This document shows, one piece after another, positions 1-64,000 of a stretch of 64,000 nucleotides of DNA. Below the pieces are notes generated by a model, which did no database searches, was not told the origin of the DNA, and worked only from the letters and a program-made list of their open reading frames with translations. The first letter of the stretch is position 1. Every line of letters begins with the position of its first letter. Source of the stretch: Nitrospirota bacterium (GTDB lineage Bacteria; Nitrospirota; UBA9217); the NCBI GenBank assembly GCA_963741205.1, contig CAVUHW010000020.1, positions 224,001 through 288,000 on the forward strand, given 5' to 3'. The translations under genes were made by a program, and so were the position numbers.

Positions 1-137
1 TGGCGGGTGAGGATGTATTTTATCTTCGAGGTCCTGAGCGACTCCATCAGGTCGAGCGTTTCTTCGCCGGGAATGCCGAAGACATACTCGACATTTTCAT
101 TTTCGAGGCATTTTACAAGCAGGTCCGAAGCCTTCAT
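1..137 (-). CDS. Acetolactate synthase large subunit / TPP-dependent enzyme, N-terminal part (runs off window)
   Basis: Manual translation from ATG at 137: MKASDLLVKCLENENVEYVFGIPGEETLDLMESLRTSKIKYILTRH, the typical TPP-enzyme N-terminus (VFGIPGEE...TRHE). Confidence 0.8.
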   Translation of the reverse strand, partial: MKASDLLVKCLENENVEYVFGIPGEETLDLMESLRTSKIKYILTR

Positions 138-267
138 GCTGGCGATTCCTCCCCACGGCAAAGACAATGCGAACAGACCAAGACAGTGACAGGATCATCC
201 CGAACATCCGGCCCTGTTTGAGTTACAGGGAATTGCGTTCTGACCTTTTATGCCGAATGCCTGTCTC

Positions 268-888
268 TCAATCCCTGCTGCCGGCATTCAGCAGTTTCTT
301 CCTCCGGTGGTTCCAGATATACACGGCGATGATGACCACGCTCAGCGTCACGGCCCCGATCAGGGCCTGATGCGAGTACTGCATGATGAGTTCCCTGTTC
401 TCGCCGATGAAGTAACCGATATAGGTCAGCACCGTGACCCAGAGCCCGGCGCCGAGCAGGGTGTAGAGCGCGAACTTCATATGGTTCATGCCCGCCAGGC
501 CCGCGGGAAGCGAGATGAGGTGCCGCACCACGGGCAGGAGCCGGCCGATGAAGGTCGATACCTCGCCGTGGTCCTTGAAGAACGTCTCGACCTTGGCGAA
601 TTTATCCTCCGTGATCCAAACGTATTTCCCGTACTTGAGAAGCAGCGGCCTTCCGAGATAATGCGCGGCAAAATAGTTGGCATAGGCGCCGACGAGGCTT
701 CCGGCCGTGCCGCAGAGAATGGCGAGCAGCATATTCATCTGGCCCTGCTGCGCGAGGTAGCCGGCCGGCGGCATGACGAGTTCGCTCGGGATGGGGATCA
801 CCGAACTCTCCATGGCCATGAGCATGAAGATGCCGGGATAGCCCAGGGCGCCGATGGTCTCTAGCAGCCAGTTAATCAGTTCGTGCAT
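268..888 (-). CDS. DedA family membrane protein
   Basis: ESSVIPIPSELVMPPAG and FIGRLLPVVRHLISLPAG DedA motifs. Confidence 0.92.
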   Translation of the reverse strand: MHELINWLLETIGALGYPGIFMLMAMESSVIPIPSELVMPPAGYLAQQGQMNMLLAILCGTAGSLVGAYANYFAAHYLGRPLLLKYGKYVWITEDKFAKVETFFKDHGEVSTFIGRLLPVVRHLISLPAGLAGMNHMKFALYTLLGAGLWVTVLTYIGYFIGENRELIMQYSHQALIGAVTLSVVIIAVYIWNHRRKKLLNAGSRD

Positions 889-972
889 GAGTAACTCCCT
901 TGTTTCGAGTTGCTGCGAGTTGCGAGTTACGGGTTTACATCGGCATTCCGAATCCGCATTCCGACGATTATC

Positions 973-1874
973 TTACTCTTCTCCCACTATCCCGATGTTC
1001 CTCAGCATCCGCTCGTCCTCCCGCCAGCCCTTCTTGACCTTGACGTAGAGCTTCAGAAAAACCTTGACGCCGAGAAGTTTCTCGGAGTCCATTCTGGCCA
1101 GGGTGCCGATCTTCTTCAGCATGGCCCCGCCCTTGCCGATCAGGATCCCTTTTTGCGATTCCCGTTCCACGTAGATCACCGCATGGATGCGCGTGATGTC
1201 GGGCTCTTCCTTCATTTCCTCGATCATGACGGCCGTGGAATAGGGGATCTCTTCCTTGGTGAGCTCAAAGATCTTCTCCCGCACGATCTCGCAAACAATG
1301 AACCGCTCGGGCTGGTCCGTGAGCTGGTCATCGGGAAAATATTTCGGCCCCTGCGGCAGCCGTTTGAGAATGGCCGGGACAAGGCCGCCGAGGTCGTTCT
1401 TGAGCGCGGATACGGGGATGATCTCGGCAAAGGGATAGAGTTTGCTGTACTGCTGGATGAGCGGCAGGAGCGCATCTTTCTTGATGAGGTCGACCTTGTT
1501 GATGAGAAGAAAGACCGGCGTCTTCACCTTGGCAAGGGTCTCGATGATGAACCGGTCCCCTCCCCCGGGGGCCTCCGTGGCCTCGACGAGCATGAGGATC
1601 ACATCCACCTCGTTGTACGTCCGGAGCGCGGTCTTGCACCATGAACTCGTTCATCTTGTGCATGGGTTTATGGATGCCCGGCGTGTCCATGAACACCAGC
1701 TGCGCGCCCGGCTGCGTTCACGATGCCGAGGATCTTGTTCCGCGTGGTCTGGGGCTTGTCCGAGATGATGGCGATCTTCTCGCCCAGAAGCGCGTTCAGG
1801 AGCGTGGATTTGCCGACGTTCGGCCTGCCGATGATGGAGATGAAGCCTGACTTGAAGTTGTTTTCTTCTGACAT
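973..1874 (-). CDS. era: GTPase Era (split by apparent sequencing frameshifts)
   Basis: [22 protein letters not shown] and KH-domain ILIGKGG found across three frames; ATG at 1874. Confidence 0.93.
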
Positions 1875-2033
1875 GGGAGACAGGATACCCGAAATGAGGG
1901 CCGCGCGCAACTGAAAAGCCGGAAGCGGGGGCCCCTTGGCCGGACTATGACCGTGCACCCGGAAGACCGCTTGTTCGCCGAAACGTCGATCGGGCTGCAA
2001 CACGCGAAAAGCTTACCTCGGATCAATTTCCAT

Positions 2034-2063
2034 TTGACAATACCGTGTGATTATCGGTATTAT
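2034..2063 (+). promoter_or_regulatory. sigma70 promoter of nadA with overlapping inverted repeat
   Basis: TTGACA(2034-2039)-18 nt-TATTAT(2058-2063); AATACCG...CGGTATT palindrome across the spacer. Confidence 0.65.
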
Positions 2064-2072
2064 CCACTACCT

Positions 2073-3069
2073 ATGACCGCGACAGACTGATATCAATACC
2101 CTCCGCGAAAAGATCCTCAAGCTCAAGAAAGACCTGAACGCCATCATCCTCGCGCACAATTACCAGCGCCCCGAGGTTCAGGACATAGCCGACATCACCG
2201 GCGACTCCCTTGAGCTTTCGCGCGCCGCGGCACGGACGGACTACGACGTGATCGTCTTTTGCGGCGTCCATTTCATGGCCGAGAGCGCCTCGATCCTTTC
2301 CCCGGACAAGACCGTGCTGCTCCCCGAGATCACTGCGGGCTGCCCCATGGCCGACATGGTCACGGTCAAGGGCCCGCGCAAGACGAAGCGGGAGCTTTTC
2401 ACCGACGTCCTCGGCGTCACCTTCGAGTTCGCCGACGAGTTCACCCTTCTCGACCTCAAGAAACAGCATCCCGGCGTCCCGGTCGTGGCCTACGTGAACA
2501 CCTCGGCCGCGGTCAAGGCCGAGAGCGACATCTGCTGCACCTCGTCCAACGTGGTCAAGGTCGTGGAGTCCCTGAAGGAGGATACGGTCATCTGCATTCC
2601 CGACCGGAACCTCTCCGCCTATGCCGCGAAACGGACGAACAAAAAGATCATCTCCTGGGACGGGTTCTGCAACGTGCACCATGCCCATCTCGACGTCGAG
2701 GATGTAAAAAAGGCAAAAGCCGAACATCCCGACGCCGTTCTGGTCGTCCATCCTGAATGCCCGCCCGAGGTCCAGGACATGGCGGACATTATCACGAGCA
2801 CCTCGGGAATGCTGCGGTTCTGCAAGGAGTCGAACCAAAAGGAATTCATCATCGGCACCGAGGAAGGGATCCTCCACCGCCTGCGGAAGGAAAGTCCGGA
2901 CAAGCAGTTCTACGTCCTGAACAAAGAAATGGTATGCCCCAACATGAAACGGACGAAGCTCGAAAGCGTGCTTCGCGCCCTGGAAAAACGCGAGCACGTG
3001 ATCACGGTCCCCGAGGATATCCGCGTTAAGGCAAAGCGGGCGTTGGACAGGATGCTGGAAATTTCATAA
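2073..3069 (+). CDS. nadA: Quinolinate synthase NadA (probable indel just after the start codon)
   Basis: [16 protein letters not shown] upstream and in frame with the listed ORF; [30 protein letters not shown] motifs. Confidence 0.95.
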
Positions 3070-3072
3070 ACA

Positions 3073-3155
3073 AGTTCAGAGTTAACAGTTCAAAGTTCAG
3101 AGTATAACCTCTCCGTTTTTCCCGTTGTGCTCTGAACCCTGAACTTTTGAGCTCT
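3073..3155. repeat. Degenerate heptamer inverted repeat (AGTTCAG)n...(CTGAACT)n
   Basis: AGTTCAG AGTTAAC AGTTCAA AGTTCAG, followed by reverse-complement units CTCTGAAC CCTGAAC TTTTGAGC. Confidence 0.7.
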
Positions 3156-3160
3156 ATCTT

Positions 3161-4327
3161 ATGCAGATCGCAATCCTCATACTCGTAGCCGCCGTTGTTC
3201 TCATCCTCCTCTGGCTCGTCATCCAGTCGCAGAAGAAGACCGTTGACCCCACTGTCAGCCTTCTCCAGCGGGAGGTCGAATCCCTTCGAGGCCAGCTCAC
3301 CGAGTCCATGCAGCGGGGCCAGGATACGGTTAACCAGCAGCTCGGCCAGATCAACCTGCAGGTGAGTACCCAGCTCGGGAAAGTAACAGAGCAGGTGAAC
3401 ATGCAGCTCGGCCAGGCAACATCTCAGATGAACGCACGTTTGGGTCAGGTGACGGAGCAGCTCCAGAAATCAACGGGCGACCTTAACACGAGACTGGACA
3501 ATGCGGCCAAGGTCGTATCGGAAGTGAGCAAAGGACTGGGAGGCCTCGCTGAAGCGACAAAGAAGGTCTTTGACGTAGGCAAGGACATTGCGAGTCTGCA
3601 GGAGATCCTGCGTTCTCCGAAGCTCAGGGGCGGGCTGGGAGAGCTTTTTCTCGGAGACCTTCTGGCCCAGATCTTCCCGCCTGCGCACTACACGCTGCAG
3701 CACCGCTTCAAGAGCGGCGAGGCCGTGGACGCGGTCATCAGGCTCGGGCACAACCTCGTGCCGATCGACGCCAAGTTCCCGCTCGAGAACTTCAGGCGCG
3801 TCGTGGAGACGGTTACGGAGGACGAGCGAAAGACCGCCAAAAGAAAGTTCATCAGCGACGTTAAAAAGCATGTCGATGCCATCTCCGGGAAATATATTCT
3901 TCCCGACGAAGGGACTTTCGACTTCGCGCTCATGTACATCCCGGCTGAGAATGTGTACTACGAACTCATCATCAAGGACGAGGCCGTGGACACGGACAAG
4001 GCGCTCCTGAACTACGCTTTCACCAAACGGGTCATCCCCGTCTCGCCGAACAGTTTTTACGCCTACCTCCAGACCATTCTTCTCGGCCTCAAGGGCATGC
4101 ATGTCGAGGAACAGGCCCAGGATATCCTGAAAAACCTCGCGCGGCTATCGGGAGACTTTGAGCGGTTTCGGAATGATTTCGAGCTGGTGGGAAAACACCT
4201 TACCAATGTGAAGACAAAATATGACGACGCGGACAGGAAGCTGGAGAAGTTCGGCGACCGGCTTCAGTCCCTGAGCGGGACGGAGGCCGGCTCGGTTATT
4301 GAAGAAGCGACAAAGCTGCCGCTGTGA
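3161..4327 (+). CDS. rmuC: DNA recombination protein RmuC
   Basis: N-terminal TM, coiled coil, RGGLGE, IDAKFP, YILPDEGTFDFALMYIPAE. Confidence 0.93.
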   Translation: MQIAILILVAAVVLILLWLVIQSQKKTVDPTVSLLQREVESLRGQLTESMQRGQDTVNQQLGQINLQVSTQLGKVTEQVNMQLGQATSQMNARLGQVTEQLQKSTGDLNTRLDNAAKVVSEVSKGLGGLAEATKKVFDVGKDIASLQEILRSPKLRGGLGELFLGDLLAQIFPPAHYTLQHRFKSGEAVDAVIRLGHNLVPIDAKFPLENFRRVVETVTEDERKTAKRKFISDVKKHVDAISGKYILPDEGTFDFALMYIPAENVYYELIIKDEAVDTDKALLNYAFTKRVIPVSPNSFYAYLQTILLGLKGMHVEEQAQDILKNLARLSGDFERFRNDFELVGKHLTNVKTKYDDADRKLEKFGDRLQSLSGTEAGSVIEEATKLPL

Positions 4328-4443
4328 CCCCTTCCGATCAGTTGTTCCTTATTTCATGAGAGAATCGGCCTCCCCTGTATTTTCTTCTTGTTTTGTCATC
4401 CTCTACGGGGTATTTACTTTACTCAACTAAACACAAAACCGGA

Positions 4444-6093
4444 TCAGGTTGCTTTCACATCGCTCACAACGACCCTGTTCTTCCCGCTCCTTTTGGCATC
4501 GTAGAGCGCCTTGTCAGCCGCCGCGATAAAGTCCCGGATGGTCGTTGCATTCTCGGGGCAGGATGCGACCCCGACACTCACGGTAAGACTTAAACGGTGT
4601 TCATCAGCGGAGAAAACAGTGCTTTCGATTTTTTTCCTGATCCTTTCCGCGACGTATTCCCCTCCGGCGCTTCCGGTTGCGATCAGGGTCACGGCGAACT
4701 CCTCCCCCCCATAACGGAAATCGGCGTCCTCGCCCCGCGTCGAACGCAGGATGCGTTGAGCCACTTCCTTCAGGACCTGATCGCCCGCCGGATGACCGTA
4801 CGTATCGTTGACAGCCTTAAAATTATCCACATCGATCATCAGGAGGGTTAATTTCTCGCCGTAGCGCTCATAGCGCGCAAAATTCTTTTCCATGTAATTT
4901 CTGAAATGTCTCTGCGAATAGAGCCCGGTCAACTCGTCGGTGATGGCGATCTCATACAGCGCAGCATTATCCATAGCCACGGCGATATGGCCGCCCATCG
5001 CCTTGACCAGGCTAATCCCGGCAGCGTCGAAAGGGCCTCCGCTTTTTTTTGCGATGATCAAGGCAAGGCGGGCGCCGCTTTTACAGATCGGCAGGTAGAT
5101 TTCTTTTCCTTCCGCGATGACCTCTTCGCAGGTCAGCGCTCCGCTCTGCCAGGAGACGAGAACGCGCCGATCGGGGTCGTCGTCAGGAAACATCCTCCGG
5201 TCGACCTTGTTGTCGCTTTTTCTCCAAACGATCCCGCCGTATTCACTTTTCTCCTTGGGAAAAATGATATCGATCTGGTCCGCATCGAGTATCTCCCGGA
5301 TGATCTCGATAACGGCCTGCCTCGCTTCATCCATGTCGATGGTCTTGCTCAGGCGGTCCACGATCCGGTAGACCAGAGACAGTTCCGTGGATTTAAGAAC
5401 GACCTCGGTGATATATTTGTCCAAACCATTCGACAGAACCCGCGACAGGAGCGGGACGAGAATGACGAGGCACAACAGGCCGGAAGCGGCGATCATGAGT
5501 TCCACCCTGGTGACGAGTGCATACACGGGCCGTACTGAGCGGTCGATGATCAGTTTGCCGTTTATCCGGTCCGTCGCGGGATGGCAGACTTGGCAGGGCT
5601 TTTGATTATAGATGATCACAACCGTCCGCAGCACCTCTTGCCTGCCGACAGGAATGATCATGGTGGTTTCATGAGGGACGGTCACGGGACCCGTATGGCA
5701 GACCCTGCAGGATTGCTCCTGGAACCGGTCGATGAGAACACCGGTCTCGCGTTTGTCGGAAGAATACACAATCCGTCCATTCTTGTTCAGGATGAAGGCC
5801 TTCACGATGGAGGATTCGTGCGACGAGATGGTTTCGAGCGTGCGCTGTATATTGTCGGGATTGCGCACCAGCATGAGGTCGCTGAAGCTCAACCGGATGA
5901 CCTCGCCCAGTTCCCGGGTCTTGGCCTTGCTGTCGTCCAGAAGCCGAACCCGCAGAACCGCCGCAATGGAAACCATGGCGACTACCACGGTAAGCGTCGA
6001 CACGAGGAGGACGCCGATGATGATCCTCCTCTTGTACCCATAGAGCCAGTCGGAAGTCCGCTGGTCGTCGCTGTTTTGTCTGGCACTGTCCAT
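4444..6093 (-). CDS. Membrane diguanylate cyclase with diheme-c periplasmic sensor, GAF and GGDEF domains
   Basis: Two TM segments flank CRVCH and CQVCH; GAF-like region; TDELTGL; RGED I-site followed by RYGGEEF; likely start MDSARQ at 6093. Confidence 0.88.
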   Translation of the reverse strand: MDSARQNSDDQRTSDWLYGYKRRIIIGVLLVSTLTVVVAMVSIAAVLRVRLLDDSKAKTRELGEVIRLSFSDLMLVRNPDNIQRTLETISSHESSIVKAFILNKNGRIVYSSDKRETGVLIDRFQEQSCRVCHTGPVTVPHETTMIIPVGRQEVLRTVVIIYNQKPCQVCHPATDRINGKLIIDRSVRPVYALVTRVELMIAASGLLCLVILVPLLSRVLSNGLDKYITEVVLKSTELSLVYRIVDRLSKTIDMDEARQAVIEIIREILDADQIDIIFPKEKSEYGGIVWRKSDNKVDRRMFPDDDPDRRVLVSWQSGALTCEEVIAEGKEIYLPICKSGARLALIIAKKSGGPFDAAGISLVKAMGGHIAVAMDNAALYEIAITDELTGLYSQRHFRNYMEKNFARYERYGEKLTLLMIDVDNFKAVNDTYGHPAGDQVLKEVAQRILRSTRGEDADFRYGGEEFAVTLIATGSAGGEYVAERIRKKIESTVFSADEHRLSLTVSVGVASCPENATTIRDFIAAADKALYDAKRSGKNRVVVSDVKAT

Positions 6094-6263
6094 AAGGTAT
6101 TGCCAATAGTCCCGGAGACGGGTTTGCGGCGCACCAGTCGCGGATGATGCGGTTTTCGGGAAAAGACAAAACGAAACACACAAAAAAACACGGACCGAGG
6201 ATGCTCACCTCAATCCGTGTCTATGATGATTGTTCACGGCAAACGGAACAAATGCATGGCGGT

Positions 6264-6458
6264 TTAAGCCTTCTTCTCTTCCTGTTTGTGCTCGATCGGC
6301 GTCGCGCCTGTTTGCTCTTCCTTCATCGCCTTTTTAAAGGCCTTAATACTCTTTCCGAGGCCTTCTCCGAGCTCCGGCAGTTTCCCGGGGCCGAAAATGA
6401 TGAGTACGATGACCAGGATCAGGATCAGGTGCATCGGCTGAAACAGTCCTTCAAACAT
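6264..6458 (-). CDS. tatA: Twin-arginine translocase TatA/E subunit (copy 1)
   Basis: [36 protein letters not shown]. Confidence 0.93.
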
Positions 6459-6556
6459 AGGTATACTCCTCCTTCACCAAATATACCAATTATACCCGGC
6501 TCTCACTTCGATTGCAATATATTATGGGAAATTATTATCAGGACGAACGGAAGGTG

Positions 6557-7413
6557 TCAACTTTTGACCACCAGAACCGGACAAGGCGCGTAGCCGATGA
6601 CCTTTTCAGTCACGCTCCCCATGAGGAGCCGGCGAAGGCCCGTCCGCCCGTGTGAGCCCAGGACGATCATATCGGCCTTCTGTTCCTGGGCCAGGTTGTT
6701 GACCGCCTGGTACGCTTCAGCCTCGCCCACAAAGGTCTCGGTTTTTACCCCTGCGGCCTCGGCCTGTTTCTTCACATCGGCCACGAAGCCTTTGGCCTTG
6801 CGCACAAGGTCCTCCACCGCGCTGGGGGCCTCCGCGTAGAATTCCGCGGGAACGTCCACGACCGACAGGACCCTCAGCTCCCCGCCGTAGGCCTTGGCAA
6901 AGGAGATCGCGCGCTCCGCCGCGGCCGCGCTGTACTTGGAGCCGTCCGTCGCAAGGACGATCGTTTTCCATCCCACCTTCGTGCCGTTCGGGAACAACGA
7001 GCACGTCCCGTTGGGTGTGCCCGATGACCCTCGCCGTCACAACCCCCACGAGCATGTTCGCGACAGGGCGAAGCCCCCGCCTTCCCATGATGATGAGATC
7101 GCAATTCTCGGCGTCGGCCAGATCGACGATGCGCTCGTAGATTTCCCCTTCTTCGCAGACGGTCTTGATGAGCGCCCGTTCCGATTCCGCCAGCTTCCGC
7201 GCCTCATTCAGGGCGTCATCACAGGGCTTTCGAAGGGAGGCCCTGATGTCCTTGACCCCGAGTGTCTCCATCTCGCCTTCGTAGGGCGGGACCACGGACG
7301 TTACGGTAATCCAGCACTTCTCGTCAACAGCAAACCGGAACGCCTGCTGAGAGCGCGTTCCGGCTTGATTCAGAACCATCGACCGCTACAAGGATCTTTC
7401 TATATTTCCCCAT
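6557..7413 (-). CDS. Tandem-domain universal stress protein (frameshifted)
   Basis: Starts MGKYRKILVAVDGSESS at 7413; DLIIMGRRG; second domain IVLATDGS...LGSHGRTGLRRLLMGSVTEKVIGYAPCPVLVV. Confidence 0.88.
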
Positions 7414-8481
7414 GCTCCAAGGCTCCCGCTGCAAGCTGCAGTCTCTCTGCCTGGCGTCCCTGCCACATGGCACGGAGAACGATGAAAGCGCCGATCAGCA
7501 ATGCGAAGATCATTATAGCAAAGCTGGCGGTCTTGAGCAAGGATACGGTGCCGTCGCCGAGCTTGTCGATCAGCCCGAGCTGGGCAAGGTATACCGGTAC
7601 CATGAGGCCGCGGGAAAAGAGCACGATCACCATGATCAATCCCATCACGACCTTGATCATGAAGGGCTTCACATAGGTGGTGCCGATGGCTCCGAGCTGG
7701 ATGCCGAAGAGCGAGCCGGCGAGGATGATCATGGCGAGCCGGATGTCCACCATGCCGTGGAGCGCATACTTGAGCGAACCGCCCAGGCCCATGACAAAGG
7801 CGATAACCAGCTCCGTGGCCGAAGCCATGAGGCTCGGCGCGCCGAGAACGTAGATCATCGCGGGGACGCCGATGAAACCGCCAACCGCGATCGTGGCGGC
7901 CAGCATGCCCGTGGCAAAACCGAAAGGAATAGTGAAGAGGATGGATACGCGGGCATTGATGCTCTTGAAATAGACCATGGTGCCCGGGATATTGATGGAC
8001 TGGACCCACTTTGCCAGTTTTCCGGTCTTTTCCGCTGTCTGGTATTGCCGGACTTGTAGGTCTTCCAGGCGTCATAGAGAACAAAACCGCCGACCGTAGC
8101 GAGGATCACGACAAAGGCCACGCTGACATAGAGGTTCGAACCTGCGTCGCCGAAGGCCTTCTTGATGTTTTCCTGAATCTGGGCGCCGTAGAGCACCCCC
8201 GCCTCGGCCGATACGCCGAGAACGATGCCGAGTTTCACGTCCACCTGCCCGTATTTGGCCCGCTTGAGCGCGCCCACGAGGGCTTTGGGAAACTTGTGGC
8301 ACATGTTGCTGGCCACTGCCATGAGCCCCGGGACGCCGAGGCTCATCATGCCCGGAGTGAGTACGAATGCGCCGCCGGAACCGATAAATCCGCTGACGAG
8401 GCCGCCGACAAAGCCAACCCCGAACAGGTAGAGGATCGTCATAGCATCAAGATTGATGAAATTCGCCGCAAGGTCATGCAT
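7400..8481 (-). CDS. Sulfite exporter TauE/SafE family permease (frameshifted near 8040)
   Basis: GLVSGFIGSGGAFVLTP and second-repeat GMLAATIAVGGFIGVPAMIYVLG; about 8-10 TM segments. Confidence 0.88.
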
Positions 8482-8482
8482 C

Positions 8483-8734
8483 TTATTTTACCTCCTTTTT
8501 CTTCTTCGAAGCCTCGACGCCGAGCACGGTCCAGAAATGGCCGGTGAATGTGCCGTGAAAATAAGAAAAGACAAATGCCGTGATGATCGGCAACAGCGCA
8601 TACAGTCCGCCTTTCGCGAAGTTGCTGTTGATCAGGTCCTGCTTCGCCAGAAGGGTCGCATAGAGCGCTACGGAAATGATGCCCATAACGATCATCGTGC
8701 CCACCGGCTTCTTCCTTGTGGTGCTTTGTGCCAT
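8483..8734 (-). CDS. Small two-TM protein upstream of TauE/SafE
   Basis: GGAGG RBS, two hydrophobic helices, FSYFHGTFTGHFWTVLG; abuts the tauE start. Confidence 0.8.
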   Translation of the reverse strand: MAQSTTRKKPVGTMIVMGIISVALYATLLAKQDLINSNFAKGGLYALLPIITAFVFSYFHGTFTGHFWTVLGVEASKKKKEVK

Positions 8735-8846
8735 GATAATTCCTCCTTGGATTGATTTAAAAAACTGTTTCGAGTCTCGGGTTTATGGTCTCGAGTTAAG
8801 GCGATCACAACTCGAGACTTGAAACTCATAGACTTTCCCTGTAAAC

Positions 8847-9354
8847 TTACGCCCTGGCCCCGTCCATGACCACGACGAGCGGGCATTTCAGTTTCCGCCA
8901 CAATTCTGAAAGCTCTTTGTCATGCTTGTTGCAGTCGTCGTCGAGGCTGGCCGGAGGACTCGATGACCGCGAACAGAATTTCTTTTTCACTGTTCGTATA
9001 TTCGATGATCTGCTGTTTGAGGCAACCCGACCGTGGAACGAGCCGGTGCTTGACTCCCTTCCGCCGCGAGTTCAGCCTCGAACGCCTCGAGGCGCCGGGT
9101 CGCCGCGCTTGCCCGTCGGCACGGGGCGAACTGACAGTAAAGGATGTCGAGCTGCGCGTTGATCCGCTTGGCTGTATTCAGGGCGTATTTCAGTGTCTTC
9201 GCGTCGATCTGTCCCGCTTTGAGCCGAGCAGCACGCGCCTTGATTCCGTCATAAGAGAACGCGCGGTTTCCACATCCCCCTCTTCGGCAAACGAGGCCGC
9301 TGTCAAGCGCATGTTCCACAGCTTCATCATCTTCTTAAATTTAGTCGTTTCCAT
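8847..9354 (-). CDS. USP-like hypothetical protein with N-terminal FAEEG motif (frameshifted)
   Basis: METTKFKKMMKLW...AASFAEEGDVETARSL, then TLKYALNTAKRINAQLDIL, ending LKCPLVVVMDGARA* (USP-like CPLVVV tail). Confidence 0.7.
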
Positions 9355-9410
9355 GATCCCTCTTTTAACACTCTGCCGCACTCTGAATTTCTCTGTACTC
9401 TGACTCTAAC

Positions 9411-9587
9411 TTAGTCGGCGCGCAGTTCTTTTCTATTCGCCGGTCTCTGGTAGTCATGCATGGAAGGCCGATCGGTCTTTCTGGGTCTGTCTTCATTCAT
9501 GATCTCGCGCGCCATCTCGAATTCACCTTCTTCGGCGAACGCCGCCGCCACCATGGCTGTTTCGAATTTCTTAAATATGTTCTTCAT
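9411..9587 (-). CDS. Small hypothetical protein with AAFAEEGE motif
   Basis: MKNIFKKFETAMVAAAFAEEGEFEMAREIM with AGGAGG RBS; first gene after the sigma54 promoter. Confidence 0.75.
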   Translation of the reverse strand: MKNIFKKFETAMVAAAFAEEGEFEMAREIMNEDRPRKTDRPSMHDYQRPANRKELRAD

Positions 9588-9625
9588 GGTCTTTCCCTCC
9601 TTTCGTGTAATCTGATCAGAACTAA

Positions 9626-9642
9626 TACAAGCTCCGTGCCAA
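9626..9642 (-). promoter_or_regulatory. sigma54 (-24/-12) promoter
   Basis: Minus strand TTGGCAC-GGAGC-TTGTA versus consensus TGGCAC-N5-TTGCW; a sigma54 activator is encoded on the divergent arm. Confidence 0.75.
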
Positions 9643-9701
9643 AGATGAATCGGCACTTAACACATTGAAATTATGTATGATTCAACTGGACGATGGGCTG
9701 A

Positions 9702-9845
9702 CGTTTTAAAACAATGCTTTTAGGAGTAGTGGTGTGATCGTTTTAAAATGCAATGCCTTTTCTCGATAACCGTTTACCCATTTGAAAATACAATAATGTT
9801 TTATTGGGTGTTGCAATAGAATTGAAAACGTTGTAAAATGCAACC
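9702..9845. promoter_or_regulatory. Repeated candidate enhancer (UAS) sites
   Basis: CGTTTTAAAACAATGC (9702), CGTTTTAAAATGCAATGC (9739), CGTTGTAAAATGCAACC (9829; near-palindromic GTTGyA-AAA-TGCAAC). Confidence 0.6.
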
Positions 9846-9917
9846 AATTGCAAATTAATGACCTCGTCCGTGTACATTCGTGGTTAAAAATTCTTTTGTT
9901 CCCGTTCAGGCTTAAGC

Positions 9918-11920
9918 ATGAAATTTTTCAAAAAATCAGAAGACGACCACCGGGATGCCCTCATAGAAGAACTGCGCCAGAAGATATCGTCGGCGCTGAT
10001 GCCGGATGCCGTCCTGAAGATCGCCGAACAGGAACTGGACGTCATTTCGCGAAGATCAGCCCCTCGTCCGCCGAATACACCATCGGCATCACCTACCTTG
10101 ATTATCTCCTGTCTCTTCCCTGGAACAGGAAAACGGAAGACAATCTCGATCTTGCGCGCGCGGAACGGATCATGAACGAAGAACCATTACGGCCTGGACA
10201 AGATTAAGGAGCGGGTGCTGGAACACCTGGCCGTCAAGGTGCTCATGATGAGCAAAAAAGCGCGCATTCTGATCGTCGATGACGAGGAGATCGCCCGCAA
10301 AAACCTCGCCCACGTGCTCACAAAAGAAGAATACGACGTGGTCACGGCCGCTGACGGCGAGAGTGCGCTCAAGGCAACTGGAGGCTGAGGAGTTCGACGT
10401 GGTGCTCACGGATCTTCGCATGGGCAGGATCGACGGGATGGACCTTCTGGACCGTATCAAGGTCCGCGTTTCCGGAGACCCGGGTCATCATGGTGACGGG
10501 CTTCGCCACGGTCCCGTCAGCCATCGAGGCCATGCAGAAGGGCGCCTTCCATTACATCGCAAAGCCTTTCAAGCTGGACGAGGTGCGGGCGGCGATCAAA
10601 CTGGCGCTGGAGAAAAAGACGATCAGGGCGAACACGAAAGGCTCGGTCCTCTGTTTCGCCGGCCCCCCGGGGACGGGAAAGACATCCCTGGGCCGGTCTA
10701 TTGCCCGCGCCCTCGGCCGCAAGTTCACGCGCATCAGCCTGGGCGGCCTCAAGGACGAGGCGGACATCCGCGGACACCGGCGCACCTACGTGGGGGCTAA
10801 ACCCGGCAGGGTGATCGAGGAGATCCGCCGCGTGGAATCGGCCAATCCCGTGATCATGCTCGACGAGTTGGACAAGATCGGCCGGGACTTCAAAGGTGAC
10901 CCCGAGTCGGCCCTGCTCGAGGTGCTCGACCCGGAGCAAAACTGCGCCTTCGTGGACCATTATCTGGACGCCCCCTTCGACCTGTCGAGCGTTATGTTCA
11001 TCCTCACCGCGAACATGCTCGATACGGTCCCCGCCCCGCTCCGCGACCGCATGGAGGTCATCGAGTTCTCCGGCTACACCCAGGAGGAAAAGTCGCATAT
11101 CGCGAGCCGGTTCCTCTGCCCAAAACAGGTCCGGGAGAAGGGGCTGTCCCCCGACGATGTCTCCTTCACCGACGAAGCCATCACAAAGATCATCCAGGAA
11201 TACACGCGCGAGGCAGGGATAAGGAACCTCGAACGGAAGATCGCGACCATCTGCCGCAAAATAGCGAAGGAGTCCGTCGAAAGCCGGGGCGCGCCGCAGC
11301 CGGTCCGGATTACCCCGGAAGCCGTGGAGCGCTATCTCGGCAGGCGCAGGTACCACTTCGACGTCATCGAGGAACAGGACCGGGTCGGCGTGGCCACGGG
11401 CCTCGTACGCACCGAAACCGGCGGCGAGATCATCTTCGTCGAGGCCGCGAAAATGAAAGGCACGAAGGAACTGATCATCACCGGATCACTCGGCGACGTC
11501 ATGCGCGAATCGGCGCAGGCGGCGCTGTCCTACATCCGGAGCAACTCCGGCGAGTTCGGCATCGCGGACGATTTTTTTGAATACCACGATATCCACATCC
11601 ATGTGCCCTCGGGCGCGATCCAGAAGGACGGCCCTTCGGCGGGCGTCACTATTCTCGTCGCCCTTGCCTCTCTCCTGACCCGCCGGCCGGCCCGGCGCGA
11701 CATAGCCATGACCGGCGAAATCACCCTCACCGGACGGATACTCCCTGTGGGAGGCATCCGCGAAAAGGTGCTTGCCGCGAAACGCGCGATGGTCAGGACC
11801 ATGATTGTGCCCCTGCGCAACCGCGACGACGTGGAGGAACTGACCGACGACGTGAAGGCCGGCATCGAAATCCGACTCGCCGACACCGTCAAGGATGTCG
11901 TGAGCGCGGTGCTGATGTAA
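9918..11920 (+). CDS. lon: ATP-dependent Lon protease with inserted receiver (REC) domain and no classical N-domain (frameshifted)
   Basis: [10 protein letters not shown] and [17 protein letters not shown], then REC (ILIVDDE, VLTDLRM, MVTGF, IAKPF), then [22 protein letters not shown] (Ser) and GGIREK (Lys). Confidence 0.9.
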
Positions 11921-12027
11921 GATACGGAAGCAGTTGCAGGCGCATAGTTCAGCGCACAGGTAGTAAAACCATGCCAGCGTGACTAACTCTGCTACACTGC
12001 TACTTGCTACTTGCTTTAAGTATAACC

Positions 12028-13608
12028 ATGTTCAACTACCAGCCCAGCATACGACAGAAGATCACCCTCGGCTACTACGCGATCGTCGCGATGATTATCG
12101 GCCTGACCATGTTCACCTTCCTCGAACTGCGCTTCATCGAACAGAAGATCATCTTCGGCGAGACCATCTCGGAATTTTTCGACACGACCCTTGAGCTCCG
12201 TCGCTTCGAGAAGAACTTTTTTCTGTATGAAGAGCGATCGGACTACGACGAGAACATAAATTATATTAACAAGGCGCAAGACATCATCGATCGCAACGTC
12301 CGCGGGTTCAGCACACTCGCCTCGTCCGGGCAAATCTCCCTGCTCCAGGTCAGCCTCAAGAACTACCGGAATCTTATGGAGCTTTATGCGGTAACGGACG
12401 AACGCTACGCTGCCCGCAGGAACATTCTGGCAGGGAAAATACGGCTGGCCGGCAAGGACATCATCGCCATAGCGGAAGAGATCTCGAAGACCGAGCGCAA
12501 AAGCCTGCAGCAGCTCCTGAGCAGCTCCCAGCGCATTCTCATCATCTCCATCGTCATCCTTTCCGTCTCCGTTATCAGCATCGGTCAGATACTCTCGCGC
12601 ATGGTGGTGAGGCCGCTGAAGTCCCTGGAAGAAAGCATGGGGGTCATCGCGGAGGGAAAGTTCGAGCGCGTGGCCATCGATTCGAAGGACCGGGAGATCG
12701 TCTCGCTCACCAAGGCCTTCAATAAGATGCTGAAGCAACTGGAGCTGCATGAGCGGCACCTGATCCAGTCGGAGAAGCTCGCTTCCCTGGGCACGCTGCT
12801 CTCCGGCGTAGCGCACGAGTTGAACAACCCCCTCTCGAACATATCCTCCTCGAACCAGATATTGATGGAGGAGCTCAAAGAGGGCCTGGGGTCCGGGATC
12901 GCGGGCCGGGATAAAGCGGCAAGCGCGGAGGAGAGCGCGGCAGGGATCGCCCCCGACCTTCGTTTCTCGTCTCTCGACCCTGAGTTCATCCTGGAGCTGA
13001 GCAGCCAGATCAACGACCAGACCGACCGCGCGCGTAACATCGTCCGCTCGCTCCTGGATTTTTCACGGGACCGTGAGTTTAAAAAGGAGCGGGTGTCCCT
13101 CCGGAAGATCATCGAAGAGACGATTCAATTCGTCAAGGGCCAGGTGCCGACAAATGTCGCGGTCACGCTCGCCGTTCCCGACGACATCGTCATTGTCGCC
13201 GACAAGCAGCGCATGCAACAGGTTTTTCTGAACCTGATCAAAAACGCCATAGAGGCAATCACGTCAAACGTGGGATTGGTCTCGATCAAGGCGGAGAAAC
13301 GGCGGGCGATGGACGACTTCGACGACGAAAAGATCGGCATCTCCAACTACCTCAAGTACCGCGGCAAATGCACCCTCGATCAGGACACCGTCGACATAGA
13401 AATCCGGGACAACGGATCCGGCATCCCCCTCGACCTCGTCCCCAAGGTATTCGACCCCTTTTTCACGACCAAGGACGTCGGCAAGGGCTCCGGGCTCGGA
13501 CTCTTCATCGTCCACGAGATCATCGAGGAGCATGACGGCTGCATTGCCGTGGACAGCGAGCCGGGAAAAGGAACGGCGTTCCTGATCCGGCTGCCGCGTA
13601 AGGAGTAA
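12028..13608 (+). CDS. Sensor histidine kinase (periplasmic sensor, HAMP, HisKA, HATPase)
   Basis: Two TM segments; VAHELNNPL H-box; NLIKNA, DNGSG, FDPFFTTK, GSGLGL. Confidence 0.95.
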   Translation: MFNYQPSIRQKITLGYYAIVAMIIGLTMFTFLELRFIEQKIIFGETISEFFDTTLELRRFEKNFFLYEERSDYDENINYINKAQDIIDRNVRGFSTLASSGQISLLQVSLKNYRNLMELYAVTDERYAARRNILAGKIRLAGKDIIAIAEEISKTERKSLQQLLSSSQRILIISIVILSVSVISIGQILSRMVVRPLKSLEESMGVIAEGKFERVAIDSKDREIVSLTKAFNKMLKQLELHERHLIQSEKLASLGTLLSGVAHELNNPLSNISSSNQILMEELKEGLGSGIAGRDKAASAEESAAGIAPDLRFSSLDPEFILELSSQINDQTDRARNIVRSLLDFSRDREFKKERVSLRKIIEETIQFVKGQVPTNVAVTLAVPDDIVIVADKQRMQQVFLNLIKNAIEAITSNVGLVSIKAEKRRAMDDFDDEKIGISNYLKYRGKCTLDQDTVDIEIRDNGSGIPLDLVPKVFDPFFTTKDVGKGSGLGLFIVHEIIEEHDGCIAVDSEPGKGTAFLIRLPRKE

Positions 13609-13615
13609 TCTATTC

Positions 13616-14977
13616 ATGCAAGAAACCGCAAAGCTACTCATTGTCGATGACGAACGGATCGCGCTCCGGAACCTCGAGCATGTGATGAAAAAAGAAGGCT
13701 ACGAAGTGACCGGCACGCAGAGCGGGCCGAACGCCCTCAAGCTCCTCGAAGATCAGCAATTCGATGTGGTTCTTACCGACCTCCGCATGGAAAAGGTCGA
13801 CGGCATGCAGATCCTCAGGAAAACCCGCGAGCTCTACCCGGACACGGAAGTGATCATGATTACCGGATATGCGACCCTCGATTCGGCGGTTGAGTCGATG
13901 AAACACGGCGCATTCTACTATATCGCGAAACCCTTCAAACTCGAGGAAGTGCGCAAGGTCGTTCAGGAGGCTTTGCATAAGGTCCGTCTCAAGATGGAGA
14001 ACCGCCACCTCCGGGAGCAGCTCGACAGCTACCAGGGCAAGGTCAAGATCATTACTCAGGACCCGTCCATGCAGAAACTCCTCGAGACAGCCCGGCAGAT
14101 CGCGCCCACGGACTGCAATGTACTTATCACCGGCGAGAGCGGCACGGGCAAGGAGCTCTTCGCCCGGTTCATTCACCTGAACAGCAATCGCGCAACCGGC
14201 CCCTTTTTCGCCATCAACTGCGGCGCCTTTACCGAGGAACTCCTGTCGAACGAGCTTTTCGGCCACGAAAAGGGCGCTTTTACCGGGGCGAACAATATGA
14301 AGAAAGGCCTGATCGAGATGGCGTCGGGGGGCACGCTGTTCATGGATGAGGTCACGGAGATGCCGTCGTCCATGCAGGTAAAGCTCCTCCGGGTCATCCA
14401 GGAAAAGGAGGTCCTTCGCGTCGGCGGCACCGAGCCGACCAAGGTGGACGTGCGGCTCGTCGCTGCCACGAACCGGGACATTCACGATTCCATGAAGACC
14501 GGCTCTTTCCGGCAGGACCTCTACTTCCGCCTGAACGTCGTCTCGCTCCGCATCCCGCCCCTCGCGGAACGGAGGGACGACATTCCCCTCCTCTCCTACT
14601 ATTTTCTGAAGAAATACTCCGTGCTCATGAAAAAAGAGGTCAAGGAGATCGCCGAAGATGTGATCGCCCTGCTCATGAACTATGACTTTCCGGGAAACGT
14701 GCGCGAACTCGAGAACATCATGGAGCGCGGGGTGGCGCTCTCGAACGGCCAGATCATCGAGACGGGCCATCTGCCCGAGGACCTGCGGGAGCTCAGCATC
14801 AAGACTTTTCGTAAAAAGGAGGGCAAGATCCCGTCTCTCGATGAGCAGGAAGAGTCCTATATCAAGTGGGTTCTCGCCGAGGTGGGCGGCAACAAGACCC
14901 TCGCCTCGCAGATCCTCGGCATCGACCGCGTCTCGCTGTGGCGAAAACTCAAGAAGTACGGGCTTGAAGCGGAATAG
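13616..14977 (+). CDS. sigma54-dependent response regulator (NtrC/AtoC family)
   Basis: REC + GESGTGKE + GAFTGA + PGNVREL + Fis-type HTH (LGIDRVSLWRKLK). Confidence 0.96.
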   Translation: MQETAKLLIVDDERIALRNLEHVMKKEGYEVTGTQSGPNALKLLEDQQFDVVLTDLRMEKVDGMQILRKTRELYPDTEVIMITGYATLDSAVESMKHGAFYYIAKPFKLEEVRKVVQEALHKVRLKMENRHLREQLDSYQGKVKIITQDPSMQKLLETARQIAPTDCNVLITGESGTGKELFARFIHLNSNRATGPFFAINCGAFTEELLSNELFGHEKGAFTGANNMKKGLIEMASGGTLFMDEVTEMPSSMQVKLLRVIQEKEVLRVGGTEPTKVDVRLVAATNRDIHDSMKTGSFRQDLYFRLNVVSLRIPPLAERRDDIPLLSYYFLKKYSVLMKKEVKEIAEDVIALLMNYDFPGNVRELENIMERGVALSNGQIIETGHLPEDLRELSIKTFRKKEGKIPSLDEQEESYIKWVLAEVGGNKTLASQILGIDRVSLWRKLKKYGLEAE

Positions 14978-15135
14978 CGATCTTGAAGGAAATCTCTTGC
15001 GGAACCGGCAAATAAGATTTATAGTGCCGGGGTCATGAACTCTGGAGTGAGCGCAGCGAGCGAATACGATAATATTTCAAACCCCAAGAGTCGAAGCTTC
15101 CCCGAAGCTTGCTCAGGGGAAGTTTCAATTTCAGC

Positions 15136-15330
15136 ATGAAATCCGATAAAATCATCCTGATCGCCGGCGTCGTCCTGCTCGCGGCCTTGGCGTTCAAGTC
15201 GCTGAAGCAGATGATCTTTTTATCGTTCACCCTGCTTTCGCTGAAAATAGTCTGGGTGCTTCTCGTCGTTCTGTATATTCTGACGGTACTAAAAAAACGC
15301 ACGCGTTCATCGCGTGATGTGAAAAAATAA
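15136..15330 (+). CDS. Small two-TM hypothetical protein
   Basis: Hydrophobic 64-aa ORF with a basic tail directly upstream of tatA. Confidence 0.5.
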   Translation: MKSDKIILIAGVVLLAALAFKSLKQMIFLSFTLLSLKIVWVLLVVLYILTVLKKRTRSSRDVKK

Positions 15331-15355
15331 CATTCTTGAGCGGAGGAACAGTAAA

Positions 15356-15547
15356 ATGGGTAGAGGTCTCTTTCAACCGATGCATCTGATTCTTATCCTC
15401 GTGATCGTCCTGATCATCTTCGGTCCGGGAAAACTCCCCCAGCTTGGCGAAAGTCTCGGGAAAAGCATCAGGGGCTTCAAGAAGGCCATGTCCGAGAAAG
15501 ATGATGAGCAGGTAATTGCAGCGAAGAAGGAAGAGAAAAAACCGTAG
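15356..15547 (+). CDS. tatA: Twin-arginine translocase TatA/E subunit (copy 2)
   Basis: [42 protein letters not shown]; GGAGG RBS. Confidence 0.92.
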   Translation: MGRGLFQPMHLILILVIVLIIFGPGKLPQLGESLGKSIRGFKKAMSEKDDEQVIAAKKEEKKP

Positions 15548-15834
15548 ATACTTGTCACCCGAACCGCGATACCCCATAGTCGCTATTCGAGAGGACCTTT
15601 TTTTACCGTCATCCCTGGCTTGCAAGCCTGCCGCTCGTATGCTGTCTTCAACGCTAATAACCGCCCCCCTTGCGGATGCCGCTGCAGTCAAGCCTCCTGT
15701 AGACGAACAATGAATACCGTACATCTCTCGACCCATGATTTATTTCTAAACCCCTTCTATTTTTTTTCTATCACCGCCTTTTCCGCCGAATCACGCAGAA
15801 TAAATAATTTTCAATAAAAAAATGATTACTAGGG

Positions 15835-15863
15835 AATTATAGTCTAAAAAATTGGCTATAATT
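15835..15863. promoter_or_regulatory. Candidate operator palindrome overlapping a -10 box upstream of the respiratory operon
   Basis: AATTATAG-N13-CTATAATT perfect 8-bp inverted repeat; the right arm contains TATAAT (15857-15862). Confidence 0.5.
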
Positions 15864-15995
15864 AGCAGAAAGTGCTTCGGGGAAGACAAGTGGCGGTCAA
15901 ATTTAATATTTTTTTTGGTAATAACCATTTTTCTAGCTAATACGAGCTACGTGAAAAAAGGGCTTCTAGATCGCTCTTTGTTCAGGGGACGTGCC

Positions 15996-16733
15996 ATGAT
16001 CGTAAAGGTAGCTATGCTTTCGGCTACCATAGCCATGTTCCTTTCTTTTCATTCATTCTCCTTTGCCTATGAAACCCGAGAGGTCAAAGACGGCGGGAGC
16101 ATCGAAGGAGTGGTTGAGTATTCGGGGGCGACCATCCCGAAGGACCCTACGATGACGTTAACTTCCGAGACAGCGTACTGCGGCAAGAGCCTGCCCGCGG
16201 AAAGATATCTGATCAAGGACCGGAAAGTCAAGAATGCGGTTGTCTATTTGGTCAGGATCGAAGCGGGTAAAAAGGTCCCCAACGAGCCGGTCATCATAAC
16301 GAATACAAAATGTAAATTTGAACCCCACGTTTCCGTTGGGTTCAAGGGTAATCTTTTCACAGCAAAAAACGATGATCCGGTTCTGCACCAATTCGATATT
16401 CATGCCGCGATAGGCGGCGCTGAAATCTATAGTGTAAGTCTTCATGAACAAGGGTCCTCGGTGACAAAGACCCTCCCGAAGACCGGCCTTATGGAACTGA
16501 GTTGTTATGTCCATCCGTGGCAGCGCGCATATGTCTACATTTTCGACCATCCCTATGCAACGGTCACCGACGAAAATGGCTCGTTTGTCATGAAAGAAGT
16601 CCCGCCTGGAACATACACGGTCGCGGTCTGGCACGAATCACTTGGAATCAATGAAATCAGGGATGTCAAAGTGGAAAGCTTGAAGGCCAGCATCATCAGA
16701 CTAAAATACACCCATGAAGTAAAACTTCAATAA
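15996..16733 (+). CDS. Secreted cupredoxin-like / carboxypeptidase-regulatory-like domain protein (paralog 1, CxxHxxQ)
   Basis: Sec signal; NDDPVLH; CYVHPWQ; PPGTYTVAVWHE. Confidence 0.8.
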   Translation: MIVKVAMLSATIAMFLSFHSFSFAYETREVKDGGSIEGVVEYSGATIPKDPTMTLTSETAYCGKSLPAERYLIKDRKVKNAVVYLVRIEAGKKVPNEPVIITNTKCKFEPHVSVGFKGNLFTAKNDDPVLHQFDIHAAIGGAEIYSVSLHEQGSSVTKTLPKTGLMELSCYVHPWQRAYVYIFDHPYATVTDENGSFVMKEVPPGTYTVAVWHESLGINEIRDVKVESLKASIIRLKYTHEVKLQ

Positions 16734-16748
16734 GAAGGAGGGTCCGAG

Positions 16749-17463
16749 ATGAAGAGGATGATCGTTGCAGCAGGTATTCTTGTCGATATTGTTTTCCTTT
16801 TCCCCGGCTGCTTTCGCCTATGAGACGATTGAAGTAAAAAACGGCGGAAGCATCGAGGGGGTGGTGGAGTACACGGGAGCCACGGTACCGAAAGACCAGA
16901 TGGTTAAGCTCAGTTCCGAGACCAAGTACTGCGGCCAGAGCATGCCGGCTGAAAAGTACCTTATCAAGGACAAGAAAATCAAGAACGTGGTTGTATATAT
17001 AGAAGAGATCAAGGCCGGCAAGGCGGTCCCAGCCGAGCCCGTTACGCTTACGAACCTGAAATGCGCCTTCGAGCCGCATGTTGCCGTGGGATTCAAGGGA
17101 AGCAAGTTCATCGAGCGCAACGACGACCCGATATTCCATAACATCCATACGTATATCAACGGGAAGACCATGTATAACATCGGACTTCCCGAAAAAGGTT
17201 CATCGGTCACAAAGCCCCTGACCAAGGCGGGAATCATCGAAGTGACCTGCGACAGCCACCCCTGGATGCACGGCTATCTCTACGTGTCTGAGAACCCCTA
17301 TGCCGCGGTCACGAACGATACGGGCGAGTTTTCGCTCAAAGATGTCCCCCCGGGCACCTATACCGTCGAGGCCTGGCATGAGGCGCTCGGCAAAACAAAA
17401 ATAACAAGCGTCAAGGTGGAAAGCGGCAAGGCAAGCAAGGTAACGCTGGAGTATAAGAAGTAA
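16749..17463 (+). CDS. Secreted cupredoxin-like / carboxypeptidase-regulatory-like domain protein (paralog 2, CxxHxxM; indel in signal peptide)
   Basis: ATG 16749 with AGGAGG RBS; NDDPIFHNIH; CDSHPWM has amicyanin-type type-1 Cu spacing; visibly similar to paralog 1 throughout. Confidence 0.82.
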
Positions 17464-17486
17464 TATTTCATCACGAGGAGGATAAC

Positions 17487-18797
17487 ATGAAAAAGGCATT
17501 ATTGCTCGTAGTGGTACTGATTGTCTCCATTATGGTGATGTCGACTGATTCTCAAGCCGTTCCATCCTTTGCGCGTCAGGTTCAGAAGCCCTGCACTGCC
17601 TGCCATACGATATGGCCGAATCTGAACCAGGCCGGAAGGCAGTTCAAGGTAAAGGCCTATACGGACGTGAGCGAAAAGTGGGACATGATCAACAAGGACA
17701 ACATGAATTTAGCGACGGTCTTTCCGTTTTCAGCGAGGGTAATATTTTTCCCGGAGGTACATGAATCAGGCAACCCCGAAGCTGCATCACAGAGTTCAAC
17801 CTCTCTGGATCAAGTCGCGCTTGTTCATCGCAAGCCGGGTCTATGACTATGCGGGCGTGTTCGCGAGTGCCGAGTTTTCTCCCGATGATAACAGCTTCGG
17901 ACTGCCCACGGTCAAATTGGCCTTTCAATATCCCCTCGGAGAGGGCAACACGGTAGGTCTGGTCGTCTTCAAGGGGCTTGCTTCCGGTGCAGATCCCTTC
18001 AACGCCTTGGGCGGCAGAGACCGCTCGCTGAGCTGGGGGGATGAGAGCAGGCCGTTGATCCTCACGTCGGGTTGGACATTTAACTTTTCCAGCGAAGGAA
18101 ACGTCGGTACCGTGGCCCACGGGTACTTCTTCGGCAACCGCCTCTACGCCGCAGTCGGAGGGCTGAGAGGCGGACTTTCTGCCGACGCGGAGACGCCGGG
18201 AAGCGGAGCCCTTGTCAATACGACGGCTAATATCTCTGACACGGATCCCTATGACCTGATCGCCCGCATCGCCTGGGACCAGAAACTGCCCAATGGAGCA
18301 GTCACCGTGGGGGTCGCCTACTACGGCGGCACGCAGCGTATCATAGCCACCCCCACTACAGCAAGCCTCATTTTTCCATATGATGCCAAGGTCAAAAGGA
18401 ACTACGTCGATGTGTCGCTGGAGCAGAATATCGGCGAGGATCATCTCATCGAGGTTCAGGCCTTGTACGGAATCGGCCAAGAAGAAAATGTCTTCGGCGG
18501 GAATGAGACAAGAAAGTTCGACGGTCTGTACCTCGAGGCCAGCTATTTCTATGACAGAAAGGTGGGTCTCGTCCTCGCAACGAACAATATCAAGTTCAAG
18601 GACGTCGATGCAGACCGACCGTGACCGGGCATCAGGACAAAATTGATTCGTGGCTTGCCTCCGTCAATTTCCTGCCGTGGCTCAACACGAAGTTTGCCAT
18701 CCAATACGTCAATACCAAGACGACCTTCGTGGACTCCGATGTCGAGCCGGACGTGACCGACAAGATCACCAGGGTCGTCCTGGACATGTTGTTTTAG
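17487..18797 (+). CDS. Cyc2-like fused monoheme cytochrome c / outer-membrane beta-barrel (two apparent indels)
   Basis: Signal peptide, then AVPSFARQVQKPCTACHTIWPNLNQAGRQFK (Cyc2 PxFAR[QK]...CxxCH...PxL...GRxFK); amphipathic beta-strands; last fragment FLPWLNTKFAIQY...VVLDMLF* ends in Phe; about 436 aa. Confidence 0.82.
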
Positions 18798-18805
18798 GTC
18801 GCGAA

Positions 18806-18843
18806 ATCCCCCGGGGACGAGGCTGCCCCCGGGGGATGGTTTT
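18806..18843 (+). terminator. GC-rich stem-loop (terminator or mRNA-stabilising) inside the operon
   Basis: ATCCCCCGGGG...CCCCGGGGGAT followed by GGTTTT. Confidence 0.6.
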
Positions 18844-18866
18844 CCCAAACAAGCGGGAGGTTCGGA

Positions 18867-20615
18867 ATGGGTGAAGCCGGCGTGGGAAAAGGCATACTCA
18901 AGGGCGTCGTAAAGTTCACCGCAATACTCGGCGCCGGCTTTTTACTCCTGTTTGTTCTCAAAAAAATGCTGGCCCTGCCGACGCCGGACGGCTACCGGTT
19001 TTTCCCCGTTATCGGCAGCAGGGACTGGATCTGGATCGTCGCCCAACTGCATCTCAATTTTGCCGCTTTTGTCCTCGGGGTCCCTATCTTTGCCGTGACC
19101 ATGGAGTACCTCGGGTGGAAAAAACGGGAGGCGAGGCTCGACCGGATCGCTTATGATTTCACGAAGCTCTTCACGCTTGCTTATACCGTGACGGCGGTCA
19201 TGGGGTCGATCTTCCTCGTCAGCCTGCCGCTGCTTTACCCCACATTCATCGATTACATGATGAAAGTACTCGGCCCCACCTGGTGGTTGTATCTCGTCGT
19301 GATGTACGGCGAAGTGTTCGTCTGCTATTATTATTTTTATTCCTGGCACAAGCTCGCGAACCGGAAGGGCTTCCACGTCGCGCTGGGCGTGTTGTTAAAC
19401 GTCCTTGGGGCCATGCTGCTTTTGATTACCAGTGCATGGGTCGGGTTCATGACCACGCCGGCCGGCGTCAGCGCGGAAGGTGAACTGATGAGCCGGTGGG
19501 GCGCCATCCATACCCATATGTGGATCCCGCTGTTCCTGCACCGGTTCGTGGCCAATATCGTTTTCGGTGCCGGCATCGCCGCAGCCTATGCGGCGTTTCG
19601 GTTCATTACCGCGAAAACGGATGAAGAAAGGGCCTACTATGACTGGATGGGCTACAGCTCCGCGATCATATCGATAGGGGTTTCCCTGCTTCTTCCGGGC
19701 GTCGGCTATCTCCTCGGCGTCGAGATCTATTCCTTCAACGAACAGATGGGCATCCAGCTCATGGGCGGATTTTTTGCCTGGCTGTGGGTCATGCAGGCGA
19801 TCCTGATCGGTGCAATCCTGTTCTTCATCAACTACTACCTCTGGATATCCCTCCATAAAATGCCGGGCGGGGACCGATACTTCAAGTATGTAAAGTTCAT
19901 CTTCATCGTCCTTCTTCTCGGCTATGCGGTCTGGCTGACCCCCCATGATATCTCGTTAAGCCTCGAAGAGGCAAGACGAACGGGCACGTATCATCCTGCA
20001 TTGGGAAAACTCGGCGTGATGGCGGCCAAAAACACCGCCGTCATACTCTCCTATCTCGCCACGTTTTTGAGCTTTGCGATATTCCGGATGAGCAATAAGG
20101 AACCGACCGTATCGTGGGCAAAAACGGGAAACACGATCAGGGCGCTTCTCATCGTTGTCTCTTCCGCGGGTGTCCTCATCCTCGGCGTACTCAGTTATTC
20201 CGTTTCAGCCGCAGTAAGGGTCAAGGTGCTTTCCCCTATCCAGTTCGGTCTTTTCTTTTTCTCCCTTATCGCGCTCTATGTACTGGACAATTACATGTAT
20301 AAGGGGGCCCGGATCATCGGCGAACCCCAATGGGGCAGGATGCCCGAACGCTCGCAGTACGCCCTCATCGCCATTACGGTGACCTTCACCTGGCTCATGG
20401 GGATGCTCGGCTACATGAGGGCAGGCGCCCGGCAATACTGGCACGTATACGGAATCATGAAGAACACGAGTCCGGACGCCTATCTGCCGACCCACGGCTA
20501 CGCATCGATCGTGGTCACGATCGTCACGCTGCTGTTCTTCGTCCTCGTCTCCCTGGTCTTCTGGAGCATCATGAAACTTGAGAAGTTCGCCGGGGAAAGA
20601 AGGGAAAAATCATGA
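18867..20615 (+). CDS. Cytochrome bd-like oxidase subunit I (CydA-like, Nitrospira/anammox type), no CydB partner
   Basis: About 14 TM segments; AQLHLNFAAFVLGVP, LHRFVAN, GYMRAGARQYWHVYG (variant of CydA GRQPW). Confidence 0.85.
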   Translation: MGEAGVGKGILKGVVKFTAILGAGFLLLFVLKKMLALPTPDGYRFFPVIGSRDWIWIVAQLHLNFAAFVLGVPIFAVTMEYLGWKKREARLDRIAYDFTKLFTLAYTVTAVMGSIFLVSLPLLYPTFIDYMMKVLGPTWWLYLVVMYGEVFVCYYYFYSWHKLANRKGFHVALGVLLNVLGAMLLLITSAWVGFMTTPAGVSAEGELMSRWGAIHTHMWIPLFLHRFVANIVFGAGIAAAYAAFRFITAKTDEERAYYDWMGYSSAIISIGVSLLLPGVGYLLGVEIYSFNEQMGIQLMGGFFAWLWVMQAILIGAILFFINYYLWISLHKMPGGDRYFKYVKFIFIVLLLGYAVWLTPHDISLSLEEARRTGTYHPALGKLGVMAAKNTAVILSYLATFLSFAIFRMSNKEPTVSWAKTGNTIRALLIVVSSAGVLILGVLSYSVSAAVRVKVLSPIQFGLFFFSLIALYVLDNYMYKGARIIGEPQWGRMPERSQYALIAITVTFTWLMGMLGYMRAGARQYWHVYGIMKNTSPDAYLPTHGYASIVVTIVTLLFFVLVSLVFWSIMKLEKFAGERREKS

Positions 20616-21127
20616 GGCAGGGCGTCCTCAAACTTGCGGCCATCGTGATCGGACTGAATCTGATTTTTCTCTATATCGGTCTGGAATTTTTACCCCAATC
20701 CGAATCCCGGCCCCCCAAGGTAATCAAGATAGAGGAAGGCATCTCCCCGGAGGACCTGGTCCGGGTCGGCGAAGAGATCGTCTTCGGAAAAGGCCAGTGC
20801 ATGGTGTGCCATCCCGCCAAAGCGGAATCGGGAATGAGGGCGCCGGCAATGGCCACCATAGGCGCGGACATGGAAAAGGAAGCAAAAACGAGAGGAATAA
20901 CCGTGGAAGAGCATGTCTTTGAGGCCCTGGTCAACCCGTCCAAATACGTCGTGAAAGGCTTCGAAGACATCATGTCGCCGGTGCACACTCCCCCGTCCTC
21001 GTTGACCGACGGCGAGATCATTGCAGTCGCGGCTTATCTGCAGAGTAACGGCGGGAAGGCGACGGTTTCCTATCCCGGGTCGGTGCCGATCTTAAGGGAC
21101 CAGATACAAAAGGCGGGAAGGAAATAA
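20612..21127 (+). CDS. Membrane-anchored monoheme cytochrome c
   Basis: N-terminal TM, CMVCH, distal Met region (EDIMSP). Confidence 0.88.
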   Translation: MRQGVLKLAAIVIGLNLIFLYIGLEFLPQSESRPPKVIKIEEGISPEDLVRVGEEIVFGKGQCMVCHPAKAESGMRAPAMATIGADMEKEAKTRGITVEEHVFEALVNPSKYVVKGFEDIMSPVHTPPSSLTDGEIIAVAAYLQSNGGKATVSYPGSVPILRDQIQKAGRK

Positions 21128-21128
21128 G

Positions 21129-21932
21129 ATGCAATTCATATTTCCAGTCATCACGATCATCGGCCTTGCAATCGCCGTCATCTCCAGCCTGAAGAAATCC
21201 CCCTTCTTCAATTTTATCGGCATCCTCCTCGCCGTTTACGGCGGGCTCAAGAGCCTGGCCTTCATCATGCCTCCCCTCCCCGGCCAGGTCGTCGTCATGT
21301 TCATGATCATGTCCTTCTTTGCATTCCTCATCTATTTCTCCATCCAGGACGATACGCTGAAAGCCTTTCTCGAACCCATGAGAGCGGTACTCGCGGACGA
21401 TGACAAAAAAATCCTGCGTATGGCCATCGTGTACGTCCTGATCCCCTTGCTGGCCGCCTACCTCACCTACGCCTGGGTCAAGCCTGCCTTCGAACCACCG
21501 ATATCCGCGAGGATCACGCATCCGGAGCCGCCGTCGGAAATCGAGCTCAAGGGGAACACGATCAGGATACTCGGACTGGAAAATCCCTTGCGCAAGGACA
21601 CGGCAAACCTTGCAAAGAATACGACGGAAGGAAAAGACCTCTATTATCAGAACTGCTTCTTCTGCCACGGCGACGACCTCGACGGGAAAGGGAACTTCGC
21701 CCAGGCCTTCAATCCCGTCCCGCCCCCGTTCCGGGGCACTGACACGATCGCCCAACTGCCCGAGTCCTACGTGTTCTGGAGAATAGCAAAAGGATGGAGG
21801 GGGCTACCCGCGGGCGCTCATCCCTGGGACTCCGCCATGCCCGCATTCGAGGACTTTCTGACGGAAGAACAGATGTGGAAGGTGATCCTCTTTATTTATG
21901 ACGCAACCGGGAACAAACCAAGGACGTGGTAA
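21129..21932 (+). CDS. Polytopic membrane protein with C-terminal monoheme cytochrome c
   Basis: 3-4 TM segments, CFFCHG, SAMPAF. Confidence 0.88.
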   Translation: MQFIFPVITIIGLAIAVISSLKKSPFFNFIGILLAVYGGLKSLAFIMPPLPGQVVVMFMIMSFFAFLIYFSIQDDTLKAFLEPMRAVLADDDKKILRMAIVYVLIPLLAAYLTYAWVKPAFEPPISARITHPEPPSEIELKGNTIRILGLENPLRKDTANLAKNTTEGKDLYYQNCFFCHGDDLDGKGNFAQAFNPVPPPFRGTDTIAQLPESYVFWRIAKGWRGLPAGAHPWDSAMPAFEDFLTEEQMWKVILFIYDATGNKPRTW

Positions 21933-21954
21933 TAAATAGCGGTAACTGCTAAGG

Positions 21955-22080
21955 TTGTCATTCCCGCGAAAGCGGGAATCCAATGGCTTTTCCAGGGATA
22001 AATTCAAAATGGATTCCCGATAGAATCATTCCGCACTCGCGCTCCGGCGCTCGTAGACGCTGGGTGCAGGGGGAATGACG
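21955..22080. repeat. REP/RPE-like palindromic element GTCATTCCCGCGAAAGCGGGAATCCA...TGGATTCCCG...GGGAATGAC
   Basis: Outer GTCATTCCC/GGGAATGAC inverted ends with internal hairpins; the right hairpin carries about 40 nt of extra sequence. Confidence 0.75.
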
Positions 22081-22151
22081 ACAGTTCGGTTGAGGTCGTG
22101 GCAGGCATTCACATACCTGAGCAGTTACAAGTAATGAAGGGAAACATCGTC

Positions 22152-23585
22152 ATGAATTTGTTCATAACCGTCATAATACTGATGCTGCTGCCCGCCTCCG
22201 CGCATCCCCAGGAGAAAGGGAAGGCCCTTTATGACCAGTGGTGCAGCCAGTGCCACGGCGAAAAAGGCGACGGCAAGGGCCCTGCCGCGGACTTCGTGTT
22301 GCCGAAGCCGAGGGATTTTACGAAAGGCACTTACAAATTTCACTCTACCGCTTCGGGCGAGCCGCCGCTGGATTCAGACATCATCCGGTCGATCAGAAAC
22401 GGAAATCCCGGCACATCCATGCCGCCGTGGAAACGGTTCAGCGACGACGACGTGAAGGCAATGCTCGATTATCTGAAAAAGTTTTCGCCCCCTGATACTT
22501 TTGAAACAAAGGGCACCGCCACGAAGATCAAAGCGCCGTCAACAAGCAAGGAGAAACTGATCGCTCAGGGGAAAGAGCTGTACGATAAGATAAAATGCTG
22601 GGAATGCCACGGCAAGGCGGGGCGGGGGGACGGTGAAAAAGGGTGGCAGGAAAAATTCAAGGACGATTGGGGCAATAAGGCCTATCCTGCTGATCAGACC
22701 CACCCATGGGAATACCGGAACGGCTCCGAGGTTAACGATATATTCGTGACTATTTCGGCCGGCATAGAGGGCACGCCCATGACCTCCTACGGAGACACGG
22801 TGCCGGAGGACAAGAGATGGGCGCTCGCCTATTACGTAAAGTCACAGCAACAGACGAGAAACCTCGGTCTTGCCTTGCGGGTGAAAAAAACGGAGACCAT
22901 CCCCTCTTCGACCGATGATCCCGTCTGGCAGAGCGTCGACTACCTCGATCTGCCGATGGCCGGACAGGTGATCTTCGAGCCCCGCGACTTTACCACACTG
23001 ATAACGAACGCGCGGGTGCGGGGAGTCTATACCGGTTCGGATTTGGCGATCATGGTTGAATGGACAGGGAAAAAGCATAATATCGGCGACGACGGCAATC
23101 CTCCCGATGCCGCCCGCATTCAGTTTCCCACGAAAGCTTCGGAAGGCGCCCTGCCGTACTTTTTCATGGGAGACAGGAAACTCGGCGTCAATCTCTGGCA
23201 GTGGAAGGCGTCGGACAATCTGGGTGTCGAACTCATGGCGGGGGGCACGGAGAATGTTACGCAGCAGGAACAGCAGGACATGAAGGTCACAGCCTCCTAT
23301 ACGGATGGATTATACAGGGTCATGTTCAGGAGACCTCTGCAAACCGCAGACAAGAACGACACCGTGTTCGAGGCCGGAAAATTTACTCCCTTCTCGGTCA
23401 CCCTGTATGACGGCAGGAACGGAGAGGAGAACAAGAAGGGTGCGATCTCCGCGTGGTACTATCTGGTGCTGGAGCCTCCGACGCCGGCCACCGTCTATAT
23501 TCTACCGTTCGTTTCGTTTTCTGTGTTCCTGGTCCTCGGTTTGATGCTTCATAAGATCGTCAGAAAAAAAGGGCAAGCGAGGTAG
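22152..23585 (+). CDS. Diheme cytochrome c fused to EB_dh/DMSO-reductase-II gamma-type heme b domain with C-terminal TM (alt-NxrC-like)
   Basis: Signal peptide; CSQCH and CWECH; PRDFTKG; DAARIQFP, PYFFMGD, VNLWQWKA, KGAISAW; C-terminal TM. Confidence 0.85.
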   Translation: MNLFITVIILMLLPASAHPQEKGKALYDQWCSQCHGEKGDGKGPAADFVLPKPRDFTKGTYKFHSTASGEPPLDSDIIRSIRNGNPGTSMPPWKRFSDDDVKAMLDYLKKFSPPDTFETKGTATKIKAPSTSKEKLIAQGKELYDKIKCWECHGKAGRGDGEKGWQEKFKDDWGNKAYPADQTHPWEYRNGSEVNDIFVTISAGIEGTPMTSYGDTVPEDKRWALAYYVKSQQQTRNLGLALRVKKTETIPSSTDDPVWQSVDYLDLPMAGQVIFEPRDFTTLITNARVRGVYTGSDLAIMVEWTGKKHNIGDDGNPPDAARIQFPTKASEGALPYFFMGDRKLGVNLWQWKASDNLGVELMAGGTENVTQQEQQDMKVTASYTDGLYRVMFRRPLQTADKNDTVFEAGKFTPFSVTLYDGRNGEENKKGAISAWYYLVLEPPTPATVYILPFVSFSVFLVLGLMLHKIVRKKGQAR

Positions 23586-23593
23586 ACGCCGGT

Positions 23594-24580
23594 ATGTACA
23601 AGAAAATATATATCCCGATAGACAACTCGAAATACTCGCGCTCCTGTACGCTGATCGGAACTGACCTGGCCGGGCAATTCGGCTCGGAACTTACCGGCAG
23701 CCACATCTACAGCGCCAACTTGCACGACAGGCGGTTCAAGGACATGGAAGTCGGGCTTCCCGGTCACTACCAGGAGGAAGAAAGACTGAAAAAATCGCGA
23801 AAGGTCCATGACTCCCTGATAGGAGACGGGCTCCGGCTGATCTCCGACGCCTATCTTGAATCATTCAAACAGGAGTGCCGAAATTCATCGATCCCGTTCA
23901 CGTGCAAGATGCTGGAGGGTAAGAACTGGCTGGAGCTGGTAAAGGACGTGCGGAGCAGCGGTTATGACCTCGTGATCATGGGGATCCTTGGCCTCGGCGC
24001 AAGCAACGGCAATCTCATCGGGAGCGTCTGCGAAAGGGTCGTTCGGAAAGTCTCCGCGGACGTCCTGGTGGTAAAAAACGACGCCCCGCTTGCCGGCAGG
24101 ATCGTCGCTGCGATCGACGGGAGCGAGCATTCCTATGCCGCCTTCAGGAAAGCGCTGCTCCTGAGCAAGCGGTTCAGTCTTGGACTCGAGGCCGTTTCCG
24201 CATACGACCCTTATTTCCACCGAAGGGCCTTCCAGGCTCTCGTCGGCGTCCTCTCAGACGAAACAGGAAAAATGTTCAAGTTCAAAGACCAGGAAAAACT
24301 GCATGACGAGATCATCGACGACGGCCTGGGCAAGATATACCGGGAGTACCTCGATCGAGCGGTCCGGATGGGGCATGACGAAAGCGTCGAGGTGAAAAGC
24401 GCTCTTCTTGCGGGAAAGGCCTACGAGGAAATAAAAAAGTATCTGGAAAAAGAACCGCCGTCTCTGCTGGTCGTGGGCCGCTTCGGCGCGCACAAAACCG
24501 ACGAACAGGACATTGGCAGCACCACCGAGAACCTTCTCCGCCTCGCTCCGTGCAACGTGCTCATCACCGGCAACCAGTAG
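23594..24580 (+). CDS. Tandem-domain universal stress protein
   Basis: IYIPIDNS, DLVIMGILG, GSVCERVVR; IVAAIDGS, GSTTENLLRLAPCNVL. Confidence 0.9.
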   Translation: MYKKIYIPIDNSKYSRSCTLIGTDLAGQFGSELTGSHIYSANLHDRRFKDMEVGLPGHYQEEERLKKSRKVHDSLIGDGLRLISDAYLESFKQECRNSSIPFTCKMLEGKNWLELVKDVRSSGYDLVIMGILGLGASNGNLIGSVCERVVRKVSADVLVVKNDAPLAGRIVAAIDGSEHSYAAFRKALLLSKRFSLGLEAVSAYDPYFHRRAFQALVGVLSDETGKMFKFKDQEKLHDEIIDDGLGKIYREYLDRAVRMGHDESVEVKSALLAGKAYEEIKKYLEKEPPSLLVVGRFGAHKTDEQDIGSTTENLLRLAPCNVLITGNQ

Positions 24581-24644
24581 ACCGAACGATACCCATCCTC
24601 AAAAAGTGGAACAGGCTATGATCCCCGGTAAGGAGGCCGGAGAT

Positions 24645-25562
24645 TGTGCACGCCAGCAGTTTATGATAAAAATTTTAGAGAAAATTGGGTGACACTTTTC
24701 CGTTGATCGTAACGGTAATTAACCCCTTCATCCTCAGCCAGGCCTCGACGGCGATCCGCCAGGCCGCTTGCGGCTGAACACCCCCATCACTGCATAGTAT
24801 ATCATCCTGCAAGTTTGTCATCCAAACATAGGCATCCCTCCTTTCCCACTTGGTAAACGTTCTTTTGTTCATGAAGTACACTTGGCAGGCGTTGCTGCCA
24901 TGTAGGCACGGACGGGGTTGATGGTTAAGGTCGTGTTCAACCGTCGATGCATAGGCTTCCATGTGCTCGCGCTGGCAGCTGGGCTTGTACGAGAGCTTTG
25001 CGGCAAGCCCGTTCTTCAGCTCGGTTTGCGCCTCTTCGATCGCGCCGTTGTAAGGCGGATAATGGACCGGGCTGTTCAAGGGCAGGACGAAGTAGTCCTC
25101 GAGCACGGCATTGACCGCCGCATGGTTCAGGTTGCCGCCATTGTCCCGTTTGAGGAACAGGGGCGCCCCGAAACGGTCGAAGGTTGCCGCAAGATAGCCG
25201 GATATTTCTTCGCCGCAGGGAACATCTCCTGTCATGGGACGTGAACTTGTAGCGAGACGCGAGGTCCTGCATATGGTTCAGGTACACCTTGCCGCCGTCT
25301 GCGTCATGATGTTTGTATTCGCAGGGGTCCATGGACCATGCGACGTTCGGCACGTTCCAGCTGATCCGCCGCAGATTCTGACGATGGGACGTGTTGAGAT
25401 CATGCCTCGCCATAGCTACCATACTCTGCAGGTCTCGCCGTGACACAGAGGACGCATGACGACCGTATAGTGCGCCTGTGCCCTGCGTGCGGTCCTGCCC
25501 GTGAGACAGCTTTGAGATATCCAGTCCAAGCCTCTCAAGATCCGGCGGTTTGACCTTGGGAG
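24645..25562 (-). mobile_element. 5'-truncated IS (IS3/IS481-like DDE integrase-core transposase, frameshifted)
   Basis: WSMD...DLASRY, LKRDNGG, PPYNGAIE, LNHQPR; possible end at TGTGCACGCC (24645); the left end is missing. Confidence 0.75.
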
Positions 25563-25814
25563 GACCTGAGTGCGAAAAAGGTGATCGCCGTGAACGTGAA
25601 CTACAAGGCACTCGAAACGGAGGAGTTCGACAGCATCGTAAAAATCGCGGCTCACCTCTCCGCCCTCTGGGCGTCCAGGAACGCGCGGGTTGAAGAAAAG
25701 CTCGCGGACGTGCTGGTGAACGTCAATGTTAAGGGAATCTCCCTCTACGACCTCTCGAAGTCGAAAGAACTCCTCCGCCGCGGTCAGGAGGCCACTCGGG
25801 GAAAAATGACTTGA
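25563..25814 (+). pseudogene. C-terminal remnant of a patatin-like phospholipase
   Basis: DLSAKKVIAVNV...ADVLVNVNVKGISLYDLSKSKELLRRGQEAT resembles the patatin/RssA C-terminus; no N-terminus or GxSxG motif. Confidence 0.55.
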
Positions 25815-26211
25815 GATCCGGACACTGTTGTAAAATACTATTGCCGTCTTCCGGAATGTACCCTTCAACTGATAATCGTTAAAAAAGTAACCATTTCAAA
25901 ACCCTTTTTTTTCTTTACTCCGTCTAATATTGTTATAAAATAGACCAACAATATTTTTTGAGGATCCCTATTTATCTTGCCAACTCAGTCTTGCGTTGTT
26001 GCTTGTGATACAGAAGTGAAGATAAACTTCTATCATACAAAGCATGATGCCGTATCCATTCTGGAACTCGCCCACATATTTTTTGATTGATGATGAAAAA
26101 AGATCCGAGAGATCAAGAGAAAACCTCAGTCCTTGTTCCGGCATGAGTACACTTTCAGCGTTATTTCAGCGTTCAGGAAGAACGGATTGCATGTAAAGGG
26201 CGGCCTGGACT

Positions 26212-29200
26212 ATGAAACTGCAGATCGCAAAACTGACCCGACCGCGCCTTACCGGAGTCGTAGAGCGCCGTCGCCTGTTTGATCAGCTTGACCGTATCAG
26301 CAAGACAAAGATCGCGTGGATCTCCGCTCCGGCAGGCTCCGGAAAGACGACGCTGGTGGCCAGCTGGCTCGATGCCCGGAAATTGCCTTGTCTGTGGTAC
26401 CAGGCAGATGAGGGCGACTCGGACATCGCTACGTTCTTCTCATACCTGGGTATCGCGGCAAAGCTTGCAGCCCCGCGGTATCGCAAACCACTGCCTCACC
26501 TCACTCGAGAATATCTGTCCAGCGTTACCGCATTCACTAAAAGCTTTTTCGAAGCGCTGTTCGGCAGAATGAAGCCTCCCTTTTGCTTCGTCATTGACAA
26601 CTATCAAAATGTTCCGCCGGAATCGCGGTTCCATGAGGTGGTCCGTGAAGGGCTGTGGACGGTCCCCGACGGCATGACTGTAGTTATTATCAGCAGGTCC
26701 GATCCGCCTCCAATGATGTCGCGGCTTCACATGAACAGACGTTTGGATATCATCAGGGCGGAGGAGATGGCGTTCACGTTCGAGGAGTCCCGGAAGCTTA
26801 TTACTTCACAGACGAGGGAAAAGCCACCTGACGATGTTATAAAGGCACTGTTCCAAAAGACGGTCGGATGGGCCGCGGGTTTGATACTTTTAACAAGGAG
26901 CGCCGCCCTGGGGGGCGACCTTGCCGAGTGGGATGATGTTCCCGTCGAACAGTTATACGACTACTTTGCGACCGAGGTTTACGAGCGGATAGATGATGAG
27001 ATGCGCACCTTCCTGCTCCTGACCGCTTTTCTCCCGAGAGTTACTGTCAGGGCTGCGGATGCAATTACCGGTAATAAAAATTCGGAACAGATATTGTCCC
27101 GTCTCAGTCGCACAAACTTTTTCACTGCGCGTCATGCAACCTCTGCGTTCGTATCCTACCAGTACAACCCTCTTTTCAGGGATTTTCTTCTGAATCGGGC
27201 CGGGGACCGATTCAGCCGCGCTGAAATCAACGGGATCAAGAAAAAGGCGGCTGAGATTCTCGAAACCGAAGGCCAGACCGAGGATGCGGTGCGGCTCCTG
27301 ATCGAGGCCGGAGAGTGGCAGGGGCTGATCGATCTCGTCATCCGCCATGCAACTGGGCTTATGACTGCGGGAAGATTTCGGACTCTCGAAGCATGGATGG
27401 ACAACATCCCCCAGACGATGACGGAGCAAAACGCGTGGCTCCTGTACTGGAAGGCATCGTGCCATATTACCTCAAGACCCGTGGAAGCCAGAAGCATGTT
27501 CGAAAGAGCATACGAGCTATCTCTGGACGCGCAGGATCCCACGGGATCCTTTCTCTCCTGGACCGGCGTGGTGAATACCTACATGTACGAGTGGCAGGAT
27601 TTTCAACCACTCGACCGATGGATTACAGCATTTGCGGAACTCCTGAGAAAGTACGAGGTCTTCCCTTCTCCGGAGGTCGAGGAGCGCGCCACATCCGCGA
27701 TCTTCGCGGCCATGATGCTCCGCCAACCCCAGCACCCTGATCTCCCTGTATGGGCGAAGCGCGTACAGGCAGTTATGCAAAGCACCGCGGACCCGTTCCG
27801 CCGCATATTCATCGGAAATAGTCTCCTCCTCTATTATCTCTGGACCGGCAGGATCAGCGAGGCAGGAGCGCTCGTGTCAATGCTTTCGCCTGTCATCAAG
27901 TCTGCCCAAGGAGCGTCTCTCCCCAAGTTCCGGTGTTTGAGGTCAATTGCACTCTATCACTTTTATGCATCGCAGCCGGAGCTCGGCCTGAGGACCGTCG
28001 AACAGGGACTCAGACTCGCTGAGGAAACCGACGTTCATCAAACAGATATGATGCTTTACGGAGCGGCAATCTATCATGCCGCACTTCTGGGAGATGTGGA
28101 CATGGCTGAAAGTTATCTGAAACGGATGGCGTTCGCTCGCAATCACAGCAGGCGGCTACGCTGATATCTTCTATGCCAGTCAGTCATCTCTTGAAGCTCT
28201 TCTTCGGGGCGATCATGAGACAGCAGTATTCCAGGCGGAAATCAGCGTTCGCCTCGCGGACGAGGCCGGTGTTCCCCTGATCTTGAACGCTGTTGAGTCA
28301 ATCGCTGGTGTTTATCCTGACGGAGGCACATCAATATGACAAGATCAGGCTGCACATTTCCGAACTCAGGAAAAGAGCAGAGTCGACCAGGAGCACGCAC
28401 ATCGAGGCATGGTGCTCGAGTTGCGAGGCCCAGCTTGCCCTTCAGGACGGCAATGACTCGCTTTTTGCCGAGCGCTTTAAACGGGCGATTGACGTATGCA
28501 AAGAAACAGGACTCAGGCTTTTGACGGTTCCGCCCTCAGCATTTTCTCGCATCTGCGCAAAAGCGCTTGATCTGAATCTCGAGACGGATTTTGTCAGAAA
28601 ACTTATCACCCTGAACAAACTCATCCCTGATAGCTCCACGGCTGTCGCGGACTCCTGGCCCTTCCCTCTCAAGGTCTACACGCTGGGCAGATACACACTG
28701 CTGCGGGACGAGAAGCCCGTTTTGTCCTCTGGCAAGGCCCAGCAGAAGCCGCTCGCGATGCTGAAGGCTTTAATCGCCTTCGGCGGGAAGGGTGTTTCTC
28801 AATCGCAGCTCATCGATGCCTTGTGGCCTGAAGCGGAAGGCGACGCCGCCAACCGGAACCTGGATACCACACTCCACCGCTTACGGAAGCTTTTGGGTGA
28901 TGATGAGGCGATCCTGCTTCATGAAGGACAGGTGAGCCTGAACAACACGCGTGTATGGACTGATGCGTGGGAGTTCGAACGTCTCCTGTGCCAGGTTGAA
29001 GATATGTGGAAACTAGAAGGAGAAAGGGCATGAGTCCGTAGCCGCTAAAGATCCGGCATGCCCCGATCCGGCAGCCCACCGTCCGGAACCCGATCTTGAG
29101 GAAACGATACGACTGACTGAAAAGGCTCTTGCTCTTTATAAAGGCCATTTTCTTCCCGGGGACGTTAAAGATACCTGTACTGTTTCGCTCAGAGAGCGTT

Positions 29201-29481
29201 TGCGCGCGAAATTTCTCCATTACACAAAGACCCTTGGCAGATACCGGCAGCAGTCAGGCCGCTACGATCTCGCGGTGGAGTGTTACCAGAGAGGGATAGA
29301 AATAGACGACCTTGCCGAGGAGCTGTATCAGCAGCTTATAATCTGCCACCAGAAACTGGGCCAGGAAGCAGAGGCCGTCAAAGTCTACTACCGCTGCCGC
29401 GCAATGCTTCATAAGGCATTCGGACTTGAGCCCTCCACAAAAACCAGGGAAATATATTCCTCTATACACCGCAACAAGTAA
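26212..29481 (+). CDS. Large MalT-like ATPase-TPR regulator with C-terminal SARP/BTAD domain (three frameshifted fragments)
   Basis: APAGSGKTTL, WYQADEGD, GWAAGL; LKVYTLGR, LWPEAEGDAANRNLDTTLHRLRKLLG; AEELYQQLIICH...EPS. Confidence 0.88.
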
Positions 29482-29572
29482 TTCTCGGCATTTCACCCCG
29501 CATCTTCCCCTTTTTCATCAGTTTGTTACTTTTTTACACACATTTTCTACAAAAAATTTACTTTTTCTTTCA

Positions 29573-29609
29573 ATCTGTAAGTCATCTGTAAGTCGGCCTA
29601 TGCTATTCT
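29573..29609 (+). promoter_or_regulatory. SARP-type tandem direct repeat next to an extended -10
   Basis: Perfect (ATCTGTAAGTC)x2 at 29573-29594; TGcTATTCT at 29601-29609. Confidence 0.65.
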
Positions 29610-29643
29610 ATGATATAAAATTACAAGGACAGAAAGATCAATA

Positions 29644-29829
29644 ATGGAAAATTACATCATTCGCATATACCGGCGGGATCCTGATGATCCGCTCAAGCCC
29701 GTCGGGATGGTTGAGGTCGTGGAGACCTCGGAAACGAGGACCTTTACGCATGCGAGTGAGCTTGTCGATATCATATGTTCCGCGGGTGATTCATCCGAAC
29801 CGGATTCTAGTAACAGAAGACACACATGA
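29644..29829 (+). CDS. Small hypothetical protein downstream of the BTAD regulator
   Basis: MENYIIRIYRRD...VGMVEVVET...TF...ELVDII; directly follows the tandem-repeat promoter. Confidence 0.65.
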   Translation: MENYIIRIYRRDPDDPLKPVGMVEVVETSETRTFTHASELVDIICSAGDSSEPDSSNRRHT

Positions 29830-30101
29830 TAATTCGCGGATTGAAAGTATCGGCAGTGGTTCTTTGGTCTTCATCACAAATTTTTTTTCACAATAAGTGT
29901 CGGGTATGTATGTGATTCACCTGAATTCCATCAGGATATTCAGAAGAAAGGGGACGGAGGCTGCTTCATCGAAGACAGATGGGGACCTCGTATATTGCAT
30001 GATGCGAAATCGTATTGATTAATTGGGGAGAGAATATCCTTGTTATTTTCCGAACGTGTTTCCATGAAGTAATTAAAAATACATTAAAGGGGGATAGTAT
30101 C

Positions 30102-31043
30102 ATGAAGAAAGCACTATCGATAGTATTGTTGTTGTCGGGTCTTTTTCTCTACGGCTGCGGCGCAGGCGGGAACAACAATGCGTCATCGGATGGCGGCAAT
30201 TCCACTTCGAATCCTGGAGGAGGGCCTCAACCTCAACTTGGTCCTGCTCAAGTCTTTACACTAAACCTTGTTGACGCTGACGCGTCAAGAGCAGCTCGTG
30301 CAACTACTTCTCGGCACACGTCGCAGCCAGCTGCCACAGTGTCAGGGTTGTGATCAGGCTATATTCTAATGTAACAACAACTCATCAAGAATGTCTGTAC
30401 ACTATGACGACGAAGGAAATCCGACGTCATTATTGCCGGTACATGTCATGATGTAGGAGTACACAAAACTACTGAGGTCTATAAGGATATTCAGGATGTG
30501 CCGTATTCTGCGTCCTCCGTTCAAGTAGTCAATTCCGGCAGCAGACGGTTATACCATTGATGTTATAACCAGCCAGCTAACAGGTACACTACTCATAACA
30601 TCTTAAAATATGGACAGGCGACAGATGTCAATGTTGGTGGTAACAACCCCACAAGTGGCGACTATCACCATAAGTAGCGTTGGTAGCAACTTAATATGTC
30701 GGTTACCGATAACGTTTTATCTTCAACTCCCACTCATCCAGTATCGTTTGATGTTACTGTCAATAATGGACTGCCATTTGCTCCTACCTATTCGATGATC
30801 ATGAGCTTCGGCAGCAATACATTCCACTGTGCCAGCAGCTCAACTAACACATGCACCATTAACGCACCGAAATCTACTGCTTCGGGAGGAGCAGTTGATT
30901 TGAAGGGACGTTTACCCTTGACAGATGCATTCTTGAAGCCGGGCGAATAGAGGGCGGATGGATACGTTCCTTCCCATACTTAGCTGGTGAAAGAGTATGG
31001 TATAATTTGAGCCCGCTCGTATCGGTAACTATGTAACTCCTTA
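30102..31043 (+). CDS. Low-GC putative lipoprotein, Gly/Ser/Thr-rich (multiple frameshifts; possibly a pseudogene)
   Basis: MKKALSIVLLLSGLFLYGC lipobox; later beta-rich fragments in other frames; 3' end approximate. Confidence 0.55.
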
Positions 31044-31095
31044 ATAGCTTCCCCAAGCTCAGCACCAGGAATTTTGCTGTCAATATATCCGCAAT

Positions 31096-31131
31096 AAAGG
31101 CAGCCATGATCAACATTGGCTGCCTTTTTTT
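31096..31131 (+). terminator. Rho-independent terminator
   Basis: AAAGGCAGCCA-loop-TGGCTGCCTTT followed by a T run. Confidence 0.8.
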
Positions 31132-31379
31132 GTCGCAGCGTGAACCGGATTTTTAGCTGATTTGAGACTCACTATCTCGAACGGAGGAAAGTCCCAAGCG
31201 AAAGAAGCGACACAACCACACCACCGAGGAAAAGATGCTCATCCTCAAACATCATTTGGTCGAAGGAGTTCCCGTTTACAATTTGCGAAGAGTATCAGTT
31301 GCGGCCCATGGTTTTCTCTATCCGGCAGCAGCATCTTATTTCCAGGGCTGTTTATTGATTGATGCCAATTGAAAACAAA

Positions 31380-32672
31380 TCAGTGTTTGAACACCCGTTG
31401 GCCGGTGAATACCATGGTCACCTTGGGATTCGCTTCGTTGCAGGCCGTAATGGCTTCAAAATCCCGGTCCGACCCGCCGGGCTGTACAATCGCCGAGATC
31501 CCCTCCTTGATGCCCACATCCACGCCGTCCCGGAACGGGAAGAAGGCGTCCGAGACCATGGTGGAGCCGATGAGGCCGCCTTTGTCTTTCTTCGTCTGCT
31601 CGTCGATCTCCCTGAGCGCTCCCTTGTCCCTTTTCCCCTGGCTCGCTTCCAGCTCGAATGTCTTATAGGGGACGCCGTATTTTTTGAAGCAGAGCGCGTC
31701 GGCGTACTTCGTATAGGCCTTGAAGATCGCGATCTCGGCGACACCGACCCGGTCCTGCTCTCCCGTGCCGATGCCCACGGTCACGCCGTCCTTGACGTAG
31801 ATGACCGAATTCGACGTTATCCCCTGCTCCACGTTCCAGCCGAAGAGCATGTCGTCGTATTCGCGGTCCGTGGGTTTCCTTTCGATCTTGTATTCCCGCC
31901 CTTTGTACATTGTCTTTGCTTCCTGGAAATCTTCTTTGCTTCGTATCTTGTTCTTTTGTGACTGCTGAACGATGATTCCGCCGTCGATAAGGGCCTTGAA
32001 CTCAACGAAGCTCATGTCCCGGTGCTTTGCAAGCTCGCTGATCTTCTCAAGCTTGATGATGCGGAGGTTCTTGCGCTTTGCAAGGATGGATACGGCCCCT
32101 TCCTCGTAATCAGGAGCGGCAACGACCTCGAGATAGTTCGCATTCGCCATCTCGGCGGTCTGTTTATCCATGGGCCGGTTCACGACCAGGCATCCGCCGA
32201 ACGCGGCGATGCGGTCGGCCATGTTCGCCCGGTCATAGGCCTCGGCGATCGTTTTGCCGTAGGCAACGCCGCAGGGGTTGTTGTGCTTCATGATGGCCGC
32301 GGCAGGACGGTCCATCAGGAACTTCAGGATATTGAGCGCATTGTCGAGATCGGTGAAGTTCGTCTTGCCGGGATGTTTTCCGGCCTGGAGCATCTGCTCC
32401 TCGGTGATGGCGCTCACGAGGCCGTTGCCGGGCTCGATGAACTTTACGCCTGCCAGAACGAGGTTCCCGTTCACGAGCTGGTACATGGCGGCCTGCTGGT
32501 CGGGGTTATCGCCGTACCTCAGGCCTTTCTCGATCAGTTCTCCCGTACCTTCATCAGCCAGCTTCCATGCCCGTTTCCGGTAGACCAGTTTCTGGTCGCC
32601 GAAGGTGATGGTCATCTCCGGCGGGAAATTGTCGGACATGATGGTTTTGTACATTTTTTTCAGATCTGACAT
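31380..32672 (-). CDS. purH: PurH-family AICAR formyltransferase (lacks the N-terminal MGS-like IMP cyclohydrolase domain)
   Basis: LRYGDNPDQ, KHNNPCG, IAAFGG, SNSV, GEQDRV, SDAFFPFRD, QPGGS, RVFKH. Confidence 0.85.
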   Translation of the reverse strand: MSDLKKMYKTIMSDNFPPEMTITFGDQKLVYRKRAWKLADEGTGELIEKGLRYGDNPDQQAAMYQLVNGNLVLAGVKFIEPGNGLVSAITEEQMLQAGKHPGKTNFTDLDNALNILKFLMDRPAAAIMKHNNPCGVAYGKTIAEAYDRANMADRIAAFGGCLVVNRPMDKQTAEMANANYLEVVAAPDYEEGAVSILAKRKNLRIIKLEKISELAKHRDMSFVEFKALIDGGIIVQQSQKNKIRSKEDFQEAKTMYKGREYKIERKPTDREYDDMLFGWNVEQGITSNSVIYVKDGVTVGIGTGEQDRVGVAEIAIFKAYTKYADALCFKKYGVPYKTFELEASQGKRDKGALREIDEQTKKDKGGLIGSTMVSDAFFPFRDGVDVGIKEGISAIVQPGGSDRDFEAITACNEANPKVTMVFTGQRVFKH

Positions 32673-32687
32673 GAAGACCTCCTAGAA

Positions 32688-32766
32688 TAGTCGATAGTCA
32701 TGAGTCGGCAGTCATCAGTCAAGAGCTTTCGACTAGTCGACTGTCGACTATCTGACTGCTCGACTG
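32688..32766. repeat. Degenerate heptamer inverted repeat (nAGTCnn)n...(nnGACTn)n
   Basis: TAGTCGA TAGTCAT GAGTCGG CAGTCAT CAGTCAA ... TCGACTA GTCGACTG TCGACTA TCTGACTG CTCGACT. Confidence 0.7.
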
Positions 32767-32769
32767 TAT

Positions 32770-33674
32770 CTAAACTTTATCCACGGACTTTTGCCCGAAC
32801 AGTCCCGCCGGTCGAATGACGAGCGTAATGATCAGGACGACGAAGGCAAAGGCGTCTTTATACACGCTCGAAACGTAGCTTGCGCCGAAGTTCTCGATGA
32901 GACCGAGCATGAAGCCTCCGAGCATGGCGCCGGGAATGCTCCCGATCCCTCCGAGGACCGCCGCGGTGAATGCCTTGATGCCGGCGAGATATCCCATGAA
33001 GAAGTGCACCACGCCGTAATAGAGCGTGACCATCACGCCCGCCACGGCCGCGAGCGCCGACCCGATCATGAAGGTCACGGAAATGACCTGGTTGATGTCG
33101 ATCCCCACGAGGCCCGCCATGACGCGGTCCTGCGAGGTGGCGCGCATGGCCTTGCCGAGCCTGGTTTTCGAGACGAAGAGATGAAGAACAATCATGAGCA
33201 GGACCGACGCGCTCAGGATGAAGATCTGCGCGGGCGATACGTTCGCGCCGAAGACGGTCAAGTCCTTCGGAGGGGAGCATCGGCGGAAGGTTCTTGTACT
33301 CCTTGCCCTGGGCGAGCATGACGACGTTCTGGAGGATGATCGACATGCCCACGGCGCTGATGAGCGGCGCCAGTTTTGTGGCGTTCCTGAGCGGCCGGTA
33401 GGCGATCCGTTCGATCACAGCGCCGTAGGCTGCGCAAAAAGCCATGGACACGAGCACCGTGACCAGGAGCGAAAGAGGCAGGCTGTAGGCCGTCAGTCCC
33501 AGCGCGGTCAAGCACCCCGAGGACGATGATCCCCAGATAGGCCCCGAGCATGTACACCTCGCCGTGGGCGAAGTTGATGAGCTGGAGGATGCCGTAGACC
33601 ATGGTGTACCCCAGCGCGATGAGCGCATACACCGCGCCGAGGGCCAGGCCGTTGATGAGCTGTTGGGTGAACAT
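32770..33674 (-). CDS. livH: Branched-chain amino acid ABC transporter permease LivH (frameshifted)
   Basis: [23 protein letters not shown]; [13 protein letters not shown]; [17 protein letters not shown]. Confidence 0.92.
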
Positions 33675-33684
33675 GATTACTAAT

Positions 33685-33793
33685 AAAGTAGGAAGTAAGG
33701 AAGATACGAGGGTAAGAAAGAAACATCGGAGTGCTGATCTTCCTTACCTTCCTTACTTCTTCCTTCTTCCTTCTCACCTCTACCTTCCTACTT
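33685..33793. repeat. Purine/pyrimidine-strand inverted repeat (AGGAAG-type units)
   Basis: AAGTAGGAAGTAAGGAAG... followed by CTTCCTTACCTTCCTTACTTCTTCC... Confidence 0.65.
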
Positions 33794-33799
33794 TCTGAT

Positions 33800-34902
33800 T
33801 TACTGCACTTCCACGAACTTCCCGTCCTTGACCTGCCAGATCACATAGGGCGCCTTGGTCACGTCGCCGTGCTCGTCGAACGAGATATCCCCGAAGGCCC
33901 CGTGAAACGTCGTCTTCGCTATATATTCGGCGATCTTGGCGCCGTCCGTCGATCCCGTCTGGGCAATGGCGGTCAGGATGATATTCGCCGCATCATAGGA
34001 ATAGATCGAATACGGTCCCGGGTCGCCGTATTTGGCCTTATATTTCTGCATGAACGACTGAGCCGACGCAAGCCCGGCCGGCTCCTTGCCGAAAGTTACG
34101 TAGGTCCCCTCGGCCGCCTTGCCCGCTATGCTGATGAACGTCGGATCATACACTCCGTCGCCCGTGATCATGGGTATGTTCAGCCCTATTTCCTTTGCCT
34201 GCCTGCACCAGCCTGCCGGCCTCGGGATAGATGCCTCCGAAGAAGTACAGGTCGGGTTTGTTTTCCTTGATCGTCGTGAGCACCGCCTTGTAATCGGGGT
34301 CGCGCTGAATGATGCCGCCGTAATAGACCACGGTCGCCCTGTCGCCGAGCGCCTTTTTGAAATAATCGGCCAGCCCCTGGCCATAGGCCGTCTTGTCGTG
34401 GATGATCGCCACGCGCCTGGGATGGAGCTTATTCAGAACAAACTCGGCGGCAATGCGGCCCTGCTGGTCATCGGTGCCGCATACCCGGAAGACCCGTTTG
34501 AACCCCTGCCGGGTGAGCTGCGGATTCGTGGTTGCCGGAGAGATCATGACGATGTTCGCGTCATTGATAGTATTTCGAAGCGGGAATGGAACAGCTCGAG
34601 TTCCAGTGGCCGACGACGGCCGCCGCTTTCTGGTTGATGAACTTGTTCGCGATGGACACCGCCTGCTTGGGGTCCGCCTGGTCGTCCCCGGCCAGGAGGA
34701 CGATCTTCTTCCCCAGGACGCCGCCCTTCTCGTTCCATTCCGCAACGGCGAGCTCCGCGGCGTTCTTCAGGTCCATGCCCATCTTGCTCTGGTCGCCGGT
34801 CATGGGGCCTGCCGCGCCGATCCTGATGACGTTCTCCTCCTGACGGACACAGCCTGACAGTATGACAAAGAGAATCGATGAGATGACGATGAGTTTTTTC
34901 AC
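33800..34902 (-). CDS. livK: Branched-chain amino acid ABC transporter substrate-binding lipoprotein (frameshifted)
   Basis: LSGC lipobox; IGAAGPMTG, DDQADP, GHWNSS, HDKTAYGQG, YSYDA. Confidence 0.88.
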
Positions 34903-34934
34903 GTTTGACCTCCTGGTCTCTGCAATTCCCGCAT

Positions 34935-35552
34935 TCAGTCTCCCGGATGATCCGGATCATCTCTTCCGCCGCGCGTCCGATGTCCGGGGCTGAAAGCACC
35001 GCCGAGATCACGGCCGCGCCGTCCGCACCGGCCCGTATCACATCCGCGACATTCGCGTGATTGATGCCGCCGATGGCGATGACCGGGATCGAGACCGACT
35101 GCCGTATGAGGGCGAGGTTCCCGGTCCCCTGCGTTGCTCCGGCTTCCTTCGTCGTGGTGTCGAAAGATAGGCCCAAACCCGATATAGTCGGCCCCCGCCT
35201 CTTCCGCCGCCCTGGCCTGCTCGATGCTGTGGGTCGAGATGCCGATGATCTTGTCGCTGCCCAGAAGCCTTCTCGCCGCTTCGATCGGCAGATCGTCCTG
35301 CCCGAGATGCACGCCGTCGGCATCCGCCGCCGCCGCGATGTCCGCGTGATCGTTCAGGATGAACAGCGCCTGCGACCGGCGGGCCACGGCCGCGAGCAGC
35401 CGCGCCGTTTCGTAAATCGTCCTTCTCGGACCGCTTTTGTTCCGGTACTGGAACAACCTGACGCCCGGCGGACAATGCCCGGGCCATTGCCGTTTCCGGG
35501 CCGGCGCGGAGAAGGTCCTGATCAAGGATCAGGCAAAGCCCTTTGAGATCAA
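34935..35552 (-). CDS. thiE: Thiamine-phosphate synthase (frameshifted; ends approximate)
   Basis: [47 protein letters not shown]. Confidence 0.88.
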
Positions 35553-36896
35553 GCCGGCGAATTGAGGTACCGCTCCATGAATTTTGTCGAGATGTTGCCC
35601 GCCTGGAAGTCCGGGTCCGCGAGGATCTTCTTGTGCATGGGGATCGTCGTCTTCACGCCTTCGATGATGAACTCGTCAAGCGCGCGCTGCATGCGCATGA
35701 TCGCCTCTTCCCGCGTCGCCGCATGGACGATGAGCTTTGCGATCATCGAATCGTAATAGGGAGGGATCACGTACTGCGTGTACGCGGCGGTCTCCACCCG
35801 GACGCCGAGTCCGCCCGGAGGATTGAAGGCCGTGATGGTCCCGGGGGAAGGCGTAAACTTGTCCGGGTCCTCCGCGTTGATCCTGCACTCGATGCTGTGC
35901 CCTCTCACCGTAATCTGGTCCTGGCTGATCGAAAGCGGAAGTCCGGCCGCCACGCGGATCTGCTCCTTCACGAGGTCAATGCCGGTCACCATCTCGGTCA
36001 CCGGGTGCTCGACCTGGATGCGGGTATTCATCTCCATGAAGTAGAATTTTCTGTTCTCGTCCATGAGAAACTCGATCGTTCCGGCGTTCCGGTAGCGGAC
36101 CGCCTTCGCGATGGCCACGGCCATCTCGCCCATCTGTTTCCGCAGACCCGCGTCGACGATGACGGAAGGCGCTTCTTCGATGAGTTTCTGGTGCCTGCGC
36201 TGGATCGAGCACTCGCGCTCGCCGAGATAGACGGTATTGCCCTTTTCATCGGCCATGAGCTGTATCTCGATGTGGCGGGGCTGGAGGATATATTTTTCGA
36301 TATACACGTCGGCATTGCTGAACGACGCAAGCGCTTCGGCCTGGGCCATGACAAAGGCATTGGCGAAATTCGCTTCTTCCATCACCACGCGCATGCCCTT
36401 GCCGCCGCCGCCCGCCGCCGCCTTCACGATCACGGGAAAACCGAGTTCCCTCGCGATCTCAATGGCGCTGCTCTCTTCGGTCACGACGCCGTCGCTGCCG
36501 GGCAGCACCGGCACGCCCGCCTTCTGCGCGGTCTCCCGGGCCTTGGCCTTGTCGCCCATGAGTTTGATGCTTTCCGGGCTGGGTCCGATGAACCGCAGGC
36601 CCGTGGAATTGCAGACCTCGGCGAAGCTGGCGTTCTCGGCCAGAAACCCGTAGCCGGGGTGGATGGCCTCGGTATCGGTGATCTCCGCAGCGCTGATGAT
36701 GCTCGGGAACGTTCAGGTAGCTGTCGGCGCTTTTCGGCGGACCGATGCACACGCTCTGGTCGGCAAAGCGCACATGGAGCGAGTTGGCGTCAGCCGTCGA
36801 ATGGACCGCAACGGTCTTGATGCCCATCTCCTTGCAGGCACGGATGATCCGGAGCGCGATCTCGCCGCGGTTGGCTATCAGAATTTTTTTAAACAC
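35549..36896 (-). CDS. accC: Acetyl-CoA carboxylase biotin carboxylase (frameshift near 36710)
   Basis: [46 protein letters not shown]. Confidence 0.95.
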
Positions 36897-36952
36897 CCAA
36901 ACACCTCAGATATTCTATTCTTTGCAGGACCTGCTATGGTCTCGAATCTCAT

Positions 36953-37088
36953 CGTTACGAGTTGCGCGTCGCGACCTGCACCCAGCGTTTACGAGCCTGT
37001 GGCCAGTGCCTATGAGTGCGCTGCGCGAATACAGGCCATGCGCCGCGCGAGTGCAGAGTGTTTAACCCGCAACCCGTAACCCGCAACC
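36953..37088. repeat. Degenerate heptamer inverted repeat (GTTRCGn)...(AACCCGY)n
   Basis: GTTACGA GTTGCGC ... AACCCGC AACCCGT AACCCGC AACC; similar units at about 905-935. Confidence 0.55.
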
Positions 37089-37115
37089 GCTTCTGGCTGC
37101 GGCTGGAGGCTGCGC

Positions 37116-37586
37116 TTACGCAGGTTCGATCACGAAGAGCGGCTGACCGTATTCCACGGGCTGCCCGTTTTCCACCAGGACCTGAACGATCTTGCCCGCG
37201 GATTCGGATTCGATCTCGTTCATGAGTTTCATGGCCTCGATGATGCAGAGCACCTGTCCTTTTTTCACTACAGCGCCTATTTCCACATAGGCCGGTTTAT
37301 CCGGAGAACTTGAGCGGTAGAACGTGCCGACAATGGGAGAGGTCACTTTGACCTCGTTCACCGTAGCCGGCTCCGCCGCCTTTCCGGCCTGAGGCTCGGG
37401 AACCTCGGTAACGGCGGGGGCGACAATGGCTGCCGGCGGGTACTCCATACGCGGCATGACGGGATGGAGTGTGACATCTCCGCCTTTTCTGAGACGCACC
37501 TTAACGCCGGAACGCTCGATTTCCAGCTCCGAGATGTCCGTATTCTTGAGCATCTCGATCAGTTCCTTGATTTCCTTAAGGTTCAT
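37116..37586 (-). CDS. accB: Biotin carboxyl carrier protein
   Basis: SPIVGTFY; EAMKLMN biotinylation motif. Confidence 0.97.
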   Translation of the reverse strand: MNLKEIKELIEMLKNTDISELEIERSGVKVRLRKGGDVTLHPVMPRMEYPPAAIVAPAVTEVPEPQAGKAAEPATVNEVKVTSPIVGTFYRSSSPDKPAYVEIGAVVKKGQVLCIIEAMKLMNEIESESAGKIVQVLVENGQPVEYGQPLFVIEPA

Positions 37587-37621
37587 GGTTGCTCCTTTGA
37601 CGCTTCATGAAGGACGGCGGA

Positions 37622-38188
37622 CTACTTCTTGACCCGCTCGATAAAGGTCCCCGTACGCGTGTCGACCTTGATCACGTCACCCTCATTCAGATAAAACGGC
37701 ACCTTGACCACGGCGCCTGTCTCCAGCGTTGCCGGTTTGGAACCACCTGACGCGGTGTCGCCCCGCACTCCCGGGTCGGTCTTGGCGATCGCGAGCTCGA
37801 CGAACATCGGCACCTCGATGTTGATGGGAGCTCCCTTGTGGTACAGGACCTTGATCTCCATGTTCTCCTTGAGATAACTGATGCTGTCGCCCAGTTGCAG
37901 TTCGGAGAGGGATACCTGCTCGTAGCTCGTCGTATCCATGAAGACGCGGTCCTTGTCCGCCGCGTAAAGATACTGCATTGTCTTCTCCTCCAGCTCGGGA
38001 ACATCGAGTTTTTCGCCCGCCCGGTACGTCCGGTCGATGACGTTCCCCGACCTGAGGCTTTTGATCTTGGTCCTCACGAATGCCCCGCCCTTGCCGGGCT
38101 TCACGTGCTGAAAATCCACGATCACATAAGGCTCTCCGTCAATTTCAATTTTCAATCCGGTTCTGAACTCCGTGGTAGATACAGGCAC
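37622..38188 (-). CDS. efp: Elongation factor P
   Basis: HVKPGKGGAFVRTK; PGVRGDTA. Confidence 0.97.
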   Translation of the reverse strand: MPVSTTEFRTGLKIEIDGEPYVIVDFQHVKPGKGGAFVRTKIKSLRSGNVIDRTYRAGEKLDVPELEEKTMQYLYAADKDRVFMDTTSYEQVSLSELQLGDSISYLKENMEIKVLYHKGAPINIEVPMFVELAIAKTDPGVRGDTASGGSKPATLETGAVVKVPFYLNEGDVIKVDTRTGTFIERVKK

Positions 38189-38273
38189 CTTCTACTACCT
38201 CCCTTTCATTCTTACAGGCTAAAAGTATTGTATTACAAATATCAGTAAAACTTTAGACAAGAACTTCCGTACT

Positions 38274-39359
38274 CTACAAATTCTTTAAGCTCTCCAGCCC
38301 TCTGGGCAGCGTAGTCAGCACTTTTACGCCGTCGTCCGTCGCCAGGACCATGTCTTCAATCCTTACTCCGCCCCATCCGGGGATATAGACGCCCGGCTCG
38401 ACGGTAAAGACCATCCCCTGCTCGACACTGTCCTTTGACAGGGGCGATACTGACGGGCCTTCATGCACCATGAGGCCGATGCCATGGCCCGTTCCATGGC
38501 CGAAGTGCGCTCCATGACCGGCCCTTCTGATGACCTCGCGCGCGGCATCGTCCACGGATTTACAGCTCACGCCCGGGCGGACGCTCTTCATTGCCGATTC
38601 CTGGGCCGTCCGAACAAGTTCATGGATCTCCCTCTGCCTGGCCGTAGGCCGGCCGATGCAGATGGTCCGCGTAATATCGCAGCAATATCCGTTGGCTTCC
38701 GCACCGAAATCGATGGTCACGAGGTCGCCTTTCCTGATGCGCCGGCTGGTGACCGATGCATGGGGCATCGCTCCGTTGCCCGCAGACGCGACGATGGTAT
38801 CAAAGGCAGCCCTGCGGGCCCCTTTGTCCCGCATAAGATATTCGAGCTTGAGCGCGAGTTCCCGCTCGGTTGCGCCCGGTTTGAGGAACTGTTTCAGCTC
38901 CCGGAACGATTCTTCCGCCCTCCGGATTGCCAGCCGGATATGGGAGAGTTCGTGACGGTCCTTGCGGAGCCGGAGTTCGCGCACCAGGTCCCGGTGCTCC
39001 CTGACGCGGAGCCCGCTTTTTTTTAGTTTCTTAAGCACTTCGATCGTGAGCGAGGACTCGTCATGCCAGAGCGTATCTACTCCCATTCGGTCGGCCACGA
39101 GACGGAGGGCGGTATAAAAATCCTTTTTCTGGATGACAACCGCAACCCCGTCGGTCTCCCTGCGCGACTGCAGCTGGTACCGGAAATCAGTTATCAGGCA
39201 GGGTCTTCCCGAAGCGACGAGGAGAGATCCCGCCGAACCGGTAAAGCCAGTCAGGTACCGGACATCCTCGCGCCGCGTCACGAGGAGGGACTTGATGCCA
39301 TCGGCCTTCATGAGTTGCTTGAGCCGCGCGAGACGATCGTGCTCCGGTCTTTTTTTCAT
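38274..39359 (-). CDS. Xaa-Pro aminopeptidase (M24B)
   Basis: [42 protein letters not shown]. Confidence 0.95.
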
Positions 39360-39805
39360 TTCTTTTTTCCGCTGGTTGAGGATAAGGTGGCAGCCGCCCT
39401 GAGGGCGAGGAGGTAGCTTTCCGGTCCAAAACCGGATATTTGGCCGGCAGCGACGCCGGCTATATAAGAGCGTTTTCTGAAATCCTCCCGCTTGTAGATG
39501 TTGGAGATGTGCGTCTCGACGGTCGGAATGCCCGCCGATGAAATCGCGTCGCGGAGCGCAATGCTCGTGTGTGTATAAGCCCCGGGGTTGATCACGATGG
39601 CTTGATAGACGTCCATGGCGTCCTGGATTTTTTGGACCAACTCGCCTTCATGGTTCGACTGGAAAAAGGACACTTCCACGCCAAGCTCAGCCGCCAGCGC
39701 CGCAACGCTTTTGTTGATGTCGTCCAGAGTTATGGAACCGTAGACCTCGGGTTCACGCTTTCCGAGCAGATTAAGGTTCGGCCCGTTGATGATCAGGATC
39801 TTCAT
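39356..39805 (-). CDS. aroQ: Type II 3-dehydroquinate dehydratase
   Basis: [18 protein letters not shown]; [10 protein letters not shown]; HISN. Confidence 0.97.
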
Positions 39806-39878
39806 GCCACCCCCTGAAAATAAAAAACTGCCTGGGGCAGTTTAGAATACCAAAAGAACCGGGGAAATGCCCTCGTCA

Positions 39879-40235
39879 TCAGAACTCCTTCAGCAGCTTG
39901 GGCGCCGACATCCTGAGCAGGAATCTCCCCTTGCCGAAGTTGCCGTCAGGCTTGATGATGAGAACGAAAAAATATTCTTCATTCAGCCTTCGGAGCATGA
40001 TCATGGCCTTGTCCGCAATAACCGAGACTTCCCGGGTGGAGCCCATTTGCGATGCCTGTGAACCTTTTTCTATCTCCTTGAGAAGCGCAGAGAACTCGAC
40101 CGTCATGGATTGGATGTCCATCCCGTCGCCGACAGAATATTCTTCCACCGGGATGCCGTCGAGCCCTACGATGACGGCGCCGAGCGCCCCTTCCGTGCCG
40201 TGGACGACTTCTTGTAAGATATCGGAAAAGGACAT
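39879..40235 (-). CDS. Roadblock/LC7 domain protein (MglB/MglC-like)
   Basis: VIVGLDGIPV...GNFGKGRFLLR. Confidence 0.85.
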   Translation of the reverse strand: MSFSDILQEVVHGTEGALGAVIVGLDGIPVEEYSVGDGMDIQSMTVEFSALLKEIEKGSQASQMGSTREVSVIADKAMIMLRRLNEEYFFVLIIKPDGNFGKGRFLLRMSAPKLLKEF

Positions 40236-41768
40236 CTAGATCTCCTTTTTGATGTTCTTAAGCCAGTGTTCAAGACGATCGATTATCTCTTTACGGGCTA
40301 CCCCGGACTGTTTCGACTCAGCCGACCCTGCTGCTACCCTCGTCTTTTGAAACTCCTCGGCCGGCGCAATATACTCCTGCGGTGTAAAATCGGAAGGTAC
40401 GGTCCCTGCCCGCGTGAACTTCTCTTCCGGCGGGTTCAGGACGGCATCAAAATATTTTTCTTCATCTGCCGCTCCGGCGGTCGCACCAGGTTCCGGAGGC
40501 GGAGGGGTATACTCTTTTGGCTCTCCGAAGCGGGTATCCTCTCCCCTTGCGCCCGCTGCATCCGGTTGGGTCTCCTCCGGTACGGCGATCTGTTCAGCCT
40601 CAAGGGTGATCTCTTCTTCTGCGGTGTCCTTCGTGACGGCGGGGATATCTTCCTGAACCTCGGCAAAAATATTTGCGTCAATCTCCGCTTCGAGCGTATC
40701 GTTGCCTTCTCGTGGCGGTTGAGGAGTTTTGAAGGAAGCAGCCAGGGATCTCACTCGTTCAAGTTTATGTTTGAGGCCCCTGCTGTCGGGACGGTCGGCC
40801 AGCATCCGTTCATAAATATCGATCGCCTTTTCATAAAATCCCTGTGCGATGTACAGCTCAGCTAGCGTATCGGTCGTAAAATCATCGGATAAACCCCAGG
40901 CCCGTTCAGCTGTCGCTTCCGGTCTGGGCGGGGCGGCGGTAATTTCCTCGTGAGGAACGCCCCCTTCGGATTCTTCAGCGGGAAACATTTCTGTTTCCCT
41001 CAGAAGATTTTGTTCCTCCGAAGGCGGCCCGGGCGTTTCCCCGGGTGAAACTTCTTCCTCAAGCGGTTCGACAAAAAGAACTTCCTCGGCCTCCTCGGGT
41101 TCCGCGGGCATGACCGTCGAAGGGGGGGGCTGATCAACTTCTGCGAATACCGCCCCTTCTTCCGCCGCAACCGGCGAGGTCGCTTCTTCCTTTGATCCGG
41201 GTTCCGTCGTTTTTCCTTCCCCGGTCCCCGCCGCTACTCCCGGTGTTTCCGCTTTTGTGGCCTCCGCGGCCGTTTGTTGGAGAACGGGCCTCTGCTCAGA
41301 TGTTACGTCAGGCCCGGGAGGAGATACGGCCTTTTGCTGCAAAAGCCGCGGACTGACATCAAGTCCCGACTCAAGGTCCGATACGAGGGAGGAGATCTCT
41401 GCGTCTCCGGGGTTTAAGGAATGAGCTGTTTTATAATATTTAAGCGCCTCGGTCTGATTGCCGAGCAAGATATGCAGGTCGCCAAGTTTTTTTTGGGCCA
41501 GGAGGTTATCCGGCACGGCCTTGACCACCTCTTCAAACTCTCTCCGGGCAGAAGCCATGTCCCCCATGTCGAACAGCAGTCTGCCGAGGAAAGACCGTGC
41601 CGTCACATATCCCGGATTGTTTTTAAGGCCTTCCGAAAGCACATGGATAGCCATTTCAATGTCACCGCATCTTTTGTACTCCTCTGCAAGAGGTACAAAA
41701 AGCTTTGACTTGGGATCCCTTGAAATACGCTCCGTCAACTTAGCTATTTCGGAGGTGTTTTTATCCAT
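40236..41768 (-). CDS. TPR-repeat protein with long acidic/Pro-rich linkers
   Basis: N-terminal TPRs (DPKSKLFVPLAEEY), internal TDTLAELYIAQG TPR, C-terminal LEHWLKNI. Confidence 0.85.
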   Translation of the reverse strand: MDKNTSEIAKLTERISRDPKSKLFVPLAEEYKRCGDIEMAIHVLSEGLKNNPGYVTARSFLGRLLFDMGDMASARREFEEVVKAVPDNLLAQKKLGDLHILLGNQTEALKYYKTAHSLNPGDAEISSLVSDLESGLDVSPRLLQQKAVSPPGPDVTSEQRPVLQQTAAEATKAETPGVAAGTGEGKTTEPGSKEEATSPVAAEEGAVFAEVDQPPPSTVMPAEPEEAEEVLFVEPLEEEVSPGETPGPPSEEQNLLRETEMFPAEESEGGVPHEEITAAPPRPEATAERAWGLSDDFTTDTLAELYIAQGFYEKAIDIYERMLADRPDSRGLKHKLERVRSLAASFKTPQPPREGNDTLEAEIDANIFAEVQEDIPAVTKDTAEEEITLEAEQIAVPEETQPDAAGARGEDTRFGEPKEYTPPPPEPGATAGAADEEKYFDAVLNPPEEKFTRAGTVPSDFTPQEYIAPAEEFQKTRVAAGSAESKQSGVARKEIIDRLEHWLKNIKKEI

Positions 41769-42068
41769 GGAATTTTCTTGTGTTATCAAATCGATGCGGA
41801 AAAATTCTACCAAAAACAGAGGTTAAAAGTCAAGGTAATACTTTCCCCAATCGATATAACTGCCTGTTTTTTTCGTAAAAAGAAGGCGTGGCTCAGATTT
41901 TACGCTCTTATCGTTACAAAACGTCTAAGATAGACCATTTGTCACCGGACTACGTCTAAATTGACCGGAGTTCTCGGTTTTTCATAGTAGAATAAAGGCT
42001 TGTGAGGACGAGAAACTACAACACAAAAAGCAGTCGTTCCGAAAATATTTATCTTCCAGAAAATGTTT

Positions 42069-42611
42069 CTATGTCCGGATGCACATTTCGGCTCCCTGCT
42101 TCAATGCCGCTTCATTGAGAGGGATAAGAGCATGCCTGCGGGCGGGAAGTACCTGCTTAAGCGCGGATAAAACCGAATCCAGGGACACGACGCCTGTCTC
42201 TTCGAGAAAAGCGCCGAGTATCACCATATTCGCAATACGGATGTCGCCCAACGCCTCGGCGATGCCGGTTGCGCGCACCTCTATGCGGCTGATATCGGGA
42301 CGCGATGACGGAGCCTGTACAAGGGAGGTGTTTAGGAAAAGGCGGCCGCCCTTTTCGATCCTCTTCTCGAATTTAATAAATGACGCTTCATTCAGAATTA
42401 TCATGGCCGAGGGATGCTGCACCACAGGAGATCCGATTTCCCCGCTGGAGATAATAACCGTACAATTCGCCGTTCCGCCTCGGATCTCTGCCCCATAGGA
42501 GGGAAACCACGTCACGCGCCTGCCCTCGAGCATTCCGGCGTAAGCAAGCAGTTTTCCGGCAACCAGCACCCCTTGACCCCCGAAGCCCGCTATCATCACG
42601 TCCTGATACAT
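42069..42611 (-). CDS. 2-oxoacid:ferredoxin oxidoreductase gamma subunit
   Basis: AGFGGQG, PSYGAEIRGG, NMVILGA. Confidence 0.93.
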   Translation of the reverse strand: MYQDVMIAGFGGQGVLVAGKLLAYAGMLEGRRVTWFPSYGAEIRGGTANCTVIISSGEIGSPVVQHPSAMIILNEASFIKFEKRIEKGGRLFLNTSLVQAPSSRPDISRIEVRATGIAEALGDIRIANMVILGAFLEETGVVSLDSVLSALKQVLPARRHALIPLNEAALKQGAEMCIRT

Positions 42612-42683
42612 AAGACCTCGCTATCAGATTGCCGATTTCGAATTTTAATAAGCCCTCATTCCCCATGCCGCAGTGCGTCATTG

Positions 42684-43433
42684 TCATTCTGCTCCTTGAC
42701 TCCTGTCTTTATACACCCCGAGCGGGTAGTACTTCATCATGTGATCCCGAACCCATTCCACGGCTTGACTAGGGGTCATGCCCCAATCGGTCGGGCACAT
42801 GGAGAGCGCCTCGACGAAAGAAAAACCTACACCCTCCACCTGGTTCCTGAACGCTTTCTGAATGGCCTTCTTTGCGCCAAGCACATGTTTGGGGCTGTCG
42901 AGTGATACTCGTTCGATGTAGACCGGTCCATCCAACACAGCAAGCATCTCACTCACCCTGAGCGGGCTGCCGGCTTCGCGAATGTTCCTTCCCAATGGCG
43001 TGGTCGTCGTTTTCTGGCCCGGCAAGGTGGTCGGCGCCATCTGGCCGCCGGTCATACCGTAGGTGCCGTTATTAACGAATATGACGGTAATGTTCTCTCC
43101 GCGGGCCGCAGCGTGTATGATCTCGGCGGTGCCGATGGCGGCGAGGTCGCCGTCGCCCTGGTAACTGAAGATGATCGAATCGGGACGAGAGCGCTTCATC
43201 CCCGTGGCGATCGCAGGCGGCCTGCCGTGCGGCACTTCTATCATGTCGATATCGAAATAGTCGTAGGCAAAGACCGCGCATCCGACCGGCGCAATGCCGA
43301 TGGTCCGGTCGCGTATTCCCATGGAATCGATGGTCTCGGCAACGATCCTGTGTAAAACGCCGTGACTGCACCCCGGGCAATACCGGAACGGCCTGTCTTT
43401 CAAGCATGATGGTCGGGAGAAAACTTTATTCAT
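42684..43433 (-). CDS. 2-oxoacid:ferredoxin oxidoreductase beta (TPP-binding) subunit
   Basis: YCPGCSH, PVGC, HGR, QGDGD, NNGTYGMTGGQ, CPT. Confidence 0.93.
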   Translation of the reverse strand: MNKVFSRPSCLKDRPFRYCPGCSHGVLHRIVAETIDSMGIRDRTIGIAPVGCAVFAYDYFDIDMIEVPHGRPPAIATGMKRSRPDSIIFSYQGDGDLAAIGTAEIIHAAARGENITVIFVNNGTYGMTGGQMAPTTLPGQKTTTTPLGRNIREAGSPLRVSEMLAVLDGPVYIERVSLDSPKHVLGAKKAIQKAFRNQVEGVGFSFVEALSMCPTDWGMTPSQAVEWVRDHMMKYYPLGVYKDRSQGAE

Positions 43434-43459
43434 TGCTCACCGGGTCAAGCAAAAATCGC

Positions 43460-43489
43460 TTGACATTCAACCCCTCACTCTGTTATTTT
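43460..43489 (+). promoter_or_regulatory. sigma70 promoter of tRNA-Phe
   Basis: TTGACA at 43460; TGtTATTTT extended -10 at 43481-43489. Confidence 0.55.
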
Positions 43490-43525
43490 ATCGTCCTGCT
43501 TTATTGTTCGCCGTGATGCGCCGAT

Positions 43526-43601
43526 GCCGAGGTAGCTCAGTTGGTAGAGCAGAGGCCTGAAAAGCCTCGTGTCCGCAGTTCGATTCTGCGCCTCGGCACC
43601 A
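43526..43601 (+). tRNA. tRNA-Phe (GAA)
   Basis: 76 nt; acceptor stem GCCGAGG/CCTCGGC, anticodon arm GAGGC-CTGAAAA-GCCTC, GTTCGATT T-loop, encoded CCA. Confidence 0.97.
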
Positions 43602-43690
43602 TTTCTTTCAGAAATTCCTCGATCCAAAACTCCCACATTGAACCTGCTGTTGAAAATCTATTTTTCGACTTTTCCAGAGTTTGACTCAAT

Positions 43691-45088
43691 TCACTCTTTA
43701 TCAAACAGCCCCAACTGCAGCATCTTCTCCCCGGGGAACGGCACGGGGTACTCGCCATCGAAGCAGGCCGCGCAATAATTCATGCGGTGCGGCACTACCT
43801 TCTGGATCCCGTCCATACTGATATAGCCCAGCGTGTCCGCGGTGATATATTTCCTGATCTCCTCGATACTGTGCGTTGACGCTATGAGCTCCTGCCGCGT
43901 CGGCATGTCGATGCCGTAGAAACAGGGAAACGATGTCGGAGGCGAGCTGATGCGCAAGTGGACTTCCGCCGCACCCGCGTTCCTGATCATCTTGATGATC
44001 TTCTTGCTGGTGGTGCCGCGCACGATGGAATCGTCCACCACCACGACACGCTTGCCCCTGAGCGCGTCCCTTACGGGGTTCAGTTTGATCTTGACGCCGA
44101 AGTGCCTGATGCTCTGGCGCGGTTCGATGAAGGTGCGTCCGATGTAATGGTTCCTGATGAGTCCCGTGTCAAAGGGGAGCCCCGCTTCCTCTGCATACCC
44201 CAGGGCGGCCGGTACGCCCGAGTCCGGCACGGGAATGACCACGTCAGCCTCGATGCCGGTCTCCCGAGCGAGCTGCCTGCCGAAATTTTTTCTGATCGTA
44301 TAGACATTCTGGCCGAAGACCATGCTGTCGGGCCTCGCGAAATAGATGAACTCGAATATGCAGTGAGAAGGCTCTGCGGGTTTGAACGGGAACGAGGAAT
44401 GGATGCCTTTGCTGTTGATCACCACCATCTCGCCCGGCGCGACATCGCGGATGTAGGTCGCTTCGATGAGGTCGAAAGCGCACGTCTCCGAGGCAACCAC
44501 GTAGGCGCTGTCGAGTTCCGCGAGTGAAAGCGGCCGGAATCCGTTCGGATCACGGACGGCGATGAGTTCCTCTTCGGTGATGATCAGGAGACTGTAGGAC
44601 CCCTGGACGTGGCCCAGGGCGTCGACGATCCGCTCGTGCAGGGTCGCCGCCCGGGACTGGGCTATCAGGTGCACGATCACTTCGGTGTCCGTCGTCATGA
44701 CGAATATCGAACCGTAGGCTTCGAGTTCGTCCTTCAGTATCCCGGCGTTCACCAGGTTTCCGTTGTGCGCGACCGCCAATCCACCCAAGGCGAAGTTGAC
44801 GAGGATAGGTTGTATGTTGAGCGCGGCGCTTTCTCCCGTGGTCGAGTACCGGTTGTGGCCGATGGCCATATGCCCCGGCAGCTTCTTGATCCGGTCTTCG
44901 GAAAAGATGTCCGCCACCAGTCCCATGGCCTTCTGGCCATAAAGCTTTTTTCCGTCGGACGAGACGATCCCGGCTGATTCCTGGCCGCGGTGCTGAAGCG
45001 CATAGAGGCCGAGATAGGTGAGGTTCGCTGCGTCCGGGTGTCCGTAGATCCCGAACACACCGCATTCTTCATGGAGCTTGTCGAACAT
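43691..45088 (-). CDS. purF: Amidophosphoribosyltransferase
   Basis: [29 protein letters not shown]. Confidence 0.97.
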
Positions 45089-45109
45089 AATCTGTACCAA
45101 CTTCCTTTC

Positions 45110-45178
45110 ACCACTAAGACACCAAGGCACTAAGATAACGACTTAGTCTTTCTTCGTGACTTCGTGCCTTCGTGGTGA
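45110..45178. repeat. Octamer inverted repeat (CACyAAGr)n...(CTTCGTGn)n overlapping the purB 3' end
   Basis: CACTAAGA CACCAAGG CACTAAGA ... CTTCGTGA CTTCGTGC CTTCGTGG. Confidence 0.7.
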
Positions 45179-46483
45179 CTGTTTGTTCTTTTTGTTAAAG
45201 ACCCTCTTGAAAATATAATCGACCTTCTTGAGCGTATGCGAAAGGTCGAAGCAATCGTTGATCTCCCTGACGGTCAGGTATTTACGGATGTCCTTGTCGT
45301 TTTGCAGCCGTTCCTTAAAATCGCCGCCCTGTTTCCAGACATCCATCGCGTTCCGCTGGACGTAGGAGTACGCGGTCTCGCGCGATACCCCCTTCCCCAC
45401 GAGCGCCAGCATCACGGTCTCGGAGTGGAAGAGGCCCTTCGAAAGCGCCATGTTCCGCTCCATGTTCCGCGGGTAGACGAATAGTTTATCGACGAGACTG
45501 TTAAAGCGCATGAGCATGTAATCGATGAGGATCGTGCTGTCAGGAATGATGATACGCTCGACGGAGGAATGGCTGATGTCCCGCTCGTGCCACAGCGCGA
45601 CGTTTTCCATGCCGGCGACCGCGTTCGCGCGGACCACGCGGGCAAGGCCGGAGAGGTTCTCTGCCGAAATGGGGTTCCGCTTGTGCGGCATGGCGGACGA
45701 GCCCTTCTGGCCTTCGGAAAAGTACTCCTCCGCCTCGAGCACCTCGGTGCGCTGGAGGTGGCGGAGTTCGATGGAAAATTTTTCCAGGGAGGAGGCGATG
45801 AGCGCGAGCGTCGAGAGGAACTCGGCGTGCCGGTCCCGCTGCACGACCTGCGTGGCGACGGGTTCGGGCGTAAGACCCAGTTTCCGGCACACGTAGTTCT
45901 CCACGAAGGGATCGATGTTCGCGAAGGTCCCCACGGCCCCCGATACCTTTCCCACGCTGATCACGTCCCGTGCGCGGACCATGCGGTCGAGGGCGCGGCC
46001 CATTTCCTCGTACCAGAGCGCCATTTTGAGGCCGAAGGTGATCGGTTCGGCATGCACGCCGTGGGAGCGGCCGATCATGACCGTGTTCTTGTGCTGGCGG
46101 GCCTTCTTTTTGAGTGTGACCAGCACGATCCGGACGTCCTTGATGATGATGTCCGCCGCCCTGCGCATAAGCGAGGCAAGGGACGTATCGAGCACGTCCG
46201 ACGAGGTGAGGCCGAGATGGATATACCGCGAATCGGGCCCCACGTTCTCGCCGACGGCGGTCAGAAAAGCGATGACGTCGTGCTTCACGATTTTTTCGAG
46301 GGCGTCGATCCGCCTGACGTTGAAGTCGGCCTTGTTTTTGATGTTCGTGAGGGCCTTCGCCGGTATCAACCCGAGTTTGGCGTTCGCCTCGCACGCGAGG
46401 ATTTCCACCGCGAGCCACGCGCGATATCTGTTCTCCGGTTCCCAGAGGCCCGCCATTTCGGGCCTGCTGTAGCGAGGGATCAT
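45143..46483 (-). CDS. purB: Adenylosuccinate lyase
   Basis: MIPRYS, HDV, GRSHG, GSSAMPHKRNP. Confidence 0.97.
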   Translation of the reverse strand: MIPRYSRPEMAGLWEPENRYRAWLAVEILACEANAKLGLIPAKALTNIKNKADFNVRRIDALEKIVKHDVIAFLTAVGENVGPDSRYIHLGLTSSDVLDTSLASLMRRAADIIIKDVRIVLVTLKKKARQHKNTVMIGRSHGVHAEPITFGLKMALWYEEMGRALDRMVRARDVISVGKVSGAVGTFANIDPFVENYVCRKLGLTPEPVATQVVQRDRHAEFLSTLALIASSLEKFSIELRHLQRTEVLEAEEYFSEGQKGSSAMPHKRNPISAENLSGLARVVRANAVAGMENVALWHERDISHSSVERIIIPDSTILIDYMLMRFNSLVDKLFVYPRNMERNMALSKGLFHSETVMLALVGKGVSRETAYSYVQRNAMDVWKQGGDFKERLQNDKDIRKYLTVREINDCFDLSHTLKKVDYIFKRVFNKKNKQSPRRHEVTKKD

Positions 46484-46537
46484 TCAGTTCTCCTCTTCGT
46501 ATGCATGCGTTATGCTGTCTCCCTTCCTACGGCCGCG

Positions 46538-47035
46538 TTACTCATTCACCAGCCGCGAAAGCTCCTTATATGCCGCCTCGTCCGGCGCGAGCAGGGAGAC
46601 TGTCAGACTGCGCCCGCCGGCGCCCGCCGACAGCCCTTCTCTGAGCGCTCGGAGTCCCGCATCGTGGGGCGTCCGAAGCGGCTGCAGGTACTCGAATGCC
46701 GCACTGGAGGCGCCGGTGCCCGCCACGCTCGCCGCGGCGGTGCGCGCCGCATTCTTGAGCGCGGGCAGGGAAAAATCGGACGCGGGGCCGAGGCCGACCA
46801 TGAAGACCTTTTGTGCGGGCACCTTTCCCCGTGCGGGCAAAAGGGCCACGTCGCCCGGCGATCCACGCAGCTTGTCATCAAGCAACAGGCTTGATAAGGA
46901 GCCGCACAGCAGCCAATCGAGCCGCCCGGCGAGACCCTTCAGCGGCCTCACGTCCTCGAAAAAACCGACGACGAGTGCTTCGCACTCGACCGTTGTTATG
47001 TCCTGGAGAATGACTTTCACTGTCAGCCCGGGCAT
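46538..47035 (-). CDS. Peptidase M17 N-terminal (macro-like) domain protein
   Basis: EDVRPLKGLAGRLDWLLCG...KVFMVGLG; no catalytic domain. Confidence 0.75.
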   Translation of the reverse strand: MPGLTVKVILQDITTVECEALVVGFFEDVRPLKGLAGRLDWLLCGSLSSLLLDDKLRGSPGDVALLPARGKVPAQKVFMVGLGPASDFSLPALKNAARTAAASVAGTGASSAAFEYLQPLRTPHDAGLRALREGLSAGAGGRSLTVSLLAPDEAAYKELSRLVNE

Positions 47036-47042
47036 CCCTCGC

Positions 47043-47475
47043 CTAATCCTCGATCCTGTTTTCTTCCAACTTCCCCGCTAAGCGGGCAACACGGTCCAGG
47101 ATGCCGTTCACAAAGGCCCCGGATTCTTCCGTACCGTATTTCTTTGCGATTTCGATGGCTTCGTTGATCGTTACGCTGGTGGGGATGTCGATCCGGTAGA
47201 GAATTTCATAGATCGCCATCCTCAGGACATTGCGGTCGACAACCGCCATGCGGTCGAGACTCCAGTTCTTTGCGCATTGATGAATGAGGTCGTTGATCTT
47301 GGGCAGGTGCTTGTACGTTCCCTTGATGATCTCTTCCGCAAAGGCCTTTACTTCATCTTCCGGGTCGATACTCCGCCCAGAAATGCTTGAGAATGGCGGC
47401 AGAAGGCTTCTCTTTCCTGATGTCGAGCTGAAACAGTATCTGGAGCGCGTGCTCCCTGGCCTTGCGTCTCTTCAT
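47043..47475 (-). CDS. nusB: Transcription antitermination factor NusB (frameshifted)
   Basis: MKRRKAREHALQILFQ; DRNVLRMA; INEAIEIAKKYG; FVNGILD. Confidence 0.93.
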
Positions 47476-47531
47476 TTAAAATGCCGTTCTCCAATGGTCC
47501 TGACCGCCGTTCCCTGCCGCGCATCGTGACT

Positions 47532-47999
47532 CTATGCCATCTGTTTCATGACGTTCGCCATCTCGATGGCGGACAGCGCCGCGTCCCATCCTTTATTGCC
47601 GCTCTTGGTCCCCGCACGTTCAATGGCCTGTTCGATGGTATCGGTGGTCAGCACGCCGAAGATGACGGGCAGGCCGCTTTCCATGGACACCGAGGCCACG
47701 CCCTTGCTCACTTCGGCGCTCACATACTCGAAGTGAGGCGTGGCCCCCCGGATGACCGCGCCGAGACAGATGACCGCGTTGTATTTTTTCGTCTGCGCCA
47801 TCATCTTCGCCGCGAGAGGGATCTCGTAAGAGCCCGGGACCTTCACGACTTCGATGTCGTTCTCCGCAACGCCGTGACGCTGCAGCGCGTCAACGGCGCC
47901 GTCAAGGAGCCGCGCCGTGATGAAATCATTAAAGCGCGCAGCCACAATCCCGAACTTGAGCCCCTTGCCGCTCAGATCACCCTGGATGATTTTTGCCAT
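47532..47999 (-). CDS. ribH: 6,7-dimethyl-8-ribityllumazine synthase
   Basis: [27 protein letters not shown]. Confidence 0.97.
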
Positions 48000-49263
48000 C
48001 GTGTTCCTCCGCACATTCGTTGAATATACTCCGAACTCTGAACTTTAGACTTGAATCGTTAACTTTCTCCAGCATATGCCCCATCTTATGCTTCTTGACC
48101 TTGAGGTAGTGGATGTTCTTTGCATGGGGATGCATCTCGATCGGCACACGCTTCGTCACGGTCAAACCATAGCCTTCCAGTCCGATGATTTTTTTCGGAT
48201 TGTTCGTCAGGAGCTTGATCTTGCGGATGCCGAGGTCGCGAAGGATCTGGGCGCCGACGCCGTAATCCCGGAGATCGGCCTTGAAGCCGAGCGCGAGGTT
48301 CGCCTCGACCGTGTCCTTGCCCTTGTCCTGGAGTTCGTAGGCCTTCAGTTTGCCCTCGATGCCGATGCCCCGTCCTTCCTGTCGCATATAGAGGATCACG
48401 CCCTTGCCTTCCTTATCGATCATCTGCATGGCGTTGCGGAGCTGTTCGCCGCAGTCGCAGCGCATCGAGCCGAAGACGTCCCCGGTGAGGCACTCCGAAT
48501 GGACGCGGACCATCACCTCGTCGTCGGGCTTGATATCGCCCTTGACCAGCGCGATATGGCTCAGGCGGTCGATGTCGTTCGCATACAGGATCGCCGTAAA
48601 ATCGTTGCCGTGCATCGTCGGAAGCTTCGTTACCGCCACGCGTCGGACGAGGGACTCCTTCCTCACCCGGTACGCGATAAGGTCCTTGATAGTCACGATC
48701 TTCATCCGGTGGGTCTTTGCGAATTCCATGAGCTGCGGCACTCGGGACATGGTGCCGTCATCGTTCATGATCTCGCAGATCACGCCCGCAGGAGAGAGCC
48801 CCGCGAGCCGCGCGAGGTCCACCGAGCCCTCCGTCTGGCCCGCGCGCTGGAGCACGCCGCCCGGTTTGGCCCGGAGCGGAAAGACATGACCCGGCCGGGC
48901 AAGGTCTTCCGCGCCCTTCTTGGGGTTGATCGCGGTCTTGATCGTTGTCGCGCGGTCCGCCGCGGAAATGCCGGTCGTCACGCCCTTCTTCGCCTCAATG
49001 GATATGGTGAACGCCGTGCCGAACGAGGAGGTGTTGTCGGTGGTCATCATCGGAAGCTGCAGTTGTTCCACCCGCTCCGGCGTAAGCGAAAGGCAAATGA
49101 GCCCCCTGCCGTACCTGGCCATGAAATTGATGGCCTCGGGGGTCACCATTTCGGCCGCCATGGTCAGATCGCCTTCGTTTTCCCGGTCCTCGTCGTCCAC
49201 GAGAATGACCATCTTCCCGTTTCTGATGTCTTCGATAGCTTCTTCAATCGTATTGAACTTCAT
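47977..49263 (-). CDS. ribBA: Bifunctional DHBP synthase / GTP cyclohydrolase II (true stop may lie near 48050)
   Basis: [41 protein letters not shown]. Confidence 0.96.
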
Positions 49264-49362
49264 AGAAATGCACCTCGATAATGCAGTGATGCCGATCCGG
49301 CGTCAGGAGCATGACTAGCGATTATCTGTACCGTGCGATCTCTGCACCATGTACCATTTTTC

Positions 49363-50002
49363 TTAAGCAAATCCCGTCTTCTTGAGCAGCTCCAGATTCA
49401 CGCCGCCTTCAACCCTTCCGGACAAAAGACGCTCCACATACTTGCCGATAATGTCCGCCTCCAGGTTCACGCTGTCGCCGGCTGACTTGAAACCCAGAGT
49501 CGTCAATTTTGCCGTGTGGGGGATCATGGCGATGGAGAAACCGGTCTTGTCCGTGTCCGCCACCGTCAGGCTGATTCCGTCAATGGCGATGGAGCCCTTT
49601 TTGATGACGTAGCGAAGGACCTCGTCCGGCGCATCGAAGAATATCCTCCAGCCGTTGCCCTCGACACGCCTCTCGCGGATTCGGCCGACCGCGTCCACGT
49701 GGCCGCTCACCAGATGACCGCCGATCCGGGCGGAAAGCTGGAGCGCCCGTTCCAGGTTCACCTTCGCGCCGATCGTGAGTTCCCCCAGGTTCGTGACCTT
49801 GAGCGTTTCGGCCGCGACATCCGCGGAGAACTCGCTTTTTGTTCAGATCGACAACGGTGAGACAGACCCCATTCACACAGATGCTTTCGCCCAGGGCCGT
49901 GCCGTCAAGGACCGTGGATGCGGAAATCGTGAGCCGGGCGGCGCCTGTTTCCCGCCTGAGAGACTTCACGCTTCCCATCTCTTCCACGATCCCGGTGAAC
50001 AT
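49363..50002 (-). CDS. ribE: Riboflavin synthase (frameshifted)
   Basis: MFTGIVEE, NGVCLTV, GGHLVSGHVD, DGISLT, IPHT. Confidence 0.95.
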
Positions 50003-50156
50003 GAGTGATGAACGACCTCTTTAGTCTGAGAATGATCGCCTGCCCGCACGAAGGACGGGGCACGCGTAACACGCAGCAACAACCTGATAAAAAAGTCTTT
50101 TCTTCGAAGAATTGCGCTGATATAAGCTGTAATGACAATGAAGACGGAGACTCGTT

Positions 50157-50185
50157 ATAATAACTGCGACTGACTTTATTGTCAA
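50157..50185 (-). promoter_or_regulatory. sigma70 promoter of the rib operon
   Basis: Minus strand TTGACA-17 nt-TATTAT. Confidence 0.7.
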
Positions 50186-50422
50186 GAATATTGTGGGCTT
50201 AGAACGGCAGTTGAGGGCGAATTCCGGCGTGTTCGGTGCAGGTGCTTGATCAACGACGGCTCAAGGAGGGACGAAGCAACGATCGTCCCTGTAATCACGT
50301 CATTTAAGTCGTCGCATACCGGGGAACGGCCCCCGACGAAAAAACCGGGGACACCAACAGTAACATACTCCGCACGGTCCGGATCGGGAGTGCGCTGTCG
50401 GACCCGGTCGCCGTCAGGTGGC

Positions 50423-51667
50423 TCAATTGAATCCGAATCCGATCTGAAATGCCGCGAACCTGCCCATGAAGTTTTCATTGTTTCCGACCGTCAGGCCGAT
50501 TCCGGGGAGATTGATGAGGTTGATGAAATAATAGGCCCCGATCCCATAGGCCGAGTAGTTCGAACCGTTGCCTTCGAAGAACGGCTTATAAACGCCGTAA
50601 TCAATGAACGGGGCCACGGTGATCGTGCCATGGCTCCGCTGCGCCAGAGGGATCTGGTAATCCGCCGACGCGGCGACGACCTCGCGCGTCCAGAGTCCCC
50701 CCGGTTGAATACCCCGGTAGCCCTTGGCACGTCCGTAGGTTGACACATCCCCGACAGATGCCCCGGTCTGGCGCGCGGCGTGCAGTCCAAGCTGCAGGGC
50801 ATGCTTCCCGAATATGAGTTTGTCCCAGTCAAGTCCTGCGGTCGTGTTCGAGACGTGTTCGCCTTCATCGGACCGGTGCACCTGACGGTTCCAGGCAATG
50901 GTTGCGGAAAACCCGTCGCTATAGAAAAGCTTGTAGTCCGCGTTTCGATAAACGGCCCGTGCGCCAACGCCCCAGGAGTAGTAGTCCTGCGGAACGGGAA
51001 AGGATTCCAGTTGAGAGTACCTTTTCCCTGTGTAGTTCATTGACACGGAAGTCTGAAGGCGCTGCGTGATCCGGTATCCCGGGGACAGGGTGAACCCTTC
51101 TTCGATTTTATGATAGCTGTACAGGACCGTCTTTTTCTCGAAGGCTTCCGCATCGATGTTCGATCTGATTGCCATAACGTTGCAGGTGAAGTCGCTGAGC
51201 ATCACCGAAGGGTCAATATACATAAGCGTAAAGCTGTTGCCTTCCGTCGACACGGCCCCGCCGGCCACGACGATCTTGCCGTAGCCGAGAAAATTGGATT
51301 CGTAGAGGAAGGCCCCTGCGGACCGTGTGCCGTTGGAGGCGAAGACGTTCGGTACGGGGATCAGGGTCCAGCGTTCCGAGACCTTGACGTTGATCTCGGG
51401 TTCCTTGACCGAGACCTCGACCTGGGAAAAGATCCGGGTATTCGTGAGGCACTGTCCCAGCTTCGCTGAGTCTACAGCGTCCCACGCGCGGTAATCATCT
51501 TTTTCAAGGCATTTTTCGACCAGGGACTCGATATAGCGGTCCTTGGTCCTTGTGGCCCCTTCGACGTGAACAATAACCTCGCCCAGGTACTCGTTTCCGA
51601 TCGAGGCCGACGACGCCGGAGGCAGCAGCCACAAAATCATCGTAATTATAAGCAGCTGTTTCATCAC
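50423..51667 (-). CDS. Omp85/BamA-like outer membrane protein with one POTRA-like domain
   Basis: Signal peptide; VEGATRTK; VKVSERW; ESNFLGYG; YRG motif; C-terminal GFGFN. Confidence 0.75.
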   Translation of the reverse strand: MMKQLLIITMILWLLPPASSASIGNEYLGEVIVHVEGATRTKDRYIESLVEKCLEKDDYRAWDAVDSAKLGQCLTNTRIFSQVEVSVKEPEINVKVSERWTLIPVPNVFASNGTRSAGAFLYESNFLGYGKIVVAGGAVSTEGNSFTLMYIDPSVMLSDFTCNVMAIRSNIDAEAFEKKTVLYSYHKIEEGFTLSPGYRITQRLQTSVSMNYTGKRYSQLESFPVPQDYYSWGVGARAVYRNADYKLFYSDGFSATIAWNRQVHRSDEGEHVSNTTAGLDWDKLIFGKHALQLGLHAARQTGASVGDVSTYGRAKGYRGIQPGGLWTREVVAASADYQIPLAQRSHGTITVAPFIDYGVYKPFFEGNGSNYSAYGIGAYYFINLINLPGIGLTVGNNENFMGRFAAFQIGFGFN

Positions 51668-51806
51668 TGGATTGCACGCTAGGTTTTACTCTCGTATTTC
51701 GGAAGAAATGATGATGGCAAGTTCGGCTGGCCTGATATAACCAGCCCATGTCGAGCTAAACGAAGAAAACCCGGCAAACTGCCGCCCGTCATCTGTGGAA
51801 GATACG

Positions 51807-52079
51807 CTACGCGAACGCTTTTGCCGGATGGAGTTCGGCCGTTTCGAAGGTGATGAGCCCCGCGCGAACGAACGGGTCCTGATCCACGATCTTCTCCGCC
51901 TCGGCCATGCTGTCCGCCTTGATGACGATCATGCCTCCCCGGTCGCCCCACTTCCCCGCCTGCACGAGAGTTCCCGCGGCGAGTTGCTGCTTCGCCCACT
52001 CCCGGTGTTCGGGAATGACCTTGCCTATGAGCGCCCGGTCCGCGTCGGGCTTAAACTTGTTGATGGACATGAAATACAT
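51807..52079 (-). CDS. YciI family protein
   Basis: EHREW, AGKW, GGMIV, DPFV. Confidence 0.85.
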   Translation of the reverse strand: MYFMSINKFKPDADRALIGKVIPEHREWAKQQLAAGTLVQAGKWGDRGGMIVIKADSMAEAEKIVDQDPFVRAGLITFETAELHPAKAFA

Positions 52080-52629
52080 GGAGACCTCCTCAGTGAAACC
52101 TTGAGTGACGGCCTACATGTGCCGGCTTGACAGGCAGGATTTCCACCACGGTTTTGTCGGCTGAAAGCAGAACGAGTTTCTTAACGTACTCGCCGCTCCA
52201 ACTCCTCCGGCGTGATTCATGTTACACCGTGCGTGCCGATGACGATGTTGATCGTTGGAAAAGTCTCATGCATTGCATTGGCGTAGTTTACCATGAAGTA
52301 TTGGCAGCAGAGCGCCTTGACCAGTTGGAAAAGTGGATGAGCGTCGACGCGGAAAGTCGGTCAAGGCTCTGACGCGCTGAAGAAGCTTGTCTGGACCGGT
52401 AAGCGTAGGACCGCCCGGGCAATTGATGATGCCGGCAAGATTGAGGGGCTGCGCCGCAGGGTGACCTTCGAGATTGCGCCCTTTCGTATTTCTCAAATCT
52501 GACCGGAGGCAGACTCGCTCGAGAACGGTCCGCAAGATGCTTGAGTGGCATTCGGGCAGGCCCAAAGATCTCATCCGAGCCATGAAACTCCTTGCGTGGT
52601 TAAGACCGGTCACCGCAATGACGCCGAGG

Positions 52630-53157
52630 CTAGCGGTGAAAGTGTCTCATCCTGGTTGAATGATTTCTTTCCCGCCAGCGCTCGTCCGCCAGCACCACGG
52701 ATGTCTCCGTCTGGCGCTCGGGGATGGACCAGTATTTCCTAAGGAGGCGCTCTTTTTCTTCCCAGGTAACCAGCTTGAATCCATACCTTTCGTAAAACCT
52801 CACGGCCCAGGTCGCCGCGGCCCATGTGCCCACAAGCGTTGGGCGAGTGATCATCGCCTTGAGATGGTTGATGAGCTTTCCGCCGACACCTTTGTTTCGC
52901 TGTGCGGTCCGAACATAGGCGTGACGGATAAGCGTTACGTCCTGCACATCCTGGATGCCCATGACGCCGATCAAGCGCCCCTGTTCCTCGTACCCCCAGA
53001 ACACAACACCCGCATCGAGCTCATGCCGGAGATATTCACGCGACATGTAGGGTTCGTGCCAGCGGTCAGGGGGGATCACGCCACTGTACGCCCGGGCTGC
53101 ATCGTTGATGATTTCGTACATGGATTCGAAATCATTTTCTGTGCATTTCCTGATCAA
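52630..53157 (-). CDS. GNAT N-acetyltransferase
   Basis: QRNKGVG acetyl-CoA motif; AVRFYERYGF. Confidence 0.9.
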   Translation of the reverse strand: MIRKCTENDFESMYEIINDAARAYSGVIPPDRWHEPYMSREYLRHELDAGVVFWGYEEQGRLIGVMGIQDVQDVTLIRHAYVRTAQRNKGVGGKLINHLKAMITRPTLVGTWAAATWAVRFYERYGFKLVTWEEKERLLRKYWSIPERQTETSVVLADERWRERNHSTRMRHFHR

Positions 53158-53300
53158 GGCTTCCTCACATCACTTCCTTTTGGCCATGTGTCGCATGATC
53201 TCGTCTTGATGGATGCCCACATAAGCACAGCTTGGTGCCGATCCGCATTTTCTGCATGCCATACGATCCGATGAATTATTCAGTCTGTGGCAACACCCGG

Positions 53301-53725
53301 TCAGGATAGGATCTTGTATCCGGCTGCGATCTCGGCGTTGCCTTTCACCATTGCCCAAACGGGGCAGACCGAGTCCTCGGCGAGCTTTATCGCCTTTTGA
53401 ATGTCCGCGTCCTTTACATCGTTTGAATTCACGGTAAACTCCATAATAATATTCTGGAAGGATGTCGGGTCTGGTCGCGCCGCGTCCCTTTTACATTCAC
53501 CGTGATCGCGGAAACGGTCCTCCCCATTTTCCGGAGTAAAAGACCGATCGTACCTCCGCTGCAGGCGCCGAGACTCATGAGCAGCATCTCAAGCGGCAGA
53601 TAGCCCTGTCCGTCCCCGAGCGGTGGGACGTAGTCTATCGAGATCGGGGCGAGCGACCGCAATGCCCCGGTGTAGCCCAGCTTCTGATTCGTTGAATTGA
53701 CCGTGACTTCCAATTGTGCAGCCAT
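53301..53725 (-). CDS. OsmC family protein (frameshifted)
   Basis: PLEMLLMSLGACSG, and VCPVWAMVKG in the second frame. Confidence 0.85.
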
Positions 53726-53807
53726 GATTCCCCTCTCCTTTATGCGGATTATCCGATCACTATTTTTTCGGTTTCAGCTTCGTGACTGATTTTTTTCAAT
53801 CGCGGCA

Positions 53808-54164
53808 TTAATATTTTATCCTCAGCGTTGCGGCTGCCTTACCGAGTCTCCTATCAAGGGTCCAGAGAGGGACATTCGTCAATACTGCCGACGCGAGGAG
53901 ATGGATATCAACGTATCCCAGCCCTTTTCCCATCAGTCGGTTTATCTCGATGAAACGCATCACTTCTTCATGATCAGCAAGTCGAGCGAAGGGGAGTGTG
54001 CCGAGCAGTGAAAGGATTTGTGGCCTGTTTTTCAGGTTGCCGCATGCCAATTCACCGGCGATAAAAGGATGGCAGACGACCTGTCCGCTATTTAACGGTG
54101 TTTCAAGCCCGATCGTTCCGCTTCTGAGATGCTCGACCCAGACTGAGGTATCAACCAGAACCAT
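53808..54164 (-). CDS. vapC: VapC PIN-domain toxin
   Basis: LVDTSVWV, GEL, GYVDIHLLAS, WTLD. Confidence 0.92.
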   Translation of the reverse strand: MVLVDTSVWVEHLRSGTIGLETPLNSGQVVCHPFIAGELACGNLKNRPQILSLLGTLPFARLADHEEVMRFIEINRLMGKGLGYVDIHLLASAVLTNVPLWTLDRRLGKAAATLRIKY

Positions 54165-54165
54165 G

Positions 54166-54306
54166 TTACCTGCCCGCTGTTCGTCGTCGGGGTATCGTTC
54201 CTTTTTCGGACCCGCCCAGACGCGCGAGCGATGTTTTTTCCTTAATGCCGGTCAGCTTCGCAGCCTTGTCGAGCAGTTCGTCCTCGATATTCAATGTCGT
54301 TCGCAC
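54166..54306 (-). CDS. vapB: VapB antitoxin, apparently shortened internally
   Basis: GTG start with AGGAGG RBS; MRTTLNIEDELLDKAAKLTGIKEKT; only 46 aa. Confidence 0.8.
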   Translation of the reverse strand: MRTTLNIEDELLDKAAKLTGIKEKTSLARLGGSEKGTIPRRRTAGR

Positions 54307-54327
54307 GGAGCTCCTCCTGATCATCAG

Positions 54328-54377
54328 ATATGCATGTTCATATGTATAAATATGTATCAACTGCATGCCGGTGTCAA
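54328..54377 (-). promoter_or_regulatory. vapBC promoter with repeated ATATGYAT boxes
   Basis: Minus strand TTGACA(54377)-17 nt-CATATT; ATATGCAT/ATATGTAT/ATATGTAT at 10-12 bp spacing. Confidence 0.55.
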
Positions 54378-54742
54378 GAGTTTTTTGCGTCTCGGCGCAC
54401 GGTCTCCGGGGAGAAAGCCGGCACGCATACCGCAATATATTCAGCACCGCCGGCATAGGGTGTGCTGTATTGGACCCATTCTCCGGCATCCGTGATGATC
54501 GCTTGGCCCGCGGAAACTTCCAGTTCCTTGTCTTTCAGTTTCACCTTAAGTGTGCCCCGGAGGACCACGGTATACTCGCTGAACTCCGGTGTCTGGCCTG
54601 GCTCCGACCATCCTGCAGGGCTTGTCATCCTGGCGATGCTGACCTCGGAATTCCGTGAATTCACCCTCCCGATGAACTCCTCGATCTGCTTCGGCGGACT
54701 GCCCGCGGCCTGGATCACGATTGGCTTCTGGATGTGTTTCAT
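54374..54742 (-). CDS. Cupin domain protein
   Basis: PKQIEEFIGRVN, WSEPGQTPEFSEY, EWVQYSTP. Confidence 0.85.
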   Translation of the reverse strand: MKHIQKPIVIQAAGSPPKQIEEFIGRVNSRNSEVSIARMTSPAGWSEPGQTPEFSEYTVVLRGTLKVKLKDKELEVSAGQAIITDAGEWVQYSTPYAGGAEYIAVCVPAFSPETVRRDAKNS

Positions 54743-54847
54743 GTTCCTCCTTCCGGTAATGTTATCATCGTGCATTCACTGCATCTCATGCTTTGACAGG
54801 ATGATGATCCCTTGATTGCCTCTGTGAGCCTGCAGGGAATGTATCCT

Positions 54848-55297
54848 TCAATTTTTCTGCCTTTTGTACACCTCCGGATTCAGGATCACCATCAATCTTT
54901 CCATGGCCGGCGTCTCCGCAACTTTTTTAAAACCGTACTTCCGGTACAGGTCATGGGCGTCCTTTGTCCCGAGGAACCACAGACGCAGGCCCTCAAGCTC
55001 GGGGTGATCCACGATGGCTTTGACGAGCCTTTTTCCGAGCCCCCTGCCCCGGTAGGATTCTATGATAAAGACATCGCCCACGTAGGCGGTCGTGGCGTAA
55101 TCCGTCACGACCCTGGCAAAGCCCACCTGCCTGCCCTGATGGTACACGCCGAAGCAGAGCGAATTATCGATGGACTTCTTCATCACCTCCAGGGGGATTC
55201 CCTTGGCCCAATAGGACTCGTTCGCGAGAAAATTGTGCACCATTGAAAGATCAAACCGCTTTTTGTCCGTGCTTATTTCGTATTCGTCTTCGTTCAT
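54848..55297 (-). CDS. GNAT N-acetyltransferase
   Basis: SYWA, GFARVVTD, YRGRGLGK, DAHDLYRKYGF. Confidence 0.92.
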   Translation of the reverse strand: MNEDEYEISTDKKRFDLSMVHNFLANESYWAKGIPLEVMKKSIDNSLCFGVYHQGRQVGFARVVTDYATTAYVGDVFIIESYRGRGLGKRLVKAIVDHPELEGLRLWFLGTKDAHDLYRKYGFKKVAETPAMERLMVILNPEVYKRQKN

Positions 55298-55316
55298 GTC
55301 GGCTCCTTTCTCCGCA

Positions 55317-56213
55317 TCAAGCCAGCTTGCGCCTGATGAACTGGCCGACCTTTTCAAGAGCCCGTTGTCCTTCCGGCAGCTGGGGCGCGAACGCGTGCCA
55401 CGCATGCCACATGCCCTCCCAGACGTCCAGCGTCACCTCAACGCCGTCGGCCTTTGCCCGCTCGGCGACGCGTGTTGAATCGTCGAGCATGACCTCATCA
55501 CTGCCGACATGGATAAGCAGCGGCGGCAGACCATGAAGATCAGCGTAAAGCGGAGAAATAAGCGGATGGCGCAGATCCGCCCCCTTGGCATAGAGCCGGG
55601 CATGGTATTGATTCATGTGCGGGGTAATCCAGGGATCGGCTTCGGCGCGGGTGGTCATTGATTCACCGGTGCCTGCGAGGTCGGTCCAGGGCGACAGAAG
55701 CACCGCGCATGCCGGAAGAGCAATGACCGCATCGCGCAGCGTGACCAGCGTGGACAGGGCCAGGCCGCCTCCGGCAGAGACTCCCACGATGGTAATATGG
55801 CGAGGCAGGATGCCCTGGTCAAGCAGCCAGCGATAAGCGGCTGTTGCATCTTCCAGGGCGGCGGGGAAAGGATGTTCCGGGGCCAAACGGTAACCGATGG
55901 CCAGGGCACGATATCCTGAAACAGCCGAGAGAATAGAGGCTATGCCATGAACCGATTTGCTCGTGCCCATGGTATAGCCCCCGCCGTGCAGGCAGAGTAT
56001 GCATTTATCCGTAGCCGCATCGGGAGCGCTTACCCACTCGCCCGGCACGCCGCCTGCCATGATCGGTTCAACCCGTGTTGCCGCGGCTAAGGTCCTTCGG
56101 CTTGCCAGCATGTTGAGTCTGTCCCGCGCCTCCTCGATTGAGGACGGAGGAGGAGCGTTTTTCATGTTCTGAATCAGCCAGAGACGTATTTGATTGCTTT
56201 CCGGGCTTAACAT
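55317..56213 (-). CDS. Alpha/beta hydrolase (HSL-family esterase)
   Basis: HGGG, YRLAPEHPFPA, GVSAGG, catalytic His in GMWH. Confidence 0.93.
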   Translation of the reverse strand: MLSPESNQIRLWLIQNMKNAPPPSSIEEARDRLNMLASRRTLAAATRVEPIMAGGVPGEWVSAPDAATDKCILCLHGGGYTMGTSKSVHGIASILSAVSGYRALAIGYRLAPEHPFPAALEDATAAYRWLLDQGILPRHITIVGVSAGGGLALSTLVTLRDAVIALPACAVLLSPWTDLAGTGESMTTRAEADPWITPHMNQYHARLYAKGADLRHPLISPLYADLHGLPPLLIHVGSDEVMLDDSTRVAERAKADGVEVTLDVWEGMWHAWHAFAPQLPEGQRALEKVGQFIRRKLA

Positions 56214-56282
56214 GATTTGTATCTCCGTGGCATGATTGGGTCTAACACCATCCTTAATGAAGTCGTAAAAAGTCGGATTAAA

Positions 56283-56360
56283 CCACAGAGTCACGGAGGG
56301 CACGGAGAATAATCTTTTATTATCAATACCACTTTCTCCGTGTCTCCGTGTCTCCGTGGT
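56283..56360. repeat. Octamer inverted repeat (CACRGAGn)n...(TCTCCGTG)n
   Basis: CACAGAGT CACGGAGG GCACGGAGA ... TCTCCGTG x3. Confidence 0.75.
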
Positions 56361-56416
56361 GGATCTTGACTCTTTACGAGACTATCATCCTTAGTCTGCT
56401 GCCATACGCCCAATCG

Positions 56417-57607
56417 TTATGCCGATTTTCGCAAGAGCTCCCGGATTGCTGCGCCCAAACGGCTGATGCCGATCTCGATGGTTTTTTCGTCCACGCACGA
56501 AAAATTGAGCCGCATGGTTCTGGTCTTCGTTTTCTTGACGTAGAACGGGTCGCCCGGAACGAATATGACCTTGTCCTTGACCGCGAGTTCGAACAGCTCA
56601 AGCGAGGTCGCGCCTTGCGGCAATTCAGCCCAGAGAAACATCCCTCCCTCTGGCGTGGTGTGCGCGACATTGGCGGGAAAGTGCTTCCGGATGCCTGCTA
56701 TCATTGCCCGGCATTGATTCCCATAGGCAGTTCGAATCTTGTTTATATGGCCGTCAAGGTCGTTGTCCTTTAAATACTGATAGATGATGGCCTGGGTAAA
56801 ATGGCTCGTATGAAGGTCGGCTGCCTGCTTCGCGATGATCAGCTTCTCCATGATGCGCTTCGGCGCCACGATCCACCCCAGGCGGAATCCCGGGACAATG
56901 ATTTTGGAAAAAGAACCAAGCATGACAGCATTGTCCGGCAAGAGCTCTTTGAAGGACTTTTTCGCTTCGCCCTCGAACCTCAACTCTCCGTAAGGATCGT
57001 CTTCGATCAGGAGCGTTTTTGAGCCTTGAAGGATTTCCGACACCTCGGTCCTGTTCTCTCGCGAATAGGATATGCCCGATGGGTTCTGAAAGTTCGGGAC
57101 CGCGTACATGAGCTTCGGCTTTTCCGAGGACATCACCTTCCGCAGTTTCGCCCTGTCCATTCCCTCTTCGGAAACCGGGACAGGGAGAAACTTCGGCTGG
57201 TAGATCGAAAACGCCTGGATAGCCCCGAGGTATCCGGGTTCCTCGATGATCAGGCTGTCGCCGCAGTTCAGCAGAATCTTCCCTAAAAGGTCCAGACCCT
57301 GCTGAGAACCGCTGGTGATCAGGATATCCTCGACGGATATGTCGAGCTTTTGCTTGTAACGATACCGCTCAGCGATATATTCCCGGAGTTTCAGATACCC
57401 TTCAGAGTTGCTGTACTGAAAGATGTCCCTGCCGTGTATACTGAAAACCTTATCGGTCGCTGCCTTCAGCTCTTCAGCGGGAAAAAGATCCCTGTTGGGC
57501 AGTCCTCCGGCAAAGGAGATCACCCCGGGATCGAGGGCGACCTTCAGTATTTCGCGGATGAACGAGCGCGGAACATCGGTAATTCTGTCTGAAAATAAAC
57601 TGTCCAT
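56417..57607 (-). CDS. PLP-dependent aminotransferase class I/II (LysN/MocR-like, no HTH)
   Basis: SFAGGLP, GSQQ, FQNPSG, EDDPY, GSFSKIIVPGFRLG. Confidence 0.93.
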   Translation of the reverse strand: MDSLFSDRITDVPRSFIREILKVALDPGVISFAGGLPNRDLFPAEELKAATDKVFSIHGRDIFQYSNSEGYLKLREYIAERYRYKQKLDISVEDILITSGSQQGLDLLGKILLNCGDSLIIEEPGYLGAIQAFSIYQPKFLPVPVSEEGMDRAKLRKVMSSEKPKLMYAVPNFQNPSGISYSRENRTEVSEILQGSKTLLIEDDPYGELRFEGEAKKSFKELLPDNAVMLGSFSKIIVPGFRLGWIVAPKRIMEKLIIAKQAADLHTSHFTQAIIYQYLKDNDLDGHINKIRTAYGNQCRAMIAGIRKHFPANVAHTTPEGGMFLWAELPQGATSLELFELAVKDKVIFVPGDPFYVKKTKTRTMRLNFSCVDEKTIEIGISRLGAAIRELLRKSA

Positions 57608-57667
57608 TGAATTCCCTTATGGTTATTCTCAGTGTGACAATTGGTGATTTCGCAAAATATTAATATC

Positions 57668-57756
57668 CACCACGGAGACACGGAAAAACGGAGAAACGGA
57701 GAAAAAATTTAAATAAATTACGTGGTTTCCTTCGTGACCTCTGTGACTCAGTGGTT
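57668..57756. repeat. Octamer inverted repeat related to the 56283 element
   Basis: CACGGAGA CACGGAAA AACGGAGA AACGGAGA ... TTCGTGAC CTCTGTGA CTCAGTGG. Confidence 0.65.
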
Positions 57757-57870
57757 AAGTCAGATTTATTACGAATTCATCCCAAATTATCCCGTTCTTT
57801 TTGTGAGTGTACCAGAAGGTTAAAGAAAAACAAGCATAAATTGGCAAAGCGGTCCCGGACTGCCGCCTCT

Positions 57871-59001
57871 TTATTTTTTCATCGCCTTCTCCATGTCATC
57901 GATGAGATCATCCACCTGCTCAATACCCACGGACAGCCTCAACAGCGAGTCGGAGATCCCAATCCTCTTGCGCTCAGTGGCCGTAATTTTGGCGTGTGAC
58001 GTTACGGCTGGAGCGCAGATAGTCGATTCGACGCCCCCAAGGCTGACCGCCGGTTTGATGAGACGCAGCTCTCGTATGAAACGGTCGGGGTTGACTTTTG
58101 CTTCATCCAATTCAAACGACAGCATTGGCCCGAAACCGCTCATTTGCGATTTCGCCATTTTGTGGTACGCGGAACTCACGAGGCCCGGATAGTTCACGCG
58201 ACGGACGTTGCCATTTTGTTCCAGATAACGGGCGATTCGGCCGGCGTTCTCGGTCTGTCGCTCCACCCGGATTGCAAGCGTTTTCAGGCTGCGTTCGAGC
58301 AGAGCGCACGTGGCTGCATTCAGGCTTCCGCCCAGGTTCCGCGCCACGTTGCGTATGCGCTCCGCCTTTTCCCGCGACGTGACGGCGATGCCGCAGCAGA
58401 TGTCGCTGTGCCCGCCCAGGTATTTCGTACCGCTGTGGACCACAACGTCGATGCCGAGTGAAATCGGGTTTTGATAAAGCGGCGTCGCGAACGTGTTGTC
58501 GATAATGGTCAGCACGTTCCGCTCCCGCGCGAAAGCCGCGACCTTCCTGATGTCGATCACGCTCAAAAGAGGGTTGGTGGGCGACTCGATGACGATGACC
58601 CGGGTATTCTCTTTGACTGCGCCGCAAAGGTCATCGGCATCGGTCGCGGCGAAGGTGTATTCCATGCCGAGCCGTGGGAACTGTTCGGTTGCGAACGCGT
58701 GCGTCCCGCCGTAAAGCTCGTCCATCATCACGACGTTGTCGCCTGCGCCCGCAAAAGCAAGGATGGTCGAGCTCATCGCGGCCATGCCGGAGCTGAAGAG
58801 TACGCCGTCTTCGGCGTCCTCCAGGGCGCATACCTTCTCAACCACGGCATTCTGGTTCGGTGTGTTAAAATAACGCGGATAGGAGACAGATTCGCGGTCG
58901 AGATACCCGAAGGCCGATGACGTGAATATGGGCGAGTTCACCCCGCCGGTCAAAGGGTCATTGATCGCGCCGCTATGTACGCATTGTGTCTCTTTATTCA
59001 T
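57871..59001 (-). CDS. Cystathionine gamma-lyase/beta-lyase family PLP enzyme
   Basis: FSSGMAA, ESPTNP, DNTFATP, HSGTKYLGGHSD, SLGGVES, LRLSVGIE. Confidence 0.93.
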   Translation of the reverse strand: MNKETQCVHSGAINDPLTGGVNSPIFTSSAFGYLDRESVSYPRYFNTPNQNAVVEKVCALEDAEDGVLFSSGMAAMSSTILAFAGAGDNVVMMDELYGGTHAFATEQFPRLGMEYTFAATDADDLCGAVKENTRVIVIESPTNPLLSVIDIRKVAAFARERNVLTIIDNTFATPLYQNPISLGIDVVVHSGTKYLGGHSDICCGIAVTSREKAERIRNVARNLGGSLNAATCALLERSLKTLAIRVERQTENAGRIARYLEQNGNVRRVNYPGLVSSAYHKMAKSQMSGFGPMLSFELDEAKVNPDRFIRELRLIKPAVSLGGVESTICAPAVTSHAKITATERKRIGISDSLLRLSVGIEQVDDLIDDMEKAMKK

Positions 59002-59602
59002 ATCAAACCTCCATTATTCCTGCATTTTCTATATTTCAGCAGCGCATCAATACCCTTCCGGCTTCAAAGCGATCGAGGGCCTTTCCCTAGCCGGTTGGCA
59101 CTTGAAAGGGTATTTTCAGCGCGTGTATGTTTTTTGTCACCTGCATATTCATTCTCCTTTCCGGATACGGGAATGACACGTTGTGGTGTAATAAAAAAGG
59201 CCGCGGAGTTTATTATCCGTGGCCTTGTGGGTGTTTGCTATTCTATCGTCAGTGCAAAAAGTTAATAGAATCCCCCTCCAGCCACGGCGTATTTACGCCA
59301 TGCTGCCATCAGAACATGCTTACGGGTGAGGAGATTCATAATGATCATGGGATGAATATAGAAAATATGTGTGGAGGTGTCAAGTTATTTTTCCCCCATC
59401 AATCGCCTTTTTGTGTCCGAAGCACCGTGTCAGAAAGCTCAGGCAGCCGTAAGCCATGAACAAAAGCGCGGAAAGAGTCGGCTCTTGATTTACCGCTGTT
59501 TTTCCGGGACATCAAAATTCAATCAGCGGAGTCTCGCTCTACAGCATATTTTGATCAATCGTCCCAATGGGAAAATCAACTTTTTCCAGGAAGAGTCTAA
59601 AC

Positions 59603-59648
59603 GATGGAGAGATGGGAAATCGTGAATTTCCATCACCATCTCTCCATC
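59603..59648. repeat. Inverted repeat GATGGAGAGATGG...CCATCTCTCCATC
   Basis: Perfect 13-bp arms just downstream of the 59667-59885 ORF. Confidence 0.6.
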
Positions 59649-59666
59649 ATAAAGACTGAAGAAATA

Positions 59667-59885
59667 CTAGGCGTGGTTGTGGCGGCTGACACTAAGATCG
59701 AGGTGATGGTAGCGCAGCATATGGGTTACTTCGTATGCTATAGTGCCCAACACCGGCACAACAACCAGCGCGAACAGGAATACTTCGGTCGAACCGTATT
59801 CGTTCATGGCTTGGGGCAGGGTACCTCTCAGCCCAAAAAGCGCCATCGCGCAAAAAGTAAAAATTGTTATCAACGTGTCTATCAT
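59667..59885 (-). CDS. Small two-TM hypothetical protein
   Basis: AGGAGG RBS; two hydrophobic segments; lower-GC region. Confidence 0.55.
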   Translation of the reverse strand: MIDTLITIFTFCAMALFGLRGTLPQAMNEYGSTEVFLFALVVVPVLGTIAYEVTHMLRYHHLDLSVSRHNHA

Positions 59886-60161
59886 ATTTTGTCCTCCTTC
59901 AAACCTTCATGCGAGCACTTCCTGTAATTAATAATAGCTCTAATTTACTCGATATTCCATAATCCTTAGGTTTGTATGGAAAATCCATGTTTCTCGGGCT
60001 TGCAGCGAATAACCATAAAAAAAACAGGCAAATTGCCTTGCCTGTTTCGGAGCCTCCTGCATATTCAAAGGATGATTTATAAATGCCGGGAATATTGTCT
60101 TACTTTTTGCTTATGCGCCGATGCAAAATATTCTTTTCCTGGGACGGTCCGGATTACCGAA

Positions 60162-60756
60162 TCAGCTGTCCCTTTCAAAGCACGGGATGCACACGATCTT
60201 GCCGCTTTTAACCCGTCCGCGGGATTCCATGAATTTCTCGCCACAGATCGCGCACCGCATTGAGCCGCGTATCCTCGCCTCATGAGGGGGCGCTGTTGTG
60301 ATCTCGGTGATGGTCATGATATCTTTTTCATCAGCAGCCAGAATCGCCGCGGTCTTTTCCATCTTGTACGTCCTGGATCTCGCGGGTCACGTCCTCCCCG
60401 GCGTCCTGGCGTTTTTTAAGTTCAGGGAACCGTTTATCTCCTTCGAGCCCGCGAAAATCCTCGGAGATGCGGACGCCTCTGCCGGTGCGCCGGTTAAAGA
60501 TGGTGTAGACGTGTTTCCCAAAGTCGCGGAAGATGAGATTGCCCTTGCCGAAGGTGCAGCCGGTGATGAACTGAATGGCGTCGGCTGCGCAGGAATCATT
60601 CTCCACCACGGCGACAAGCTCTTCATCCTGAGGGCGGTCGGCCTTAAGCTCCCGGAGCGCGGCCTTAGCCACCCGGTAACCGAGCGCGAGACCGGGGCAG
60701 AGGTGGCCGTGGAACTGTACGACGTCTCTCAGGTCTTCTGTGGATATATTCTGCAT
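60162..60756 (-). CDS. FmdE family protein with C-terminal zinc finger (frameshifted)
   Basis: FHGHLCPGLALG, CAADAIQFITGCTFGKGNL, CAICGE...CIPC. Confidence 0.9.
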
Positions 60757-60783
60757 AACCGACTCCTTATCGGTAACAATACT

Positions 60784-60875
60784 CGAGGGACGACGGACGA
60801 TCTCTCCTGAAGAAGCTAGGACGATAGAAAACCCTTTGCGTCTCTCGTCCCTCGTCCGTCGTCCCTCGTCTCTCG
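60784..60875. repeat. Degenerate heptamer inverted repeat (GACGAGG)n...(CCTCGTC)n
   Basis: CGAGGGACGACGGACGA ... TCTCGTC CCTCGTC CGTCGTC CCTCGTC TCTCG. Confidence 0.65.
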
Positions 60876-61973
60876 CTACTTCCTCAGCACCAGTTTCGCC
60901 GCCAGGATCGCCTTCGCCCTCTTTAAATGTTTCTTCAGCTCCTCGCTGTCGTCGACGGCGAGGTGTATCTCCTTCGCGATCTCGTCTTCTCCGGCGGCGC
61001 TGGCCTTCCCTGCCCATTCACGGTAGTTTTCCACGTGGCTGTCTCCGTGCTCGATCCAGTGGTCGAGCATGACCAGAAGTTTCCTCAGGTCTTCGGTCCC
61101 GGGACCGTGTTCGTGATCCCCCCCGTGGCTATGGTGTTTGTGGGTGTCGTGCATCGCTCCTCCGTCTGCATGAATATGCCCATAGTGCCCGTGCCGGTGC
61201 ACGTGAGTCGTGTCTCCATGATAGTGGGCGTGCTCATGGATCAGGTTGACTTTAAGCAGCAGTTCATCATCACGGATAATGTCATGAAACAGGCCGTCCG
61301 CCGCTATCGTATGGTCTTCCGAGATCACGACGGCGCGGTCGGCGATATCATCGGCGATCGACAGGTCATGCGTGGCCGAAATGATCGTCTTCCCCTTCTG
61401 ATGAAGTCCGTGCAGGATTTCGATGAGCCAGACCTGTGTCCGCGGATCCAGGCCGCTCGTCGGCTCGTCGAGCAGAAGCACTTCAGGGTCCGTCGCCAGG
61501 CTCGACGCAATGGCCACCTTCTTTTTCTGTCCGTCGGACAGCGTGTGCGGGGCGCGCTCGCCGAGGTCCGTGATGTTGAGCGACTCGAGAAGGCCGTTCA
61601 CGATCTCCCGGATCTCCGCGTGAGGCAGGCCGAGTTGAAGCGGGCCGAATGCGATTTCGTCCCAGACCGTAGCTGAAAAGAGCTGAACGTCCGGATTTGA
61701 AAAAACAAAGGCCACGCGTTTCCGGAAATCCATGGAGAAGGAGCGATCTTCGAACGTCTCCTCCGACAGCGTCCGCCCGAAGGCGCTGACGGACCCTGAC
61801 TTCGGGAAGACCAGGCCGTCGAGCAGGGAAAGGAGCGTGGACTTGCCCGTGCCGTTCGCCCCGAGGACCGCGATCCGCTCTCCGGAATGGAAATCGAGCG
61901 TCACGTCCTTCAGGACCGCCGCCCCGTTCGCGTAGGAATACATAACCTTCTGTAAACTGAAGACCGCCGTCAC
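60876..61973 (-). CDS. cbiO: Co/Ni ECF transporter ATPase CbiO/NikO with His-rich tail, in frame with a small His-rich helical domain (own RBS and ATG at 61154)
   Basis: GANGTGKS, LSDGQKKK, LLDEP; HEHAHYHGDTTHVHRHGH; then GGAGG-ATG MHDTHKHH...LDHWIEHGDSH. Confidence 0.88.
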   Translation of the reverse strand: MTAVFSLQKVMYSYANGAAVLKDVTLDFHSGERIAVLGANGTGKSTLLSLLDGLVFPKSGSVSAFGRTLSEETFEDRSFSMDFRKRVAFVFSNPDVQLFSATVWDEIAFGPLQLGLPHAEIREIVNGLLESLNITDLGERAPHTLSDGQKKKVAIASSLATDPEVLLLDEPTSGLDPRTQVWLIEILHGLHQKGKTIISATHDLSIADDIADRAVVISEDHTIAADGLFHDIIRDDELLLKVNLIHEHAHYHGDTTHVHRHGHYGHIHADGGAMHDTHKHHSHGGDHEHGPGTEDLRKLLVMLDHWIEHGDSHVENYREWAGKASAAGEDEIAKEIHLAVDDSEELKKHLKRAKAILAAKLVLRK

Positions 61974-62845
61974 CGGGCCGCGCCCCTTTCAAACAGGATA
62001 AGCGCGACGCCCCCGGCGAGCACGGCTGAAAGCCAGAGCAGGTCGAGGGGACCGCTCTTTAACCGGTTGACGGACCTGAACTCTCCGTGAAAACCGCGGG
62101 AGAGCATCGCCTTATAGACGTCGTCGCTCATCTCCACCGACTTTCTGAACGTGACTCCGATGCGTGACGCGGTCCAACTCCGCTCGACGGCGGCGGAAAA
62201 GGGCTTGATGGTCCTGCTCTTCCTGGCCTTGTACATGTCCTGGACCAGGCGAAGAAAAACGAAGAGGTACCGCTCGGTCATGCTGAGTGTCATGACGAAT
62301 ACGCGGGGCACGAAAAGCGCGCGGAGACCGGCGAAGATATCCGCCCAGCGATGCGTCAACGTAAACAGCACGGCAAAAGAGACCGATGCAGCCACGCGGG
62401 ACACGAACACAATCCCGCCCCAGAGCCCCTGGCGCGTAACGGCGATTTCAGCGGGGAACGTGTAAGGGCCCCACGAGTAAGAACGGGAGAGCTTCAGCAG
62501 CACCCAAACCGGTTCCCCCGGCGTGATGATGTTCAGGAGCGCTGGAAGAACGATGGCCGCCGAGAAGAGAGGCACGAACAGCCAGACGCGCTTTACAAAG
62601 AACCACAGCGGCACCCGGGAAAAAGCGGCGAGCGCCAGGCCTGCGCCGTAGACCAGCCAGAGGGCCTGCGGCGTATGAAGCAGGCTGATGACGACGAGAA
62701 TGAACAGAAAGGTAACGAGCTGGAACCTGATGTCGAGGGACTGCAAGAGTCCGCGCCGGTTGGCGTACTGCTCCGAAAACAATGACTGTTCAGCCACGTC
62801 AGTGATTGCCAGCAGCGTCTTGTCGAGAAAAGTCGTTCTTACCAC
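61970..62845 (-). CDS. cbiQ: Co/Ni ECF transporter T component CbiQ/NikQ
   Basis: GLLQSLD, multiple TM segments, KARKSR, AMLSRGF. Confidence 0.9.
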   Translation of the reverse strand: MVRTTFLDKTLLAITDVAEQSLFSEQYANRRGLLQSLDIRFQLVTFLFILVVISLLHTPQALWLVYGAGLALAAFSRVPLWFFVKRVWLFVPLFSAAIVLPALLNIITPGEPVWVLLKLSRSYSWGPYTFPAEIAVTRQGLWGGIVFVSRVAASVSFAVLFTLTHRWADIFAGLRALFVPRVFVMTLSMTERYLFVFLRLVQDMYKARKSRTIKPFSAAVERSWTASRIGVTFRKSVEMSDDVYKAMLSRGFHGEFRSVNRLKSGPLDLLWLSAVLAGGVALILFERGAAR

Positions 62846-62866
62846 GTTAGTTCACCCGAGGACCGG

Positions 62867-63214
62867 TCATTTCCGTTCGTTGGGGCCGTCCTTGCGAACG
62901 AGCAACTTCGACAGAAGATACACGAGGCCCGCAACCGCTGCGACGCCGACAACGCCGGAAAGGACATATCCGAACCCGCCGCCCACAAGCCCCTGCCCCG
63001 TTCCGGGGACGGCGTAGTCGGGCATCGGCGCCTTCCATCTCCCTGCCAGCCGTCTCATTCCTTCAGGGACATAACCCACGAGCTTTTCAATCTGATGAAG
63101 TCCCCACTCGCCCCACGCGCCCTGCGCGCCGAACATCGCGGGGAGCATCAAGCCCAGCGGTGAAAGCAGAACAAGAAGGCCGATACCTATCCAAAGCTTC
63201 TTTGTCGTGGTCAT
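62867..63214 (-). CDS. ECF accessory component (NikN/PDGLE-like)
   Basis: LSPLGL, AWGEWG, APMPDY; two TM segments. Confidence 0.82.
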   Translation of the reverse strand: MTTTKKLWIGIGLLVLLSPLGLMLPAMFGAQGAWGEWGLHQIEKLVGYVPEGMRRLAGRWKAPMPDYAVPGTGQGLVGGGFGYVLSGVVGVAAVAGLVYLLSKLLVRKDGPNERK

Positions 63215-63276
63215 CTTTTGGACCATGGCAACCGCGTTGCCGTTAACAAATGCCGACACGGTCGGCTTGCTCCAAA

Positions 63277-63945
63277 TTATACTAGCATCCCGGGATCGTT
63301 TTTCTGGAGATACTTTATGACGAGGGCCGTGACCGCCGCTTCGGCAAAACCGAACACAAGGAGGTGTTGGAGCAGCATCGCCGGCACCGCGACCTGCAAG
63401 GGAAAGGGCGCGTACAGGGGCTGCCCCGACGACGAACGCTCAAGCACGGGCTGCAGACCCAATTGAATCGACGCAAGCAGCGCAGACACATTCAGGCTTA
63501 CGTACGAGGCAATCGCACCGGCGATCACCTTCCTGCGGCTCGCGGGGCCGGCCCCCGCGGCAACGGCGCGGTATATGCCGTAGCCGACAAACGAGCCCGC
63601 GATCGCCATATTAAAACAATTCGCGCCGATCGCCGTGATGCCCCCATCGCCGAAGAGCAGGGCCTGGATGATGAGCGCAGCCGAGACGGCGATCACCGCG
63701 GCCCAGGGGCCGAGCAGGATGGCAACGAGGGTGGCTCCGGTCGCATGTCCCGTCGTACCGCCGACGATCGGGATGTTGAACATCATGATGACGAAGGTAA
63801 ACGCCGCGCCGATCGCGAGATAGGGCGCCTGCTTGGCCTTGAGGGACCTGTTCAATTTCCAGGACGCCGCAACCCAGAAGGGGATCGTGATCCCGTAGAG
63901 GGTCCCATAGGTTGCTGGGCCAAGATACCCGTCAGGGATGTGCAT
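63277..63945 (-). CDS. cbiM: Co/Ni ECF transporter S component CbiM/NikM
   Basis: N-terminal metal-binding MHIPDG, GTTGH, QALLFGDGGITAIGAN. Confidence 0.93.
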   Translation of the reverse strand: MHIPDGYLGPATYGTLYGITIPFWVAASWKLNRSLKAKQAPYLAIGAAFTFVIMMFNIPIVGGTTGHATGATLVAILLGPWAAVIAVSAALIIQALLFGDGGITAIGANCFNMAIAGSFVGYGIYRAVAAGAGPASRRKVIAGAIASYVSLNVSALLASIQLGLQPVLERSSSGQPLYAPFPLQVAVPAMLLQHLLVFGFAEAAVTALVIKYLQKNDPGMLV

Positions 63946-64000
63946 GCAGGACCTTACGATACATAAAGCGGCCTCCGGCCGCAGCCAAACTCGATGCTGG

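Follow-up and report, generated by a model that had tools for sequence, protein, structure and literature searches.

The window analysed here, 64,000 nucleotides of a Nitrospirota genome assembly, carries a gene for a Lon protease that has lost its substrate-binding N-domain and contains a complete response-regulator receiver (REC) domain just ahead of its ATPase module; the finding of REC followed by Lon domains in the window is far beyond chance. Judged by its architecture and gene context, the gene is a member of the DVU3303-type REC-Lon family. This architecture had already been described, having been noticed in Desulfovibrio in 2011 (Rajeev 2011, PMC3333781). In the present assembly the reading frame is interrupted by four indels (Table 1). 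We consider it likely that these breaks are assembly errors, that an intact protein of ~666 aa is made, and that this protein works as proposed below.

Table 1. Features of the REC-Lon locus and its surroundings (positions are those of the window)
Feature	Position	Strand	Remarks
Tandem universal stress protein (USP)	6560..7385	-	halves in different frames
TauE/SafE-type anion exporter	7403..8487	-	split between two frames
83-aa membrane protein	8483..8734	-	conserved beside TauE
~170-aa gene	8847..9354	-	same N-terminal FAE-x-GE motif as the 58-aa protein; USP-like C-terminus; split between frames
58-aa protein	9411..9587	-	unnamed family; motif FAE-x-GE
Candidate sigma-54 promoter, TGGCACGGAGCTTGTA	9626..9641	-	39 nt upstream of the small-protein ATG
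Weaker repeats of the DVU3305-like motif	9739-9753 and 9779-9793		
Sigma-70-like promoter, TTGCAA-17-TAAAAT	9811..9839	+	consensus match only; -10 element overlaps the regulator site
Candidate regulator site, GTTGTAAAATGCAAC	9830..9844	+	DVU3305 motif (GTTGC-N5-GCAAC) with 1 mismatch; 88 nt before the start codon of lon
REC-Lon gene	9918..11920	+	~666 codons with the four indels read through; N-terminal helices, REC, AAA+, lid, S16 protease
Frame break 1	10046..10051	+	after ELDVI; 2 extra bases or 1 missing relative to P0001
Frame break 2	10181..10184	+	RIMNE / NHYGLDK; 1 extra base relative to P0001
REC domain	10266..10600	+	PF00072 profile 1-111 over three frames
Frame break 3	10372..10375	+	after ESALK, within REC; 1 extra base relative to P0001
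Phospho-acceptor Asp codon (TDL)	10411-10413	+	D164 in P0001 numbering, invariant (34/34)
Frame break 4	10466..10469	+	after RIKVR, within REC; 1 extra base relative to P0001
Lon AAA+ module and lid	10649..11287	+	Pfam; Walker A GPPGTGKT at 10661-10684
Lon_C S16 protease domain	11309..11914	+	Pfam
Catalytic Ser codon	11636-11638	+	gapless alignment to P0001 S572
Catalytic Lys codon	11765-11767	+	gapless alignment to P0001 K615
Membrane histidine kinase (HAMP-HisKA-HATPase_c)	12004..13608	+	Pfam; same operon as lon; intact single HSP against locus L001
Sigma-54-dependent response regulator (REC, AAA+ with GAFTGA, HTH_8)	13616..14977	+	Pfam

A receiver domain inserted into a LonA protease

No single open reading frame covers positions 9918-11920 of the forward strand, the longest being an ATG-initiated ORF of 476 aa (10490-11920). 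Translation in three frames gives one continuous Lon-like protein that shifts frame four times, in pieces spanning 9918-~10049, ~10046-10180, 10185-10373, 10375-10467 and 10469-11920. A previous sequence-only reading of this DNA had placed indels at about 10050, 10200, 10370 and 10470, and the frame translations located them near 10048, 10183, 10373 and 10467. The pieces are ~79-92% identical to an intact 665-aa relative, P0001, whose numbering is used for residues throughout. The last piece (483 aa) aligns with P0001 without gaps and is 92% identical both to this protein and to a second intact relative of the same length, P0002.

Pfam analysis of the window identified the Response_reg family (PF00072) in three successive frames, which cover positions 1-36, 38-66 and 69-111 of the 111 in the profile (E 1e-6, 2e-6 and 2e-7). 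After the receiver, the last frame matched the AAA (1e-24), Lon_lid (2e-23) and Lon_C (4e-81) families. The complete receiver that the sequence-only reading had described ahead of the AAA+ module is therefore present, as are all the sequence strings which it quoted. These include DGPSAG and GGIREK in the window ORF, and the Ser-Lys dyad said to be intact (S572 and K615) is kept in all 34 sequences of the alignment described below. In P0001, PF00072 was matched with an E value of 3e-33. The same reading had also proposed the loss of the Lon N-domain; in agreement with this, LON_substr_bdg (PF02190), which is present in the canonical Lon P0134, was found by Pfam neither in any of the window pieces nor in P0001.

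To locate the insertion, P0001 was aligned with the solved B. subtilis Lon structure 3M6A (E 2e-168 overall): its residues 19-111 fall on residues 13-105 of the chain and its residues 236-661 on 104-527. Because both flanks of the receiver align contiguously, the ~124-residue REC is a clean insertion, with nothing deleted from Lon. On this alignment, the receiver interrupts the short loop that leads from the last pre-AAA helix into the Walker A strand. P0001 also scored 737.4 against the NCBIfam model TIGR00763, whose cut-off is 608.05; the window copy is not scorable as a single chain. The protein is a LonA without the N-domain, in which the short helical region before the ATPase has been kept and the globular substrate-binding N-domain has been lost.

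An AlphaFold2 model of REC-Lon, made with an alignment of 34 sequences (pLDDT 82.4, pTM 0.72), agrees with this arrangement of parts. It has five N-terminal helices spanning residues 8-111, a three-residue link into the receiver, and a canonical REC fold of five strands and five helices at 115-233. A non-helical linker of 7 residues (234-240) follows, and the first AAA+ strand is modelled at 242-246. Since this linker has a pLDDT below 50, the model is silent on the contact between receiver and ATPase. When the model was compared by Foldseek with the PDB structures, only LonA structures were returned, and no receiver-bearing Lon was among them.

Functional residues were counted in an alignment of 34 REC-Lon sequences spanning two phyla. 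The receiver pocket (D120, D121, D164 and K214) is invariant, each residue being present in 34/34. At the switch positions, T192 is found in 32 sequences and Ser in the other 2, and Y211 in 30 with Phe in 4. The Lon ATPase is conserved to the same degree, with Walker A K253, Walker B D314 and E315, and pore-loop Y289 each kept in 34/34.

REC-Lon is widespread in sulfate reducers and Nitrospirota

A database search with the last frame piece gave, among the matches listed, 119 clusters out of 120 that carry PF00072 together with Lon domains, most of them 664-676 aa long. A second search, started from a Desulfovibrionaceae member, gave 120/120 among the matches listed, the cultured carriers including Fundidesulfovibrio, Humidesulfovibrio, Desulfovibrio sp. 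TomC and Thermodesulforhabdus norvegica. The domain combination proposed in the sequence-only reading thus occurs in one protein in 239 of the 240 listed clusters. Among representatives at 50% identity, canonical and tandem-AAA Lon proteins outrank the distant REC-Lons, and a REC was present in 6 of the 13 proteins that were checked by Pfam. The names given to REC-Lon proteins in the databases vary, and include 'endopeptidase La', 'S16 family serine protease', 'response regulator' and 'Lon protease 2'.

We also scanned species-representative genomes, using as the query an alignment that covers residues 1-268; capped at 600 pattern matches, the scan kept 80 loci, which are a sample and not a census. 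The match was long enough to contain the REC in 20 of them, and 59 were ordinary Lon genes with adjacent flanks. At one locus (L050; 1/80), a Treponema LonA carries a low-complexity insert of ~115 aa at the same point as the REC. In all 20 REC-bearing loci the REC-Lon gene is one unbroken HSP, with REC and Lon in a single frame, and the receiver is not a separate gene in any of them. By record title or NCBI phylum label, 6 of these loci belong to Nitrospirota, 10 to sulfate reducers of the Thermodesulfobacteriota, 3 to MAGs labelled Pseudomonadota and 1 to Myxococcota, the last being a MAG with Deltaproteobacteria in its title and Myxococcota as its NCBI phylum. The 10 sulfate-reducer loci come from Desulfobacter, Desulfonema, Desulfococcaceae, Desulfohalobiaceae, Desulfobulbales, Desulfobulbus, Desulfomonilaceae, Desulfovibrionaceae and Desulfobacterales. 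REC-Lon is a common architecture, widespread in sulfate reducers and in Nitrospirota.

Genes and candidate regulatory sites around lon

In the window, lon is followed by the genes for a membrane histidine kinase and a sigma-54-dependent regulator, and is divergent from a group of genes encoding the 58-aa protein, the ~170-aa protein, the 83-aa membrane protein, the TauE exporter and the tandem USP (Table 1). Much of this module recurs in the 20 related REC-Lon loci: a sigma-54 regulator lies nearby in 16 (one of them partial), with a kinase beside it in 15, and TauE, the 83-aa membrane protein and the tandem USP are found in 14, 14 and 12, respectively. Since contig edges cut several of the loci short, these counts are lower bounds.

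A profile of the small FAE-x-GE protein matched 10/20 REC-Lon loci and 0/60 other Lon loci. Neither the small proteins nor the ~170-aa protein nor the 83-aa membrane protein could be assigned to a family with Pfam or NCBIfam, the sole lead being a weak Usp match (E 0.004) on the copy from locus L006; Atlas matches were confined to unnamed 'hypothetical protein' clusters. A complex prediction for the full-length REC-Lon of locus L001 with its neighbouring 56-aa FAE-x-GE protein, run without controls, scored 0.00 twice, and is evidence neither way.

Two candidate regulatory sites lie between lon and the divergent genes. One resembles the DVU3305 motif, upstream of lon, and the other is a putative sigma-54 promoter upstream of the small-protein gene, TGGCACGGAGCTTGTA being the only match to the sigma-54 pattern with at most one mismatch. 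Over the whole window, neither pattern is found above chance (24 found against 27.8 expected from shuffles for the DVU3305-type motif, and 19 against 24.1 for the sigma-54 pattern), so the support for both sites consists of their position and their similarity to published sites. The region immediately before lon yielded no sigma-54 promoter, its only candidate being a sigma-70-like consensus match.

The Lon receiver is a paralogue of the regulator receiver

Within a genome, the receivers of REC-Lon and of the sigma-54 regulator share a mean of 51% identity (47-56%, 16 pairs), compared with 33% and 32% for the other receivers in the same flanks. Going by these identities, the Lon REC is a close paralogue of the REC of the neighbouring sigma-54 regulator. 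The first receiver helix, on which the specificity for the partner kinase chiefly depends, is nearly identical in the two, and both receivers probably share one kinase. The closest solved relative of the Lon REC is that of NtrC1 (E 6e-22).

In a tree of 44 receivers, the two from one genome are never sisters and each type tracks taxonomy, which indicates that the duplication separating them is old. The Lon receivers are not monophyletic in this tree, and the split that sets Lon and regulator receivers apart from the others is weak (79/73), with an outgroup of 7 receivers that happened to lie in the flanks.

A proposed phosphorylation switch

Given that the receiver chemistry is conserved, that a kinase is encoded directly downstream, and that the receiver is paralogous to that of the sigma-54 regulator, a switch of REC-Lon by phosphorylation is plausible. 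We propose that the membrane kinase would sense a stress and phosphorylate two paralogous receivers, those of Lon and of the regulator. The sigma-54 activator would then turn on the divergent operon, with its FAE-x-GE proteins, membrane protein, TauE and USP; here the function of the promoter and of the regulator site, and the regulon, are known from D. vulgaris (PMC3333781), and the window has a matching candidate promoter and site. In REC-Lon, phosphorylation of a receiver placed beside the nucleotide pocket would switch the ATPase and the protease, probably on, the sign being a guess, and the activated enzyme would degrade a specific component of the pathway. Proteolysis would thus add a second output to this two-component signal, acting at the post-translational level.

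The most specific version of this proposal, in which the receiver is a built-in allosteric gate whose phosphorylation switches the Lon hexamer on and leads to the degradation of a component of its own pathway, is offered tentatively, as one possibility. The best candidate substrates may be the locus-specific FAE-x-GE proteins, their motif being common to two genes of the putatively induced operon.

The opposite sign has to be weighed, in which pathway proteins would be removed by REC-Lon in unstimulated cells and the activity of the kinase would inhibit the protease. Nothing in the sequence fixes the sign, and receivers of the NtrC1/DctD type, to which the closest solved relative of this REC belongs, act by releasing or by imposing inhibition. 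We regard an inhibitory switch as unlikely, although not strongly so: according to Trotter 2023 (PMC10102598), DVU3303-DVU3305 of D. vulgaris have pairwise cofitness above 0.9, together with a chlorate phenotype, and mutant fitness of the same sign for lon, kinase and regulator fits activation better. Possible polarity weakens this argument, since lon stands first in the operon; the cofitness of the three genes could partly reflect such polarity.

The same data bear on a reading that we find rather improbable, in which the Lon activity is independent of phosphorylation and the receiver is either a structural pseudo-receiver or a sink that drains phosphate from the kinase and thereby damps the sigma-54 regulator. 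Branched two-component pathways with sink receivers exist, and the two closely paralogous receivers of the locus probably have one kinase in common. A pseudo-receiver, however, would not be expected to keep the phospho-acceptor pocket and the T/Y switch in 34/34 sequences from two phyla. A sink predicts for lon a phenotype opposite to that of kinase and regulator mutants, which is at odds with the cofitness reported for D. vulgaris (PMC10102598), although polarity could mask such a difference.

Origin of the frame breaks

At least nine other genes of the window are split in the same manner, with successive parts of one Pfam profile lying in different frames: TauE (profile parts 1-125 and 122-234), the tandem USP, the ~170-aa gene beside lon, the branched-chain permease BPD_transp_2, the periplasmic binding protein Peripla_BP_6 (over three frames), TMP-TENI (thiamine-phosphate synthase), biotin carboxylase, riboflavin synthase and OsmC. 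The genes for the kinase and the regulator that follow lon are unbroken. The lesions in lon itself are limited to the four indels; the frame pieces are free of stops, and the start codon and the catalytic residues are intact. As so many other genes are split likewise, the breaks in lon look like assembly errors, and we are confident that this is what they are, rather than the marks of a lon-specific pseudogene.

If the indels were real, REC-Lon would be dead in this organism, or at most a 476-aa remnant comprising the end of the REC, the AAA+ module and the protease would be made from the ATG at 10490. The breaks do cluster, all four falling within ~430 nt and none in the following 1450 nt, and an ATG-initiated ORF for such a remnant is present. 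Against this, the functional residues are free of nonsense and missense lesions in pieces that retain the identity to P0001 given above, and the split genes include housekeeping ones (those for biotin carboxylase, riboflavin synthase and thiamine-phosphate synthase), so that true decay of lon has only a small probability. Programmed frameshifting was also considered and rejected: the four breaks fall inside conserved domains over a span of 430 nt, and the relatives have a plain ORF. That REC and Lon are separate genes falsely fused by reading through the breaks, a notion that draws on nothing but the broken state of the window copy, can be dismissed, since the breaks sit inside domains (two of them within the REC) and never between domains, and one ORF is found in 20/20 loci and in 239/240 listed clusters. 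The gene is an ordinary one for its lineage, and the sequence of the window needs polishing before its gene calls are trusted.

Comparison with known systems

The closest known counterpart is the DVU3303-DVU3305 system of D. vulgaris, which was called a "three-component system" and in which DVU3303 was described as a response regulator with a truncated Lon (Rajeev 2011, PMC3333781). The two share the gene order, with a REC-bearing, N-terminally truncated lon followed by the kinase and the sigma-54 regulator, and a divergent operon that encodes small hypothetical proteins, a membrane or anion-transport protein and a UspA-type protein; in D. vulgaris, DVU3305 is stated to regulate DVU3302-3298, whose products are one membrane protein, one UspA protein and three hypothetical proteins (PMC3333781). 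The regulon has also been listed by Kazakov et al. 2015 (PMC4641369). The candidate sites are similarly placed. The regulator motif lies at -88 of lon in the window and, as GTTGCGATATGCAAC, at -89 of DVU3303, the motif count over the whole window being not above chance; the first small gene in the window has its candidate sigma-54 promoter at -39, and DVU3302 has TTGGCACGGGGCTTGTT at -39 too (both D. vulgaris sites from PMC3333781). Orthologous systems were noted in Thermodesulfovibrio yellowstonii, itself one of the Nitrospirota, and in other organisms (PMC3333781). The architecture is also present in cultured members of the Desulfovibrionaceae (Fundidesulfovibrio, Humidesulfovibrio). The window gene differs from DVU3303 in coming from another phylum and in being broken by indels, and the likeness is one of architecture, synteny, motifs and the published statement rather than of a direct sequence alignment.

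The sequence-only reading had presented the protein as a phosphorylation-switched protease. It was right about the architecture, in that REC and Lon form one protein, but the idea is not new, as phosphorylation-dependent proteolysis was already proposed for the DVU3303 system in 2011 (Rajeev, PMC3333781). Its statement that no biochemical characterisation was known is not contradicted, no biochemistry on a REC-Lon protein having been found in CC-licensed PMC papers and bioRxiv. Since DVU3303 is genetically tractable and its regulon is defined, the biochemical question is directly testable.

With the canonical LonA proteins (E. coli, B. subtilis, M. taiwanensis; TIGR00763), REC-Lon shares the pre-AAA helices, the AAA+ module, the lid and the S16 Ser-Lys protease; unlike them, it is without LON_substr_bdg and has a 124-residue REC before the Walker A strand. 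Like activators of the NtrC1/DctD type, it has an NtrC1-like REC directly upstream of the AAA+ P-loop strand. Its AAA+ module, in contrast, is that of Lon and is without GAFTGA, and its REC comes after the first AAA+ helix rather than ahead of the entire module. The coiled-coil linker of NtrC1/DctD, of the type that holds an inactive dimer, also has no equivalent in the model, where the linker of REC-Lon is predicted to be short and non-helical, with low confidence.

A further comparison is with the receiver proteins RssB and CpdR, which direct proteolysis by ClpXP as adaptors. Both they and, as far as its sequence tells, REC-Lon tie two-component phosphorylation to AAA+ proteolysis; the adaptors act in trans, whereas the receiver of REC-Lon is part of the protease chain. 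To our knowledge, proteolysis regulated by two-component systems is known only through such in-trans adaptors. If the proposed allosteric gate were true, REC-Lon would be the first example of an AAA+ protease that serves directly, in cis, as a two-component output, and a receiver built into the protease would make the path from signal to degradation as short as it can be.

A small-protein family found beside REC-Lon genes

Among the REC-Lon loci, in which a receiver domain is inserted in the Lon protease, an unnamed family of proteins of 53-61 aa was found, whose members share the motif A-x-x-F-A-E-x-G-E and end in a basic C-terminal tail. Members of this family are present in 10 of the 20 REC-Lon loci, as opposed to none of the 60 loci encoding ordinary Lon, and neither Pfam nor NCBIfam assigned these small proteins to any family. 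In the window, the same motif stands at the start of a USP-like protein of ~170 aa, encoded in the same operon as the small protein. The FAE-x-GE proteins are named here as candidate partners or substrates of REC-Lon. One database REC-Lon, P0138 (568 aa), stops short, running on into sequence that contains the FAE-x-GE motif; this is probably due to fusion with the adjoining small gene in a contig that is chimeric or carries a frameshift.

Features located in the window and in the loci (L) of relatives
Feature	Location	Strand	Remark
FAE-x-GE small protein	window 9411-9587	-
USP-like protein (~170 aa) headed by the same motif	window 8847-9354	-
FAE-x-GE copies in relatives	L001 6490-6657, L006 6550-6726, L007 6236-6622, and others	-
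GGDEF diguanylate cyclase with membrane sensor region	window 4447-6204	-
Sigma-70-like promoter upstream of lon	window 9811-9839	+	consensus match only
Regulator-site match	window 9830-9844		consensus match only
Low-G+C stretch (~1.9 kb)	window 29500-31350
Frame-split genes	window 6560-8487, 8847-9354, 32773-36905, 49366-50020, 53304-53773
Full-length LonA, Treponema MAG	L050 4376-7165	+

The lon promoter and the remainder of the window

Upstream of lon there is a sole sigma-70-like promoter match, whose -10 element overlaps the regulator-site match, an arrangement that, as judged from these consensus matches, would be consistent with a lon-kinase-regulator operon that regulates its own expression. 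The GGDEF diguanylate cyclase gene adjoins the divergent stress operon. Farther downstream, after a BTAD/TPR regulator fragment (29017-29478), the G+C content falls to 0.49-0.51 in a stretch with no ORF of at least 120 aa and no Pfam or Rfam match.

Besides lon, at least nine genes of the window are broken across reading frames (TauE, the tandem USP, the ~170-aa gene, a permease, a periplasmic binding protein, thiE, accC, ribE and OsmC), and the breaks are clustered. The assembly of the window seems not to have been polished, and therefore every gene call in it needs to be checked.

Other Lon architectures

The representative search also ranked above ordinary Lon a group of proteins with an unusual architecture, in which a single Lon_C domain is preceded by AAA+ and lid modules repeated two or three times in tandem (P0121, P0124, P0125, P0127 and P0128; 889-1379 aa). 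The LonA of the Treponema MAG contains a ~115-aa low-complexity insert, rich in Ser, Gln, Leu and Pro, in the loop preceding the Walker A strand. This loop, which appears to tolerate insertions, is the same one that the receiver domain occupies in the REC-Lon family.
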